IMG/VR virus record: IMGVR_UViG_3300023174_000052
Coordinates: 32,001-96,000 of that record
From: a virus
Strand: one strand, 5' to 3'
DNA: 64,000 nt
This document shows positions 1 to 64,000 of the stretch, one piece after another; the stretch's first letter is position 1; each line of letters begins with the position of its first letter. Below the pieces are notes generated by a model that did no database searches, was not told where the DNA came from, and worked only from the letters and a program-made list of their open reading frames with translations. The translations under genes were made by a program, and so were the position numbers.

Positions 1-103
1 CCTTAATCATCTGCCCGCGAGGACTTGAAACCCACTCATGCTCATCTCGAAGTTGACGAGCCAGATCGATGTAAGCTTCAGTAAAGTTATCATACCTCTT
101 CAT
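1..103 (-). CDS. N-terminus of a thymidylate synthase / dCMP hydroxymethylase family protein (runs off the window)
   Basis: Not in the ORF track. ATG at 103 with GGAG 7 nt upstream reads MKRYDNFTEAYIDLARQLRDEHEWVSSPRGQMIK. The 'F.EAY..L...SPRG..IKE' start is typical of phage TS-like nucleotide-modifying enzymes. It overlaps the end of the upstream TS-fold gene. Confidence 0.65.
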   Translation of the reverse strand, partial: MKRYDNFTEAYIDLARQLRDEHEWVSSPRGQMIK

Positions 104-746
104 TTAGATTCTCCAACTCCTGTAACAATGAAACTGTATCAGACCAACCCGAAGTGTTTTGAGCCGATGAAGAATAAATTGAAATTTGATACTCTTTGTC
201 ACCGTATACAGGTTTCAAAAAGTATTCATTGATTGTTAAGATGTCTGGGACTAATTCATTAGTAACGTCTGACGCTCGAAATACTAAGCGAGGTCCTTCA
301 GGCGAATAATGAATAAAGCTAAGACAGGTTATGTCCTGAGATGCTAAAAGTTCGCTGGCTGCGTAAGTCGAGAAGTCATGTGCGAACCGAACAAGACACC
401 GTCGAGTGTTAGGTCGAAACCGTAGGTGTTCTTTCACACCGATGATTAGCGCGTCGTATACGGTATTGTTTTGCTTACCAGCAGCGACCGTATAAATCGT
501 AGAATCCAATTCCTTCAGTTCCATCAAAGACCTGAGGCTCGGTCGATCATCAACGAAAGAAGTAAAGTTCTCAGGTCTTGTATCTCGATTTTCAAAAGCC
601 TGTCGCTTAACATCGTAGTACGCAGCCAACGTCCTGTCGCTACGATATAGAGTCGTAACGACATGGTCAATATTAGAAAGATTCTTTGATGAAACTTTAA
701 TTAGATAATCATCATTTTCAAAATCTGGATTCTTTTGAACTAACAT
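90..746 (-). CDS. Divergent thymidylate-synthase-fold protein, predicted cytosine-specific (dCMP hydroxymethylase-like)
   Basis: Motifs RPNTRR, DITCLSFIH (catalytic Cys) and FRASDVTNELVPD. Asp occupies the position of TS Asn177 / T4 gp42 Asp179. The HxY motif is not conserved. Confidence 0.7.
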   Translation of the reverse strand: MLVQKNPDFENDDYLIKVSSKNLSNIDHVVTTLYRSDRTLAAYYDVKRQAFENRDTRPENFTSFVDDRPSLRSLMELKELDSTIYTVAAGKQNNTVYDALIIGVKEHLRFRPNTRRCLVRFAHDFSTYAASELLASQDITCLSFIHYSPEGPRLVFRASDVTNELVPDILTINEYFLKPVYGDKEYQISIYSSSAQNTSGWSDTVSLLQELENLNEEV

Positions 747-749
747 GTT

Positions 750-2513
750 TCACCCGTCGAAATCGCACAGGAATAATAGCGGTCGCTTATGTCCTAACTC
801 GATTGATTTATCGAATTCAAACTTGAAGCTATCGAATACGCTATCGAAAGAGTAAACGATAGGACGACCATGCGCATTGAAACTCGTGTTAATGAGAACA
901 CGGTGCTTCGAATCGATCGAATTCAAAAGATTAAACATGAATGTATCACTATAATTGACAAGTTGTGGTCGACCCGACCAGACTTCTCGATCTGGGTATT
1001 TATGAGCAACGCCACCATAAGCCTCGAGGTTCGGCTTCGAGTAATCGTAAGTTAGAATCATGAACCTGTCTGAGCCTACAGTTTTAGCAAAACTTGGTGC
1101 GCTAAAATAATCTGCGACTTCGTGTGCCAACATGACAGGAGCCATGGGCATCACTGTATCGCGATCATTCAGGTCGTTGATGATTTCAACATTAGATTTC
1201 GTAGGATTCGCGAGCGTCGTAGTGCTACAGAGCGCTCGAGGCCCAAACTCCATCCTGGACTTAACGACGTTAACCAACTCGTCTTTTCGCAAAGCATTCG
1301 TCGTTTCAACGAGAGCTTCTACCCTCTGATCTTGACTAAAGTATTTAATGTACGGACCGTACTTTTCATAGTCTTCGTTGCTCAAAGTAAGTTGCCAGTC
1401 CCTAAAGCTTGGACGTTGACCCCACTTTAGATCTCCCCACTTAAAACCACCGACGTGTGCTTCGTACATTCCTACTCCACACCCCTGATCGCCCGCCAGT
1501 GGGACGACAGTAAAGAGACCAGGAACTTCGGAGAAGATTCGATTATTCAACTTAACGTTATAGAAAATACCGCCAGACAACGCGACATTAGACACATCGT
1601 AATGAGAAAGCATCTTCAACATTACACCTTCAATCAATTCCTGAATGTAGTGTCCGATGATGATTCGAACGTGTCGATTTGGAATGTCGGTAGAGGCAAC
1701 GTGTGTAATTACATCAGTAAAAACATTGCGCCAGTTAGTGCGGGTAGTACCCAGTAGATCGATATTAACTAATCGAGAATTCGAACGCCAATAACTTGGT
1801 CGAGAATCAGGACGTGCGTTCATCTCATCGAACATCTTGTCAGCCTGTTCAGCTGCGAGTCGACGAAGTTCAACAACATCTTTTTCACCGAGGACATCGT
1901 TGATGTAAGTTTCGTAACCAAGGAACTTATATTCGTCCTGATTTTCTTTCATTCCACAGAAAGATGTAGCGTATTGATACATGAGACCGAGAGAGTACCC
2001 GTAACCATAATAACGATTAAGCAGAACAGGTCGCGAGTCTTTGTCAGCCAATGAATATACGCTGAAGACTTCTTGATTCGTACCATAACCATCGGCTGCG
2101 ATGACGTGAATGGGACGATTATGCTTCTTCAAGATTTCGCCATGCTCACCCTGAAATTGGTCACGCAAGAAAGAAACGACAGACCAAGCGTGTGCATCGT
2201 GGTGTGTAAACTTCTCGCTTAGAAAGACGGGTTCGAGAGAATACTTCTGGACAAGAGCGTCGAAGTGTTCCTTATCGAAATACTTGTTCGATTCTTTATG
2301 AAAGTCGAGCTTATCGAACCAATGCGAGACGAATACCTTGCTTCCTTTTTCGATGTTCGCTCGTTTTTCGATTTCAGCAATCGACAACACAGGATAAGCG
2401 CTAGTCGACTTGACTCGATTCAATCGTTCTTCTTCATAGCCGAGCGCTTTTTCTCCGTCGAAGTACACAGCCGATGCGTGGTGACCAAGAGTTAACATAA
2501 GAGCAGAATTCAA
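750..2513 (-). CDS. Carbamoyltransferase (NodU/CmcH/TobZ family)
   Basis: EEERLNRVK, HHDAHA, DGYG, SLGLMY, EYKFLGY, LSGGIFYNVKLN, GDQG, EFGPRAL, PMAP, RPQ and LINTSFNAHGRPIV. Confidence 0.93.
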   Translation of the reverse strand: MNSALMLTLGHHASAVYFDGEKALGYEEERLNRVKSTSAYPVLSIAEIEKRANIEKGSKVFVSHWFDKLDFHKESNKYFDKEHFDALVQKYSLEPVFLSEKFTHHDAHAWSVVSFLRDQFQGEHGEILKKHNRPIHVIAADGYGTNQEVFSVYSLADKDSRPVLLNRYYGYGYSLGLMYQYATSFCGMKENQDEYKFLGYETYINDVLGEKDVVELRRLAAEQADKMFDEMNARPDSRPSYWRSNSRLVNIDLLGTTRTNWRNVFTDVITHVASTDIPNRHVRIIIGHYIQELIEGVMLKMLSHYDVSNVALSGGIFYNVKLNNRIFSEVPGLFTVVPLAGDQGCGVGMYEAHVGGFKWGDLKWGQRPSFRDWQLTLSNEDYEKYGPYIKYFSQDQRVEALVETTNALRKDELVNVVKSRMEFGPRALCSTTTLANPTKSNVEIINDLNDRDTVMPMAPVMLAHEVADYFSAPSFAKTVGSDRFMILTYDYSKPNLEAYGGVAHKYPDREVWSGRPQLVNYSDTFMFNLLNSIDSKHRVLINTSFNAHGRPIVYSFDSVFDSFKFEFDKSIELGHKRPLLFLCDFDG

Positions 2514-2545
2514 TTTTCCTCCGTTGTCTAATTGTTTTGATGTTC

Positions 2546-3817
2546 TTAGGAATTTTCAACGATTTCTTGCAATTCACAAGGCATTACAGCGTCTGTATCG
2601 ACTGGTATACCATACGGTTTGCCCATGATCAACTTGTCGTACTTAACACCCCAGTCTGCGAGTTGATTGACCGTCAATTGGTACAGATTATTATAAACCA
2701 TTCCTACATCATTGTTGAATCGTTTCATTCCTCGAGCTGTGTGTAATACGATTTCATCGCCTCGATTAAACAAAGCGTTCAGGACTCGAATGGAACTGGG
2801 AATAGCTTTAGCTTCTGCGTAATTACCACCTGTCTCAGTACAAATAGTCCCGTCGATATCCCATACCCAAGTCTTTCGACCGACCTGAAGAGTATTCATG
2901 TGTCGGGCAGTAGAATGTTCGGAACCGGGTCGACCTAAAACGATGTGACTAGAATCGAAACCAGAGAAAACGTATTTGATGTAATCCTTTCTAGAGTTCT
3001 TCGTAATGCAAAAACTTCCGCTGATTCGACAATTGATTTCAAGGAGTCGAGGAGAGCCTGCATCGTTGTACTTGAACTGCGCGAACCAGAAATAAGGAAG
3101 CTTTAATCTTCCTGCAATAATCTTTACGTATTCTCCGAGTTCTGCCCATCGTTCTGGCGAAGACTTTCCATAAGCTGTAATACCGTCCCTTACTCGTGTT
3201 CGCTCTCGTACGTTCCAATCGACCAGTTCTCCCTCATCGTTAGAAACGCAATCGACTGTATATTCATCTCCTGGCAGATACTCGGTTACGACATCGTCAT
3301 CAGTAACAGAACACCAGAAGTTCAAAGAATTCGTTCCTTTACGACCACCCTCACCTGAAGAACCATGCTTAGGCTTCGCGAATAAAGGAAGTTCCCAAGC
3401 AATATCTTCGATATCATCTTTAGTGTATACCTTGGGAGACACCTCGGGAATCAATTTGTATAGTTCATCCTTGAACAAACACGGCTTGAGACCTGTTTCG
3501 TCTGCCATCATGTATCGATCGACGTTTCGTAAGCTACTGTAATTGTCATAGAGGAACTTAAGCATCTTACAATTCGTAACGCACACGTTATCGATGGCGT
3601 TAGAATCGATAAAGTCATTCACCCAATTCAAAAACGCCTGCGAATCCTTGAATGGATTCGGGCATTCAAAAACATAGTTCTTGTTTAGATAAGCTCGACC
3701 TGGATTGAGGGTGTCGTAGTGGCAACCGTAGATTACCCAAGAATTTAGTTCTGCGACGCTCTTAACGATTTCGATAGAGCTTTCATTTCCAAATGTAAGT
3801 AACAGTAACTTCTTCAT
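2546..3817 (-). CDS. ATP-grasp protein (CarB-like) fused to a C-terminal HAD phosphatase (EcbF-like, class IIIC)
   Basis: ATP-grasp motifs LPLFAKPKHGSSGEG, EYLPGDEYTVD, QFK and LLEINCRISG. HAD motifs WDIDGT, HTARG and YDKLIMGKP. Confidence 0.85.
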   Translation of the reverse strand: MKKLLLLTFGNESSIEIVKSVAELNSWVIYGCHYDTLNPGRAYLNKNYVFECPNPFKDSQAFLNWVNDFIDSNAIDNVCVTNCKMLKFLYDNYSSLRNVDRYMMADETGLKPCLFKDELYKLIPEVSPKVYTKDDIEDIAWELPLFAKPKHGSSGEGGRKGTNSLNFWCSVTDDDVVTEYLPGDEYTVDCVSNDEGELVDWNVRERTRVRDGITAYGKSSPERWAELGEYVKIIAGRLKLPYFWFAQFKYNDAGSPRLLEINCRISGSFCITKNSRKDYIKYVFSGFDSSHIVLGRPGSEHSTARHMNTLQVGRKTWVWDIDGTICTETGGNYAEAKAIPSSIRVLNALFNRGDEIVLHTARGMKRFNNDVGMVYNNLYQLTVNQLADWGVKYDKLIMGKPYGIPVDTDAVMPCELQEIVENS

Positions 3818-4311
3818 CGACGGCTCCTGAATTGATTGACCACGAATTCTAATCCTTCGTCATCTGGTTTTATTACGAACTTATCGATTTTAAGAGTAGG
3901 ATACACTTCTCGATAGAGTTCTTTAACCTTCTCGTTCTGTTCCTTTGTCACCGTCTCTTCTCGTTCAATCCACGGGCGATTTAATTCCAGGATGATAGCG
4001 AAATAACCAAGTTCATTGAATCGATTTTCAATCTTCGTTTGAATTTCTTCTGTGATGTTATTCCTATTGAACAACCGACCGTAAACTAATTCTGAAATGT
4101 AAGACCGGTCGTATAGAAAAGGACCGGGTCGTCGGTCAATGTCATAGAAGTATCCGGAGAAGTAATCGAACCTTCCATTGACGAACCCGTAACCCTTATG
4201 CATGTGGATTACTTCGACGCCCAGCATTTTGTTTAATCGTTCACAAAACGTCGACTTACCCTGTTGTTCTGCGCCTTCTATGATGATACCACCAGTCTTT
4301 AACATTTCCAT
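3814..4311 (-). CDS. dNMP/thymidylate kinase-like P-loop protein
   Basis: IIIEGAEQQGKST P-loop and YDRSYISELVYG motif. Confidence 0.8.
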   Translation of the reverse strand: MEMLKTGGIIIEGAEQQGKSTFCERLNKMLGVEVIHMHKGYGFVNGRFDYFSGYFYDIDRRPGPFLYDRSYISELVYGRLFNRNNITEEIQTKIENRFNELGYFAIILELNRPWIEREETVTKEQNEKVKELYREVYPTLKIDKFVIKPDDEGLEFVVNQFRSRR

Positions 4312-4322
4312 CTCCTGCTGTC

Positions 4323-4356
4323 TTTATACCACGTTGTTTCTATTTTGAACACAGAC
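4323..4356 (-). promoter_or_regulatory. Putative early/middle promoter of the modification operon
   Basis: GTCTG-TGTTCA-N17-TATAAA. It shares GTCTGTGTT and the 17-nt spacing with the element upstream of dnaE. Confidence 0.45.
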
Positions 4357-4366
4357 TTTTTGTTTT

Positions 4367-7300
4367 TTACGCGAGGATTTTTAACGCTCGCCACCTCGTC
4401 GAACAACCGAAGTCAGACGGTTCAAGTTCGGCGACGCAGAAAGAATATCGAGCCAATTCAGTGCCAGGCCAGTTCCAGCAATACATCTTCTTCGTCGTGC
4501 CAGATTCGCCCATAGCGTTAATGAGCAAGTATTCTTTTCCACCCTTCGTTTTCTTGGGTGTCGCATTCTCTACGATGAACCAATACAGATCAGCTCCGGA
4601 TTCTGCCAACGCATCGATTGAGCCTACGCCCTTCTCTGCGAGTTTGCGAGTAGTATCCTGGGATACAATGATCGACGGGTCGAAAGAACCGAGAAGCTCG
4701 AGACTATTCTGGACCAATTGCTGCGATGACCATTCAGGAGTCCCGACTGATTCCAGAGCCATTTCCTTGAGTCGACGAGGACCACGGTTGGGATCGGTCT
4801 TCAACTTTTTCTTTAGATCGTCCCAATTATTGACGACGACATCTAACATCGCCTGATAACTCGGGAACAACCTGCCGGGACCGACACAATCCATAGATTC
4901 AAATGCTCGAATCTTGACAAGACTTTCCATTGCCCGTTTATTGAATTTAGACCAACGCCATTCTCCGTTGTCGTCCCACAGGAACGATTCGATATTATTG
5001 AACGGACGCTTTGAGATGAGTTCATTAACTGCGATTTCACCGACACCCTTACAGGATAGGAAAGACGGCATAAACTTCTTTCCAGGCAAAATCGTCCAGG
5101 ACGACGTAGCCTGATTCACATCGATGGGAACAATAGAGTATCCAAGTCCCTTGATTTCATTAGCAGCCTTCGCTCGGTCCTTCGGGTCACCAGACATCGA
5201 CTCGAGGTAAGCGCAGAGCCATTCCTCTTCGAAGTAAGTAAGTAGCCAAGCACACTGATAAGAAACCATGGAGTAAGCTACTGCATGTGATGCGTTGAAC
5301 CCGTAACCACTGAAGAATAGAATCTTTTCGAAGAGTTCATCTGCGACTCGAGCTGGTACTCCGTTGTTAACAGAACCATCTACGAATTGCTTCTTGAGCG
5401 CGATAGCTTCGGCCTTTTGAGCCTCTGCCTTTGCTGCCGTTCGCTTTAGTAGAGCTCGACGAATCTGGTCACACTCTCGCTGCGGGAATCCTGCGACTAC
5501 GTTACAAAGCTGCATGATCTGTTCCTGGAAAACGATCGCACCGAAAGTAGGTTCCAGGACTTGTTTGATGAGCGGATGATGATAGTTTACGGCCTCTGGA
5601 TTAGACTTCGCTTCGTTATAGATTTTATCTACACCTGCCGCCAAAGGTCCAGGTCGATAGATAGAAGTAAGAGCTGCAAGGTCGACGACGCTCTTCGGCT
5701 TACACTTCGTGAATAGTCGTTGAGCACCAGCGTTAACGACCTGGAAGATACCACAATACCTGCCTTCGTGATAAACGTATTCATACACGTGTTGATCTTC
5801 GGTATCGATGACGTCTGGCGCCATGTGATTAGTATACCATTCGCTGACCTGTTCGAACGATGGATTCTCGATACCCTCACGACGTTTGAGGATTAGTTCA
5901 ATTGAACGCTGGATGATTCGAAGAGTCTCGAGACCGAGAAGGTCAAACTTAATCCATCCGAATTCTTCCAAGTGTTTGAAGTTCATGCCTTCGACCCATG
6001 GAGTCTGTTGTTCTCCTCGAGCCATGATAAGTGGCATGCGTGCATCTACATTCTCTGATACGATGACACCACCAGCATGTCGACCAAGAGACTTGTTCTG
6101 TTTGAAGAGAACGTCAATTGGTTCAACAAGTTCAGGATGCCGTTCCATGAATTCCCTGAATGGTTGGCAGTGTTCGAGCGCATCTTCATAACGGAGAACG
6201 AACATGTTTTTATCGTCGCCCTGTTTATGAATCGCTCGCATTACATCTTTCTCTACAGACTTTAGACCTTCGTTAACTTCGTCAAGTGGAATCCCATAGA
6301 ATCGTCCGACGTCTCGAATAAGAGTCTTCAATTTGAATGTGTTATAGTTCGAGATGGGAACGATGTTATCGTCTCCGAATGTTTCCCGTAGCATACCAAG
6401 AAGCATTTCGCGGTCGCCGATATCGACGTCGATGTCAGGATATCCTTCTCGGAACTCAGACAAGAATCGAGCGAAAAGCAGGTTATATTTGATCGGGTCG
6501 ATATCGGTAATATTCAGGACGTAATTAACAAGAGAACCACCACCAGATCCTCGACCCGGGCCGATGAACATGCGAGTACGAGCGACGTCGAGAATAGCCT
6601 TCATCGTCAAGAAGTATTCGCAGAAGTTCTTGTTCTTGATGACTTGGAGTTCTTCCTTGAGTCGTTCGACATATTCTGGCTTATCTGCGAGTCCACGAGC
6701 AATCAAACCTTTCTTGCACTCATCGACCAGCGCCTTGACTGCTGTCTTCCCCTCGGGAATGACATAACTCGGAAGCTTCATCGTCCGGTCAGGTTTGATT
6801 TCTCCAATGAGATTGTGAGCGATGTCGTGTGGTCGTTCGATTGCGTCTCGAACCACTTCGATGTTTTCAAGGTAGAAAGGATGAATTTGAGCAGACTTTT
6901 CTACTTCTTCCCAAACTTGGTCGGCGTTCTTCGGGTATAGTTCACACTTCAGCTCGTCGACAGACTTAGGAAGAGAGTCAGGATTGATTTCTTCGTAGTT
7001 CAACCACCCCAGCTTCTTATAGAGTTCGCGTTGTTTCCATTGAGCAGGCCGAGGATAGTGCGAATCGCAAGTAACAACCATCTTATCGGTCAGGCCAGAT
7101 TTCTTGGCGAACTCGATGAGAGCACGATTCGTTAGGTGCTGTGCGCCGAGTTTATTAAACTGTAGTTCCAAGTAAGCGTTTCCACGACCGACAGCCCATT
7201 CAAGCTTGTCCCATACGTTTCCAATACGAGCCATGACTCGGGAGAGAACACCCGGGTCGTCGAGTAGTTGTGGACCCAACTCATCGAATGCGAGTTGCTG

Positions 7301-8002
7301 GACTTCCTGGAAGATTTCGAAACTCAACATGCCACCGATACAGGCAGTGCTCACAACGAAGTGCTTTTGCTCGCTGTGTTCATGCAACATGTTGAAGTCG
7401 ATTCGAGGGAAACCATAGAATCCCTCTTTATAGCTTCGAGAAACCATGTGAAACAGTCGAGGAAGAGCCTCTGAATTTTTGGGAAGGACGACGAGGTGAT
7501 GCCGTCGTTTGAGAGGATTGAAATACTTCGTCGACTTCGTCTCGTCCTCGTTTTCGATAGTGAACGATGCGTCCTCAGCGTCTACAACGCCCAACCCGAC
7601 AGTCTCGTCGTCTTTATCGGTCTGCGCAACGATGAGTCGCTTGTTCTTTTCCTTCGCCTCTTTAGCAAGTTTCTTCTCTAACTTGCGAGCCTCGGCCTTA
7701 TCTTTGTGTTCGGCGTACTCTTCCTGCCAAGAGTTAAGATCAGGGTGGAGGTATACCTCACAACCAGGAATGAATCGAAAGTTCTTACCAGATTTCTTAA
7801 GCTTTTCAGCATAAACCTGTGCATGCCCGAAAGCATTCATGTGTCCGTGATCGGTGAGAGCCCAACCATCGACACCATTCTCAATACAAAAGTCCATGTG
7901 TTCATTCGGATACCCGAGTCCATCAAATGTACTAAATCCCGAGTGATTATGTAGGGACAAGAACCGTTTTGGTGAAGTGATGCCTTTTAGAATTTCGGAC
8001 AA
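4367..8002 (-). CDS. dnaE: DNA polymerase III alpha subunit with PHP domain
   Basis: PHP motifs LHNHS, TDHG, GCE and CDSHY. Polymerase motifs GPGRGSGGGSL, PDIDVD, HAGGV, KFDLLGL and YGFNASHA. Confidence 0.97.
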   Translation of the reverse strand: MSEILKGITSPKRFLSLHNHSGFSTFDGLGYPNEHMDFCIENGVDGWALTDHGHMNAFGHAQVYAEKLKKSGKNFRFIPGCEVYLHPDLNSWQEEYAEHKDKAEARKLEKKLAKEAKEKNKRLIVAQTDKDDETVGLGVVDAEDASFTIENEDETKSTKYFNPLKRRHHLVVLPKNSEALPRLFHMVSRSYKEGFYGFPRIDFNMLHEHSEQKHFVVSTACIGGMLSFEIFQEVQQLAFDELGPQLLDDPGVLSRVMARIGNVWDKLEWAVGRGNAYLELQFNKLGAQHLTNRALIEFAKKSGLTDKMVVTCDSHYPRPAQWKQRELYKKLGWLNYEEINPDSLPKSVDELKCELYPKNADQVWEEVEKSAQIHPFYLENIEVVRDAIERPHDIAHNLIGEIKPDRTMKLPSYVIPEGKTAVKALVDECKKGLIARGLADKPEYVERLKEELQVIKNKNFCEYFLTMKAILDVARTRMFIGPGRGSGGGSLVNYVLNITDIDPIKYNLLFARFLSEFREGYPDIDVDIGDREMLLGMLRETFGDDNIVPISNYNTFKLKTLIRDVGRFYGIPLDEVNEGLKSVEKDVMRAIHKQGDDKNMFVLRYEDALEHCQPFREFMERHPELVEPIDVLFKQNKSLGRHAGGVIVSENVDARMPLIMARGEQQTPWVEGMNFKHLEEFGWIKFDLLGLETLRIIQRSIELILKRREGIENPSFEQVSEWYTNHMAPDVIDTEDQHVYEYVYHEGRYCGIFQVVNAGAQRLFTKCKPKSVVDLAALTSIYRPGPLAAGVDKIYNEAKSNPEAVNYHHPLIKQVLEPTFGAIVFQEQIMQLCNVVAGFPQRECDQIRRALLKRTAAKAEAQKAEAIALKKQFVDGSVNNGVPARVADELFEKILFFSGYGFNASHAVAYSMVSYQCAWLLTYFEEEWLCAYLESMSGDPKDRAKAANEIKGLGYSIVPIDVNQATSSWTILPGKKFMPSFLSCKGVGEIAVNELISKRPFNNIESFLWDDNGEWRWSKFNKRAMESLVKIRAFESMDCVGPGRLFPSYQAMLDVVVNNWDDLKKKLKTDPNRGPRRLKEMALESVGTPEWSSQQLVQNSLELLGSFDPSIIVSQDTTRKLAEKGVGSIDALAESGADLYWFIVENATPKKTKGGKEYLLINAMGESGTTKKMYCWNWPGTELARYSFCVAELEPSDFGCSTRWRALKILA

Positions 8003-8026
8003 AAGTGTCTCCCTTGCTCTAAGAAC

Positions 8027-8060
8027 AATGTAACATGGTATCTCGTTTTATAACACAGAC
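8027..8060 (-). promoter_or_regulatory. Putative early/middle promoter of dnaE
   Basis: GTCTG-TGTTAT-N17-TACATT, similar to 4323-4356. Confidence 0.45.
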
Positions 8061-8070
8061 AAAGTGAAAT

Positions 8071-8277
8071 TTATTTCCACTTTTCCACTTCTTCGATTGG
8101 CACGCCCCGAACTATTCGATTGTCGATAAACAAATCGACGACAATCTTTATTTCGTTCCACGGGGGTTTCTCGAAGTATCCTTCTCTCGGGCCTCTAACT
8201 ATAACGCAAGGCTCATTACACGCCCCAATTTCTTCGAGGCGTGTCCACTTAACCAAATCTCCTGGCTTTAGGCTCAC
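8071..8277 (-). CDS. Small hypothetical protein (SH3/KOW-like 'KPGDLV' start)
   Basis: Compact ORF overlapping its neighbour by 4 nt. Confidence 0.6.
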   Translation of the reverse strand: MSLKPGDLVKWTRLEEIGACNEPCVIVRGPREGYFEKPPWNEIKIVVDLFIDNRIVRGVPIEEVEKWK

Positions 8278-8480
8278 CGAGCCTTACGAAGCGACCAATA
8301 AAAAGCTTCGAGGTATACTGTATCGCCCTTGTCGTCTACCTGTACAGCGTGATGTAACTTTGATCTGTCTGCTACCCCGACGCTAAGAGCTGGATGGCCC
8401 GTACCCAGATAAATTCCAGAGTACTTTACATTACCGGAGTCATCGATCGCGTCTACTTTGTCACCTGGTTTAACATTCAT
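8274..8480 (-). CDS. Small hypothetical protein (MNVKPGDKV...)
   Basis: Start moved to ATG 8480 (AGGA upstream), which removes the overlap. N-terminus resembles that of 8071-8277. Confidence 0.6.
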   Translation of the reverse strand: MNVKPGDKVDAIDDSGNVKYSGIYLGTGHPALSVGVADRSKLHHAVQVDDKGDTVYLEAFYWSLRKAR

Positions 8481-8482
8481 TT

Positions 8483-8692
8483 TTATTCCTGTAGTAATAA
8501 TTCTATAGCAACGCGAACCGTGGGTATATCTGATTCTTCGCATTCACCATAAGATTTATTCAAGACTTCTCTGACTCTATCCCAAACCCTATATTTCGAT
8601 TCGTCGTAAGTATACCCGCGTCTTAGTAGTTCATCAACAGCGGTTTTAACGTGCTCTTTGATAACCAGAACATTTGGATTCACGGATTCCAT
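8483..8692 (-). CDS. Small hypothetical protein
   Basis: GAGG RBS; tightly packed in the operon. Confidence 0.55.
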   Translation of the reverse strand: MESVNPNVLVIKEHVKTAVDELLRRGYTYDESKYRVWDRVREVLNKSYGECEESDIPTVRVAIELLLQE

Positions 8693-8752
8693 ATAGTTGT
8701 ATCCTCGTCTTTTAGATGAGTGCTAATGATTCACTATGCACACTTGAGAGTA

Positions 8753-8986
8753 TCAGCTTGGGTTGTCCCTATACCATTTAATGATATCGAGTATACCCTC
8801 CACTTGGTCGTCGTCGCAGTCTTTGTATGACATGCCTCCCAAGTGATAGCGAAGTCGTTCCCATAAGTGTGCGTGTGAATTTCTAATGGGACGACCTGGT
8901 AAGGATGGTAATTTATCGCTTAAATAATCGCCGGCTTCTTTTATCGATTCCCTGACACGAGTTATCGATTCATCAGATAACGCCAA
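8753..8986 (-). CDS. Hypothetical protein
   Basis: GGAG RBS before a TTG start; plausible helical protein. Confidence 0.6.
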   Translation of the reverse strand: MALSDESITRVRESIKEAGDYLSDKLPSLPGRPIRNSHAHLWERLRYHLGGMSYKDCDDDQVEGILDIIKWYRDNPS

Positions 8987-8996
8987 TTAAATTCTC

Positions 8997-9812
8997 CTAC
9001 CTCAGTTTTTTCTGAGGTCTTGAACCTATCTTTCGTCTCGTCGCTTCGACTTTTAATCTCTTGACATGCCCTAACTTATTAACGATGTCGAACTCAAGAT
9101 TTTCCTCGAGTTCTTTAACGATTTCTTCCAAAGCTAATTTGGGCGGCGGTACTACATTCATGATTTGACAACATCTGATTAGAATATTAACCCTCTTGTC
9201 CATATCACCGAATGAGTTGCCCCATGCCCAAGCTATTGAACCATGCGTCTTTGATATCGATTCTGTCAATTCTTTTATTTTAGAAGCGAAAGCCTCTTCC
9301 ATCATCTCTGGGTCTGCATCAACGTCAATGTCTAACTCTGCGGCGACTTCTAAAAGCTCAGACCACTTACCCGTCTTAAAAGAATCGGTAGCTTCTATGT
9401 AAAGTGAAGCCAATCTATCCCTTTGAGCGTCAGAAAGTTCTTCGTTTCTATTTAATTTGTCTGGGTGTGTTAACTGGACAACTTGACGATAAGCTTTCTT
9501 GGCCCAAGGAGGAGCCTCGGGTCTCTGTGGGTCAGCTTCTTTCTCAGCCTCTTCAACTATTTTATCTGCATCTTGAGGTGGTGGTTCTGATTGCGGGGGT
9601 GGTGGAGCTTCGTCTTCTTGTTCTTTTTTAGCCGGCGTCGGTCTATGGGCTTCTACTCTTTCTTTTTCTTTGCCATACGATAACAATGCGCTACAAGCTC
9701 GATTAACGTCATGTGCGTAGACAGCCTTACGCTCAAGAACATCGATGTGTTCATCTTTTAAATCCCGTAAACGACGGGCAAGATTACGAGCTCGGCCTGA
9801 CAATCTTACCAA
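8997..9812 (-). CDS. J-domain (DnaJ-like) protein
   Basis: WAKKAYRQVVQLTHPDKL is J-domain helix II plus the HPD motif. Confidence 0.75.
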   Translation of the reverse strand: MVRLSGRARNLARRLRDLKDEHIDVLERKAVYAHDVNRACSALLSYGKEKERVEAHRPTPAKKEQEDEAPPPPQSEPPPQDADKIVEEAEKEADPQRPEAPPWAKKAYRQVVQLTHPDKLNRNEELSDAQRDRLASLYIEATDSFKTGKWSELLEVAAELDIDVDADPEMMEEAFASKIKELTESISKTHGSIAWAWGNSFGDMDKRVNILIRCCQIMNVVPPPKLALEEIVKELEENLEFDIVNKLGHVKRLKVEATRRKIGSRPQKKLR

Positions 9813-10039
9813 CCACGCTTATATAATTGCCACAACTCGACTGGCCAAACAAAAGACCAAGGAAGTTCTTTCTTGACTTTCACTCGAATTTCTTTGACTT
9901 CACGCTTCGTTTCGCGAGAACGAGATATGTCTTCGTATCGAACAGAAAATCGATAAGCCGATAATTTTTCAATGACCGATGCCAATATACCAACACCGTA
10001 CAAGCCTGAAACTATGACAACGTAATCTAAAGGTTGCAT
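9806..10039 (-). CDS. Small membrane protein
   Basis: N-terminal hydrophobic helix. GGAGG lies 8 nt upstream of ATG 10039, with an ATACTTA motif further upstream. Confidence 0.55.
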   Translation of the reverse strand: MQPLDYVVIVSGLYGVGILASVIEKLSAYRFSVRYEDISRSRETKREVKEIRVKVKKELPWSFVWPVELWQLYKRGW

Positions 10040-10079
10040 AAAATATACCTCCACGAATTAAGTATAACGTGATAAGGTA

Positions 10080-10553
10080 TTATTCGTCGTCGCCTGAATC
10101 TTCTAACAATTCTTGGGCAGCTCGTCGAACCGATAGTTTCTCTGGGTGTTTCTTATCTCGATTAGGGTCGGCAGCTCGTTCAATCGCAGCGATTCTCGCT
10201 TTATGGGAACTACCCCTTTCTCCCAACCAATTTGTAATAGACTGGAGTGCGGTGACTCGTTCCTGTAATACTTGGGGTCGTGTTCGCATGCGTTCACCCT
10301 CAGCCTGGGACCAACCGACGAGCCTCTTAAGTACCTCTTCGAAAGCCTTCGCCCGATCTTCTTCTTCAATTTTAAGAAGATTTTCCAAGGATGCTCGTGC
10401 GAAGTTCGATACTTCATTTAGAATTCGTGAAGCTTCGTCTTTTACTACTTCTGCTCGTTTAACTTCGTCAAGTGCAACTTGCAAAGTTTTTTCGATAGTC
10501 GTAGATACCTCTTCAACCTCTGACAGCCTGTTTTCTAATTCGTTCTTTTTCAT
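10080..10553 (-). CDS. Coiled-coil hypothetical protein
   Basis: 157 aa charged helical ORF on the coding strand. Confidence 0.7.
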   Translation of the reverse strand: MKKNELENRLSEVEEVSTTIEKTLQVALDEVKRAEVVKDEASRILNEVSNFARASLENLLKIEEEDRAKAFEEVLKRLVGWSQAEGERMRTRPQVLQERVTALQSITNWLGERGSSHKARIAAIERAADPNRDKKHPEKLSVRRAAQELLEDSGDDE

Positions 10554-10597
10554 GAAAAAAATCTAATCGCTACGTTTCAAGTGTTTAATGATTAGAC

Positions 10598-10647
10598 AAA
10601 AAAAGGGCCGGTCACTAAGACCGGCCCAAGGGGGACCCGAAGGTCCC
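10598..10647 (-). terminator. Rho-independent terminator preceded by a cUUCGg hairpin
   Basis: The minus strand reads GGGACC-TTCG-GGTCCC, then GGGCCGGTC-TTAGT-GACCGGCCC followed by T7, just after the stop at 10654. Confidence 0.88.
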
Positions 10648-10653
10648 GTTAAA

Positions 10654-13164
10654 TTAGCGAACGACCAACACGATAACGTCGTCGGCGACGAGCGGGAACG
10701 CGAAGGTGATGTTGCCACTGGCTGAGGCGATGTCATAGTCCATTCCTGAACCACCGACCATCAACTGACCGTTGACGTAGACATCGACTTTCGACATCTT
10801 CTTCGCGAGGGTGGCACCAACGAGTTGGGTCCACTTGGTTCCGAAGTCGGCGCTTTCGCCGTCGAAGTGTACGAAGTCAGAAGCGGTGATAGCAGAGCCA
10901 GAAGCGATAGTCGTGCTGACTTCCTTCTTGTACTTGCCACCGGCACCACCAGCGACGAGAGCACCGATGATGGAGACTTCAGCGCCACCGAACGCGGTGG
11001 TTAACTGGGTCCATTCTTCAGCGCTTGACGCGAGCTTGATACCAGCGGTCGGCCATGAAGAACCATCGCGGTAGGAATCCGCGAAGACCATCGCGCCACC
11101 AGCAGACATGCTGAGGTGTGAGGAAGCGGAGACGAATAGAGCGCCACCGGTCTTGAGGAGTGACTGCGCGCCAGCCTTGTCGAGGGTCATGTCGGCGGCG
11201 AAGTATGAAGCGCCGGCAACATCGAGCTGCGCGTCGAGAGTGACATTGCCAACCGCGTGAACGGTCGAAAGCATGTCGACGGAGCCAGTGACGAGCATGG
11301 AGGACTTGAAGTCCGCCGCGCCATCGATGCGGAGGGTGCTGTAGGCGTGGACCGCACCATGTAGGTCGGAAGCGCCCGCGACATCCATCGCGTCGTTGAA
11401 GTCAACCGCACCGTCAGCGCGGAGGGTTGAGTACGCGTAGACTGCGCCATGGAGGTCAGAAGCTAACGCGACGTCTAACGCACCGTTAAGGTCTGCATCA
11501 GAAGCAACCGCGAGGGTTGACTTGAGGTCAGCAGCGCCAGAAACTTCGAGCTGTGCAGCAACGAGGAGCTTGGACTGGTCGAAGGTTAACTTCGCTTCAT
11601 CCTTGATTGAACCATCTTCGTCGACGATGTAGAGGCGTTTTGCAACGTCGCCGTCGATCTTGATGAGTGATGCAGAAACACCAGCGTTCGCGTCAACGAT
11701 ACCATTGAACGCAACGGCACCGGCAACAGTTAGACCAGCCTGGAGGTTGAGGTCGCCCTGGATATCCGCGGCGCCATTGACGTCGAGGTCACCACCGACC
11801 ATCGCGTCGCCAGAGAGGTATAGGTCCTTCCACTGAACCGCAGATGAACCGAGGTCCTTAGAAGCATCGGCTGAAGCGAGGAGGTTCTCAGAGAATACCC
11901 AAGCGTCCTTCGCGTTGTCCCACATGATGGTGTGGTCGGTTGTGCCCTTAAGGGTGATACCACCGCCGTCAGCGGTCGCGTCAGAAGGAGCAGAACCTGA
12001 GATCGCACCGAGCTCGATGTTCTTGTCTTCGACGATGACGGTCTGAACGTTCGCGATGATTTGATCGCCTTGAACGACTAAGTCGCCGGCGATTGAAACG
12101 TTTCCAGAGAACGTGCCATCAACTGCAGATAGGTCACCAGCAGCGGTGACGTCGCCAGTCGCAGCGTCAACAACGAACTTGGTGGTCGCAACCTTGAAGT
12201 CACCACCGACGTCAGCGGCGCCGGACACATCGAGTGTGCCATCGACAGCAAGTTGGTCAGCAGCAAAGGTTAGCTTCGCAGAGTCAACGAGTGCGCCACC
12301 GGTTCCGACGTAAACAACGCGGGTCGCGGTGAGGTCTTCGACGATCGCGGAAGCGAGGGTCGCTTCGCCATCGACTTCGAGAGTGCCGTACGCGTGAACC
12401 GCGCCGTGGAGGTCAGAAGAACCAGAGACGTCTAACGCAGCGTTGAAGTCAACGGCGCCGGCGACTGTGAGGGTGTCCTGAAGGTTGAGAGCGCCTTGGA
12501 TATCAGCCGCGCCATTGACATCGAGGTCGCTAGCAACGTTGAGGTAACCATCGACGTCGAGGGTCATTGAAGAAGAGGTGAACGCGAAACCAGTGATGGT
12601 CTTGAGTTTGCCGTTCTCGTCCGTGAAGACAACTTCCTGAGCGCCGAGCTGGCCGAGGTCGATACCTGCTGAAACGGAGAGAGCGCCGTCAACAGAGAGG
12701 GTCGTGCCGTCCCAGGTAATCTTCGAATCGTTCTTTAGACGACCGATTGAATCGTTGAATACGAGACCGCCTTCAACCGTGAGGTCTTCAACCTTCGCTG
12801 AATCGAGGGTAGCGAGAGCGTCAACTTCGAGGGTCGAGTAAGCGTGGACTGCACCGTGGAGGTCAGACGTTCCCGCGACATCGGCATTGCGATCGATATC
12901 GAGGTCACGGCCACCCTTGATGTCGGATGAAGCAGAGAGAACGCCGATGAACTGCGCAGTATCGTGCACGAACTTACCAGCATCCTGGTTGGTGAACGCT
13001 GCATCACCGTGGATACGCTTGATAGCGCCGGCGAATTGACCGAGGACGCCTTCTAGGTCGATGGCGCTGATATCTGCGGGGGCTGCTTTTGAAGAAGCAA
13101 CGCCGTCAATGGCTGAAAGACTTCCAGTAATAGCGTGAAGTCTCATCTGAGTACGCTGTGCCAT
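10654..13164 (-). CDS. Virion fibre-like structural protein, paralog A
   Basis: G/A/V/D-rich beta repeats, 4 copies of DLHGAV(H/Y)AY, a VEDKNIELG segment and a C-terminal YVNGQLM..DYDI domain. Strong C-ending codon bias. Confidence 0.7.
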   Translation of the reverse strand: MAQRTQMRLHAITGSLSAIDGVASSKAAPADISAIDLEGVLGQFAGAIKRIHGDAAFTNQDAGKFVHDTAQFIGVLSASSDIKGGRDLDIDRNADVAGTSDLHGAVHAYSTLEVDALATLDSAKVEDLTVEGGLVFNDSIGRLKNDSKITWDGTTLSVDGALSVSAGIDLGQLGAQEVVFTDENGKLKTITGFAFTSSSMTLDVDGYLNVASDLDVNGAADIQGALNLQDTLTVAGAVDFNAALDVSGSSDLHGAVHAYGTLEVDGEATLASAIVEDLTATRVVYVGTGGALVDSAKLTFAADQLAVDGTLDVSGAADVGGDFKVATTKFVVDAATGDVTAAGDLSAVDGTFSGNVSIAGDLVVQGDQIIANVQTVIVEDKNIELGAISGSAPSDATADGGGITLKGTTDHTIMWDNAKDAWVFSENLLASADASKDLGSSAVQWKDLYLSGDAMVGGDLDVNGAADIQGDLNLQAGLTVAGAVAFNGIVDANAGVSASLIKIDGDVAKRLYIVDEDGSIKDEAKLTFDQSKLLVAAQLEVSGAADLKSTLAVASDADLNGALDVALASDLHGAVYAYSTLRADGAVDFNDAMDVAGASDLHGAVHAYSTLRIDGAADFKSSMLVTGSVDMLSTVHAVGNVTLDAQLDVAGASYFAADMTLDKAGAQSLLKTGGALFVSASSHLSMSAGGAMVFADSYRDGSSWPTAGIKLASSAEEWTQLTTAFGGAEVSIIGALVAGGAGGKYKKEVSTTIASGSAITASDFVHFDGESADFGTKWTQLVGATLAKKMSKVDVYVNGQLMVGGSGMDYDIASASGNITFAFPLVADDVIVLVVR

Positions 13165-13180
13165 GTTTAAATTCCTTTAT

Positions 13181-13290
13181 AACTGTTCAGAAATTTTTCC
13201 CGAAATCACATGATTCGGGGGACTTTGACAAGACGTTCGGCGTACAATGCGCTGAACAGTTTGACTCGTGGGAATACACCCAAGATTCGC
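13181..13290 (-). promoter_or_regulatory. Structured 5' leader of fibre paralog A
   Basis: A 10-bp perfect stem (13181-13190 with 13252-13261) encloses internal hairpins and closes just before the RBS. Confidence 0.5.
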
Positions 13291-13392
13291 TCAACTAATA
13301 ATATCTATAACGAAATGAAGTCTCATTCAAAAGTTATTACACTTTTACAAATTATTACTATTGTTACTTTTTAAATATTATTTTGTCTCTCG

Positions 13393-16300
13393 TTATCCTA
13401 TCGTGAGTGTGCCGCCTGCAAATGTGAGAGTTGAATTGACTTTAAGGACCTTAGTATCAGAATAATTAGTCGCTTTTAAGTGTCCATTCTGCGTAATAGT
13501 GATTGAACCTGAAGCTATGGTATCGATGACTGGAATTTCGAGAACGCCTTCGTTGACAGAGACGCCACCCGTTAGCGTGTTTAGACCAGATAGCGTAACG
13601 GTTCCTGCTCCGTTCTTATTAAATAGACCAGAACCTGCCATGATGCCACCGTACGTTAATGTCTTTCCATTCTCAATATCGAAAGTAGAACTACCGTCTA
13701 CTCTTATTCCTCTGTTAGAGCTAATCTGGAACGATGCAGAAGCTACGAAACGACTTCCACCAGCGAATAGTAACTTATTCGCAGTCGCAGTTCCTGGCGT
13801 CGAACCAAAGACAGTATCACTCGAGATGCCTGAAGCTACAGTTAACGTACCGGTTACGAAAGTTGAACCTGCGTAGGTATTCGACGCGCCTAACGTGAGT
13901 CGACCTTGCGAACCAGAAACCATTATGGAGCCCGCTCCGGAGATTACACCGTTCTGTACCCAGTCACCTGGTCCCGAGAATCTAATCGCATCGCTATGAG
14001 CAGAACCCGTAATTCCCATAAGACCAGATACAGTCGTAGTTTGACCCGCTGGGGTTACGAGATTTCTTCCGATGCCGACTATTTCGATGTTGTTTGGAAT
14101 GCTGATGGACCCGCTGAACGTTACGCTATTTTGTTCATATGTAGAAGTCTGCCATCTTAGACCGGTAGAGGTCTTCGGTAATGAATTCTGGCCATTGAAA
14201 ATGTAAGAACCGTTATATGCGCCACCCATCATGATGTATAACGCGTCTAATCCCTGGTTATTACCGGCGTATTCTATGGTGTTAAGTTCGCGACCATCCC
14301 AACTTCTGGCAATGAAGTATTCGTTCGTGATAGAACCAGAGATATTTCCCGCGATTGTTAGTTTATTATAAACACCATATCCTGCGTCGTCCTTTTTGAA
14401 TAGTCTCTTTCTGCCTGTATTTGGAACGAGTATGATATTATTCGTTAAAGTTTCATTATTAGAATTTTCTATTATAATGTCAGAGTTTAACGAACCAGAA
14501 TAGACGATTGGTCCTGAACCAAAGGCATTGACTGAGTTGACGTATATTTTTGCTAACGCGACGTTCGCGTTGTGTATTACGCCGCCTGTGTGAGTATTTG
14601 TACCGCTTAGATACGTGTTATAAGCACCGTAAGACTTCTTCACAGGAGCCGTACCCGATAGGTTCGCAGCGATTGAAGCGTATAGATAATTATCTAATAT
14701 CGAAGTATCTAATGCGCTATCAGAGCTTAGCACCGTGGTCGTCGGAGTCGTCGAAAGGTTATGCATTACCTTCACACCCGACGCGCCACCTGCGGAATTT
14801 GTGTTACCAAGGTGTAGAGTACCCGCTGAGTGTGTCACTGGTAGGGTGAAAGTATTATTACCACCCAAAACCAATCGGCCCGTCCCAATCTTCGTAATGC
14901 CGCCGGAGCCTGTGATATTGAGCATCAAAGAACCAGTTAAACCCGCTGCGAGTCCTGAAATCTTCGATATATCGACTGGATAATTCGATGTGAACGTAGC
15001 ACCCTCTAACTGAAGCGTAACTCCCCGAGGTACTATTGGGTCTAATGTAGACGCGTTAATAACTGCCCCTGCAGTTCCACCTATCCTGGAGCTTGAAGGC
15101 GCCGCAAAAATGAGAGAACCGCTGAATCCTGGGCCGTATACTATACCGGAGCTTGCAGCTATGTCTGTAGTTCCTGAGTTAGTAAACGTTCCTGCGCCAG
15201 TGACGTATAGAACGCCTGTGACTTCTAAACGACCCGTGTGTACGACCGCCTTTCCTGATGGTACATCGATACCTCTATCGTATGCGCCAACCATCCATAA
15301 CTTTTGTGGTATGGTCATGTTAGCAGATAGTTTTAGGAGGTTATCTCTTGATGAACTACCTGGCCACGTCGTTATCATGGGAACGTTAGATAACGCGGGT
15401 ATAGAATTAGCAGATGCTATTTCGTATGCGTTAGTTACGTTATATCCTAATAATAAACTTGAAGCCGTAACTTGCTGTAAATTCGCAGAGACAACGTGTC
15501 GAGTATTTAGATTAGCGTTGGGTGATAGTAATAGAATCGTTTGACCTGGCCCACCGCCCGTCCAATTTCCAGTGTACGTAATTGAATGAAATGGTGCTCC
15601 ACCGTTTTGGAATGAAAACGCGTTTGTACCGTTAGTTACCCAAGTAGAGTTTCCAAAATCGACGTCTTGGGAAACTGTCCAAGATGTAGGATTCGTCGCT
15701 GGACCAATGTTATATGTGTTTATTCTATAGCTCTGTTGCTGGTTGAAATATAATCTGCCATTCCCCATTGCCTCAGCATTCAGGAACTGCACATTAGTAC
15801 CAGGAGACGCAGAGTTTCTGGAAGTTAATTTAAAACCACCGGTGCTTATATTATTTCCGCTGACGATAAGATTCGCGTTTGTTTCCGTTCCAGGGTCGAC
15901 TTCTAATATCTCTGAGCCGCTTAGGTTAGAACTGATGGCACCGTATAAAGCTTTATCGAACCAAGAAGTATCTAAATATTGACTCGCGCTCAATGCCGAA
16001 TTGTTCTTTATCTTAATAGTCTTCGTAGAACCGAGCTTGCCACCGTCTATGATGTCGAGCGTACCACCAGATACTTCGACGCCACCCGAGAATGTATTTG
16101 TTCCGCTTAATATTAATTTAGCAGCACCGACTTTCTTGAGTGGTCCTGCTCCTGTTATGTTTACTGATATCGTAGACGTCGCGTTCGTAACTGAAACTTC
16201 GCCGCCACCTGATGGCATGTTCCAAGCAGATGAACCATCAACAGTCCAAGAGTAATAAGGTGATGTCGAATCTCCGAGAGACATAGACGCAACCTGCGTG

Positions 16301-16452
16301 TCTCCACCTGAGATGGTAACAACACCAGCGGCATTCGAAGCGATATCGGTGCCGAGTACAGCGTTGTCACCTGATGAAGGAACTCCAGCGTCCCAATTAC
16401 CTGAACTGTTCCAAGAGCCCGCAGTCGTCTGTGTCCAATTTTTAGTAGCCAT
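13393..16452 (-). CDS. Beta-helix protein with autotransporter passenger-associated (PATR) repeats, putative adhesin / receptor-binding protein
   Basis: Repeats such as GPLKKVGAAKLILSGTNTFSGGVEVSGGTL and GGITKIGTGRLVLGGNNTF. N-terminal W..G.W...GNW motif. No signal peptide or beta-barrel. Confidence 0.8.
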   Translation of the reverse strand: MATKNWTQTTAGSWNSSGNWDAGVPSSGDNAVLGTDIASNAAGVVTISGGDTQVASMSLGDSTSPYYSWTVDGSSAWNMPSGGGEVSVTNATSTISVNITGAGPLKKVGAAKLILSGTNTFSGGVEVSGGTLDIIDGGKLGSTKTIKIKNNSALSASQYLDTSWFDKALYGAISSNLSGSEILEVDPGTETNANLIVSGNNISTGGFKLTSRNSASPGTNVQFLNAEAMGNGRLYFNQQQSYRINTYNIGPATNPTSWTVSQDVDFGNSTWVTNGTNAFSFQNGGAPFHSITYTGNWTGGGPGQTILLLSPNANLNTRHVVSANLQQVTASSLLLGYNVTNAYEIASANSIPALSNVPMITTWPGSSSRDNLLKLSANMTIPQKLWMVGAYDRGIDVPSGKAVVHTGRLEVTGVLYVTGAGTFTNSGTTDIAASSGIVYGPGFSGSLIFAAPSSSRIGGTAGAVINASTLDPIVPRGVTLQLEGATFTSNYPVDISKISGLAAGLTGSLMLNITGSGGITKIGTGRLVLGGNNTFTLPVTHSAGTLHLGNTNSAGGASGVKVMHNLSTTPTTTVLSSDSALDTSILDNYLYASIAANLSGTAPVKKSYGAYNTYLSGTNTHTGGVIHNANVALAKIYVNSVNAFGSGPIVYSGSLNSDIIIENSNNETLTNNIILVPNTGRKRLFKKDDAGYGVYNKLTIAGNISGSITNEYFIARSWDGRELNTIEYAGNNQGLDALYIMMGGAYNGSYIFNGQNSLPKTSTGLRWQTSTYEQNSVTFSGSISIPNNIEIVGIGRNLVTPAGQTTTVSGLMGITGSAHSDAIRFSGPGDWVQNGVISGAGSIMVSGSQGRLTLGASNTYAGSTFVTGTLTVASGISSDTVFGSTPGTATANKLLFAGGSRFVASASFQISSNRGIRVDGSSTFDIENGKTLTYGGIMAGSGLFNKNGAGTVTLSGLNTLTGGVSVNEGVLEIPVIDTIASGSITITQNGHLKATNYSDTKVLKVNSTLTFAGGTLTIG

Positions 16453-16503
16453 AGTCCCTTCCTATTTTCTGTTCGAGTTAATGATTTAGATCACATTACT
16501 CTA

Positions 16504-16827
16504 TTAGAGTACGTTAGCCTTACGAACGACGACTTTGACTTTTAATCCTGTTGAATCGACGTAGGTAGCCTGGACTGCATAGCCTGCGGGTACTTTTATA
16601 TCGATCTTATCATTAAGATTAGCGAGCGCGGGAAGGACAGAACCTCCCCACTTTATTCCTGAACCGGTATCGAATATAGTATATGTCCCAGGTTGTGTAA
16701 TTATCGTCGACTGTAAATTCACAACCGGAGGAGCCGATCCGAGGTCGAGGAAGGAGGCGACCTCGACGGTGCCTCCTGATACTGGCGTAGAATTGGTCTT
16801 ATGTAAAGACCTTCTTATGAGAAGCAT
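16504..16827 (-). CDS. Small adaptor protein, homologous to the N-terminus of 27381-28961
   Basis: Shared motifs G.YTIFDT..GI.W.GS.LPA and GYAV...YVDSTG.KVKV..RKA. Confidence 0.75.
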   Translation of the reverse strand: MLLIRRSLHKTNSTPVSGGTVEVASFLDLGSAPPVVNLQSTIITQPGTYTIFDTGSGIKWGGSVLPALANLNDKIDIKVPAGYAVQATYVDSTGLKVKVVVRKANVL

Positions 16828-16828
16828 A

Positions 16829-19297
16829 TTAAGCCTCGTTTCCAGATAGCGTGAATGATATGTCAGCTAATGTGGAATCAGCAGATGATGGCGCGACGAC
16901 TCGGACGATGTTGCCCGCGGCGTAAGATACCGAACCACCAGAGTAGGAGACTGCTCCGACGCTTGAACCAGCTGAGTAGACGATTGTTCCGACATTCGAG
17001 TACGAAATCGTTCCAGCCGTATTAACACCCTTCTGGATGTTGAAGGTCGCAGTCGCTGTCGCAGCAGTATCACAGTAAGCGTATCCGCCGTCGAGTGTAA
17101 CCGCGACGCTGACAGGAGCTCTGAAGATGACCTCGCCAGCTGCAGGCTTACCTGAGACATCACCACCGATATCGACAACTGATGAACCACCACCAGCGCC
17201 ACCACCGCCAGTTGTGTAACCGACGAGAGAAGCTAACGTGACTGGTAAGAAGGCAACAACGAAGTCGTCTTTCTGTAGCGCGAAGTTAAATGAAACCGAT
17301 GTACCGTCAGAAGCGATGTCGTAATCGTAGTTCGACGCGTCGAAAGACTTCGAAACGAGGAGTTGACCGTTTAGGTACAACTTGACGTTCTCGTCGCGAG
17401 CATCTGTGGGAACAGATGTGTAAGAACCAGAGAAGTGCGTTCCGTTGATTTTCTTGAGATCGCTGCCCAAGATCGAAGCGGGTGCTGAGACTGCGCTGTC
17501 GATCTTAAACATGAAGCGTGAATCGCCTGGGAGAGCAGCGGCTGTCGAGATGGCAGATAGTATTGAAACTTCGCCGAAGACAGTCTTAAAACGGTCCCAT
17601 TCTGCTGAGGCATCTGAGAGTTTGATACCGTCGGCATCTGACCAACCTGGAGATTTATTAGAATCCAAGAATTTTAGATCGGCGCCAGCTGCGATATGAA
17701 CGTCAGAAGAAGCAGAAGCGAAGAGCACACCATCGGCCGCTCTTAAATCTACGTTATCTGCATCGAGTGCGAAGTTTCCACCGACGTTGACATCCATGAC
17801 AGAAGCTACGCTAATTAAGAAATCGTCACCAACTTCGGCGACGAGGTCGCGAGCGGCTTCAACAATGATATCAGACGCAGCAGACATGCTAAGGTGCGAC
17901 GATGCAGAGACGAGTAAGTCTCCGCCGGTCTTTCCTACAACCTGCTTGCCTGATTTGTCGAGCGTAACGTCATCTCCGAAAGTAGAAGTGCTGTCGACGT
18001 CGAAAGTCGAAGCGAAGTGCGCCGCGGCCGAAACATCTAATCCACCTGTGACGTAGAGCTTCGAATCGTGGAACATGAGGTTCGCTTCGTCCTTAATCGA
18101 ACCGTCTGTATCGACGACGTAGAGACGCGTCGCAGTGTCGCCGTCAATCTTAACTGAATTTACAGTGATACCAGAGTTAAAGTCAGCAGCTCCATTGAAA
18201 GTAGATGCGCTGGCGACCGTTAGTGTACTCTGGAGGTTTAGAGCTCCTTGAACGTCTGCGGCGCCGTTAACGTCTAACGCTCCATTAACGTTTGCATCCC
18301 CAGAGAGGTATAGGTTCTTCCACTTAACCGAAGAAGAACCGAGGTCTTTAGAAGCGTCGGCTGAAGCGAGAAGGTTCTCTGAGAACACCCACGAATCCGT
18401 GGCATTATCCCACACTATCGTGTGATCTGTATTACCTTTGAGGATGATACCACCGCCGTTCGCAGACACGTCAGAGGGCGATGCAGTCGCGCCTAATTCG
18501 ATGTTTATGTCGTCTACAGTGACGACAGTCGAGTTAACAGTCGTTGTAGTTCCGTTAACGACAAGGTCACCGCCGACTGTTAATTTACCAGTAAACGTAC
18601 CGCTTACTGCAGATATATCTCTCGTTACTGTGAGGTCACGAGCGATAGTAACATCTTTTGAGAACGTCGAACCAGAGACGGTGAGTGTACCAGCAGAGTG
18701 AGAAATTTCTGCATCGACAGCGAGTCGCTTTCCCGTTCCGACGAGAGCTACTTTGCCAGCCGTGAGGTCTTCAACGATCGCAGAAGCTAATGTCGCATCA
18801 CCATCGACATCGAGAGTGCCCTTTGACGCTACATTACCTGTACCGACCGCTACAGTGAATTTGTCTGTACCGACAGTCAGGTCAGCACCGGTGACATCCA
18901 AACCAGCAAGAGCGTCGACGTTACCGACGAGTGTAGAGCCGAGAGCAACGGTTAAAGCACCACCAGCCTGAAGTGATGAAGAACCAGATATAACGCCAGC
19001 GTTTGTAATAGAAACTTTTTGAACGCCTGAACCGTCTTTTAAACTTAAAGAGCCCGAGAATACGGAAGTCGCATTCGAGAAGACACCAGCCTGAGCGTTT
19101 GTGAAGTCGCCCACACCGTGAATTCTTGAGATTGAACCTGCCATCGCAGCCAAGATGTCTTGGAGCGTCGAAGCATTGATACTATTCGAAGCTAATGGGC
19201 TCGAATAATCGCTAACTGCCATGTCAGAGATAGAAGCTATGGAGCCAGAAACAGACTTTAATCTAATTTGACTGCGTGGTGTAATTGCGGTAGCCAT
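16829..19297 (-). CDS. Virion fibre-like structural protein, paralog B, with extra C-terminal domain
   Basis: N-terminal PRSQIRL motif, a segment near-identical to paralog A (WVFSENLLASADASKDLGSS), a YLNGQLL domain and a C-terminal GKPA..EV.F domain. Confidence 0.7.
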   Translation of the reverse strand: MATAITPRSQIRLKSVSGSIASISDMAVSDYSSPLASNSINASTLQDILAAMAGSISRIHGVGDFTNAQAGVFSNATSVFSGSLSLKDGSGVQKVSITNAGVISGSSSLQAGGALTVALGSTLVGNVDALAGLDVTGADLTVGTDKFTVAVGTGNVASKGTLDVDGDATLASAIVEDLTAGKVALVGTGKRLAVDAEISHSAGTLTVSGSTFSKDVTIARDLTVTRDISAVSGTFTGKLTVGGDLVVNGTTTTVNSTVVTVDDINIELGATASPSDVSANGGGIILKGNTDHTIVWDNATDSWVFSENLLASADASKDLGSSSVKWKNLYLSGDANVNGALDVNGAADVQGALNLQSTLTVASASTFNGAADFNSGITVNSVKIDGDTATRLYVVDTDGSIKDEANLMFHDSKLYVTGGLDVSAAAHFASTFDVDSTSTFGDDVTLDKSGKQVVGKTGGDLLVSASSHLSMSAASDIIVEAARDLVAEVGDDFLISVASVMDVNVGGNFALDADNVDLRAADGVLFASASSDVHIAAGADLKFLDSNKSPGWSDADGIKLSDASAEWDRFKTVFGEVSILSAISTAAALPGDSRFMFKIDSAVSAPASILGSDLKKINGTHFSGSYTSVPTDARDENVKLYLNGQLLVSKSFDASNYDYDIASDGTSVSFNFALQKDDFVVAFLPVTLASLVGYTTGGGGAGGGSSVVDIGGDVSGKPAAGEVIFRAPVSVAVTLDGGYAYCDTAATATATFNIQKGVNTAGTISYSNVGTIVYSAGSSVGAVSYSGGSVSYAAGNIVRVVAPSSADSTLADISFTLSGNEA

Positions 19298-19335
19298 GTA
19301 AGAACCCCTTATGTCTTTGAGTTAATATTCAATCA

Positions 19336-19390
19336 GACTGCGACTGGAATCGAGGTTCCAAATTTCCATTGCATGCAAACGCTAGCAATT
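19336..19390 (-). promoter_or_regulatory. Conserved structured leader motif, copy 1
   Basis: TTGC-TA..GCAT-GCAA stem, then GGAA(C)-CTCG-(A)TTCC hairpin, then AGTCGCAGTC. Matches 32416-32466. Confidence 0.5.
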
Positions 19391-19407
19391 TATACGTAAA
19401 TATCATC

Positions 19408-19467
19408 ACTAAATTTTACAATCCTAAGTTTTTAGTTTTTACTAACGAAAGAATTGTAAAATTTAGT
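19408..19467. repeat. 15-bp perfect inverted repeat
   Basis: ACTAAATTTTACAAT (19408-19422) and ATTGTAAAATTTAGT (19453-19467). Confidence 0.85.
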
Positions 19468-19487
19468 AATATCACTATCTAATAAAA

Positions 19488-19763
19488 TCAGACGTCTTCT
19501 GCGTCGGAAAGCTCTGGTAGTAATTTCGCAGCTTCATAACTTTGTTTCCATAAATTGTCGCTCGAAGATAGGTCGTACACGAAATTACAGTCGTAGAAAC
19601 AAATAACGCGATCGTCGCCTTTCATTTCGCGAGCGAAAAGAACAGCTCTCACGTTTCTATTTCCCGTGTCCTCTACCTTTCCTTCGAAAAGCATGTGCTC
19701 GAAAGAAATGTAGCAACCCTTGTATTCCTGATCATTAAGAGTGATGTCTTTTTTAAGTGCCAT
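19488..19763 (-). CDS. Small tail-fibre-associated (assembly chaperone-like) protein
   Basis: C-terminal KQSYEAAKLLPELSDAEDV pattern, typical of small proteins encoded after fibre genes; GGAG RBS. Confidence 0.5.
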   Translation of the reverse strand: MALKKDITLNDQEYKGCYISFEHMLFEGKVEDTGNRNVRAVLFAREMKGDDRVICFYDCNFVYDLSSSDNLWKQSYEAAKLLPELSDAEDV

Positions 19764-19784
19764 TTTTGCTCCTTTATTGTGAAA

Positions 19785-22700
19785 TTAGATGAAAGATACG
19801 TTACCACCTGATAGAATCAGGTTTAAATTGCCGGTGCCAAATTTATTTACAGAACTTGGAAGAATTACGCTTCCACTGTTTTGAACTGTTATAGAACCCG
19901 ATGGGATAGCGAATGTATTTTCAAATCTTACGGTTCCAGTCAAAACGTTAACAGATCCAGTCACGTTAGTTGATCCGGATAAGATCAATAAGCCACCACC
20001 CTTCATAGTAATATTCGCAGTTCCTGCGACTTGCGAAGGAATAATGAATGTCTTACCGCTTTGGACGTCGAATGTAACGCTACCAGTCAATCCGACGTTT
20101 CTCGTCGTGCTCAATGTCAACGATGCCGAAGACGCTAACGTCGCATTTTGTAAGAACAATCTTGCCTGTGCCGTACCAGGAGTCGCGCCGAAAGAGTTGT
20201 CACTACCATTCGCTGCGATTGTCAAAACTGAGTTAGACGCTGTTATAAATCCTGTGAACAAATTCGAGTTATTAGCGATAGTAAGGCGAGAACTTGGTTC
20301 GATAACGACTGAACCGGCGCCTGCAAGCGTGCCCGACTGGATCCACTCGCCAGGTCCGACGAATGAAGTCGCTGACCACGCTAATGCTGTTCCTGCTCCA
20401 TAACGAGTCAAAGAACCCGTAAGACCATGACGACCCGTATGGATTACAGTATTTCCAGTTGGGACATTTAGCTTGGCGCCGATACCAACTGTTGATCCGT
20501 AGTAAGAAGATTCTAACGAATTAGGAACAGTCATAGAGCCAGAGAAGATCCAGTTCGCAGCGCTTGATGCGGTCGTGTAAGTAGAATAATGATATCCACG
20601 TAGCTGAGAGCCCGAGTTTGGTAGAGACTGTGACCCGACGAAAGTCATGGCAGCGTTATAATAATACGCGGGATAAATGAAACCGTAAAGATTAGAATTA
20701 TTACCCGTGAATTTAATATTAAAAGTACTCAATCCCGAGTTGACCGCGGTCGAGGAATAACCGATGTACGTCGTGTTTATACTTCCTGACTGCGAAGATA
20801 AACGACCGGAGTATATATGTGTCTGTGGTTGTGTGAACGTACCGTTTAGATAGGACAAATATCTAACACCTGTGCCCTTCGCTCCTGTCCAGCTAATATC
20901 ACCAGACATCGTATGAACTTGTACACCTGGCGTTATCATGAAGTATAGATAATTACCCGCTCCTGCGCTATAAGTACCTTTGTTCCTAAATTCTATCGAA
21001 GCAGAACCTATAGTTCTTGAACCCGATACGTAGAGGTAACCAACATTTGTACTATCGATTCTGATGCCTCTTGTGTTATTGATACCTGAGTTTGTCCCTG
21101 TGAGATAGACATACGTGCTAATTGCCGTCGCTGACCCAGAAGCAATATAGTTATCGAATATAAGCTGTCCCGTTCCCGTAACTGGAGAAAGCATGTGATA
21201 CGTAGGCGCTGCGGTATAAGAAGATGAGAAGATACCTGCACCTGATAGGTAGATTCCTCGAGTAGCCGGAATAACGTGAGATGTAGCGTTAGGATAGATC
21301 AACGTCGCAGAGTTATTTAGAGTGATGCTTGCTGTCGAAAGAGTCGCAGGTACTGGGCCCGCAGAAGTCTCTGCCGCAAGGACAACAGACCCTGAAGAAA
21401 CTGTAAATAGGCCCTTGAAATTTGTCGTAGAAAGATCGGGTAAGTAAACTCGACCGCCACCCGTTTTTGTGAATGAAGCAGAAGCTATCGAAGAACTTAC
21501 TGACGAGCTGACATATAAGAACGCGCCAACCGAAGTATCGACGTTCAAGTTACCGTCAGTTTGCAAGCGTCTGTTGACGCTCAAGAAAGTTGTTCCAGAT
21601 ACTACCAAGTTCGAACCGGTTAATTGAATCGATCGAACCGCGGTAGCTTGATCCGCGCTTGTGTCTACACCCGATAGAATGAGCGACCCACTCGTTGAAT
21701 AAATCGAATTTTGTGTAGAGAGACCCACTAACGAGAGATTACCACCTCCCGTCTTTACGAGCGCAGATGTTCCTGTGACAGGTGCGAGGATAGATAACGT
21801 CTTATTCTGATCTACTGATATAGTCGAGTCAGCGTTAAGAACGATGCCTCTATTTTGGTTTATCGAGAACGTATCTGTAATTCTCCACGAAGAACCACTT
21901 AACACGAAGTAAATCGGATTTAATACTGACGGTGTGGCACCAAAACTGCTATCAGCAGAGGCCGTGACGATGTTCGAAGAACCTGATTTCACGTCGACGG
22001 TACCTTCTAATACGTTGAAAGTTACGCCGGATGAAGTTACATATTCGAACGTACCAGGTCCACGTTTATTAATCGTGGCAGATGTTCCCGCTACGTAAGA
22101 ACCAAGCGCTAATGAAACTATAGAACCAGACGAAATGTTTAGGTTTATAGTTCCCGTCATGTAGAGTTTGGAAGGATTCAATATTAAACTTGAAGAAATA
22201 TTTAGAGTGCTACCATCGACTAAGTTTATTTGTCCTGTGCCAAGAGTACCTGATGTGAGTCCGGCACCGATTGTCAAAGTTCCTGAGTTGATTAGTCCAC
22301 CTGCGAAGGTATTCGAAGCATTCGCGAAGGTCACACAAGCACCAGGTTCAATGACCAAACCACCTGCACCAGCTAAAGTGCCGGACTGGATCCATTCGCC
22401 TGGACCAACGAACGAAGTCGCTGACCACGCGAAATTAGCGCCAGAGCCTTGTCTGGTCAATGAACCTGTGAGACCGTGGCGACCTGTGTGGATTACAGTA
22501 TTTCCAGACGGGACATTTAATTTAGCGCCGACCGTGCCGTTGTTCGATGATTCTATAAGGTTCGGTACTGTCATTGAACCGGAGAAAATCCAGTTTGCAG
22601 AGTTTGAAGCCGTCGTGTAAGTATTAACATGAACGGCTCTTAGCATAGCGCTTGGGTGTGGAAGCGACTGTGAACCCACGAACGTTACGGATATGTTACC

Positions 22701-25700
22701 TGAATCACCGACCCAAATCGGACCATATAGACCAGAGTTATTACCAGTTAATACTACGTTGATTAATCGATCGAAACCAGAAGTTAGACCGCCGATAGAA
22801 CCAAGCGAGAAATTTGATGTACTATCTACTTGATTCGTTAATCGTCCTGAGAATATATATGTCTGTGGTGTCGTTAACGCGCCGCGCATATAAGCGATGT
22901 GTTTATGGCTTGTTGCGCCACCGGATGGACCCGTAAACTTGATGTCGTTTATGATTGTATCTGTTGTTTTTGCAGGATCCTGGAAGAATCCTAAATACGA
23001 CGTTCCAACTAATCCTGACGCCAAGCCCTTATTTCTGAATTCGACCGTACCAGAACCCATCGTTCTGGAGCCCGATGTTGTTAACGTCGCGAAACCTGTC
23101 GCATCGATTCTTATACCACCGGCATTATTAAGCGCAGAATTTGCTCCTATGAGATAGACAGCCGTGTCAACAACGGTTGCAGAACCAGACGCTACACCGT
23201 TATTAAAGATAATTTGTCCTGAGCCCGTAACCGTGCTGTCGACGTAATAATTCGGAGCTGGCGCCGCGGCGATCGAAGACGAGAAAATACCATCGCCCTG
23301 TAAATTGATTCCTCGAGTACCAGAAATTATAAATGTCTGGACGTTATTGGTGTAAATATCGGAAATACCGAGCGGGAACGTAATGTTCGAGGGATCGACA
23401 GACGCGGGAAGAGCTCCGAAGTCTGCGTCGCCATAGACAGCTCTCGAAGTCCAACCAGCTACGGAACCAGTGTTGAGATAAGGTACACGTGGTGTAGTTA
23501 ATGTACCACCACCGATTATTCTCAAGCTCGCTCCAGTCCATCCCAAATCCAATCCTTGCGGGACTGTTAACGTCATTCCCGTCGGGATGTCGAAAGTAGC
23601 AACGCCAGCGTCAATTTGTAGTCTGCGAGTGTTACCGAAGGAGAACGAAGATGAAACTGCCAACGTCGCGTTGTTTAGATAGAGCGATGTTGTTGGAGAT
23701 CCTGGCGTCGCACCGAAAGAGTTCGTTCCACCGTTCGCTGCGATAGTAACGACAGAGTTAGACGCCGATATAGGACCTGTTGATATATTAGAGTTATTCG
23801 CTAACGTGAGTCTTGAGCCAGGTTCGACGACCAACGCACCAGCACCAGCTAACGTACCAGATTGAATCCATTCACCTGTACCGACGAACGAAGTCGCGTT
23901 CCATGCGATGACAGGCGACGTACCTTGACGTATTAGAGTACCTGTGAGACCGTGTCGACCCGTTGCTATAATGGTTGAACCAGCGGCGACGTTCATCTTC
24001 GCGCCAACACCATTGGCGCCATAATTCGAAGACTCTATTTGGTTAGCGACAGTCATAGAACCGGAGAAGATCCAGTTTGCAGAATTCGACGCAGTCGTAT
24101 AAGCGCTAGCATAATATCCAATCATTTGCGCTATTGAATTCGGAAGAGACGACGACCCAATAAAATGAATAGAATTATTACCACCGTAACTCGGAAATAT
24201 TTGACCATATAATCCGCTATTATCACCTGTTAACTTTACAGTCAAAAGTCTATCTAAACCGGTCGAAGCATTATTATAACCTAAATACACAATAGATGTA
24301 TTGCCAGGTTGCGTAATCAAGCGACCTGAGTAGATGTGCGTCTGAGGTTGCGTGACGTTGCCGATCATGCGAGAGATTGACTTGGCACCTGTACCTGTCG
24401 CACCTGTCCAGCTAACGTCACCAGACATCGTGTGAATCTGCGTCGACGGATCCTGAAGGAAATAAAAATCACTACCCCCCGCACCGACGTATATTCCTTT
24501 ATTTCGAAATTCTATTGAAGCAGAACCGATGTTGCGAGAACCAGAAGAGTAAAGATAACCATAGCTCGTACTATCGATTCTGATTCCACCAGAATTGCTT
24601 AAATAAGAGTAGGTTCCAGTGAGGTAAACGAAGGTGCTAACTGCCGTCACCGACCCAGACGAGATATAGTTATCGAATACGATCTGTCCCGTTCCCATAA
24701 CTGGCGAGTTAACATAGAAAGTAGGAGATCCTATATAAGAACTCGAGATAACGCCAGATCCAGAAAGGTATATACCGCGGTTAGCAGGGATAGCGTGCCC
24801 CCCTAAAATCGGGTTAGTATAGATCAACGTCGCAGAGTTATTTAGAACAATGCTAGCTGTCGAAAGAGTCGCGGGTACAGGACCTGTAGAAGTCTCTGTA
24901 GTGAGGACGACAGACCCTGATGAAACGGTGAACGAGCGATTAAAATTCGTCGTAGAAAGATCAGGTAAGTAAACTCGACCGGCGCCCGTTTTTATGAATG
25001 AAGCAGAAGCTATCGACGAGCTTAAAGAAGAACTAACATATAAGAACGCGCCCGCGTCGACGTCGATGCTCAAATCGCCATTCGTTGTTATGTCTCTATT
25101 CGATCCGATGAAAGTCGTTCCGGATATTATTAGATTTGAACCCGACAATTCGAACGATCTGCGAACACCAACGTCTGAAGCCGTGGCTCCCGATAAAATA
25201 AGATTTCCACTTGTGTGTTTTATCGCAGTAATAAAGCTATTATTGAGTTGTAAATTACCACTTCCAGTTTTGATGACTGGATACGTTCCATTGACGGGTG
25301 CTCCAATAGCGAAAGTCGTAGAACTGTTTATAGCGATATTCCAATCTTTTAATAGTAAAAACCCTCTGTTCGCGTTCGAAGTAAACGAATTCGTGATCAA
25401 CCAATTCGAACCACTTAGAGGGAAGAAAAGAGAATCGTAAGAAGCAGGAATAGAACCGAAGTCAGAATCTGCCGAAGCAGTTAGTACAGACGTTAACGCA
25501 GAAACTCCTGTCGCGACACCAGCTACTTGATTAACGTTAACGTTTGGAGAGACTACATATCTAAACGTACCTAAACCGATCTTATTAATCGTTGTAGCAT
25601 TGCCCTGCGCCTGGACTAAAGCAGTTAGCGTCGTCGCATTTAAAACGTCAACCGTAACAGTTCCAGTAGATACGAGTGTATTCGAAATATTCGCGACGCT

Positions 25701-27353
25701 CGCAGAAGACGCAAGCGTACTACCTGCGGCTAACACTACAGTACCGAATCCGAGCGCCTGCGTTGCTGTACCGCTTCCTGTTCCGATTGTCAAAGTACCA
25801 GAGTTTACCAATCCACCTGCAAATGTGTTAGAATTATTTGCGATTGTAAGTCTGGCGATGGGCTCGACGACTAACGCACCGGCACCCGTTAACGTACCAG
25901 ATTGAACCCATTCGCCAGGACCGACGATTGAAGTTGCCGACCACGCAAGATTCGCACCATTGATCCAGCGATATAGAGGACCCGAAAGTGTGTGTATACC
26001 TGTAGCCGTGACTATACTACCAGACGAAACGTTTAATTTCGTGCCGATGCCGGAGGAGCTGGCGAGATATGCAGTATTAAGCGCGTTTGGAACTGTCATA
26101 GAACCAGAAAAGATCCAGTTCGCAGAGTTTGAAGCTGTTGCATAAGTAGAGGGGTAATATCCAATCATTTGCGCATTCGAGTTCGGAAGAGAAGACGACC
26201 CGATGAAATGAATAGAAGCGTTGGAATAATAACCAGGATATATCACGCCATATAAAGAGTTGTTATTACCAGATAGTTTAACTGTCAAAAGTCTATCGAA
26301 GCCACTGGCTGCATTATAACCCAAATACACAGGAGACGTATTACCAGGTTGCGTAATCAAGCGACCTGTATAGACATGCGTCTGTGGTTGGGTAATTGTT
26401 CCCGCGAGACTAGAGATGATTTTCGCGCCTGTACCTGCCGTGCCTGTCCAACTAACGTCTCCAGACATCGTGTGAATCTGCGTCGACGAATCCTGGAGGA
26501 AATATAAATAGCTGCCCGCTCCTCCGGTGCTAGTACCTTTGTTCCTAAATTCTATTGAAGCAGAACCTATGTTTCTGGACCCTGAAGTATAGAGATAGTT
26601 ATAAAATGTCGAATCTAATCGTATACCACCTGAATTGCTTAAATAAGAGTAGGTTCCAGTGAGGTAGACGACTGTGTTAAGCCCCGAAGCTGACCCAGAC
26701 GCGATATAGTTATCAAATATAATCTGTCCTGTTCCCGTAACTGGCGAGTGAACATAGAACGTAGGCGCGCCAGCGTAAGAAGACGAGATAACGCCAGAGC
26801 CAGAAAGGTATATACCACGATTAGCAGGAATAACGTGAGATATAACGTTAGGATAGATTAGCGTCGCCAAGTTATTGAAGATGATATTCGACGCGCTAAG
26901 ACTTGTTGGGACTGCGCCCAAAGACGTATCAGCAGCGATTCTCAAAGCACCGCTTAGGATTGCAGTACCACCTGTGTACGTGTTAGCAGTACCACTCAGG
27001 GCCAAGTAGTTACTATAAGAAGACGCCGTGACTATTAAAGCAGAGTTTCCTGAGATCGTGTTCCAAATGAACGACGGCGCGTAATCGACGTATACTGACG
27101 TACCCGTACCGAAGGTGACGATATTCGCAGAACCAGTAAGCTGCCAGGGATAAAAAGTCGCTGTGGGATCGGCGAATTTAATCGCACCCGGTTGCGCGTT
27201 TGTAGTCGATAACGTGACTACACCAGCGGCGTCAGAGGCAATATTCGTATTAAAATAGACATCATCACCTGCTACTGGAAGTGTTGATAAGTTCCAGTTA
27301 GTCGTAGTATTCCACGCACCTGCTACTGTTGGTACCCAAGTCTTAGTCGCCAT
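19785..27353 (-). CDS. Giant (2522 aa) PATR beta-helix adhesin-like protein with four internal modules
   Basis: Same MATK.W...AG.WN...NW N-terminus as 13393-16452, PATR repeats, and four copies of a module containing EFRNKG...PQT...SANWIFSGSMTV...GEW.QSGTL.GAG. Confidence 0.8.
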   Translation of the reverse strand: MATKTWVPTVAGAWNTTTNWNLSTLPVAGDDVYFNTNIASDAAGVVTLSTTNAQPGAIKFADPTATFYPWQLTGSANIVTFGTGTSVYVDYAPSFIWNTISGNSALIVTASSYSNYLALSGTANTYTGGTAILSGALRIAADTSLGAVPTSLSASNIIFNNLATLIYPNVISHVIPANRGIYLSGSGVISSSYAGAPTFYVHSPVTGTGQIIFDNYIASGSASGLNTVVYLTGTYSYLSNSGGIRLDSTFYNYLYTSGSRNIGSASIEFRNKGTSTGGAGSYLYFLQDSSTQIHTMSGDVSWTGTAGTGAKIISSLAGTITQPQTHVYTGRLITQPGNTSPVYLGYNAASGFDRLLTVKLSGNNNSLYGVIYPGYYSNASIHFIGSSSLPNSNAQMIGYYPSTYATASNSANWIFSGSMTVPNALNTAYLASSSGIGTKLNVSSGSIVTATGIHTLSGPLYRWINGANLAWSATSIVGPGEWVQSGTLTGAGALVVEPIARLTIANNSNTFAGGLVNSGTLTIGTGSGTATQALGFGTVVLAAGSTLASSASVANISNTLVSTGTVTVDVLNATTLTALVQAQGNATTINKIGLGTFRYVVSPNVNVNQVAGVATGVSALTSVLTASADSDFGSIPASYDSLFFPLSGSNWLITNSFTSNANRGFLLLKDWNIAINSSTTFAIGAPVNGTYPVIKTGSGNLQLNNSFITAIKHTSGNLILSGATASDVGVRRSFELSGSNLIISGTTFIGSNRDITTNGDLSIDVDAGAFLYVSSSLSSSIASASFIKTGAGRVYLPDLSTTNFNRSFTVSSGSVVLTTETSTGPVPATLSTASIVLNNSATLIYTNPILGGHAIPANRGIYLSGSGVISSSYIGSPTFYVNSPVMGTGQIVFDNYISSGSVTAVSTFVYLTGTYSYLSNSGGIRIDSTSYGYLYSSGSRNIGSASIEFRNKGIYVGAGGSDFYFLQDPSTQIHTMSGDVSWTGATGTGAKSISRMIGNVTQPQTHIYSGRLITQPGNTSIVYLGYNNASTGLDRLLTVKLTGDNSGLYGQIFPSYGGNNSIHFIGSSSLPNSIAQMIGYYASAYTTASNSANWIFSGSMTVANQIESSNYGANGVGAKMNVAAGSTIIATGRHGLTGTLIRQGTSPVIAWNATSFVGTGEWIQSGTLAGAGALVVEPGSRLTLANNSNISTGPISASNSVVTIAANGGTNSFGATPGSPTTSLYLNNATLAVSSSFSFGNTRRLQIDAGVATFDIPTGMTLTVPQGLDLGWTGASLRIIGGGTLTTPRVPYLNTGSVAGWTSRAVYGDADFGALPASVDPSNITFPLGISDIYTNNVQTFIISGTRGINLQGDGIFSSSIAAAPAPNYYVDSTVTGSGQIIFNNGVASGSATVVDTAVYLIGANSALNNAGGIRIDATGFATLTTSGSRTMGSGTVEFRNKGLASGLVGTSYLGFFQDPAKTTDTIINDIKFTGPSGGATSHKHIAYMRGALTTPQTYIFSGRLTNQVDSTSNFSLGSIGGLTSGFDRLINVVLTGNNSGLYGPIWVGDSGNISVTFVGSQSLPHPSAMLRAVHVNTYTTASNSANWIFSGSMTVPNLIESSNNGTVGAKLNVPSGNTVIHTGRHGLTGSLTRQGSGANFAWSATSFVGPGEWIQSGTLAGAGGLVIEPGACVTFANASNTFAGGLINSGTLTIGAGLTSGTLGTGQINLVDGSTLNISSSLILNPSKLYMTGTINLNISSGSIVSLALGSYVAGTSATINKRGPGTFEYVTSSGVTFNVLEGTVDVKSGSSNIVTASADSSFGATPSVLNPIYFVLSGSSWRITDTFSINQNRGIVLNADSTISVDQNKTLSILAPVTGTSALVKTGGGNLSLVGLSTQNSIYSTSGSLILSGVDTSADQATAVRSIQLTGSNLVVSGTTFLSVNRRLQTDGNLNVDTSVGAFLYVSSSVSSSIASASFTKTGGGRVYLPDLSTTNFKGLFTVSSGSVVLAAETSAGPVPATLSTASITLNNSATLIYPNATSHVIPATRGIYLSGAGIFSSSYTAAPTYHMLSPVTGTGQLIFDNYIASGSATAISTYVYLTGTNSGINNTRGIRIDSTNVGYLYVSGSRTIGSASIEFRNKGTYSAGAGNYLYFMITPGVQVHTMSGDISWTGAKGTGVRYLSYLNGTFTQPQTHIYSGRLSSQSGSINTTYIGYSSTAVNSGLSTFNIKFTGNNSNLYGFIYPAYYYNAAMTFVGSQSLPNSGSQLRGYHYSTYTTASSAANWIFSGSMTVPNSLESSYYGSTVGIGAKLNVPTGNTVIHTGRHGLTGSLTRYGAGTALAWSATSFVGPGEWIQSGTLAGAGSVVIEPSSRLTIANNSNLFTGFITASNSVLTIAANGSDNSFGATPGTAQARLFLQNATLASSASLTLSTTRNVGLTGSVTFDVQSGKTFIIPSQVAGTANITMKGGGLLILSGSTNVTGSVNVLTGTVRFENTFAIPSGSITVQNSGSVILPSSVNKFGTGNLNLILSGGNVSFI

Positions 27354-27380
27354 GTTTTCCCCAAAAAAATGTTATTATAA

Positions 27381-28961
27381 CTATCTAGCTACGATGAATC
27401 CAATTTTAGGACGATAGGTAACAGTCCCAGTCCCTGCTGTCGCTAGTGTATATCCTGATGTATCGGCTCTTGCATAATACATATTTCCATTCAAAGAATA
27501 TTCAAGAGACGCGCCTCCTGAAACGAATGCCGTATTCGAGAAGACCACTTTCGTCAATAGATTAGAAGTTCCGTCCCAAGTAAAAGAATTCGTAAAATTA
27601 AATTTTGGAGTTATTAACGAGGTGTAAGTTGCGACGTCTGGTACGAAGGGGCCAACTCTTTCGTAAACCGATGTGTACCCAGATGTGACAGACGATGTCA
27701 TCGTACTACCTTGCGAAGTATGTTGCATTCCGATTACGAAGTTTTTCCATCCACCCGACAAAGAAGAGACCCATGGCGAAGCGGCGTTTAAACAGATGTA
27801 CATACCTGTTATTCTATCGTTGGCATTAATGCCAGCTGCCGATAATTCCGCTGCCGTGAATACGAACTCGGTTGCACATGACCAATAGTATGAATCAAGC
27901 GGCCCAACGTCGGTCGAGGAACCAGCTACGGTTACAGTATTAACTGGTACTGCAGCAACTATGTCATTTATGTAAATCGTAGTACTCGCGAGAGTGTCAC
28001 CAGTATAAGAGCCTTGTTTTAAACTAAGTCTAAAACTTTCCTGACCCTCTGTCGCACCGTCAAAATTGATAGACTTTTCTAAATAGCCTAATTTAGTAGT
28101 AGCGTTTACGGCTATAGTTCCAGACAATTGATTATCAACGAAATCAGCTGCTGTGATACTTCCTGTTAAGCTTTCAATTACGTAATAATAATTCGCGTCG
28201 AGTGTTCCGAGTCCCATGTTGACGAACGACGCGGTTAAATATAGCGTGTTACCTTCTGATATGTTAGAAGAATTGACTGTTATAACAGGAGATTTTGAAA
28301 CGTCTTGAACAGTGATTACAGGAGTCGAACCTACTATTTTATTAAAAGAACTATCGTTGCTAATTTTAAACTGAAATAACTCGTCGCCTTCTGTGTTTAG
28401 GTCCAATCTAAACTTTTTAGAGAATGAACCTGTTCCATTGACGAGTAAAAAGCTACCCGTCGACGTGCGATCTTCGAAATCTGCGCCATTTAATACAGAC
28501 GCCGAATAATAAAGCGTCCTAGCCTGTAATTCGGTAGACGCGTCGTAGATTATAATCGTATTTCCTTCTCTTGTAGTATTTCCAGCAGAAGACATTACGC
28601 TGTCAAACGTTAATGTATGCGAATCTTCGGTCTCGGTAGCTTTTCTAAGTCCTACTTTAACTTTTTTACCAGTAGAATCTACATACGGTTCGGTTATGAC
28701 AGCGTATCCTGAGTTTGGTACGATGATCAATTTATTTGTCAGAGCGCTTCCAGCAGGTAAGTACGAACCGTTCCAAGTTATTCCAAGTGTAGTATCAAAT
28801 ATTGTATAAATTCCCTCCTGACTCGCGAAATCCCTGGGGAGATTGACGCGTGTCAAAGCGTTGTTTAACGCAAGAGCGCCAGTGACTTGAAAAACGCTAC
28901 TTGATATTTCGTTTTGATAATTTGAAACGGTACTGTAAATACCTTTGAAAACGCTCTGCAT
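27381..28961 (-). CDS. Adaptor domain, two Calx-beta-like domains and a C-terminal beta-sandwich domain
   Basis: Start reassigned to ATG 28961 (TAA-T-ATG junction). Two EGNT...DF...D..TEG.E.F repeats, then a FTAAELSAAG...F.WDGTSNL...RP.I.F domain. Confidence 0.7.
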   Translation of the reverse strand: MQSVFKGIYSTVSNYQNEISSSVFQVTGALALNNALTRVNLPRDFASQEGIYTIFDTTLGITWNGSYLPAGSALTNKLIIVPNSGYAVITEPYVDSTGKKVKVGLRKATETEDSHTLTFDSVMSSAGNTTREGNTIIIYDASTELQARTLYYSASVLNGADFEDRTSTGSFLLVNGTGSFSKKFRLDLNTEGDELFQFKISNDSSFNKIVGSTPVITVQDVSKSPVITVNSSNISEGNTLYLTASFVNMGLGTLDANYYYVIESLTGSITAADFVDNQLSGTIAVNATTKLGYLEKSINFDGATEGQESFRLSLKQGSYTGDTLASTTIYINDIVAAVPVNTVTVAGSSTDVGPLDSYYWSCATEFVFTAAELSAAGINANDRITGMYICLNAASPWVSSLSGGWKNFVIGMQHTSQGSTMTSSVTSGYTSVYERVGPFVPDVATYTSLITPKFNFTNSFTWDGTSNLLTKVVFSNTAFVSGGASLEYSLNGNMYYARADTSGYTLATAGTGTVTYRPKIGFIVAR

Positions 28962-28962
28962 A

Positions 28963-31900
28963 TTATGACTCCAAACCGATGAGTGTAAACGCTGGGCTGC
29001 TAAACGTCGCATCGACGCTGGACGGTGCGACGACTCTTAAAACGTCTCCACGAGATACGTTCTGTGAACCGCCTGTCCACGCGACCGTGCCGCTTGCAGC
29101 TCCTGCAGCGTATGTAATCGTTCCGATATCACTATAAGTGATTGAACCAGCAGAATAAACGCCTTTTTGTATCTTCAATACGACCTGTGATGTCGCAGCG
29201 ATATCTACGTAAGCGTATCCACCATTAAACATCGCCGTTCTCGGCATGATTAACTTGAATACAACTTCACTTGAAGCTGGTTTACCATTGACGGTCGCGC
29301 ATAGATCGTAACCAATCGTCGCGATATAGTTATCGGTCGAAGCAACTGACAACGGAGTGATTGCTGAAATCGTATCATCTACGTCGAAGTTAAACTTAAA
29401 CGTGATCGTTGAACCATCCCATGCAACATCGTAATCGTAATCTGTCGCGTCGAAAGACTTCGAAACGAGAAGCTGACCGTTTAGATACATTCTAATATTT
29501 TCATTTCTTGAGCTGCCTGGCGTCGCCAAGAATGAATTCGTGAACGTCGTACCACCTGGTCTCGTGAGAGAACTACCATTTATCGTTACTGGTCCTGTGA
29601 CTGGCGAAGCGACCTTGTAGAGATGTAATCCGTCGCCGAATCCACTCGCACCAGCGGAAATCGCAGAAATAATCGATCTTTGACCGAACGTATTAACGTA
29701 ACTCTGCCATTCAGCTGAGCTATCTGCTAACGATATTCCCGCGTCAGACCATGTTCCTGCCATGTACTGATCTGAGAATTCGAGGGTCGATCCTGACATT
29801 CTAACTGCGACCGAACCATATGAACCGGTTAAGTTGCCGCCGCGTAACGTTAATATTCCACCCGTGAGTAGATCAACGCTCGCATCAGCATTAGCGCCCG
29901 ATCCAACGAAAGCCATCGTAGAACCACTAATGTTAACGCTTCCAGAAGTTATAACGTTTCTGTTAGATAGCGTTATCGTTGTAAGGCCATCAGACGCTCT
30001 TATTTTATTTCCATCGAGTTCTAAATCGCCGGCTAAAATAGTGCGCTTTTGTCCGTCACCAGAAAGAGTAATAACTGTGTCGTTGTTAGAATCTCTTATG
30101 TCGTTACCCATGACTCTAAGATCGGCCGCAACCTTGAGAGAAGCGGTAAGCGTAGGAGCATAGGCAGTGACGGTTATAGATCCATTTGTGAATGATCCAC
30201 CATTCGCATCACTTATCGTTATCGTGCCAGATACGCCTGGTGCAACCGTGATCGTAGAACCACCGCTATACGTTTGATTATCCCACGAAGTAACTGCTAC
30301 TAAAGCATTAGATAGTGAAGATAAAACGCTCGGTAATACGAACGAACGTTGCGTTGAAGTCGAAGCGAGCGTAATAACTTCCGTTATCCAAGAAGCAGGG
30401 AAAGTGATAGTTCCTTGATCGCCCGAATATGTTTGCGTATCACCATCGATAGCGAACGTGAGATTCTGAGTCGAATAAACAGGAACACCATCATCGAATG
30501 TAATTCTTGTAACGCTTGCTGAATCTTTGATATCGTTGCCAGAAACAATTAAGTCGCCGGCGACGGTTACAGTTCCCGCATTATTACCGATCACTACTGC
30601 GGTTGAAGCGGTTACGAAGTTAAACGAAGCCTGTGTCGTTGTAATGTCGCCACCGTTAATAGCAACGTCATTATAGAAGAGCGCGTTTGAACCAGTAATG
30701 TTTCCACCGATCTGAAGATCGGACGAACCCGAGATAATTCCGAGCGTTGTTAATGTACCAGAAACTATCTCATTACCAGAGACAGTTATGCTTGAACCAG
30801 TCAACTGGATAGCGACTGCGCCTGTCGAACTTTGAATATCATTACCAGCGACCTGTAGATCGCCAGCCAATGTGACAAGCCCCGTTGATGCTCCGATACT
30901 AACTGCCGTAGCAGCTCCTGCCATATTAACGGTCGTCGCAACAGTATTAAATAACGTCGCTGTAGTTTGCGATGTTATAACGTCTCCGCCATTGACTGCA
31001 ACGTCTCCTGCAACGATAACGTCGCGACCTGACATCGTAATTGTGACCGAACCGTCAGAGGCTTTAATATCATTACCCGCGATTTTTAAATCGCCGGCGA
31101 CGACGACGTCAGACGCTGCATTACCGATATTAACGCCTGAAGTTGCTCCACCCGCGATATTGACAGACGTTGCGTTTGCATTAAACACAGTAGCTGTCGT
31201 TTGAGTCGTCGTGATATCGCCGCCATTAAGCGCAAGATCACCATACAACATCATGTTTGAACCAGTGATATTTCCACCGATCTGTAATCCACCGGATCCT
31301 GATATCGCGCCAGCTGCAGTGACTTCAAAATATTTCGTAGAAGTATTATAGTCACCAACCAAAATGCTATACGGCGTAGCTAGACCTCTTTCTGCCCCTA
31401 ATCTAAGCTGTCGACCGATTTCGGTACCACCGTTACCGAATCCACCGTTAGCTGAAACTGACTGCATAGAGAATATGCCACCGTCTGCATTAATAGCGCC
31501 GTCGTTATAGATAGTAACACCAGACGACCCGAATCCCCCGCCGATCTTCGCATTATCAGCATCGATCATACCAGAGATCTTGATATCTCCTGAACCTGAA
31601 ATGTGGCTTCCCACCAACAGTCTTGAAGAGCCTGAAATAACTCCTATTGCCGTTAATGTGCCCGAAATGATTTCATTTCCAGAAACAGTGACGCTTGAAC
31701 CAGTTAACTGGATAGCAACTGCTCCTGTCGAACTCTTGATATCATTACCGGATACCTGCAAATCACCCGCGATTGTTACATCACGAGCAGACATGGTAAT
31801 TGTTGCTGTGCCGTCGGAAGCCTTGATATCGTTACCAGTAACCTGTAAATCTCCCTTGACTTCGACGTCTGCACCCAGAAGCTCTAGAGCGTCGGCCGTA

Positions 31901-32367
31901 GAAGATTTAATCGTATTGCCAGTTACTTTAATATCGCCAGCGAGCGTTGTAAGTTTGTTACCGTCGCCAGACATCGTGATGACAATGTCACCGTTTCCGT
32001 CCTTGATGTCATTGCCTTTGACCTGTAGATCGCCGCCGAGAATAGCGTCGCCAGAGCCAGTGATGTGACCACCGACCTTAAGATCAGAAGAGGCAGATAA
32101 GACACCGATGAACTGCGCTGTGGCGTGTTTAAAAACGCCGGCTGCAACGCCCGTAAAATCTTTGGTATCGTCGCCTTGAATACGCTTGACAGACGCTGCA
32201 AGTTGACCTAAAATTCCTTCGAGGTCTGTCGCGCCGATTGCCGCGGCGCCTGCAGGCTCGAGTCTCGATTGAGCTGACAAGGACTGATTAGCGATATCAG
32301 AAATCGCCGTTAGTGAACCAGTAACTGCTGCGAGTCTAATTTGACTGCGTGGAGTTGGTGATGACAT
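28963..32367 (-). CDS. Virion fibre-like structural protein, paralog C, with extra C-terminal domain
   Basis: PRSQIRL N-terminus, GDL.V.GNDIK repeats, YLNGQLLVSKSFDA domain and C-terminal GKPASSEVVF domain. Confidence 0.7.
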   Translation of the reverse strand: MSSPTPRSQIRLAAVTGSLTAISDIANQSLSAQSRLEPAGAAAIGATDLEGILGQLAASVKRIQGDDTKDFTGVAAGVFKHATAQFIGVLSASSDLKVGGHITGSGDAILGGDLQVKGNDIKDGNGDIVITMSGDGNKLTTLAGDIKVTGNTIKSSTADALELLGADVEVKGDLQVTGNDIKASDGTATITMSARDVTIAGDLQVSGNDIKSSTGAVAIQLTGSSVTVSGNEIISGTLTAIGVISGSSRLLVGSHISGSGDIKISGMIDADNAKIGGGFGSSGVTIYNDGAINADGGIFSMQSVSANGGFGNGGTEIGRQLRLGAERGLATPYSILVGDYNTSTKYFEVTAAGAISGSGGLQIGGNITGSNMMLYGDLALNGGDITTTQTTATVFNANATSVNIAGGATSGVNIGNAASDVVVAGDLKIAGNDIKASDGSVTITMSGRDVIVAGDVAVNGGDVITSQTTATLFNTVATTVNMAGAATAVSIGASTGLVTLAGDLQVAGNDIQSSTGAVAIQLTGSSITVSGNEIVSGTLTTLGIISGSSDLQIGGNITGSNALFYNDVAINGGDITTTQASFNFVTASTAVVIGNNAGTVTVAGDLIVSGNDIKDSASVTRITFDDGVPVYSTQNLTFAIDGDTQTYSGDQGTITFPASWITEVITLASTSTQRSFVLPSVLSSLSNALVAVTSWDNQTYSGGSTITVAPGVSGTITISDANGGSFTNGSITVTAYAPTLTASLKVAADLRVMGNDIRDSNNDTVITLSGDGQKRTILAGDLELDGNKIRASDGLTTITLSNRNVITSGSVNISGSTMAFVGSGANADASVDLLTGGILTLRGGNLTGSYGSVAVRMSGSTLEFSDQYMAGTWSDAGISLADSSAEWQSYVNTFGQRSIISAISAGASGFGDGLHLYKVASPVTGPVTINGSSLTRPGGTTFTNSFLATPGSSRNENIRMYLNGQLLVSKSFDATDYDYDVAWDGSTITFKFNFDVDDTISAITPLSVASTDNYIATIGYDLCATVNGKPASSEVVFKLIMPRTAMFNGGYAYVDIAATSQVVLKIQKGVYSAGSITYSDIGTITYAAGAASGTVAWTGGSQNVSRGDVLRVVAPSSVDATFSSPAFTLIGLES

Positions 32368-32415
32368 GCTAGAACCCCTAATAGTTGAAGTATTTGTGCT
32401 AAACGTTTAGACTTC

Positions 32416-32466
32416 GACTTTGACTGAACCGAGGTTCAAATGGGCATGCGTGAAGCGTTTTAGCCC
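32416..32466 (-). promoter_or_regulatory. Conserved structured leader motif, copy 2
   Basis: GGGC-TA..GCAT-GCCC stem, then TGAAC-CTCG-GTTCA hairpin, then GTCAAAGTC. Confidence 0.5.
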
Positions 32467-32556
32467 GATGCTCATTTGTTACATATCCACGTCTTGAGTC
32501 ATTTACACTCAAGAGATTGTAACTTTTCGTAATAATTTTTGATTATATGTAATCAA

Positions 32557-32775
32557 CTAAGACTTATATAATCTCCTTTTAACCTGGCGCATCGCTGCGT
32601 CGTATCTAGGGTAATCTGAGGCTAGATACTCCCTCTCCATGACTTCAGCCTTTCCGTCTGAATTATCGAAAACAAATTTAAACTTATTTCCAATTTTAGT
32701 CGCAGTTATGAGATCGGCTCCTCTCATAACCAAGTACGCTGATATCGCGATATCTGATGTTTCGTAAGTTCGCAT
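32557..32775 (-). CDS. DUF5659-like small protein
   Basis: YETSDIAISAYL....F.F pattern. Confidence 0.55.
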   Translation of the reverse strand: MRTYETSDIAISAYLVMRGADLITATKIGNKFKFVFDNSDGKAEVMEREYLASDYPRYDAAMRQVKRRLYKS

Positions 32776-32845
32776 AATCTATAAAATATCTCCGAACGCC
32801 TGCAATTTCGCGCAAGATTGTAAAAATTATAAAATTTATATCTAT

Positions 32846-35800
32846 CTAAGAATATTGGTAAGTTGCGTAGAATCTGTACTCTTCGTCTACATCATCGTCA
32901 AGAATAACTATTTGATTCGTGTCAAAAACGAAATCATCACCTACGCCTTGCTTCAAAAGTTGTCCATTCATAAATAACATAATCGATGATGCCGGCGTCG
33001 GAACGTGAGATAAATTAGCAATCCATAAACCCATTATAGGATTGTAAAAAAATGTAATTTGTTCATTCACTTCATAATAAGCCGTCCCAGAATATGCCAT
33101 GTACGTAGCGATGAATATATCGTCAGGATCTAATTCTTCTAAGGAAGCATTGATGTATATTTTTTTTCCGACTATCGTGTAATCTTTTAAACTTCCTTGT
33201 GAAAGAAGTTGCCCGTTCCAAAACAACAATAATCGAGCGGGTTCTATAGGTTCGAATTCCAGATCTCCTGTTATGACTCCATCGACTTCGAGTACATTAA
33301 CTCTTTCATTCAAAATATATCGAGATGATGCTTCAACGTAAGGATACATGACTGCAATAGTATCATCTATTTGTGGGGTCGAACCAGAAGCGAACATCAC
33401 CGTTTTACCCGATGTTGTATAATCGTATCCTGCTCCACAAGTTAATAATTGACCATTCAACCATATCATCAATTGTGAAGAATCAGATGGAGTACGCGTA
33501 GTCTCAAATAATCTATTTGAACCGTTTATTTCACCATCTAATCGTTCGTTAAGAGCTAACTTCGAGAGATACGCAGCAGAAGAACCGACTTGAGGATCAA
33601 CGGAAAAAATGACTTTTCCAGCTGACGACGTCGTAATCAAAATGCCTGTTCCCTGTTCGGCTTTACGACTATTTTGTATAGAAGAAGATTCGTAAGTTAT
33701 TATGGGTCCAGAAATCGTTCCTGTTATCGTACCCGTCGCATAAGAATTTATCGTGACAGATCCATCTGACCCTGTTGAAAGAATGATTCCATCACCCGCT
33801 CTTAAAAACGGAGAACCATCTGAGAGTTGAGTTAAAGAACCTGTGAGACCTCGTAGGAAGGTAACTTCTCCCGTAAACTGTGCTCCGGTCAAAAATGGTA
33901 TAGAAGCTACGTCGATAGCTAACGATACGGAACCAGAACTTCCTCCTCCAATGAGTCCCTGTCCTGCTATGACTTCTGTGATATCTCCTATGGGACCCGT
34001 ATTCGTGATAGTGATCGATCCATTAGAACCAGTCGATATATCAATGCCCGTACCAGCTATTAAGTACTGTGAACCATCTGTAAGTTGTGTTAAAGACCCT
34101 GTAAGTCCACCACCAAAAGTTACAGCTCCCGTAAACTGGGCACCGGTTAAAAATGGTATAGAAGCTACATCGATAGCTAACGTAACAGAACCAGATAATC
34201 CACCACCAACTAATCCAGTCCCTGCGATAACCTCAGTAATGTCGCCGACCGGTCCAGTGTTTAAAATTGTTATCGAACCATCTGACCCAGTCGTTAATGA
34301 AATGCCATCACCGGCCCTTAGATAAGCGGAACCGTCTGATAGTTTGGTTAGAGAACCAGATAAGCCAGTATAAAAAGTGCCAGGTCCATAAAAAGAAGCA
34401 GATTCAAGCGTAGAAGAACCAGAAGCATGTAAACCAGACGAGAAAGACACTTCGCCTGTGAATCGCGTGCCTGTAAGAAACGCCACTACTCCCGGGTCAA
34501 CAGATAACGAAACTGCGCCTGTTGTCCCTCCCCCAACCAATCCGAGGCCGGCGTCGACTTCAGTAATATCACCTACGGGACCTGTATTAGTAATCGTAAT
34601 CGATCCATTAGACCCAGTCGATATATCGATACCAGTACCAGCTAACAAGAAAGGAGAACCATCGATTAAACGGGTTAGAGAACCTGATAAACCCGCTGCG
34701 AATTTAGTCGGACCTGTGAACGTCGAGCCACTCAACTTGGCTATGCTTCCAGTGTCGACGTAGATGTTCATCTTTCCACCTGGACCGCCATCGTTTATCT
34801 TTATTCCAAAAGAAGAAGATAATACTCGACTACCTGTAAGCTCGGCGCTTGATGAAGCTAATATGTAAGCTGCGCCTATCGGTGGAATACTCGCCGTAAT
34901 ATTCGAAGAGATGACTATTTCACGTGTTGGCTTAACGGTTAACTCTATACCAGGACCAGCCGCCAATTTTGTAGCGATGGTAAAGTTACCATTAATCATG
35001 TCTTCGTGAAATTGTATACCATCGCCTTCTATTATCGCAAGGCTTCCTGGTAGACCCGCATCTTTGTGGTGCGTCAAAAATGGACCACTTACGAAAGAAC
35101 CCGTCTGCGCAGCGATCGTGATAGAACCATCAGACCCAGTAGAAAGTGTTACATTCAGTCCCGCCTTTAAATACGGATCGCCATTCGATAATTTCGTAAG
35201 GGAACCACTTAACGCCGTCGCCGAAAGAGTACCTGCGACGTTCGCGTTTCCGTTGGATTTTAAATAAGACGCTGTGACAGGACCAGAAAAAATAGCGCCC
35301 GTTAAAAATGCGACCTGACTATCTAAGACCTTTAAAGTATAAGAGCCACCTGCTCCTGCATCTACGCTACCTAAACCTGCGCCTAAAGATAAGACCCTTT
35401 CCTGTGATAATAGACCCGACGAATCTGCAGAGAGTAATAAATACTTAGCGTCTAAAGGTGCCGCTGACGTTAGCGCCGCGGCGATCGTGATAGAACCATT
35501 CGAGCCTGTCGAAAGAGTGATATTTGAACCAGCCTTGAGATAATCGCTTCCATCGATAAGCTTAGTTAAAGAACCTGTTATCTTCTGTAAGATAGCAGTC
35601 GTAGCGTTTATATTCGTCGTGTTTAAATTCGTAGCGCTTACGTTCGTGCTATTCAGATTAGTCGAATTTAAAGTCGGAGCTGTCACTGGGCCTGTAAATA
35701 CAGCACCTGACTTTCTAACTACCGTAGAATCTACTTTTACAACTGGCGAACCACTTGACGTATCTAATATTACGCCATCGCCTGCGCTTAAAACCTTCGC

Positions 35801-36349
35801 GCCAGCAAAACCCGGTACTGACGTTAAAGATAGAAAGGGCAGCGTAGATAAAGAAGTTCCATCTAAAGTAATCGAATCTGCTGTTAACGAACTAACTATT
35901 AGATTCGCAGTTGCATCGAATCCTATCGTAGCAGATGCAGTATCGAAAGTAATGGGTCCTGTCGCCTTGAGGACTTTGTCATTACTTAAATCGGTCGTAG
36001 CCTGCCATGTAAGATAAGGACTATTTTTTGGAGCAGACGCTACCGAACCTTCGACGACGGCGTTAAGAGTGAAACCACCATCACCGTTATCTACGACCTG
36101 GACGCCATCACCACCACGTAGCGCATACTGTCCATTTGGTAAGACAAGAGTTCCAGATGCTCCGTGTTTTACCCATAATGAACCTGACATATACGAGTGG
36201 CCGATGACCCGTAAGTCAGATTCCATATAGTCGGCTATACCTACAACAAGATCATGGGGAGAAATCACGCTTACGATTTCGCCCCGATTATCTTTAATTT
36301 TTAAAAGGTCTGCCTCGCGGGCATCCTTCTTTGTAATTTGTGTAGCCAT
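32846..36349 (-). CDS. Repetitive virion structural protein with three C-terminal 'NGQLL' beta domains
   Basis: About 6 repeats of SGSLT.L.DGS.YL.AG.GI...TGS.GSITI, plus GDITEV.AG.GL.GGG repeats and 3 copies of (L/W/M)NGQLL..G...D(Y/F). Confidence 0.7.
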   Translation of the reverse strand: MATQITKKDAREADLLKIKDNRGEIVSVISPHDLVVGIADYMESDLRVIGHSYMSGSLWVKHGASGTLVLPNGQYALRGGDGVQVVDNGDGGFTLNAVVEGSVASAPKNSPYLTWQATTDLSNDKVLKATGPITFDTASATIGFDATANLIVSSLTADSITLDGTSLSTLPFLSLTSVPGFAGAKVLSAGDGVILDTSSGSPVVKVDSTVVRKSGAVFTGPVTAPTLNSTNLNSTNVSATNLNTTNINATTAILQKITGSLTKLIDGSDYLKAGSNITLSTGSNGSITIAAALTSAAPLDAKYLLLSADSSGLLSQERVLSLGAGLGSVDAGAGGSYTLKVLDSQVAFLTGAIFSGPVTASYLKSNGNANVAGTLSATALSGSLTKLSNGDPYLKAGLNVTLSTGSDGSITIAAQTGSFVSGPFLTHHKDAGLPGSLAIIEGDGIQFHEDMINGNFTIATKLAAGPGIELTVKPTREIVISSNITASIPPIGAAYILASSSAELTGSRVLSSSFGIKINDGGPGGKMNIYVDTGSIAKLSGSTFTGPTKFAAGLSGSLTRLIDGSPFLLAGTGIDISTGSNGSITITNTGPVGDITEVDAGLGLVGGGTTGAVSLSVDPGVVAFLTGTRFTGEVSFSSGLHASGSSTLESASFYGPGTFYTGLSGSLTKLSDGSAYLRAGDGISLTTGSDGSITILNTGPVGDITEVIAGTGLVGGGLSGSVTLAIDVASIPFLTGAQFTGAVTFGGGLTGSLTQLTDGSQYLIAGTGIDISTGSNGSITITNTGPIGDITEVIAGQGLIGGGSSGSVSLAIDVASIPFLTGAQFTGEVTFLRGLTGSLTQLSDGSPFLRAGDGIILSTGSDGSVTINSYATGTITGTISGPIITYESSSIQNSRKAEQGTGILITTSSAGKVIFSVDPQVGSSAAYLSKLALNERLDGEINGSNRLFETTRTPSDSSQLMIWLNGQLLTCGAGYDYTTSGKTVMFASGSTPQIDDTIAVMYPYVEASSRYILNERVNVLEVDGVITGDLEFEPIEPARLLLFWNGQLLSQGSLKDYTIVGKKIYINASLEELDPDDIFIATYMAYSGTAYYEVNEQITFFYNPIMGLWIANLSHVPTPASSIMLFMNGQLLKQGVGDDFVFDTNQIVILDDDVDEEYRFYATYQYS

Positions 36350-36380
36350 CCCGCTCTAAATAAAGGTCAAGTTAAAGTTC

Positions 36381-36400
36381 CGGCGCATAAATATGCGCCG
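36381..36400 (-). promoter_or_regulatory. Near-perfect palindrome containing the ATATTTA late-promoter motif
   Basis: CGGCGCATA-TT-TATGCGCCG between the nucleotide operon and the structural gene. Confidence 0.5.
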
Positions 36401-36406
36401 AATTCG

Positions 36407-36784
36407 CTAATAACCTTCTTCGACGCGTTTTAGGATGATTCTATGTTTACGCTCGTAAGCCTCAACGAATTCTTTAGTATCTACTCCGACGTAGAGCAAA
36501 ACGTTGAAAAAATAATTGAATGAGTCAACTATTTCCTCAAGAAAGTGTTCTCGATCGAATTCGTTTAATTGAGATTGACGATGCACCTTAGAATTCTTTA
36601 AAACCTGTAGAGCCTCGAACATTTCTTCAACACCGCGAAGGGCAGTCTCTCGAAGAAATACCTGAGAATCTCTACTCGTCGGATCCAAAGGCATGTCGTG
36701 GACTGCAGAAGGAACTCGGCGCTTGAGTGCGTTCAAAAACTCCTTGCGGAGTTCGAACATATGTTCTAAATCATTAGCTGACAA
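36407..36784 (-). CDS. All-alpha NTP pyrophosphatase (dimeric dUTPase/dCTPase-like)
   Basis: VEEMFEAL...K.H and DREHFLEEIVDSFNYF motifs, with YERKH..I..R near the end. Confidence 0.78.
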   Translation of the reverse strand: MSANDLEHMFELRKEFLNALKRRVPSAVHDMPLDPTSRDSQVFLRETALRGVEEMFEALQVLKNSKVHRQSQLNEFDREHFLEEIVDSFNYFFNVLLYVGVDTKEFVEAYERKHRIILKRVEEGY

Positions 36785-37013
36785 CTTGTCCCTCGTTATA
36801 ATCTTGCATTAACTGGCCTTGTTCAAGAACAGTCAACAAACTATCAATCTGATTATCATGAGACTTAAGACACGCTGCGCTTGGAACTAACTGCCCATCC
36901 TTCTCTTCGAGTTCTAAAAGTCGTAGATTATCAACAACGTCAGTGCCTGTCAAAATAGCAACCTGCAATTGTCGAGCAATTAAAACAATAGTATCATCAG
37001 ATAATTTCAACAT
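36774..37013 (-). CDS. Hypothetical protein
   Basis: Overlaps both neighbours in the operon. Confidence 0.65.
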   Translation of the reverse strand: MLKLSDDTIVLIARQLQVAILTGTDVVDNLRLLELEEKDGQLVPSAACLKSHDNQIDSLLTVLEQGQLMQDYNEGQVVS

Positions 37014-37348
37014 TAGATTCCCTCTCCATTTGAATTGAATTGTAATGGAAGATTTCGAAAAGTTTCATTCTCTTTTTTTGCTGAATCTTCCATCGTCATA
37101 ATCGCCATAGCTGCGTAATTGTGCAAGTCAATCAGAGTATCCCTAATAGACTCGTTATCTACAAGAGTGACTCCTGAATTGTTGATAGACATGAGACGTT
37201 TAATCTTATCGCCCATTCGAACGATTACACCGACAGGTCCAAACTCTGCGAATGCGTCACCATAGTCCCTATTCTTCTTCGCGAACAAATTTCGAGCCTC
37301 TTCTTGAATCATTCGCATTTGCTCGACTCGTTTCTCAGTTCTGTCCAT
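37013..37348 (-). CDS. DUF1599 / nucleotide-modification-associated domain protein (MazG-like fold)
   Basis: KKNRDYG, RMGDKIKRL and ESIRDTLIDLHNYA. Confidence 0.82.
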   Translation of the reverse strand: MDRTEKRVEQMRMIQEEARNLFAKKNRDYGDAFAEFGPVGVIVRMGDKIKRLMSINNSGVTLVDNESIRDTLIDLHNYAAMAIMTMEDSAKKENETFRNLPLQFNSNGEGI

Positions 37349-37760
37349 AGTGCTCCTTTAAAAAGTCGTGGTATTCGTTTAATGCGTGATCTTTAGGCTG
37401 CACTTCCTTCCAGTCTCCAAGGATGAAAATGCGATATGCATCCCTTGCGTACTTTCCAACTCCAGCCAATTCTTCAACATCCATCCACTGACCAGAATGA
37501 TACTGGAGAGACATCTTCTTTAGCGTTGCAGCTCGTCGTCGCCACATGCCTAATGGTTTAATCAACTCTTGCAATTCTTCTTCGTCGGCCTGGGATAACG
37601 CAGCTGCATTAGGCCAGCGCTTGAACATCTCTTCAACCACGGGCTCCATCTGTTTACGCGTCGTCAAATTAAGACAAAGACAACAGACCAGAATCTTCCA
37701 GCCATCGGGCCAATACTTTTCTTGAATCAGCCCGTACTTAGGCGGAACCCAACCTATCAG
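37335..37760 (-). CDS. MBD4-like HhH-GPD DNA glycosylase
   Basis: WVPP..LIQE...W..LV...CLN.T, KPLG...RA, L.GVGKYA.DAYRIF, and PKDHALNEY with the catalytic Asp. The start is probably CTG 37760 overlapping the thyX TGA. Confidence 0.85.
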   Translation of the reverse strand: MIGWVPPKYGLIQEKYWPDGWKILVCCLCLNLTTRKQMEPVVEEMFKRWPNAAALSQADEEELQELIKPLGMWRRRAATLKKMSLQYHSGQWMDVEELAGVGKYARDAYRIFILGDWKEVQPKDHALNEYHDFLKEHYGQN

Positions 37761-38473
37761 TGTTTCTGGTTCTCGATGAATGCCTTGACCGTAACCGGCC
37801 AGAGTTCCTGTACAATTTCCAACATCGCATTCGCTACTCGCTGGATTTCCCACTGTGCTCCCTCATGAGTTCGTAGTTCGATAAAGTGCATAACGTTTCG
37901 AAGATTCGCGGTACAGTAATATTCAGTGTAGAGATTCTGGGGTAGGACCATTCGAGCCTGCTCTCGACAGACTCCCTTCGCAGACAATTCTTCGTATAAT
38001 CGATGGGCGATTCCGACGAAGGCGTTCATAGACTCTGCTGCGTTACCACAATCGCCAGTCTCATGTGGATCACGATAACACCAACTCATTTCTGGATTGA
38101 TTAGTTCCTCAGCGTTAGAGGCCTGACGATTCGACTTATGCTGACTTCTAAATGTCTGAGGTAGGTAGAATTGAATATTTTCGTCAGTGTAACGACGTGA
38201 CACCTCATTGTATGCCGCGGTGCGGTGGCGCATGTGTTGAGAACGAACAAAAAGAGGAACCTTTACTCGAAAGGTGACGACGTTATGTTCAAGCGTTGAT
38301 GTATGCTTATGGTCGATAAGGTACTTGATAAGCTTTTCGTCCTTCGTATCAAGCGAATCCTTATGCTTGTTAAACGAGACACGCGCTGCGTTAACAATGG
38401 TTAAATCCGTTCCCATGTGCTCAACTAACTCGACGAATCCAATCTTATCGTCGTAAAGATATTTCCTACTCAA
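37757..38473 (-). CDS. thyX: Flavin-dependent thymidylate synthase
   Basis: AARVS, H.S.LEH, RHR..YNEVSRRY, EQARMVLP and AQWEI. Confidence 0.96.
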   Translation of the reverse strand: MSRKYLYDDKIGFVELVEHMGTDLTIVNAARVSFNKHKDSLDTKDEKLIKYLIDHKHTSTLEHNVVTFRVKVPLFVRSQHMRHRTAAYNEVSRRYTDENIQFYLPQTFRSQHKSNRQASNAEELINPEMSWCYRDPHETGDCGNAAESMNAFVGIAHRLYEELSAKGVCREQARMVLPQNLYTEYYCTANLRNVMHFIELRTHEGAQWEIQRVANAMLEIVQELWPVTVKAFIENQKH

Positions 38474-38555
38474 AGAAATCCTCCTATTAGAATCTTATAT
38501 CATTATGAGATATTTTTAACATACGAGAAAACATATTTAATCGCAGGAGTCATTA

Positions 38556-39800
38556 ATGTTTAGACTGGCGTTAGTGTTTTTATTAGCCTCGCTCTCTTGC
38601 AATTCAGATTACGCGCTTAATGAAGAAGTTCCACCACCACCGCCTGCACCCGAACCTGACATATTAGTCGCAGGTGGTAGTCTAATCGTCGACGGTCTAC
38701 AACCAGGTTGCGAATCCCCAGGATCTTTTAGAATCTCTAACGTAGGCGAAGCGAATCTAACAGTAGATCAAATAGATGTATTCGCCAGTGCCCCCGTAGA
38801 TTCTATCATTCAACCCTACTCGAATAGATTACCCGTAACTATTATTCCTGGCGATTATTTCGAAGTTGAATTTATGACGACTTCTTCTGACAACGTCGAC
38901 GATGCTATCATCGCGATAGTGCATTCTGATGATCCGGATGAAAGTATTGTTCAAACTCAAGTAGAGATACCTTCAGCGCCAGGAGAACTCAGGGAAGAGA
39001 CTTTCGAAATCGAAGAGGCAAAATCAGCAGACATAATTCTTGTCGTTGATAACTCTGGCTCGATGTTAGAGGAACAGACTGAATTAGCATCTAATGCCCA
39101 ACTATTCGTCGATGAACTAAACGCTTCAAACATAGATTATAGAATTGCTGTTATAACGACAGACTCAAGTTATCATGCCGGGCCCTTCATCACACCATAT
39201 ACATCTAATCCTGCGTCTTTATTAGCATCAGAAGTCCTTGTGGGTATATTCGGTAGCGCAGTCGAAATGGGATTATACGAAGCCAAATTAGCTTTAGAAC
39301 CCCCAGGATTCGCGGCACCTGGTGGGAGTTTTCTTAGAGAAAATGCGAGGCTTTCTATTGTGTGGATATCCGACGAAGACGATTTCTCTGTCGGAGATGT
39401 CTCATCGTATGTATCAGATTTCTGGTCAAAGAAATCGTCACCAGGCGAAGTGTCAGTTTGGGGTATTATCGGAGATCCGATGTTAGGATGCTCGAGTGCC
39501 CAACCCGGTGATAGATACTACGATATCATTACTATCATGGGTGGTGGCTGGACTTCTATTTGTTCAAGAGACTGGGGTGCGCCACTCTCGGCTGTCGCCG
39601 GTAGTGTTGGTGTTGATTCTGTATTAGAACTATCAGGTAATCCAGCACCAGCCACGATAGAAGTAAAAGTTAATGGAACGCAAACATGGAATTGGGTATA
39701 TGTCGTGGCCGATAATTCAATATCGTTTAATCCAGGACATATACCCAATGTCGGTTCGCGTGTAGTAGTAAGTTATCAAACTTACGGAGAATGCGATTAG
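38556..39800 (+). CDS. Lipoprotein with an Ig-like (ASH / choice-of-anchor D) domain and a vWA domain
   Basis: Lipoprotein signal MFRLALVFLLASLS-C, Pro linker, ISNVGEANL Ig motif, MIDAS DNSGSM, RIAVITTD, FLRENARL.I..ISDEDD. AGGAG RBS. Only credible plus-strand gene. Confidence 0.85.
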   Translation: MFRLALVFLLASLSCNSDYALNEEVPPPPPAPEPDILVAGGSLIVDGLQPGCESPGSFRISNVGEANLTVDQIDVFASAPVDSIIQPYSNRLPVTIIPGDYFEVEFMTTSSDNVDDAIIAIVHSDDPDESIVQTQVEIPSAPGELREETFEIEEAKSADIILVVDNSGSMLEEQTELASNAQLFVDELNASNIDYRIAVITTDSSYHAGPFITPYTSNPASLLASEVLVGIFGSAVEMGLYEAKLALEPPGFAAPGGSFLRENARLSIVWISDEDDFSVGDVSSYVSDFWSKKSSPGEVSVWGIIGDPMLGCSSAQPGDRYYDIITIMGGGWTSICSRDWGAPLSAVAGSVGVDSVLELSGNPAPATIEVKVNGTQTWNWVYVVADNSISFNPGHIPNVGSRVVVSYQTYGECD

Positions 39801-40240
39801 TTTTTCTTAATAGAATCTTTTAGTCTGCGTGCTTCGTCTCTACTGACTCGAGGTCTATCAATGACCTTGTCTAGAACACCAGTGACTTTTGAACTTAAAT
39901 CGTCAGTCTTATCTTCAAATGATTTAAACTTCGATTCCATCGCGTCAAACTTTTTGGCAATAACGTCTACTTGCTTTTTTGCACCAGCTACGTCTGTCTT
40001 AAGTTCACCAACTAATTCATCCTTGGCTAACTTCATCTGTTCTCTAGCTTCGTCTATCTGGGCTTGTATTTCTTTCTTCAAAGAAGCTACTGATTCATCG
40101 ACGTCCATCTTTTTGACTAACGCCTTAGAAGTGTACATATCCCAAGAACTTTTTCCTAAAAGAGTCGTAACAAGTAAAGCGATAATCGCCTGAAAGTTAT
40201 CCTGACCGACGGCGTTAATAATCTCTGAAATCATTGACAT
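39797..40240 (-). CDS. Membrane-anchored coiled-coil protein
   Basis: N-terminal hydrophobic helix then heptad-rich region; GGAGG RBS; ATATTTA upstream. Confidence 0.65.
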   Translation of the reverse strand: MSMISEIINAVGQDNFQAIIALLVTTLLGKSSWDMYTSKALVKKMDVDESVASLKKEIQAQIDEAREQMKLAKDELVGELKTDVAGAKKQVDVIAKKFDAMESKFKSFEDKTDDLSSKVTGVLDKVIDRPRVSRDEARRLKDSIKKN

Positions 40241-40265
40241 TTCCTCCAGCTTTAAATATCAACGA

Positions 40266-40583
40266 CTATTCAGGGAATTCTTTCTGTATCCACTTACTTC
40301 TTACTTCAATTCTTTTAACTTTCTCTTTTCTATCGAGTTGTTTAAATGCATATTCGGCTTTCAAAGCTTCACTCTTTGTTTGATATGGCCACCAACAAAG
40401 CATTTTAACAGGAATTCTTGAGCGAGTGTATTTTGCCCCTCGCCCAGAATTATGCATCGCTAAACGTCGATCTAAATCGTTCGTGATTCCAGTGTAGAGG
40501 GTCCCGTCCCTACATTGAAGGACGTAGACCCACCAGCACTCATCACCCCAGTATATTTCCTTACTCGAGTCCGTACTTGACAT
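40266..40583 (-). CDS. GIY-YIG nuclease (YhbQ/UPF0213-like)
   Basis: VYVLQCRDGTLYTGITNDLDRRL..HN.G.GAKYT and ALKAE..FK. Confidence 0.92.
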   Translation of the reverse strand: MSSTDSSKEIYWGDECWWVYVLQCRDGTLYTGITNDLDRRLAMHNSGRGAKYTRSRIPVKMLCWWPYQTKSEALKAEYAFKQLDRKEKVKRIEVRSKWIQKEFPE

Positions 40584-41163
40584 CGACGGTCGCAGTAAGC
40601 GTAGGCAGACGAGCGTGATTTGCTAAATTGTGGCGACGCGCCTCATCAGCGTCAAGATACCAGTCGGCATGGCCCTTCGAATGAACGATATCGAGGAAAT
40701 AACCTGGTTCCTTCCCGCAGTTCTTGGCCATCATCTCGTAGACCTTCTTATTCAAACGTTCAGCCTCGCGAACGTCGGCCTTGAGTTCTTCAACCTTACC
40801 CCATGCACCTGACGATACATCGTGAATCATCAATGTAGCATCAGCGTCCATGTATCGCATACCTTCAGCACCGAAGGAAAATAGTAGCGCGCCACAACTC
40901 ATAGCCTTACCTTCGACAACAGTCGCGACTGGTACCTTCGAAGCCTTGATCGCAGCGATCATAGACATGAGAGCATAAACTTGACCACCATAAGAATCGA
41001 TAATGACTGGAATAACGGTCTGACCAGTGTTCTGCGCAAGGCTCATCGCAGAGCAGAAGTCCTTCGCCGATTCTTCATCAAACTTATTCACTCGAATAAT
41101 AACCGGTTCATACTTTAATTCGAGGTCCTTGATGAGCGGCGAAACAGTTGCTTTGAAGTTCAT
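40561..41163 (-). CDS. clpP: ClpP-like serine protease
   Basis: IDSYGGQV, GKAMSCG (catalytic Ser), LMIHD (His) and DWYLDADEA. Confidence 0.88.
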   Translation of the reverse strand: MNFKATVSPLIKDLELKYEPVIIRVNKFDEESAKDFCSAMSLAQNTGQTVIPVIIDSYGGQVYALMSMIAAIKASKVPVATVVEGKAMSCGALLFSFGAEGMRYMDADATLMIHDVSSGAWGKVEELKADVREAERLNKKVYEMMAKNCGKEPGYFLDIVHSKGHADWYLDADEARRHNLANHARLPTLTATVDVKYGLE

Positions 41164-41270
41164 TCTTCCTCCTGCCCGTTGAAGCGCGGGCGATTTATTA
41201 TCTAAGTCTACTATAATAAGTAACTTGAATATTTTTAATTAATTTAATTGTATAATATCTAATTGCACAA

Positions 41271-43007
41271 TTAACTGCACTTTGACGAACCACAAGAAGA
41301 ACACGTCATGCATCCCTCTTGGTATACAAGACTGTCGCTACCACAATTTTGACATGTCTTACCTGCGATCGTAGTTCCATCCTTGATGTATCCCTTAAGG
41401 ACTCGCGAGATTGTCTTCGCGAACGAGAACATGTCGCTATTCTTATCTTTCTGGAGTTGTTCGACAACATATTGGATGGGTACTTCATGACGAAGGGCAA
41501 GAGAAATCGTCCTACTGAACGCACCTTGAGTTGGATTGTCAAATAAGTTAGCTACGTCCTTGAACATTAGCTCATCGTCTTCACCAAGTGGAATCGATAG
41601 ATTGTATGTTGACATTCCATCTCGTTTACCATTCTTGATAAGATTACCAATCTTGTGCTTCTTGGGCGCTTCAATATTTCCTGCTAATCCGCAGAAGACT
41701 TCGTAAGGCTTACCATCCAGAAGACCGATGAGTACCATCCAGTTTTCAGACTCGGTTCCATTACGTACAGTTACACGGTGAATGTCACATGGGATGGACT
41801 TCGGACGCTTCTTCGAATCACGGCCGGGTGGCTTCAATGGGTCCTGCTTCTTTGGAGCTTCCGTAGATACAAGCACACCATTACGACAACCATCACGATA
41901 GACAGTGAATCCCTTGCAACCAGATTCCCAAGCACGAAGATAAACGTCGGAGACTAATTCCTTCGTTGCTGAGTTCGGAAGGTTACACGTCTTCGAAATC
42001 GAGTGGTCAATCCAACGTTGCGCCGCAGCCTGTAATTCTACTGAAGATACCCAATCTACGTCGTTAGCAGTCGCACCCCAATAAGGAGATTCCTCAGGTG
42101 CCTCGAGTCCAGTTACATCCATCCACTTCTTAAACCAGTGATGATAAACGGTGTATTCTGTCCACTTATCTCCCAACTCATCTACGAAATCCACCTTCGA
42201 AGTGAAATCGCCAGGTGTAACCTTACGACGGCGCTTATAAGAAAGGAGGAACGCGGGTTCGATGCCTGAGGTGGTTCGGGTAAGACAAGAGACGGAACCG
42301 ACGGGTGCAGTGGTCGTCAATGCAATATTACGACGGCCAGTCTTACGCCACATCTCTTTTACGCTTTCACCGCATGCGTCCATGATCTTCGAGAGGTATT
42401 CATGATCCTTCTCTTTCTTATATTCGAACATTGGAAAAGGACCACGCTCATGAGCGAGGATACAAGAAGACGTATGCGCAGCAATCGCAAGAGAACGATA
42501 GATCTTTTCAGTCCACGTAATGGACTCTTCGCTACCATACTTTACACCGAGCGCAGCGAGACAATCTCCGAGACCCGTAATCCCCAACCCCGTACGGCGA
42601 CCGTTCAATCCCGCAGCGCGAATCTTCTGCCATAAGTCTCGTTCGATTTGTTTAACCTGGTTGGGTTCGGTGTCTCGTTCAAGCTTCTTAATAATCTTGT
42701 CAACGCACTCGACCTCGAGGTCAACGAGATCGTCCATTAGTCGCTGCGCTCGCATAGCGACCTTATGGAACCTATCGAAATCAAAGCGTGGCGAAGACGA
42801 GAACGGTTCGTTAACGAACGACGTAAGGTTAAGAACCATGAGACGACAAGAGTCATATGGAGACAGTGGAATCTCTCCACAATTATGAACGAGTAATCCA
42901 TTAGCGAAAAAATTGTGTGTATCGTCCACTGTTAAATCATAAACAGTTTCATTTTGTGCCTCTTCAATTGACACAATCTCATCCCAAAAAACATTACCTT
43001 CAATCAT
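41271..43007 (-). CDS. nrdJ: Class II ribonucleotide reductase, C-terminal half, preceded by the split-intein C-fragment
   Basis: IntC ends VYDLTV..THNFFANGLLVHN. The extein reads CGEIPL, SCRL, RRTGLG, TAPVGS, SISKTCN, GCKGFTVYRDG, then TSCPD-like and Zn-ribbon domains. Confidence 0.93.
   Translation of the reverse strand: MIEGNVFWDEIVSIEEAQNETVYDLTVDDTHNFFANGLLVHNCGEIPLSPYDSCRLMVLNLTSFVNEPFSSSPRFDFDRFHKVAMRAQRLMDDLVDLEVECVDKIIKKLERDTEPNQVKQIERDLWQKIRAAGLNGRRTGLGITGLGDCLAALGVKYGSEESITWTEKIYRSLAIAAHTSSCILAHERGPFPMFEYKKEKDHEYLSKIMDACGESVKEMWRKTGRRNIALTTTAPVGSVSCLTRTTSGIEPAFLLSYKRRRKVTPGDFTSKVDFVDELGDKWTEYTVYHHWFKKWMDVTGLEAPEESPYWGATANDVDWVSSVELQAAAQRWIDHSISKTCNLPNSATKELVSDVYLRAWESGCKGFTVYRDGCRNGVLVSTEAPKKQDPLKPPGRDSKKRPKSIPCDIHRVTVRNGTESENWMVLIGLLDGKPYEVFCGLAGNIEAPKKHKIGNLIKNGKRDGMSTYNLSIPLGEDDELMFKDVANLFDNPTQGAFSRTISLALRHEVPIQYVVEQLQKDKNSDMFSFAKTISRVLKGYIKDGTTIAGKTCQNCGSDSLVYQEGCMTCSSCGSSKCS
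42882..43007 (-). mobile_element. Split intein C-fragment (42 aa)
   Basis: Blocks F/G ending in HN, followed by Cys+1. Confidence 0.92.
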
Positions 43008-43797
43008 TTTTTAACTCCATGAGTCTTACTTTCTTCCACTCATTAATAATATCTTTTTGTTTTCGATTTATTAATAAAAACAGTTCGTCTGAGATTAATT
43101 CGGCAGATATATCGCCGTATTCTTTTTTAAACATTTCGAATTTGTCGATTCTTTCTAAAGAACCATTTGACCACCTGGATTTAATCTCTACGATCTTGGA
43201 GAGATTATTGTTTTCGTAAATAAAAAAATCGGGTCGATAATATCTGCCATCTGACAGAAGGTACGAACGTGCTTCGACGTCCCATTCTATTCTGTTATCA
43301 TTTAAAAATTTTGCATAACCATATTCCCAAGAACTTCGCAACCAAACATATTTTGATTTAGATTCGTTAAGGTACCAACCCGCAACGTGATGTTTATTAA
43401 CGATATCTTTGTCTTTGTATTTTTCAGTCCAATTCGTCCACGGATTATTAGTCTTGGCACGCTCTGATCTTATCTTTTTTAAACCTTCTGTGACACAGTT
43501 TTGGCCCGCTCGTTTTTCTATTCCTAACGTTTCAAATACAGTTCTTAATCTTGTGTAAGAAATGTTTCCCAAGTAAGAACTAATCAACTTAAAACCCATT
43601 CCATTCTCTTCATACAAAATCGTTAGATTTCGTATTAATTTTTGACAATCTTTATGTGAGGCGTCGATTACATAACTTGCGGTTATCTTTCCACCTCTAC
43701 CTATAAATTCTCTTTTAATTTTAGAACAGGCTATTTCTTGTATTAATTCTCTGGTTTCGTTGATCAGTCCTTCTAACGCTTGAATATGTTCGTACAT
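43000..43797 (-). CDS. Free-standing homing endonuclease, PD-(D/E)xK (TnsA N-terminal-like)
   Basis: RSSWE...A..L......W..E, YRPDF and VEIKS. AT-rich, and located between the two intein halves. Confidence 0.8.
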   Translation of the reverse strand: MYEHIQALEGLINETRELIQEIACSKIKREFIGRGGKITASYVIDASHKDCQKLIRNLTILYEENGMGFKLISSYLGNISYTRLRTVFETLGIEKRAGQNCVTEGLKKIRSERAKTNNPWTNWTEKYKDKDIVNKHHVAGWYLNESKSKYVWLRSSWEYGYAKFLNDNRIEWDVEARSYLLSDGRYYRPDFFIYENNNLSKIVEIKSRWSNGSLERIDKFEMFKKEYGDISAELISDELFLLINRKQKDIINEWKKVRLMELKND

Positions 43798-43842
43798 TTA
43801 CTAATCCCTCCATTTATAAGTATATTGCAAGGATTAGTAAAT
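43796..43842 (-). promoter_or_regulatory. Hairpin sequestering the endonuclease start, with a late-promoter motif in the loop
   Basis: 12-bp perfect inverted repeat ATTTACTAATCC / GGATTAGTAAAT covers the end of the RBS and the AT of the ATG. ATACTTA lies at 43817-43823. Confidence 0.75.
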
Positions 43843-43846
43843 TTTC

Positions 43847-45058
43847 TCATTTAGAATCAAAGGAAAGAATTTTATCGTCTTTTGTTAAATCTGCCGCTTC
43901 GACCCAACCGCGTTGTGTGTATACGCGGTGATCTGGCGTTAATCTAATTTTCTTTCCTGACTTGGTTTTTAGTTCAAGAATCTTTGCGTCATCTTTCGTC
44001 TTAAACGCAACAGCTGACTTTTTAACGACTTCTTTCTTTTCGGTATCAAAGGACTCTACAAAGAACTGCGCATTTTGTTCTGCCAACTCTTTTACAGTCT
44101 TTTCTCCTGCATTTGTTAGGACCAGAGTATCTCCTGTCACGCATGGATTTGTCGAAATTGACTTATAGCCCATTGACTCGTAAATATCTGCCGTTCCATT
44201 CTTCGTAACATTGTCCCAGAACAAAGCGCCTGGTTCTGCCGAAGACCATGCTGCATCCACGAACTGGTCCCAGATTGCCTTAGCCGATACTGTCTTTGTG
44301 TATTCGGCGTTCTCTACGCTCTTCTCTACGGGCCACCGGAGTGTAAAATCCGTACCTGACTTCACGGCATGCATAAACTCATCCGTGAAACGAATAGAAA
44401 TATTTGCACCAGTTACCTTCTTAAGATCACGCTTGATATTAATGAAGGTCTCGATCTCTGGGTGGCGACAGTCGATTGAAAGCATCAACGCTCCTCGACG
44501 ACCGCCTTGGGCGACCTCTCGACATGAATTTGAGAATCGCTCCATGAACACGCCGATACCGTCAGTCGTACGAGCAGCGTTAGAAGTAGGAAGACCCTTG
44601 GGACGAATGTTCGATACGTCGAATCCTACGCCACCGCGACGCTTCATGATTTGAACCTGCTCTTGGTCAGAGAATAAGATGCCGCCGTAAGAATCTTTAG
44701 GGCTATCGATGACGAAACAGTTCGAAAGCGACTGAATCTGATAGGGATTTCCAATTCCTGACATCGGAGAACCTTGCGGAACAATGTCTGCGAAATTCTT
44801 GAAGTATCCGTAGATTTCTTCTTCAGACATTGGATTGGGATACTTCGATTCTACGTGGGCGAATGCCTTCGCCAAGCGACGGTGCATCTGGTCTGGATTC
44901 GTTTCCAGAAGTTCACCCGCTTCATTTCGAAGCGCGTATTTCATGAATACATCAGGAGCAAGTGGATCTCCATCAAAGTATTCAGATGTTTCACGTAGCG
45001 CGATCTCTTGTACGTTAGTTAAAGACATTTTTACTTGCTCCCCATTACTTCTTTCCAT
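43847..45058 (-). CDS. nrdJ: Class II ribonucleotide reductase, N-terminal half, fused to the split-intein N-fragment
   Basis: PQGSPM, SLSNCFV, RGGVG, QGGRRGALM, ANISI, EPG and TNP, then the intein. Confidence 0.93.
   Translation of the reverse strand: MERSNGEQVKMSLTNVQEIALRETSEYFDGDPLAPDVFMKYALRNEAGELLETNPDQMHRRLAKAFAHVESKYPNPMSEEEIYGYFKNFADIVPQGSPMSGIGNPYQIQSLSNCFVIDSPKDSYGGILFSDQEQVQIMKRRGGVGFDVSNIRPKGLPTSNAARTTDGIGVFMERFSNSCREVAQGGRRGALMLSIDCRHPEIETFINIKRDLKKVTGANISIRFTDEFMHAVKSGTDFTLRWPVEKSVENAEYTKTVSAKAIWDQFVDAAWSSAEPGALFWDNVTKNGTADIYESMGYKSISTNPCVTGDTLVLTNAGEKTVKELAEQNAQFFVESFDTEKKEVVKKSAVAFKTKDDAKILELKTKSGKKIRLTPDHRVYTQRGWVEAADLTKDDKILSFDSK
43850..44143 (-). mobile_element. Split intein N-fragment (98 aa)
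   Basis: Block A CVTGDTLV and block B IRLTPDHRVYT...WVEAADL..DD, followed by a stop codon. Confidence 0.92.
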
Positions 45059-46410
45059 TTTGCTTGTAGGACTCGTTTTCTTTCGCTTTCATCTTGAGCC
45101 AAAGATTCTTGAAGACTCAAACTATTTTCATCAAGGATTCTAATTTTAGAGCGAGAAGTGTCAATGTGTACTGGAAAAATGATGCCATCTCGGCCGGCTC
45201 GATTCTTCGCAACGAACATTCTCCCCATTCCAGTCGCCTTTTCCGAAGGTTTTCGCGATAGAGAAATTACTACGTCGGCGACCATTGCCTTACCATAAGA
45301 TTCAGACATGTTCTCCAAACCTACGACGTCTGCGTTCGAACCCTCTCTATTCGACTGCGAAGCAGTCCAGATTGGGATAGCCTTTTCCATTGCAAGATTT
45401 CGTAGATCTTCATAGATTAGTTTTAGCTCCATTCGTAGAGCGTCGAATTCTCGACTCGAACGCATAATGTCGGCGTAGTCAATAATGATAACATGCGGGA
45501 CGAATCCACGAAGAGCTAACTTTTCTAAGTGATTTCGAATAGTAGCAACTGTACATGTACCGGTTGGATACTCTTTAATAATCAACCTACCGAGTTCCAT
45601 GCCCTTATACATATCGATGACATTTGTCTTCGAATCCTGAATGTCACTCGATGGGATATCCGTTAGATTTGAATCGTATCGAATTCCTACAGCAGTCTCG
45701 GTCAGTTCGAAAGTATAATGAACAACGTTCTTGCCGACCTTTAACGCGTTAGCTCCCATAGCAACAAGAAAGTGAGACTTTCCAACACCAGTTGGAGCGG
45801 CTATAACTCCAAGTTCACCCTTGCCAAGACCACCATTTAGAACAGAGCGTTCGTCAAGCTGTTCGATACCAGTTGGACAAGGCATGCGATTAATCTTAAC
45901 GAAACGCGCTTCCATATCTTCGAAGAAATCATGACCAACAGATGCTGCGATACCAACGGATACCGCCTTCTTCATGAGATCGACAACTGCGTCATACTGG
46001 TCGGTACCGATGAGCTCAACAGATTTATTAAGAGCTTCCTTCATCGCTTGCTTGCGACAAAAATCCAGAGACTTATCTTTTACATACGCGAGATCTCCCA
46101 TATCAGGAAGCGTACGCATGCGTGTTAAGTATTCTACGACCTGCTCTTTAAGAACTTCGTTATTCGTTTCTCGAAGGTCGTCTTTGACGATGGAGATTAG
46201 AAGGGGAAGGGTTGGAAAGTTCTTGTACTTCTCAAAGTACTTGAAATACTTGTCGGTCAAATAAGCGAGATAACGTAGATCGAAAAAATCCGATCGCATT
46301 ACTTCTGTCATTTGTGTAGCCCAAGTTGTATCTGTGATCAAACCAAGAAAGATTCTTTCCTGGAATGGGCGACCGTATTGTCCAAAGTAATTCTCACTAC
46401 CGTCAATCAT
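45031..46410 (-). CDS. dnaB: Replicative DNA helicase (DnaB/gp41-like)
   Basis: APTGVGKS, IIDYAD, WTASQSNR and KNRAG. Confidence 0.93.
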   Translation of the reverse strand: MIDGSENYFGQYGRPFQERIFLGLITDTTWATQMTEVMRSDFFDLRYLAYLTDKYFKYFEKYKNFPTLPLLISIVKDDLRETNNEVLKEQVVEYLTRMRTLPDMGDLAYVKDKSLDFCRKQAMKEALNKSVELIGTDQYDAVVDLMKKAVSVGIAASVGHDFFEDMEARFVKINRMPCPTGIEQLDERSVLNGGLGKGELGVIAAPTGVGKSHFLVAMGANALKVGKNVVHYTFELTETAVGIRYDSNLTDIPSSDIQDSKTNVIDMYKGMELGRLIIKEYPTGTCTVATIRNHLEKLALRGFVPHVIIIDYADIMRSSREFDALRMELKLIYEDLRNLAMEKAIPIWTASQSNREGSNADVVGLENMSESYGKAMVADVVISLSRKPSEKATGMGRMFVAKNRAGRDGIIFPVHIDTSRSKIRILDENSLSLQESLAQDESERKRVLQAKWKEVMGSK

Positions 46411-46424
46411 TCTTTCCTCTTTGT

Positions 46425-47381
46425 CTACTTCGTAATCAGGTTAGCAGAGATCTGAAGAAACAGACCATCTACATTAAAAGTCTTGATGCCATTCGTCATT
46501 AATGATCTCATAAATCCAATCTTATTAGCTGCAGGCAGCGGAATTACAAGTGAATCTTCGATTTTTTTGACTTGCGTCCCGCTCAACGAAATTAAGTCCA
46601 GGTTCATGAGTCGCCAGTTCAGTCTTAATAACTGTTCTGACTCTGTGATTTCTTTATAAAACTTTAGCTTAGATTTCTCTGACATTTGTTTAGATTCTTC
46701 GATGACTTCGTCAATAGAAACCTCACCAGTCAAAAACTGCGGGAACTTTTTAGACAGCGTCTTCATTCCAACCCCCTTAACTCCTGGGATAGAATCTGAC
46801 TGATCGCCTTCGAAGCACCTGGCTAAGCAAAAGTTTTTAGGATGAATTCCATACTTTTCGATGATGGATTGTTCATCGATCATCTTTTTCTGGTTCGGAG
46901 ACCAGACCTTGACACGATCATTTATGAGTTGATAATAGTCGTGGTCTGATGAAACGATAACGATATTATTGTCTTTGTAACAGTACCGGGAGATGTACCC
47001 GATGACGTCGTCAGCTTCGCAATCAGAAACATACATTTGACGAACCGGCAATAACTTCAATAATGAAATTAAAAACTTAAGTTGCCAGTCCCTATTTTCG
47101 GGAGAATCGGGTAGCTCATCTTCATAAAATCGATTAAACCGTTGGGGTTTGCGACCACCCTTGTATCCAGGGAAAATGGCTCGACGTCTGGTCGAGCCAC
47201 CTCCCTCCCAGACTATTGTACAAGCTTCTGGTTGCAGCATCCTGATGAGCGAGCCTAACGTAGATAGGAATCCTATGGCCCCACCGACGTGTGTGCCCTC
47301 GGCCATTTTAGGCGATGCAGTGTATGATCTCAAAAATAGATTTGTGCCGTCTATCAGGATGTGTGGCCTTGACAATTTCAC
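46425..47381 (-). CDS. 5'-3' exonuclease (PolI N-terminal / T4 RNase H-like)
   Basis: LIDGTN, YKGGR, EADDVI, SSDHDYYQL and GDQSDSIPGVKGVG. Confidence 0.92.
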   Translation of the reverse strand: MKLSRPHILIDGTNLFLRSYTASPKMAEGTHVGGAIGFLSTLGSLIRMLQPEACTIVWEGGGSTRRRAIFPGYKGGRKPQRFNRFYEDELPDSPENRDWQLKFLISLLKLLPVRQMYVSDCEADDVIGYISRYCYKDNNIVIVSSDHDYYQLINDRVKVWSPNQKKMIDEQSIIEKYGIHPKNFCLARCFEGDQSDSIPGVKGVGMKTLSKKFPQFLTGEVSIDEVIEESKQMSEKSKLKFYKEITESEQLLRLNWRLMNLDLISLSGTQVKKIEDSLVIPLPAANKIGFMRSLMTNGIKTFNVDGLFLQISANLITK

Positions 47382-48586
47382 TCCGGAAGAATATTTTCGT
47401 CGAGGTGCATTGCAATAGAACGCATGTCTTCGTAAGAGTCAGGATCAATTTCGATATCTTCTGCCTTGACCGCCCTCTTTACCATCGCTCGTTCAACCAG
47501 GTCATCAAGCCAGGTCTTATATTCTTTGTTTTCAAGAAGCTCGCCGAAATCTGACTTATAGAACTTCTTTTCGATGATCTTCGTACCATCTGGTTTGACA
47601 ACTTCGAATAGCTTCCACTGTGTCGTACCAGAAATACAGACCTTGTGATCTCGAATGATTTCTTCACCGTGCTCTCGCAAGACGTCGAATAACTCTTCAT
47701 GTTCTACGATACCCTTTCCGAAATGAATCTGGAAATTACAGGTTCGGAATGGCGGACCGACTTTATTCTTGACTGTTTTTGCAGAAACATTGATACCAAT
47801 GATTTCTTTCTTGTCATTTTCAATCTGAGAACCGGCACCAAGCTTGATTCTTACTGAAGCGTGGAATGGAATAGCATTACCACCAGGAGTCACTGATGGA
47901 TCTCCGTAAAGTACGCCGATCTTGCTTCGAATCTGATTCAAGCATACAAACAAAACATTTTGATCGCCGATGACACCAGTAATCTTACGCATACCCTTCG
48001 AGAGTACTCGAGCCTGAAGACCGATGGTATCTTTATCGTAGTCGCCTTCTAATTCTGCCTTAGGCGACGACGCTGCGACTGAATCCCAGATGATAGTGAT
48101 CGGTGCATCCTTTTGCATCGCCTTCGCTTTAAGAATAGTCTTTTCGGCGATATCGAATACTTCTTCAGTACAATGTGTATCAACATATACGAAGCGCTTC
48201 GCTACATCGACCCCAAGAGCAGCCAAGTTCTCGGGATTTGTGGCGTTCTCAGTATCGATATACACGACAATACCACCCATTCGTTGAGTCGAACGAGCGA
48301 TGTGCGTCGCGATATGTGACTTACCGATTGAAGGTGGACCGAACATTTCAATGATTCGACCTTCGGGTAATCCACCATTTCGCTTATTAGAAATGATATA
48401 ATCTAATTGTCGAGAACCTGTTGAGACCCAACGTTTAACGTGAGTCGGAGATTGGTCAGAAGCAAGATTATATGCTACGCGATGACCCTGATCTTTGTTC
48501 AAGGACGCGATTAGATCGGCGGTAAAATCTTCAGTTGATGAAGTTTCACCTGTTAATTCAATAGACTTCTTTCTACCTGGTGGCAA
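47378..48586 (-). CDS. recA: RecA/UvsX recombinase
   Basis: GGLPEGRIIEMFGPPSIGKS, WDSVAA, NQIRSKIG, GGNAIPFHAS and KNKVGPPF. Confidence 0.95.
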   Translation of the reverse strand: MPPGRKKSIELTGETSSTEDFTADLIASLNKDQGHRVAYNLASDQSPTHVKRWVSTGSRQLDYIISNKRNGGLPEGRIIEMFGPPSIGKSHIATHIARSTQRMGGIVVYIDTENATNPENLAALGVDVAKRFVYVDTHCTEEVFDIAEKTILKAKAMQKDAPITIIWDSVAASSPKAELEGDYDKDTIGLQARVLSKGMRKITGVIGDQNVLFVCLNQIRSKIGVLYGDPSVTPGGNAIPFHASVRIKLGAGSQIENDKKEIIGINVSAKTVKNKVGPPFRTCNFQIHFGKGIVEHEELFDVLREHGEEIIRDHKVCISGTTQWKLFEVVKPDGTKIIEKKFYKSDFGELLENKEYKTWLDDLVERAMVKRAVKAEDIEIDPDSYEDMRSIAMHLDENILPE

Positions 48587-48637
48587 ATTTCCTCCATAAC
48601 AGAACAGTAATGAGATTTAGCAATATTTTCAAGACAT

Positions 48638-48669
48638 AAAAAAGGCAGCTCACCTTTCGATGCGCTGCC
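48638..48669 (-). terminator. Rho-independent terminator after the SSB gene
   Basis: GGCAGC-GCATC-GAAA-GGTGA-GCTGCC followed by T6. Confidence 0.8.
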
Positions 48670-48684
48670 AGAAATATCAATCTA

Positions 48685-49515
48685 TTACGATTCTAAATCT
48701 GCGAATGCGTCATCAAGATCTGCGAACGCGTTCTTCGAAGGGCTTGGCTTCGAGACACTTTGCGGCGTAGACTTCGAAGTCGTTGAGAATTCTTCTTCGA
48801 GAGAGGTCAACTTCGATGGAGCGCCACGAACAGTACCGACATCATCATTAGAAGAACCGCCGGTTAACCAGTCATTGACACGCTTCTCGATCTCTTCTGT
48901 AGGAGTTAGAGATTCGTAGTCATCAATGTTCGGCACCGTAGTTAACCACTGCTTCGACTGCGACGAGTCCTTCGACAGTGGAGTCTGTGTGGCTCGAGGC
49001 GTAAACTTCGTATCAGCAAACTGCTTACCAGGCTGCTTTGAAGTAGAAACCTTGAGGTCGCGACCGGTCTCAGGATCAGTGATATCACCGTAATCTTCAT
49101 CGAGCATCAAGCGGAGAAGATCCTGATAGATCATCTTACCGAAAGACCATAGACGAACGCCCTTCTCTTCTTCACCTCGAACAATGACAGCAGCGTAAGT
49201 GCGCATCTTCGGGTAAAGCTTCTTGGCCAGTTCCTTGCTTCCGTCTGACCCATCTTCGCGAAGCTTATTGATCAAATCCTGAATTGGATCCTTCTTCTGG
49301 AATTGATATGGAGCAAGAATTGCGGGAGCCTTATCGCCACCGATCCCGTAGTAATACCAACGATCGACGAAAGGTTGACCGTCGTTATTGGGCATAGGGA
49401 CAATTCGAATGTTATAATCCTTGCCTTCTTCCGGACGCCACATAATGGTCGACTTCTTGTTCTGTCCAGAAAGAGTGTTCAGCTTCTTACGAATCGCGTC
49501 AAAATCAATAGCCAT
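48685..49515 (-). CDS. Single-stranded DNA-binding protein (T4 gp32-like)
   Basis: W.P..G...IRI.P, DPI, YGDITDPETGRDL and an acidic C-terminal tail DLDDAFADLES; in the replication cluster. Confidence 0.82.
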   Translation of the reverse strand: MAIDFDAIRKKLNTLSGQNKKSTIMWRPEEGKDYNIRIVPMPNNDGQPFVDRWYYYGIGGDKAPAILAPYQFQKKDPIQDLINKLREDGSDGSKELAKKLYPKMRTYAAVIVRGEEEKGVRLWSFGKMIYQDLLRLMLDEDYGDITDPETGRDLKVSTSKQPGKQFADTKFTPRATQTPLSKDSSQSKQWLTTVPNIDDYESLTPTEEIEKRVNDWLTGGSSNDDVGTVRGAPSKLTSLEEEFSTTSKSTPQSVSKPSPSKNAFADLDDAFADLES

Positions 49516-49626
49516 GTTATTTTTTCCTTTTTTGTTTGTTGAATTAAGCTATGAACGACCTCTCGCCCGTTCACCGCTTCCCCGTGCTCTTCGCACATGA
49601 GACTATAGTAAGTGTTTGTTATTTTT

Positions 49627-50034
49627 TTAAGCTTCGTGAGGATATTTTATTTCGCCTTGCAGATATCTCATCGCGTTCTTAGAACCCCTGGACCTGGACG
49701 AACCAAAGGGATTTTCAGCAATAGCGAATGCTCGAGCTAAGCAAGCGACAGAATCGTAATACAACCAATGTTCTTCACGGTCGTAAGAATCTTCATTATT
49801 ATAGTATCTAAAATGATTTTGAAAAGTAAAGTCTTCATCGCCGACGACTTGACCAGACAAAGACTTCGACTCTTTCATTTTCGACTTACGCCTATCACGT
49901 TTAGAACGTTTTCGAATTGGCGCGCCTATTGGTCCAATAAACCCACCAGCGCCTGCTACGCCGCTAAATTCTTCAAGTGTTTCTTCTTCAATCATTTCGC
50001 GTATCAAAGAGCGAAGTCTATCGAGGTGTTCCAT
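49627..50034 (-). CDS. Hypothetical, probably late/virion (head-core-like) protein
   Basis: LRSLIREMIEEE start, common in large-phage head proteins; ATAATTA upstream. Confidence 0.5.
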   Translation of the reverse strand: MEHLDRLRSLIREMIEEETLEEFSGVAGAGGFIGPIGAPIRKRSKRDRRKSKMKESKSLSGQVVGDEDFTFQNHFRYYNNEDSYDREEHWLYYDSVACLARAFAIAENPFGSSRSRGSKNAMRYLQGEIKYPHEA

Positions 50035-50043
50035 ATCCTCTAA

Positions 50044-50616
50044 TTATTCAGCTCGACCGAGAACCCATTGCCTTGCGTGTAATAATAGTAAGCCAAGCGA
50101 TGGTTCCGCACCGGCGTAAAACTTCGCTTCATCACGATGCACCCCGCCAGATATTGCGATGGCTGTCCATTCATCAAGAGACATAGAAATTCCTGATGTC
50201 TGTAATAAATAAAGACTGCGATGAGAGACAGGCATTTTAGGCAGCGACTCGTTGTGTCGATACATGATTCCACGCTTGATGTGCCAATCTGAATCTTGCG
50301 GGACCAATAGGTCTCGTGTCTCATCTCCCATTAATCCCACGGCGTGAAACAGTCCTGTAAATACAACACGTTCCATTGGAATTTGTAATTCAAAAATCTT
50401 ATGCATCGAGCGCATTTTAGATGTTACATTTAAAGCAAGATCTAAAAATCCACCGGGATATGCGCCAAAGTAAACTTGTTCAGTCGAAGCGGGACACTCT
50501 ATCAATCTTGTCCCGTAGGCTTCTATGAAATCAAGAGCTCCATGATGCGATGCATCAAGTGTTTCGACAAGCTTTTTAAATTTATTCCACTTATTTTCTA
50601 ATTCTTCGATGTTCAT
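50044..50616 (-). CDS. HD-domain (YhaM-like) protein with degenerate metal ligands
   Basis: PAS....GAYPGG....LNV, FHAVG, HRSL and EW.AI scaffold. Confidence 0.65.
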   Translation of the reverse strand: MNIEELENKWNKFKKLVETLDASHHGALDFIEAYGTRLIECPASTEQVYFGAYPGGFLDLALNVTSKMRSMHKIFELQIPMERVVFTGLFHAVGLMGDETRDLLVPQDSDWHIKRGIMYRHNESLPKMPVSHRSLYLLQTSGISMSLDEWTAIAISGGVHRDEAKFYAGAEPSLGLLLLHARQWVLGRAE

Positions 50617-50647
50617 AAATGAATATTATAACTGTAAAAGACTTTTT

Positions 50648-51208
50648 TTATGATGCAACAGTAATAATAACAGTCTTTTGTCTAATCTCTACTTTATCTC
50701 CCTTACTTTCGTCCCACGTTATCTTTTGATGACTGTTGGAAGTCGCCATCGCGTACAATATAGAACTCACTATTGATCCACAAGTTCTAGGACTAACTGC
50801 GACTACTGCGTTTTTTCCATTATCGCAAGCGTATTCTATTATTCTTAATAGAATCGTTTTATCTGTGACTCTTGCCGAGTCAAAAAGATATTGAAAATAC
50901 ATGTCACCATCTATTTTCGAAGTAATGATTTTATTAAAAATTGCAGCGATTGTGCTTTGTTTATCACCACCCGGTCTTTCATCTAAAACATTCAACACCT
51001 GTAACAACGAATCAGGATCGCTTTTCGCTAGACCGCTAACATCTTTCGCGAGTTTAGATAATTTACCGGATCCTGCTCGACGGGTGACAGTTCGTCTTTC
51101 ATCGCCAGAATCATCTTTTTCAGATATATCAAGTAATTCCTGAAGGGTTCTTCTTGACACGACCAAAGGCAAGTCGCTATAGATTTCATTATTTTTAAAA
51201 TTGCGCAT
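50648..51208 (-). CDS. Hypothetical protein
   Basis: 186 aa ORF with ATAATTA immediately upstream. Confidence 0.65.
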   Translation of the reverse strand: MRNFKNNEIYSDLPLVVSRRTLQELLDISEKDDSGDERRTVTRRAGSGKLSKLAKDVSGLAKSDPDSLLQVLNVLDERPGGDKQSTIAAIFNKIITSKIDGDMYFQYLFDSARVTDKTILLRIIEYACDNGKNAVVAVSPRTCGSIVSSILYAMATSNSHQKITWDESKGDKVEIRQKTVIITVAS

Positions 51209-51212
51209 ATGA

Positions 51213-52346
51213 TTAATTATGTTCGTTGAACAAGCTTAATCCAAGATAAAATCTACCCATTGGTTCAATGTCGACGTATAGATCATCTTTCGAAAGTTCT
51301 TCGTAAGTTTCTCGTGAACATTCGAATACCAAACTATCGTGAATCATAAAATAAGGCGTGATATTTTTGGATTCAACAAAGTTTGAAAATCCCAACAACG
51401 CGACATCTACTGCGGTAGATTGCACGAAATGTGATAATCTCAAACGATCATCTTCAGGAAATAACGGTCGGCCGTAAAGATTGAACAGCGCATCATTGTT
51501 AAGATATTTTTCTGTCACTTTATCAATAGAAAAAAATCTTGAAACTTTCTTAGAAATTGCAGGATCAGTTTTGCTGCTTCCGTAAAGCGAAGAGATCGTC
51601 GCTATTTTTAATTTAGCTCGTGAAATATCACCACCAATCTCTTCTCCCATTTTTGTGTAAATGTCTCTTGGAGCTTCACCACGTGCCAATAAATAAATGA
51701 CTCTCGGTTCAAGAGAAACAAAATCGACTTGCGCCAAAACATTTCTATGTTTTTTTGGAACAAAGAAACGCCTATCCTCTTTTGACAAAAGCAAAACCTT
51801 TGGTCCTTTCATTACCGTCATTCTTCCTGTTTGTGAAGAATGAGAATAACGAACGACTTCGCACGTTCCGTCTTGTCCAGGTAAAAGAGAGTTTAAATTA
51901 GAAGATTCTCTTGCTTTAAGTTCATTTAATAACGAAGGTTTATCGATGTGTATTCTTTCGAATGAACCAAGTACTTTTCGACCTTTGATTAAGGTTTTAA
52001 AATATTTTTTTGTATCTTTTTCTTGAATTTCTTTTGAAATCTCTCGTAATTTCGAGTTAATGATAGAGACAAAGCGATTTTTTCCGAGTGCTCTCATCCA
52101 ATTGATATCATCTCCATAAATTTGAGCATATGAATTTATCAAGGATTCGTGCACGAATGCGTCGACTTTCATACCGAGAGAACCTGAAATGTCCAGTAGT
52201 TCGCCTTGCTTGAAGGCTTTAGATCCATATACGATGTCTTCTTCGTTAGGGTCGTGACACGTCCTAATTCTACCGTCTTCGTAGAGAGCAAAATCGCTAG
52301 AGAACCCGGTCATATCTCGACTAATAATTACTTTTCTATCAAGCAT
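51213..52346 (-). CDS. Compact family A DNA polymerase domain protein
   Basis: TGRM, motif A VDFVSLEPR, motif B RAKLK...S.LYG, YGR, VQSTAVD and motif C IHDSL. Confidence 0.78.
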   Translation of the reverse strand: MLDRKVIISRDMTGFSSDFALYEDGRIRTCHDPNEEDIVYGSKAFKQGELLDISGSLGMKVDAFVHESLINSYAQIYGDDINWMRALGKNRFVSIINSKLREISKEIQEKDTKKYFKTLIKGRKVLGSFERIHIDKPSLLNELKARESSNLNSLLPGQDGTCEVVRYSHSSQTGRMTVMKGPKVLLLSKEDRRFFVPKKHRNVLAQVDFVSLEPRVIYLLARGEAPRDIYTKMGEEIGGDISRAKLKIATISSLYGSSKTDPAISKKVSRFFSIDKVTEKYLNNDALFNLYGRPLFPEDDRLRLSHFVQSTAVDVALLGFSNFVESKNITPYFMIHDSLVFECSRETYEELSKDDLYVDIEPMGRFYLGLSLFNEHN

Positions 52347-52416
52347 ATCGTAATGATATTCATTAAATAAATAATTTTTAAATCTTAAAAATAATAATTT
52401 TAGATATTGTTTTAGA

Positions 52417-55400
52417 TTAATCTATGCCTTGTAAAATTTGCGCCGCACGTCGAGCGAAATCATCTAGGTTGATTACTATAGTACCGTTAGCATGTCCCGG
52501 TTCTCCAATATTCTTGAGAGCTTGTATAACATTATAACCACTAGCTAATTTTGAAGATGGATTAAGAACTGCTACTTGTTTTTTACCAGACATGTCTATA
52601 TGCGCGTCGAATGTTATTACGCAATATTTCGGATCCAGAGATTCAGAATATCGTAACGCATTTGATTTAGCATTTTCTCCGATATAGTATCCAGTACCTG
52701 AACAATCTTCTTCGTTAATTATTATAGCGAATTCAAATTTTTGGGTTGAATCTTTCTTTTTGTTCCTAATCATATACATCGCGATTTCATCGATTGCTGT
52801 CGTGAAACCAGTAACTTTAAAGAATAATTTTTCATCCCGCATTTCTTGATCATCGAGTAGTGAAGAATTAGATCTTGAATAATCACTCGTTATATTTTGA
52901 CCTTGTTCGATAGCTGCGTTTTTGAACAGGGTCGAAGCCGTTCGAATTTTTTTCTCAGGCGAAGAGTATTTCGCAAAAGAATCGGTGAATGTTAATTTAA
53001 CCGATGTTGTAAATGACCCTTGATCAAGTTTGTGATCTATACCTGTTACGCTATACGTATTATCTGCCGTTGTTCCTGTTCCAAAGTCGATAAAAAATTG
53101 TTGTCCGTATGATAACAATGGACAACCCATCATCTCTATTGAACACTCAGTAGGAGCAACTTGCATAGGGAGCCCTCTTTGAGATGTAATGTCCGGAACT
53201 GTCGAATCCGTTTTATCCATGCGAAGCATGTTTACCGTAGTTAAAGCAGGATCTGACATCGAACTAAGACCGATGTTATTTATCGTTCCACCTTCTCTAC
53301 CATATTTTATTGTAGGTATACCTTGTGAAATAAATTTTTTAGTTTTATTAATAGATTTATTTTTTAGTAAATTACCCGTGTCTATCGTTACCTCTGATTC
53401 TACTCCCATGCCTTGAGCATTAACTCTTCTTTCTAGATTCGCTATTACTCCCTTGTCTATAAGTCGTTGTAGAATATCTTTCCTACTTGTTTCTATTTCT
53501 GATGCGTTTAATTCTGGCGCTAGCGTCAAAATTGGATGTCTAGGGTCATTTGTGAAACCGAAAGAACTAATGTCGATACTATTCGCCGAGCGTAATAAAT
53601 CAGCAAGCGTACTAAAATTCGAACAAGTTTCATCTATAACGTGCATCCTCAAGATACTTCTTTCAGGATTGTCCTTGTCCTTTACGCACTCTGGCATTAC
53701 GGTTAGTTTTGGTATTTTAAATACTCCGTCTTTTATTCCAGCAGCTTCGATGACAGCGTCTTGTTTCGCGTATTGTTTTGATTGAAAATCTTCTTTTGTT
53801 TCTTTTGAAGCATCTTCGGCGGGTTCTTTTCTTTTATATTCTCCTGTTTCTTTATCGACATCATAAAGAAAGTTAAAGCCGTAAGCATGTGAAGCATTGT
53901 TACCGACGAATCTACTATTAAGCATTCCTATGAATTGCATTATGTTGACTTTTACGTTTTTTGACATAATATCGACTAATTCTTTTTTTAATGCTTCGTA
54001 TGGTATCGGAAACTTAGCTATCGATAAATCTCTCATAAAAGTACATTTATCATTAAACGTATGAAACAAGAAGTGCACTTCGTCATAGTTTCCCGAATTT
54101 ATCAGAGGTTTTCCTACGAAAGATAAAAGCACTCTACCCAACGATATAGGGTTATTTAAAACTTGACTTTTGATTTCTTTTGATACATTAGTACCATCGA
54201 ACAAGCTAATCGGTGCAGAAGGATCCTTAAGTTGAATGTCTGCGCATGGGAATATTTCTACTCCGATAGACAAGGATTTTAATTCGGCGTCGATAGCTTC
54301 GGCTGCAGATTGTTTGTATTTTTCTTTTGCGCTATCTGTCGAACCAAATAAATTGTCAAGTTTATCGGCCAATTGTTTGTCGTTTGGATTCGACGCATTC
54401 TTTTTTATAGATGAGATCTTCTTTTTTAACTCTTCAAGTTTTTCGCCGTCGATCGCAAGAGCAGCAGAAGCAGTGCCCACGGCAGACATCACAACATCTC
54501 CGAAAATTTTCTCGAATCTTTCGCCGTCAATTGTTTTTGCGCTCTTTATTAATTCTCCGATTTCTTCTAAAATAGTCTGCAATTCCTGAGCGGCATCTGA
54601 TGATCCACATCTCGAAATATCTAAAGATATAATATCATTTGCTCCTTTCATTGCAAGAGTTAATGAAACTCCTACTTGTCCAGCTTCTTCGAAATTAAAA
54701 GAAGAGTTAACAACTGTATATTTTTCTCTAACTTTCATCGAATTTAAAAAAGATCCGATAGGATTTTTAAATGAGGCAATACCCGAATTATTTTGATAAC
54801 TCGCTGACGATTTATCAGACGCAGGATTTGACCAACCATACTCTATATCGATATCGGCTTTCGTGTAAAGACCAGGTTTAACGAAATAAGCTATTTCTCC
54901 TAAACGCGAACGATCGTGTAATACAAGTTCTAATTTTGCTGTTTTATAACTCATAAATCCTTTTGTCGACGCGACATTAAAGGATACATTTTTAAGAGTC
55001 ATAAGAGGCCTGAACCTATCTAACACTGCTGGGATATTATTCGTCTTACCTGTTTGACCTCTTCCCTCTTCTCTAAACACGGCGCTATTTCTTTCTGGTA
55101 CTAAGGTCTGCGGGCTGGTGAATAATTCCATTCCAGCTGTTACGGGTCGATTATTTTTATCAAACGATAGTATTGTGTCGTATCCTGCTTTAGACACTGC
55201 TTCGCCGCGGCCAATTAAAAAAGACATTAAAGAAAGCCCGTCGTATGTAGGAGCATCAGTCTCTGCTGATCCTGTCGATTTTATTTTAATGTTAACGTAA
55301 GGAACACATCTCGACATTTCAAGTGTAGTTACTAGCGATGTGAATATACCGACTGATGGTGTATCTCGACTGCCCAATCCGAATCTCGGATTCATAAATT

Positions 55401-55926
55401 CGATAGCGTAAAGTCCGCTAGTGCTTTCGTCAGTATTCGATTGCTTATTCAAAAAAACGATACCCCCAGCAGCTAGGCTGAGTTCCGTTTCAATGTTTGT
55501 AGAATAATCTATGTTATAATTTGATAATTCATTAACGTAACATAAACTTTTATGAAAAGGAACTGTAGAAGTACTTCTTTTGTGAGGTTTGGTTTGATCA
55601 CCCGGCAAAGTTATTCTTATAAATTTTCTGATGCTATCTTCTATAATCGCTTGTTTTTCGATGTCAAATTCCCCAGGGTCCGACGGTTCAATAAGGTTAT
55701 CTAATTTATTAATGAAATTTTGTATGCTTATGCCGCCTTCTACGATTTCGTATAAATCGGACGAGACGTCTTTAATTACACTATTAACAGGCGCGCGGTC
55801 GCCCGCAGATGACAAAGGATCGATTCCTTTTTCTAGTAGTTCGGCTGTTAAAGCGTGACGATCACTAGCTTCAATATACGGAGCTAATAATTTTGCAGCG
55901 TCTGTAAGTTCTCTTGAAATTGACAT
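52417..55926 (-). CDS. Baseplate hub / tail protein
   Basis: IEYGWS and a C-terminal MMGCPLL..GQ.F.....Y.VTGIDHK...G.F.T...L hub motif; located after the gp53-like gene. Confidence 0.65.
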   Translation of the reverse strand: MSISRELTDAAKLLAPYIEASDRHALTAELLEKGIDPLSSAGDRAPVNSVIKDVSSDLYEIVEGGISIQNFINKLDNLIEPSDPGEFDIEKQAIIEDSIRKFIRITLPGDQTKPHKRSTSTVPFHKSLCYVNELSNYNIDYSTNIETELSLAAGGIVFLNKQSNTDESTSGLYAIEFMNPRFGLGSRDTPSVGIFTSLVTTLEMSRCVPYVNIKIKSTGSAETDAPTYDGLSLMSFLIGRGEAVSKAGYDTILSFDKNNRPVTAGMELFTSPQTLVPERNSAVFREEGRGQTGKTNNIPAVLDRFRPLMTLKNVSFNVASTKGFMSYKTAKLELVLHDRSRLGEIAYFVKPGLYTKADIDIEYGWSNPASDKSSASYQNNSGIASFKNPIGSFLNSMKVREKYTVVNSSFNFEEAGQVGVSLTLAMKGANDIISLDISRCGSSDAAQELQTILEEIGELIKSAKTIDGERFEKIFGDVVMSAVGTASAALAIDGEKLEELKKKISSIKKNASNPNDKQLADKLDNLFGSTDSAKEKYKQSAAEAIDAELKSLSIGVEIFPCADIQLKDPSAPISLFDGTNVSKEIKSQVLNNPISLGRVLLSFVGKPLINSGNYDEVHFLFHTFNDKCTFMRDLSIAKFPIPYEALKKELVDIMSKNVKVNIMQFIGMLNSRFVGNNASHAYGFNFLYDVDKETGEYKRKEPAEDASKETKEDFQSKQYAKQDAVIEAAGIKDGVFKIPKLTVMPECVKDKDNPERSILRMHVIDETCSNFSTLADLLRSANSIDISSFGFTNDPRHPILTLAPELNASEIETSRKDILQRLIDKGVIANLERRVNAQGMGVESEVTIDTGNLLKNKSINKTKKFISQGIPTIKYGREGGTINNIGLSSMSDPALTTVNMLRMDKTDSTVPDITSQRGLPMQVAPTECSIEMMGCPLLSYGQQFFIDFGTGTTADNTYSVTGIDHKLDQGSFTTSVKLTFTDSFAKYSSPEKKIRTASTLFKNAAIEQGQNITSDYSRSNSSLLDDQEMRDEKLFFKVTGFTTAIDEIAMYMIRNKKKDSTQKFEFAIIINEEDCSGTGYYIGENAKSNALRYSESLDPKYCVITFDAHIDMSGKKQVAVLNPSSKLASGYNVIQALKNIGEPGHANGTIVINLDDFARRAAQILQGID

Positions 55927-56210
55927 TAAATAAACTTCCCTACATCGTCTAGTTTAGGGATTTTAATCAAAATACCTGGTGGTATTTGCATGCCCCATCC
56001 GATATTCGAAGCGGCTGCAATGATCCACCACAAGGAAGAATCTCCGTATTCTATTCCCGCTAAAACGTCTAGACGTTGTGTCTCTGTCATAATTTGTTCG
56101 CTACATTTTATAGCACCTGATGATATCGCTTTTCTAATATTATAAACTGTTTCACTCGTGCCGTATCTTGTTCCACCTGACATGAGTGGCGAGCTAGCGT
56201 ATCGTCTCAT
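55926..56210 (-). CDS. LysM-like baseplate wedge protein (gp53/TailX-like)
   Basis: RLDVLAG..YGDSSLWWIIA.A........PG..I.IP. Confidence 0.82.
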   Translation of the reverse strand: MRRYASSPLMSGGTRYGTSETVYNIRKAISSGAIKCSEQIMTETQRLDVLAGIEYGDSSLWWIIAAASNIGWGMQIPPGILIKIPKLDDVGKFI

Positions 56211-58651
56211 AATATCCTCTTGATGCTCTTGCCCAAATAGCCGTTAATAACGTCTTCTGCTGCTTCTGCGAATCTTTGTCCACGTGTTTGCGTCGTGGCC
56301 ACCGCGTCGACGCGATCTTTCTTCGACTGTTCATCAAGCTCAGGGAAAAAAGCTTCTCTAACTGTCTCGCCGACAGGATACGGCACAGCGCGTGGCATAC
56401 CATCATAATCGAGACCCATCGGAAGATCATGTATAGGACTAAATTGTAAACTAACCTTACAATAAATCGGAGCTCGACTTCCTTGTGAAGTTTCCCAAGG
56501 CGCTTCTGCCCAATCGAAACCAATCGATCTTATGCTTCCTGCTAAACCTCGTCCTGATGTTTCTTCGAAACTTCTGACGATAGCGTTTCCACCCCTTTCA
56601 TCATTATTATCATTTTTCGTGATAAAATAATTACCCGGTGTTCCGAAATGTTTCGATATCGAGTCAGCAGCATCAAGTCTGGGCAACGTATTTGTTCTAT
56701 CAACGCGAGAATTAACTACCTGTGTTCTCGCGCGCTCGACTCGCGCATCCAATACGCTAAGTGTAGGTTCGTCCGTAGCATCCGTGTTCTCACGGTCGTA
56801 TACAGCGTCTAGATATACTTGTTGTGCTTCTTGATAATCCATTTCTGTATACGCGGGTCGTTGAGATTCTTGTCGTTCTATACCATATAAATTCTCTGCA
56901 TTAACCGCGACGTATTCGACATTCGCAGCTCGACTACCCGAAGATACCAACGAAGCTGCCAGCGTATCGACACGCATTTTTTTATCTAATTTCACTACGA
57001 CTATAACCGTTCCATCTCTTCGCTTTTTACCATCAGTAACAGTACCTGTCGTTCCTCTTTTGATCGTGATCGTAGAGTGCAAACCGGCTAGTGGATTTAT
57101 AAAATTTATTCCTTGTTTGCAAGTTACAGTGCTAGCAAACACGACGGGTATATCTTCGACAGTTCCATTTACAGGATTCAATAGCATTCCTTCTACACCT
57201 ACGTCAAGAGACATGCCACTTCGTTCTAACGATCCTATAAAATCGTCTAAATTTTTTAATCTTACAACCGCTCCCGATTCTTGTTCAGTTGTTGTATTTG
57301 GTAATTCAAAGGTGCTAGGAAATATATCATTATTACCCAAACCAAAATTACGAGCCAAATTGAATCTTGAATAGTTACTCGCAATTAAATCGCCAACTCT
57401 TAATCTAACGAGTGGAGAAGAAGTTATAACTTGAGAAAATGGTTGTATGACCTTTTGACCATTTAATTCTATTTCTTCGCCCTTTGACCACTGCGGGTAT
57501 ATCATTGTCACTAATCTATTGATCGTCCACCACACTCGATCGAAATCCTTCTCCGACGTCGCGACAATCATAAAATCTACGCCGATAGATCTCGTTGTAC
57601 CTTTATAAACCTGCACAGCGTCCATGCGACCGTAACCCTCGGTATCGTTCCAGTTCGCGTTGTAAGAATCGGAGACATTTTCTACGAACGCATGAAAATT
57701 TAAAAATTCATTTGTTCTAAGATCTTGTATATAAAAAGGAACATATTGCGCTTCCAAAACTCTTTCTATTTCTTTTACTTCTTCTTTACTAAAAGAACTT
57801 TTACTAGAAGCGCCATTTAATTTTGATTTAACCTGCGCCAATTTGCTTCCATTGTATCCGTGATAATCATTTAAAGCCCGTTGAAAACTTTCGGGCATTA
57901 AAACGGGCGCTAAATTTGCAGCGAGTCTATGCGAAATAGATTGTTGATTACTTCCTTTATAAGCTTTCGATCTAGACTGCCACGTAGAAGCATCTTGCGC
58001 AAGAATAGTATTAGCAGTAACTTTATCATTGTCGTCGATATTCGATACATCAATAGACTTATATTTAGAACCTTCTATCGGATTAGACATTTTTGTGAAG
58101 CGATTCTTAGGGAGTCGTATCTCTATTTCAGCCTGCATGGCTAGAGATATGGGGTTAAATTCAGGAATAAAATCGCCCGGGTCGCCCGTTGTTAAATTAG
58201 TAATAATATCGACAGGATCTGGTAGTACGTCTTGGACTGTCAAGACATCCTTCAACATCGACGCTCGTTGTTTTCGTTTTTTCGCCGTGTCGTTACCACC
58301 AACGTTCATAAGCTTATTAGTAACAAGCATATTCTTTGGAAAGTTCCACTTTGCCATTTGAGATTCGGTCGCATATTTTTTTACGTCAGTATTTCCATCA
58401 GCGTCCGGTTCTTCTTGTGTAGGTAGCGGTTGCGCATTGCCCACAGGAGGCGAATACGTAGGATCTCCGATCGGACTAGTCGTTATTAAATGGACTAAAG
58501 TTGTCGGATCGTCAGGAGCAGGTATTTTAACGTTATGCTCAGATTCGCCTAGTGTTCTACGACCAAGATAGTCTCCTAATCTTCTCTTCGTTTCTTCAGG
58601 GAAATCGCCTGTCTCTCTATCGACTTTTAAAAATCTTGAATCTATTGGCAT
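56207..58651 (-). CDS. Tail-tube initiator / baseplate (gp48/gp54-like) protein with insertions
   Basis: F.AF....SDSY.ANW....YGR....VY..T.RSI...F, PLVRLRVGD and PWE......P....V.L.F.PIH. Confidence 0.65.
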   Translation of the reverse strand: MPIDSRFLKVDRETGDFPEETKRRLGDYLGRRTLGESEHNVKIPAPDDPTTLVHLITTSPIGDPTYSPPVGNAQPLPTQEEPDADGNTDVKKYATESQMAKWNFPKNMLVTNKLMNVGGNDTAKKRKQRASMLKDVLTVQDVLPDPVDIITNLTTGDPGDFIPEFNPISLAMQAEIEIRLPKNRFTKMSNPIEGSKYKSIDVSNIDDNDKVTANTILAQDASTWQSRSKAYKGSNQQSISHRLAANLAPVLMPESFQRALNDYHGYNGSKLAQVKSKLNGASSKSSFSKEEVKEIERVLEAQYVPFYIQDLRTNEFLNFHAFVENVSDSYNANWNDTEGYGRMDAVQVYKGTTRSIGVDFMIVATSEKDFDRVWWTINRLVTMIYPQWSKGEEIELNGQKVIQPFSQVITSSPLVRLRVGDLIASNYSRFNLARNFGLGNNDIFPSTFELPNTTTEQESGAVVRLKNLDDFIGSLERSGMSLDVGVEGMLLNPVNGTVEDIPVVFASTVTCKQGINFINPLAGLHSTITIKRGTTGTVTDGKKRRDGTVIVVVKLDKKMRVDTLAASLVSSGSRAANVEYVAVNAENLYGIERQESQRPAYTEMDYQEAQQVYLDAVYDRENTDATDEPTLSVLDARVERARTQVVNSRVDRTNTLPRLDAADSISKHFGTPGNYFITKNDNNDERGGNAIVRSFEETSGRGLAGSIRSIGFDWAEAPWETSQGSRAPIYCKVSLQFSPIHDLPMGLDYDGMPRAVPYPVGETVREAFFPELDEQSKKDRVDAVATTQTRGQRFAEAAEDVINGYLGKSIKRIL

Positions 58652-58751
58652 CGTCGTTTCCCCTATCAGAGTGAATCATATGCGTCTTCGGATCGAAAGT
58701 AACTTAGGACTATCTATGCGCTTAATAAAAGCGTCCATCATATCGTTTTGA

Positions 58752-61700
58752 TTATTTACCTTGCGCTCCAAACGCTGCGGCTATATTCTTTATAGAGGGA
58801 TCATTCGGATTCGCGTTAATCATCTTCGCTGATACGTCAAATATTTCTTTCGCGATATCGTCAGCCTTCATCGTGAGATTTAGCTGGACGTTCATTGTAA
58901 TTGGCTTTCTTTCAAGTTGTATTATACTATCTTTTATGCCTAAATTTTTTCCGATTTTTTCTACTGTAGCATCCATTTGAATGTCGCCGAGACTTTCTAA
59001 CGCCGAATTAACCGCCTTGATGTCGTCGACGATCGCCGTGACTAATGGCGCCATAGTCTTTTCTTTATATGTAGATAGCATGTCTGATACTTTGAAATAG
59101 TCGGGCATAAATCCAGCCAAATTAGCGAGAGGAGCTCGAAGACTGTCAATATTCTTTTTAATAAGGACCGCGTCTAAAGCTTTACCTTCGGATAATTTCA
59201 TTATTTCTCCCAAGGATTCGGCGACTGGTTTTATGGTCCCAATAACAGTCGCAATAGTTTGAGCTTTTTCGTTATTAAAATCGTCGGGTAATCCGTCGGC
59301 TGCGAGAACTACTGAATCGACGATGTACGGAAGCTCAGTTTTTATCGTCTCCATAATTGTTCCCATCGATTTCATAATTTGATCTATTTTATCCGTCGCT
59401 CTATTACCCATTAGGATACCACCGCCTTCAATTCCTGCTAGCGCTTGAATCGGCGATGAGATAGCAGTTACTAAACTTGCTACTGCTCCTATTGCAGAGG
59501 CAAACGCGTCGGCTTTTTCTTTATTGAAACCAGGAGGGATCAACTTTGCTGTTTTGAAAACTTCAGGAATTATATCTTGTATAGCCTTAGATAATACTGG
59601 CAATAATTGCGTAAATCTCACCATAATGAAATCAATTATTTCTGTTGCTCTATTGCCCAACGCCAAACCGCCTTTGATTCCTGCAAGAGCGCTAATCGGT
59701 TGAGTTAAAGCTCCCGCTAAATTAGCTATCTTTCCAATTACGTCTGCAACACCAACGGCCCTTGAAATAACACCTTTAGGATATTTTTGTGTATCTAATG
59801 CGATGGTCATAACAGTAGTGAGCAATCCTGTTATTTTACCTTTTATTTTTTCGAGGAATGAACCCATAGATTCTATCGCGCTAGATGCAGAATTACCCTT
59901 AAAAATTTTAGAAGCAATGTCGAGTTTTCCTGCATCGACGGCGAGAGTGCCGAGTGACGACATAGACTCGACGAGTTTACCTATTAATTCGACTTTTAAT
60001 TTTAGCTGTTCTGGGTCGGTTACATTAATGCGATCTATCGCGCTCAATCCTCTGGCAAGACTACCTGAGGTTTCTTCCATGAACTTCGCCATTAATAGAG
60101 TCGACGCGATCAATGGTATGATATATGGTCCCATAAGCGCGAAAGTTCCGCTAGCGGCGACTAATGCTCCAACTGCTGTCATGCTTACTAAAATTAATTC
60201 GAATATTTTTAAGACCTTACTAGGATCTGCTATATTCGTTCTCGTTATCAAGCTATTAATGCCTGCTGCAAGTACTGCTACACCGAATGTTAAAAACGCA
60301 ACAGCTAAAGGTAATGTAACAAGACCTAGCGCCATGGCAGGAGCTGCCGTTGCCAATGCAATGGAAGCGACAGCGATTCCAATTAATGCCCCGATTCCCG
60401 TGGCAGTAGCAGCAAACACTTTCTTGATGTCATCCCAATCAACCTCTTTGAGAACTCCTGCAGCATATGCGACTGCTTTAGAGAATACAACTATCCCTGC
60501 GGTGGTGAATATCGCGGCTAATAATAGACCGGCCATTCCTATAGTCAATGTCGCACCGCCATCAGCGACCAACGAAGCAGCTGTAAAAGCAAGAACGATC
60601 GTTGCCAATATTCCAAAACCAGTAGCAGCAAATACTTTTTTAATATCATCCCAGTCTACAGGTTTTAATATGTCGGCAGCCATTCGAACTGCGATTGAAA
60701 ACCACAAAATGCCATCGATAACGAATAACGCTGCGACAGTTAAGCCGAGTATCCCTATCAACATTTCAGGAATTGCTTCACTGAGCGCCGACGCTGCGAA
60801 TGCAAGTCCTAACGTAGCAGATATTCCAAGCGCCATTGAAATAAATACCATATTGACTTGATCCCATGATATTCCTGCAAAGAGTGCTGCCGATTCAGAG
60901 ATCGCTAAAGAAAATGCATACACAGCCCCCGATACGAACGCGGCAATAATAAGTAAATTTAATCCTGCTTTAGCAACAGTTCCGGGTTTCACATTCCCTA
61001 ATTCTTCAACAATTCCCATTACTGACTTCGCTGCTTCTCTCATTTTTTCGCTTATTGGAACAGGTTGTTTTTCTTCTCCTGGTTTTACTCCTATTGCATC
61101 TGCTATTTTACTTTTTATTTTCAATACAACGGCGCTTGATATAGCTGATATAGTCGCCTTTAATAACATAAAACCTATGTAAGCTCCGATTACAGGTACG
61201 AGTATCGGAGACAGCGCCTTAAACGCTTCAACAAACAAGTCCCACAAAGCGTGGAGAAGATCAGGGAGCACGTCCATAATTCCGTCTATTAACGGCTTCA
61301 ATAGAGAAGATCCGGCGTTCATACCTCGGATCCATGCAGCCAATTTCTTGATTATATCTGTTAGACCCGACAATAACTTCGGTAACAAAGCGATGAGCGA
61401 TTTTAATAAAAAGCTACCGAACTTCATCATGCCATCGAGAATTGTAGATCCTCTACCGTTTTTATCTCCGAATATTTTTTTAAACGCGTTCGAAATATAA
61501 TCAGTGAATTTATTTATGTATTTTTCAGGATTTTTTTGAAAATCCTTAAACGTACCATCAACTCCATTTTTAAAGTTTTTGACGTCTTTCGTTATACCAT
61601 CTAACGTTTTAGAAATATCTCTAAAGAAACCTGCGACGCCGCCTAACATCTCTTTAACACCTGGGAACGCTGTTACGAAAACGTTTCCAAGTACGCGACC

Positions 61701-63227
61701 TAATCTAGCTGCTGATTTTAACGCGTCCATTATCGAATAGAGAAGTTCTTTCATTGGCTTCGCTTTCATAATGCCATTTGTAAAACCGTCAAAGAACGTC
61801 TTGAACAAGCTTCCGAGATATTGAATAGGTTCGAAAGCTTTTTTGATATTATCTGCCATATTCTGCATTATCTCTTCTTGAGATAACTGCTTATCAGCTG
61901 CGCCTTCTGCAGCAGCAGAAATTTCGTCGTAGGACATACCCATATTTTCTGCAGATAATGCGGCCTCGACCATATTCGCATCCATACCAGCGGTCTGCGC
62001 GAGTAAGTCTTTTTCGGCTCGAGACATATCTTTTATCGATCTACCCGTTGCAGCGAACGACTGGCGTAACATATCGAGACGTTTCGAAGGATCCTGCTCC
62101 TTCATCATTTGCATCGCATCGACATTCATTCCGAAGGATTGCGCGAGTTTAGATGCATTAGTCGCTGCTGTCTCAAAATCATCGAAAGCACCCATTAAAC
62201 CTTCGAGATCCTTGATTTCTAATCCTAATTTTCTAACGTATACAGCTGACGTTGCCATTTGAGCTTTAGTCATAGCTCCGAATTTGCCCATGTTCGACGT
62301 CATGTAAGTCATATCCTTACCCATGAGCTTCGAAGAGATTCCGAATTTTTTGCCCATTTGTACGGATAAATTACCAATCTCTTTCAATGAATCTGTAATA
62401 TTTTCGCCTCGGGCAAGTGCAGTAGACCCGAGAGATTTCATCGCTTCGTTAGTGATGCCGAGACCTTTTTGATAGATCACTACCTGCGCGGCGTTTTCAA
62501 CCATCTGGTTACCTAACGCGCTAAATACTGGTCCCATCGCTTCGGCAGTTTCGCTAAGCTCCTGCATCGCCTTAGCCAAACCATCAGGACCATAACCATA
62601 AATTGATCCTAAAGAGCGACCAGAACCTGCTAAATTACCAGATTGTTTATTTAATTCTTTATATGAATCTATAACAGCCTTGCCTTCATTCGAAGCCAGA
62701 CTTCCAAATTTATCTCTTACTTCTTCGAATGCAGTCCTCAATACAAGCGAATCGTTCGCGAGATTAGCGGCCTCTTCCTGTAATGAACTTAAAATTCCCA
62801 TAGGAATAGAAAGTAATGCTCCACCAATTCCTATAATGCTGCGAGTTAGTGACGTCACAACTCCGACTACGCCACCTAATACATCTTTAAACTTCTGAAA
62901 TGCAGTACGTCCTGCTTTCGCTGCTTGCGTCGCAGCAGGACCAACGTTAGGTATCTCTCTAGCAGCTTCTGTTGCAGCAGCTGTCACGCCTTCGATACCT
63001 GTCGACGCAGATCGAGCTGCATCGGCGGCTGCTGTCAACGCAGCCGCCATATTATCAACACCCTCGGGCTTTTTTGAACCTTTATCTAATAACTCTGCCA
63101 GCTTTTCAGATATCTGGATCTGGTTTCGCAGTACTTCATTTTGCTTAGACATAAGCACAGTTCTTGCTTCCAGCAATTCATTAATCTGGCGCTGAATGTC
63201 TAGATTTCCAGTATCTTCGGTAGCCAC
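58752..63227 (-). CDS. Tape measure protein
   Basis: 1491 aa, Ala-rich helical with a hydrophobic central region, between the tail chaperone and baseplate genes. Confidence 0.85.
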   Translation of the reverse strand: MATEDTGNLDIQRQINELLEARTVLMSKQNEVLRNQIQISEKLAELLDKGSKKPEGVDNMAAALTAAADAARSASTGIEGVTAAATEAAREIPNVGPAATQAAKAGRTAFQKFKDVLGGVVGVVTSLTRSIIGIGGALLSIPMGILSSLQEEAANLANDSLVLRTAFEEVRDKFGSLASNEGKAVIDSYKELNKQSGNLAGSGRSLGSIYGYGPDGLAKAMQELSETAEAMGPVFSALGNQMVENAAQVVIYQKGLGITNEAMKSLGSTALARGENITDSLKEIGNLSVQMGKKFGISSKLMGKDMTYMTSNMGKFGAMTKAQMATSAVYVRKLGLEIKDLEGLMGAFDDFETAATNASKLAQSFGMNVDAMQMMKEQDPSKRLDMLRQSFAATGRSIKDMSRAEKDLLAQTAGMDANMVEAALSAENMGMSYDEISAAAEGAADKQLSQEEIMQNMADNIKKAFEPIQYLGSLFKTFFDGFTNGIMKAKPMKELLYSIMDALKSAARLGRVLGNVFVTAFPGVKEMLGGVAGFFRDISKTLDGITKDVKNFKNGVDGTFKDFQKNPEKYINKFTDYISNAFKKIFGDKNGRGSTILDGMMKFGSFLLKSLIALLPKLLSGLTDIIKKLAAWIRGMNAGSSLLKPLIDGIMDVLPDLLHALWDLFVEAFKALSPILVPVIGAYIGFMLLKATISAISSAVVLKIKSKIADAIGVKPGEEKQPVPISEKMREAAKSVMGIVEELGNVKPGTVAKAGLNLLIIAAFVSGAVYAFSLAISESAALFAGISWDQVNMVFISMALGISATLGLAFAASALSEAIPEMLIGILGLTVAALFVIDGILWFSIAVRMAADILKPVDWDDIKKVFAATGFGILATIVLAFTAASLVADGGATLTIGMAGLLLAAIFTTAGIVVFSKAVAYAAGVLKEVDWDDIKKVFAATATGIGALIGIAVASIALATAAPAMALGLVTLPLAVAFLTFGVAVLAAGINSLITRTNIADPSKVLKIFELILVSMTAVGALVAASGTFALMGPYIIPLIASTLLMAKFMEETSGSLARGLSAIDRINVTDPEQLKLKVELIGKLVESMSSLGTLAVDAGKLDIASKIFKGNSASSAIESMGSFLEKIKGKITGLLTTVMTIALDTQKYPKGVISRAVGVADVIGKIANLAGALTQPISALAGIKGGLALGNRATEIIDFIMVRFTQLLPVLSKAIQDIIPEVFKTAKLIPPGFNKEKADAFASAIGAVASLVTAISSPIQALAGIEGGGILMGNRATDKIDQIMKSMGTIMETIKTELPYIVDSVVLAADGLPDDFNNEKAQTIATVIGTIKPVAESLGEIMKLSEGKALDAVLIKKNIDSLRAPLANLAGFMPDYFKVSDMLSTYKEKTMAPLVTAIVDDIKAVNSALESLGDIQMDATVEKIGKNLGIKDSIIQLERKPITMNVQLNLTMKADDIAKEIFDVSAKMINANPNDPSIKNIAAAFGAQGK

Positions 63228-63273
63228 GGGTCAACGACCTCCCTACATCGTAACTATCGGGAGGCTCAAGTTT

Positions 63274-63510
63274 TTAGAGACCCCAATTCTGTCCTGTAAC
63301 GCGTTCAAATCTCGAAACAGCTATTCTTTTCTGTTCCAAGGCGCTTGCAACTTCATCGATCTTACCTTCTCGAAGCGCTAATAGCAATTTTCTCGAAGTG
63401 TTTGCAGCTTCATACATAACAGAAATAAAAACAGGATCACCGACAAGAGTTAACGTCTTACGATGACCCGAAATATATTCTACAAGAGATTTTTTAATAA
63501 TGGGTTCCAT
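63274..63510 (-). CDS. Hypothetical late protein
   Basis: 78 aa ORF with ATAATTA upstream. Confidence 0.6.
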   Translation of the reverse strand: MEPIIKKSLVEYISGHRKTLTLVGDPVFISVMYEAANTSRKLLLALREGKIDEVASALEQKRIAVSRFERVTGQNWGL

Positions 63511-63539
63511 AATGAGTAATTATCTCTTCATTTTTCTTT

Positions 63540-63794
63540 TTATGTAAATCTTCGAAGTTTCGCAGGAACTTGTGATCTTGCCTTATTCGTTAGCGCTCTG
63601 GCTTCGGGTGAATTCGCATGAGCAGCTCTCGAATCTTCTGAACCCTTCATCTCCCGCTGCAATCTCTGTAAAAACCAGACTCTATATTGTACCGGTAGAT
63701 TATAGCACTCCCAATAACTGAATCCCATATAATACATCAACAAGAAGGAGTGCTCTAAGTATATCTCTCTATCAGTCGGCGTCAGGCCAAAAAA
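63540..63794 (-). CDS. Tail assembly chaperone C-terminal extension (gpT-like), reached by frameshift
   Basis: The frame is open from the T7 run: FFGLTPTDREIYLEHSFLLMYYMGFSYWECYNLPVQYRVWFLQRL, with the L......F.......LP..R..F chaperone-extension pattern. Confidence 0.7.
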   Translation of the reverse strand, partial: FFGLTPTDREIYLEHSFLLMYYMGFSYWECYNLPVQYRVWFLQRLQREMKGSEDSRAAHANSPEARALTNKARSQVPAKLRRFT

Positions 63795-64000
63795 AGCTGG
63801 CCCCTAGAGGCATTCTCACCTCCGAAGATTCACCACACGCCGTGCAATCGATGAACTGCTTCATATCGATGCCAGGTTCATTCTTGTCGATGAATTGACG
63901 AAGAGTCATAGAATCGCGAGCTGGCATCGAACGAATGAACGACGCAATGAGAGACTTATCTGTCTTTCCATCAACAGCGACGAGAGAAAACTGTAGGCGA
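63772..64000 (-). CDS. Tail assembly chaperone / T4 gp26-like protein, C-terminal part (partial)
   Basis: Translated by hand: ...FIRSMPARDSMTLRQFIDKNEPGIDMKQFIDCTACGESSEVRMPLGASFFWPDAD*, with a CxxC motif and an FFWP end. Confidence 0.8.
   Translation of the reverse strand, partial: RLQFSLVAVDGKTDKSLIASFIRSMPARDSMTLRQFIDKNEPGIDMKQFIDCTACGESSEVRMPLGASFFWPDAD

What the first reader, a model, noticed from the sequence alone, without database searches (positions are those of the whole stretch)
16504..16827. Adaptor looks like the detached C-terminal cap of the beta-helix, encoded upstream of it (split, permuted gene)
Seen: both PATR proteins end abruptly on a helix rung (STLTFAGGTLTIG; GNLNLILSGGNVSFI). 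The 107-aa adaptor and the homologous N-terminus of 27381-28961 read V...L.L.....VNL......G.YTIF...P.GY.....VD..G..V.V. From recall, this resembles the autochaperone-like cap that normally follows such a rung within one polypeptide in bacterial PATR proteins. Inference: trans-complementation of a beta-helix by a separately encoded cap, serving as folding nucleus and plug-in joint. In one cassette the cap carries extra Calx-beta and binding domains.
Basis: inference. Interest (0 to 1): 0.72.

Follow-up and report, generated by a model that had tools for sequence, protein, structure and literature searches.

The report
Detached beta-helix cap on phage fibre
An uncultured large phage encodes, just upstream of each of its two autotransporter-like beta-helix proteins, a small domain that looks like the end-cap such helices normally carry in one piece and is predicted to plug onto the helix end, which would be a natural two-piece version of a known folding cap.

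Summary
The 107-aa protein (16504-16827, minus strand) is 48% identical (E 1e-19) to the first ~110 residues of the protein at 27381-28961. Each gene sits directly upstream of a PATR beta-helix protein that stops on a helix rung.

- **Fold:** the AlphaFold model (pLDDT 78) matches almost only the C-terminal autochaperone regions of autotransporter passengers (IcsA, Ssp, pertactin, IgA1 protease, Hbp). Z is only 3-5, but the match starts coincide with published autochaperone boundaries.
- **Binding:** a complex model stacks adaptor residues 17-42 on the last 18 residues of the helix protein (ipSAE 0.87, best control 0.00).
- **Gene order:** fibre with extra knob, then adaptor, then PATR helix recurs in four loci.
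- **Sequence:** nothing ties the adaptor to bacterial caps. Pfam, HMMER over 1.84 billion proteins, hhalign and an in-silico concatenation were all negative. The domain is only ever stand-alone or N-terminal.

So "works like a trans cap and docking plug" is likely. "Is a detached, permuted piece of the same gene" is unproven. The Calx-beta label for the longer paralogue was not confirmed. All evidence is computational. Earlier first-reader notes on this same genome had already flagged the three-gene module.

The parts
16504..16827 (-). Stand-alone adaptor or cap protein, 107 aa (P0001). Residues 1-16 are disordered, 17-42 form one beta-helix-like rung, and 43-107 form long beta-hairpins.
13393..16452 (-). 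PATR beta-helix protein, 1019 aa (P0003). It has no signal peptide and no barrel, and it ends on a rung.
13396..13449 (-). Last 18 residues (1002-1019) of P0003. This is the rung that contacts the adaptor in the complex model.
   Evidence: chain 1 residues 303-320 of the 320-residue piece
16829..19297 (-). Fibre protein, 822 aa (P0004). Its stop is one base before the adaptor's ATG (TAA-T-ATG).
16832..17185 (-). Extra C-terminal knob domain of P0004 (about residues 705-822), after a glycine linker. It is present only in fibres that are followed by an adaptor and a PATR gene.
27381..28961 (-). Long paralogue, 526 aa from the ATG at 28961: adaptor domain plus about 416 further residues of beta-rich domains of unconfirmed family.
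28632..28961 (-). Adaptor domain (residues 1-110) of the long paralogue.
19785..27353 (-). Second PATR-like beta-helix protein, 2522 aa (P0005). It has internal long repeats, and its C-terminus is homologous to that of P0003.
28963..32367 (-). Fibre protein, 1134 aa, with the same C-terminal 286-residue region including the knob (45% identical to P0004).
10654..13164 (-). Fibre paralogue, 836 aa, without knob. It is not followed by an adaptor or PATR gene and serves as a natural negative control for the module.

Best explanation
The 107-aa protein is a separately encoded end-cap and docking module for the C-terminal end of the PATR beta-helix protein made from the next gene. Its residues 17-42 form one more helix rung that stacks in register on the last rung of the helix protein. 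The rest forms a beta-hairpin/sandwich cap of the kind seen in autotransporter autochaperone (AC) domains. It would shield the otherwise open helix end, and by analogy with AC domains it may also nucleate folding. The same domain heads larger proteins (526 to 1980 aa). It therefore also serves as a plug that fixes other domains to a helix end. Together with the knob-bearing fibre encoded just upstream, it builds a composite virion appendage. Shown: paralogy, conserved gene order, and that the helix proteins end on a rung. Predicted by models: the fold and the interface. Inferred: the role in folding, retention in the virion, and which end of the assembly faces the fibre.
For: - **Paralogy and pairing:** two adaptor-domain genes exist in the 175-kb record, 48% identical to each other. 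Each lies directly upstream of one of the only two PATR proteins.
- **Conserved order:** fibre knob, then adaptor, then PATR protein (starting MATKTW or MAILNW) also occurs in two independent metagenome contigs, L006 and L007. The fibre paralogue without a knob lacks both partners.
- **Fold:** the AF2 model has pLDDT 78 and pTM 0.71. In an all-against-48,161-chain search, 9 of the top 11 hits are the C-terminal ends of autotransporter passengers. These include IcsA AC 3ml3 (Z 5.1, rmsd 2.9 A, 85 aligned), Ssp (4.8), VacA p55 (4.5), pertactin (4.2), IgA1 protease (4.1), Pet, Ag43 and Hbp (repeated).
- **Boundaries:** the matches start at IcsA 606, pertactin 444, IgA1P 864 and Hbp 947. Published AC boundaries are D606, D444, D865 and N948 (PMC5767081).
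- **Atlas leads:** PATR, autotransporter and PEP-CTERM proteins by structure; Pertactin and AC_1 by features.
- **Complex model:** ipSAE 0.87 in three runs, best of 3 controls 0.00. That mark was reached by 58 of 80 solved complexes and 2 of 110 mismatched pairs. Runs agree in 100% of contacts and partner pLDDT is at least 86. Helix residues 1002-1019 touch adaptor residues 17-42, with successive strands paired in the same order (1009-1011 with 26-28; 1016-1018 with 35-37), as for a continued parallel helix.
- **Precedent:** AC domains supplied in trans rescue BrkA, Ssp, EspP and Pet (PMC5767081).
Against: - No sequence similarity to any AC, Pertactin or PATR model, or to bacterial PATR tails. 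The best hhalign probability is 17.8% and is out of the expected register.
- Fold Z-scores of 5.3 or less are below the level at which the tool says a match is more than a common arrangement.
- The complex pass may reflect the model's memory of contiguous passenger structures, and the controls were not beta-helix proteins.
- My own shallow alignments were used, so the calibration holds only roughly.
- Only one of the two pairs was modelled, and cross-pair specificity was not tested.
- In every homologue the domain is N-terminal or stand-alone, which fits a generic N-terminal anchor equally well.
Confidence: 0.58

Rival explanations
1. The domain is a generic N-terminal virion-anchor module. 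It attaches whatever follows it (nothing, or 400-1900 aa of Ig-like domains) to the knob of the preceding fibre. The PATR helix is attached independently. The predicted stacking on the helix end would then be an artefact of beta-edge complementarity.
For: In all homologues the domain is at the extreme N-terminus or stands alone, as phage fibre anchor domains usually are. Its gene is translationally coupled to the knob-bearing fibre gene by TAA-T-ATG. The knob co-occurs with it. There is no sequence link to bacterial caps.
Against: This does not explain why a PATR gene always follows, or why those proteins end on an open rung. The complex score was 0.87 against 0.00 for unrelated partners, with a sharply defined interface at the very last helix residues. 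Fold matches are specific to passenger C-terminal ends.
Confidence: 0.2
2. The adaptor is a true evolutionary fragment of a bacterial PATR or autotransporter gene. The phage captured a passenger gene, and its autochaperone segment became a separate gene moved upstream (split and permuted).
For: AC-like fold with matching domain boundaries. Domain length is about 107 aa, against about 110-aa ACs. The helix part is clearly homologous to bacterial PATR proteins from N-terminal start to last rung. Many bacterial PATR proteins carry a further cap-like module after the last repeat.
Against: No detectable sequence homology by HMMER over 1.84 billion representatives, by hhalign or by concatenation. 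No contiguous form was found, neither among longer proteins nor in 185,579 species genomes (pattern-based). Convergence on a rung-plus-hairpin cap is plausible for a small beta domain.
Confidence: 0.3
3. The adaptor is only a transient assembly chaperone for the helix protein, like phage tail-fibre assembly proteins, and is absent from the finished virion.
For: It is small, adjacent and dedicated to one partner. ACs act as folding templates.
Against: The same domain is fused to very large beta-rich extensions (526-1980 aa), which makes sense for a retained structural joint and not for a released chaperone. There are no PHROG chaperone hits. It is encoded upstream, not downstream as Tfa or gp38 genes usually are (from general knowledge of phage genomes).
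Confidence: 0.1

Closest known systems
Autochaperone (AC) domain of classical (type Va) autotransporters, e.g. IcsA D606-L720 (PDB 3ML3), pertactin D444-L556, Hbp N948-L1056; Pfam AC_1 PF18883 / Pertactin PF03212
   Same: Size is about 110 aa. The predicted fold is beta-helix rung(s) ending in a beta-hairpin/sandwich cap, and structural matches begin at the published AC boundaries. It sits, in the model, on the C-terminal end of a PATR-type beta-helix. ACs are known to work when supplied in trans (PMC5767081).
   Different: It is a separate polypeptide encoded upstream of the helix gene. It matches no AC or Pertactin HMM. There is no linker helix, beta-barrel or signal peptide. It belongs to a phage structural gene cluster. 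It also serves as the N-terminal module of large multi-domain proteins.
Phage tail-fibre tip proteins that bind the distal end of a fibre in trans (T2-type gp38 adhesin; Mu/P2 Tfa assembly proteins)
   Same: A small, separately encoded protein dedicated to the end of one fibre protein. A variant carries extra, probably ligand-binding, domains.
   Different: No sequence or PHROG relationship. The partner is a single-chain PATR beta-helix, not a trimeric fibre. The gene lies upstream of its partner. The comparison rests on general knowledge and was not tested structurally here.
C-terminal intramolecular chaperone domains of trimeric phage tailspikes and fibres (K1F endosialidase, phi29 gp12, P22 tailspike; PMC3357383)
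   Same: A C-terminal element that assists folding of a beta-helical phage appendage.
   Different: Those act in cis on trimers and are often cleaved off. This one is a separate gene product acting on what looks like a monomeric autotransporter-type helix.
Bacterial PATR (PF12951) proteins of Verrucomicrobiota and Planctomycetota with PEP-CTERM or T5SS ends
   Same: The phage helix proteins share the N-terminal start motif and the repeats. The bacterial proteins continue after the last repeat with a cap-like module.
   Different: The phage proteins stop at the last rung. The adaptor shows no significant similarity to any of the bacterial tail families.

Membership tests
T5aSS autochaperone domain (Pfam AC_1 PF18883 / Pertactin PF03212) | Sequence match to the family HMM | tested here: not met
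   hmmscan of P0001, the P0002 N-terminus and P0009 against Pfam at E up to 10 gave no AC_1 or Pertactin hit. A profile search against PDB sequences found no autotransporter.
T5aSS autochaperone domain (Pfam AC_1 PF18883 / Pertactin PF03212) | Fold superimposable on solved AC domains (rung plus beta-sandwich cap) | tested here: inconclusive
   VIA-align gave IcsA AC Z 5.1 (rmsd 2.9 A, 85 aligned), pertactin Z 4.2 and IgA1P Z 4.1, with starts matching published AC boundaries. Z is below 8, and Foldseek gave E above 0.1.
T5aSS autochaperone domain (Pfam AC_1 PF18883 / Pertactin PF03212) | Lies at the C-terminal end of the passenger in the same polypeptide, followed by a linker and a beta-barrel | tested here: not met
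   It is a separate ORF upstream of the helix gene. No PF03797 barrel is present in either PATR protein. Homologues are always stand-alone or N-terminal.
T5aSS autochaperone domain (Pfam AC_1 PF18883 / Pertactin PF03212) | Required for folding or secretion of the beta-helical passenger | not testable with these tools
   Needs co-expression and folding assays.
PATR repeat (PF12951) | HMM match above the gathering score | tested here: not met
   This refers to the adaptor itself, which has no PATR hit. The partner P0003 does meet it (52.9 bits against a cut-off of 27). P0005 is below the cut-off (19.4 bits).
Phage tail-fibre assembly or tip proteins (Tfa / gp38-like PHROGs) | Sequence match to a PHROG of that function | tested here: not met
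   P0001 and P0002 match no PHROG family at E up to 0.01. There was no tblastn hit in 50,697 phage records.

The most novel reading that the evidence does not exclude
This is a naturally split beta-helix. A phage took an autotransporter-type PATR passenger, separated its autochaperone cap into its own gene, and turned the rung-to-rung joint into a specific plug-and-socket. The joint lets different tip modules (a bare cap, or a cap fused to 400-1900 aa of binding domains) be mounted on helix shafts. It would be the first natural example of trans autochaperone complementation and a new principle for building modular phage appendages.
Probability: 0.3. Interest if true: 0.8.

Novelty: new variant of a known kind. 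Interest (0 to 1): 0.62.

Why it matters
Autochaperone domains have been shown to work in trans only in engineered constructs. A natural two-gene version would show that the helix end and its cap can evolve as a specific protein-protein joint. It would also give a simple system (a 107-aa cap plus a helix end) for studying vectorial beta-helix folding. For phage biology it would describe a so far unreported appendage: a fibre with a knob, a cap-like connector and a single-chain autotransporter-type helix, with exchangeable tip domains. It could also offer an orthogonal connector pair for protein engineering, because the two pairs in this genome differ in their predicted contact segments (adaptor residues 17-42 and the last rung of each helix protein); only the P0001/P0003 interface was modelled. 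No paper in the searched library links PATR proteins or autochaperones to phage fibres.

Tried and rejected
- **Pfam and PHROGs on the adaptor:** nothing.
- **tblastn and megablast against 50,697 phage records:** nothing for the adaptor, the region or P0003.
- **Word-indexed protein search:** only 3 close stand-alone homologues plus one probably chimeric sequence. No longer forms were found.
- **Exhaustive profile search:** beyond the true family, the remaining hits were LRR, Big_3 and DUF11 repeat proteins, judged false positives.
- **IMG/VR scans with two alignments:** no relatives.
- **GTDB species genomes:** none (pattern-based, so only fairly close relatives could appear).
- **Adaptor HMM against 104 PATR proteins (103 bacterial plus the phage orthologue P0024), and hhalign against 61 PEP-CTERM tails singly and in clusters:** E above 0.7, and probability at most 17.8% against at most 1% for reversed controls. 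This is not significant, and the best alignment is not in the expected register.
- **In-silico concatenation of helix end and adaptor against 103 bacterial PATR proteins:** alignments sometimes run past the junction but gain no score. For pair 1, 14 targets ran past it, against 1-7 in shuffles. For pair 2, 1 target did, against 0-4.
- **Foldseek against PDB and BFVD:** no hit with E at or below 0.001.
- **AF2 model of the 416-residue remainder of the long paralogue:** pLDDT 50, so it was not searched. The Calx-beta claim is therefore left open.
- **Promoter and terminator scan:** counts equal to shuffles, so uninformative.
- **The look-up of encoding contigs:** The 290-kb contig carrying the P0003 orthologue P0024 and the contigs of P0012-P0018 could not be inspected.

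Full report
**Context.** The window is bases 32001-96000 of a 175.6-kb IMG/VR virus record, about 52% complete by CheckV. It carries a DNA polymerase, a DnaB-type helicase, ribonucleotide reductase and a tape-measure-like protein. It is therefore a large uncultured tailed phage.

All genes around the finding are on the minus strand. In transcription order they are:
- fibre 28963-32367 (1134 aa)
- long paralogue 27381-28961
- PATR-like helix 19785-27353 (2522 aa)
- a 91-aa ORF
- fibre 16829-19297 (822 aa)
- adaptor 16504-16827 (107 aa)
- PATR helix 13393-16452 (1019 aa)
- a third fibre 10654-13164

**Observation.** The adaptor and residues 35-125 of the long ORF are 48% identical (E 1e-19). The quoted motif is real. 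P0003 has PATR repeats above Pfam's cut-off, while P0005 is below it. Both helix proteins start like bacterial PATR proteins but lack a signal peptide and a barrel. Both end on the quoted rung strings. Their C-terminal ~210 residues are 38% identical. An orthologue from another contig ends at the same residue. The adaptor ATG follows the fibre stop by one base (TAA-T-ATG), and there is a Shine-Dalgarno-like GAGG in the fibre's last codons.

**Distribution.** An exhaustive profile search of 1.84 billion representatives found the domain in only two forms. One is a stand-alone protein of 101-107 aa. The other is the first ~110 residues of longer proteins of 430, 532 and 1980 aa. It is never found after a PATR helix. 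The other hits are repeat proteins (LRR, Big_3, DUF11) and are false positives.

Two metagenome contigs keep the same order. A fibre C-terminus with the same extra knob domain comes first. An adaptor of 107-109 aa follows. Last comes a PATR protein starting MATKTW or MAILNW.

Within the window, the two fibres followed by adaptor and helix share a C-terminal 286-residue region including the knob (45% identity). The third fibre stops before the glycine linker and knob and has no adaptor or PATR gene after it. Earlier first-reader notes on this genome had pointed to this three-gene module. I checked it myself. The record holds exactly two adaptor domains and two PATR proteins.

**Fold.** AlphaFold2 with a five-row alignment gave pLDDT 78 and pTM 0.71. 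Residues 1-16 are disordered. Three short strands follow at 21-37, then longer hairpins at 47-60 and 76-103.

Foldseek found nothing significant in PDB or BFVD. VIA-align against 48,161 representative chains gave only 24 chains with Z of 2 or more. Nine of the top eleven are the C-terminal ends of autotransporter passengers:

| Chain | Z | Aligned range in chain |
|---|---|---|
| IcsA autochaperone 3ml3 | 5.1 (rmsd 2.9 A, 85 aligned) | 606-740 |
| Ssp | 4.8 | 512-642 |
| VacA p55 | 4.5 | 636-797 |
| Pertactin | 4.2 | 444-572 |
| IgA1 protease | 4.1 | 864-989 |
| Pet | 3.4 | 813-941 |
| Ag43 | 3.2 | 416-562 |
| Hbp | 2.9 | 947-1078 |

A second IcsA entry (5ke1_B, Z 3.2, 606-740) is the ninth of these chains.

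A second look at Foldseek's candidates repeated the picture. The published autochaperone boundaries are IcsA D606-L720, pertactin D444-L556, IgA1 D865-L977 and Hbp N948-L1056 (PMC5767081). Four of the matches therefore begin within one residue of the defined domain start.

The Z values alone are too low to claim a shared fold, as the tool's own notes say. The argument rests on how specific the hit list is and on the matching boundaries. The ESM Atlas gave concordant leads.

**Binding.** The last 320 residues of P0003 (seven-row alignment A3) and P0001 (alignment A2) were folded together.
- Score: ipSAE 0.87 in all three runs, best of three controls 0.00.
- Calibration: that mark was reached by 58 of 80 solved complexes and 2 of 110 mismatched pairs.
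- Consistency: the runs agree in 100% of contacts, and partner pLDDT is at least 86.
- Interface: helix residues 303-320 of the piece (1002-1019 of the protein) plus a few residues from 284-300, against adaptor residues 17-42, 51-52 and 56.
- Geometry: the tightest pairs put helix 1009-1011 over adaptor 26-28, and helix 1016-1018 over adaptor 35-37. Successive strands of the last rung thus lie on successive strands of the adaptor's rung, as in a continued parallel helix.

Several caveats apply. My own alignments were used, so the calibration holds only roughly. A split of a fold that is solved as one chain can pass from memory. That shows likeness to contiguous passengers, not that this pair binds. 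The controls were unrelated proteins, not other beta-helices. The second pair and the cross pairs were not tested.

**Sequence relationship to bacterial caps.** None was detectable. Many bacterial PATR proteins retrieved with the P0003 end (105 hits) do continue after the last repeat with a cap-like module before a PEP-CTERM anchor or a barrel. The following tests found no link to the adaptor:
- The adaptor HMM scores E above 0.7 against them.
- hhalign against single tails and tail clusters peaks at 17.8% probability, out of the expected register.
- Joining the helix end to the adaptor in silico adds no score to alignments with the bacterial proteins.

**Reading.** The best-supported mechanism is a trans-acting cap that completes and seals the open C-terminal end of the PATR helix. 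The same domain heads proteins of up to 1980 aa, so it is more likely a retained structural joint than a released chaperone. Whether it also contacts the fibre knob, and which end of the helix faces the virion, could not be tested.

A fold like an AC and a predicted position like an AC support 'works like an autochaperone in trans'. AC rescue in trans is established experimentally for BrkA, Ssp, EspP and Pet (PMC5767081). Membership of the AC family fails on sequence and on architecture. Descent from a split bacterial gene remains a minority possibility.

**The long paralogue.** The 416 residues after its adaptor domain have no Pfam or PDB sequence match. The AF2 model has pLDDT 50. Only weak Atlas leads exist, to CARDB/Calx-beta-like and GEVED-like beta-sandwich domains.

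**Literature.** No paper in the searched library connects PATR proteins or autochaperones with phage fibres. Cis-acting C-terminal chaperone domains of trimeric tailspikes are known (PMC3357383).

**Verdict.** This is a new variant of a known kind, resting so far on computation only.

Noticed in passing
window 19488-19763 (-): A 91-aa ORF sits between the 2522-aa PATR-like gene and the next fibre gene. It has only marginal PHROG hits of unknown function (E about 0.005). The other cassette has no counterpart.
   Followed up: no
window 19785-27353 (-): By eye, the 2522-aa helix protein contains about four long internal repeats of roughly 600-650 residues. For example, the segment around '...IPANRGIYLSGSGVISSSY...' recurs. 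It looks like a several-fold tandem expansion of a P0003-like unit.
   Followed up: no
window 41271-45058 (-): The ribonucleotide reductase large subunit is split over two ORFs (403 aa matching PHROG 84 positions 209-495; 578 aa matching 488-973), with a 265-aa ORF (43000-43797) between them. The ORF ends next to the split show weak matches to unrelated helicase, terminase and head PHROGs, as intein halves do. This may be a split or endonuclease-interrupted intein.
   Followed up: no
L006 2-871 (+): The orthologous fibre in a metagenome contig carries a collagen-like G-X-Y run in place of the plain glycine linker before the knob domain.
   Followed up: no
protein P0010 (ENA contig of 738 bases): This 102-aa protein has an N-terminal half that looks like an RmlD-type reductase (PF04321) and a C-terminal half 77% identical to the adaptor. 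It is most likely an assembly chimera, and I left it out of the profiles.
   Followed up: partly
window 10654-13164 and 16829-19297 (-): The fibre proteins hit Pfam Bactofilin (E 1e-8) and PHROG 'virion structural protein' families through their repetitive beta-rich shafts.
   Followed up: no
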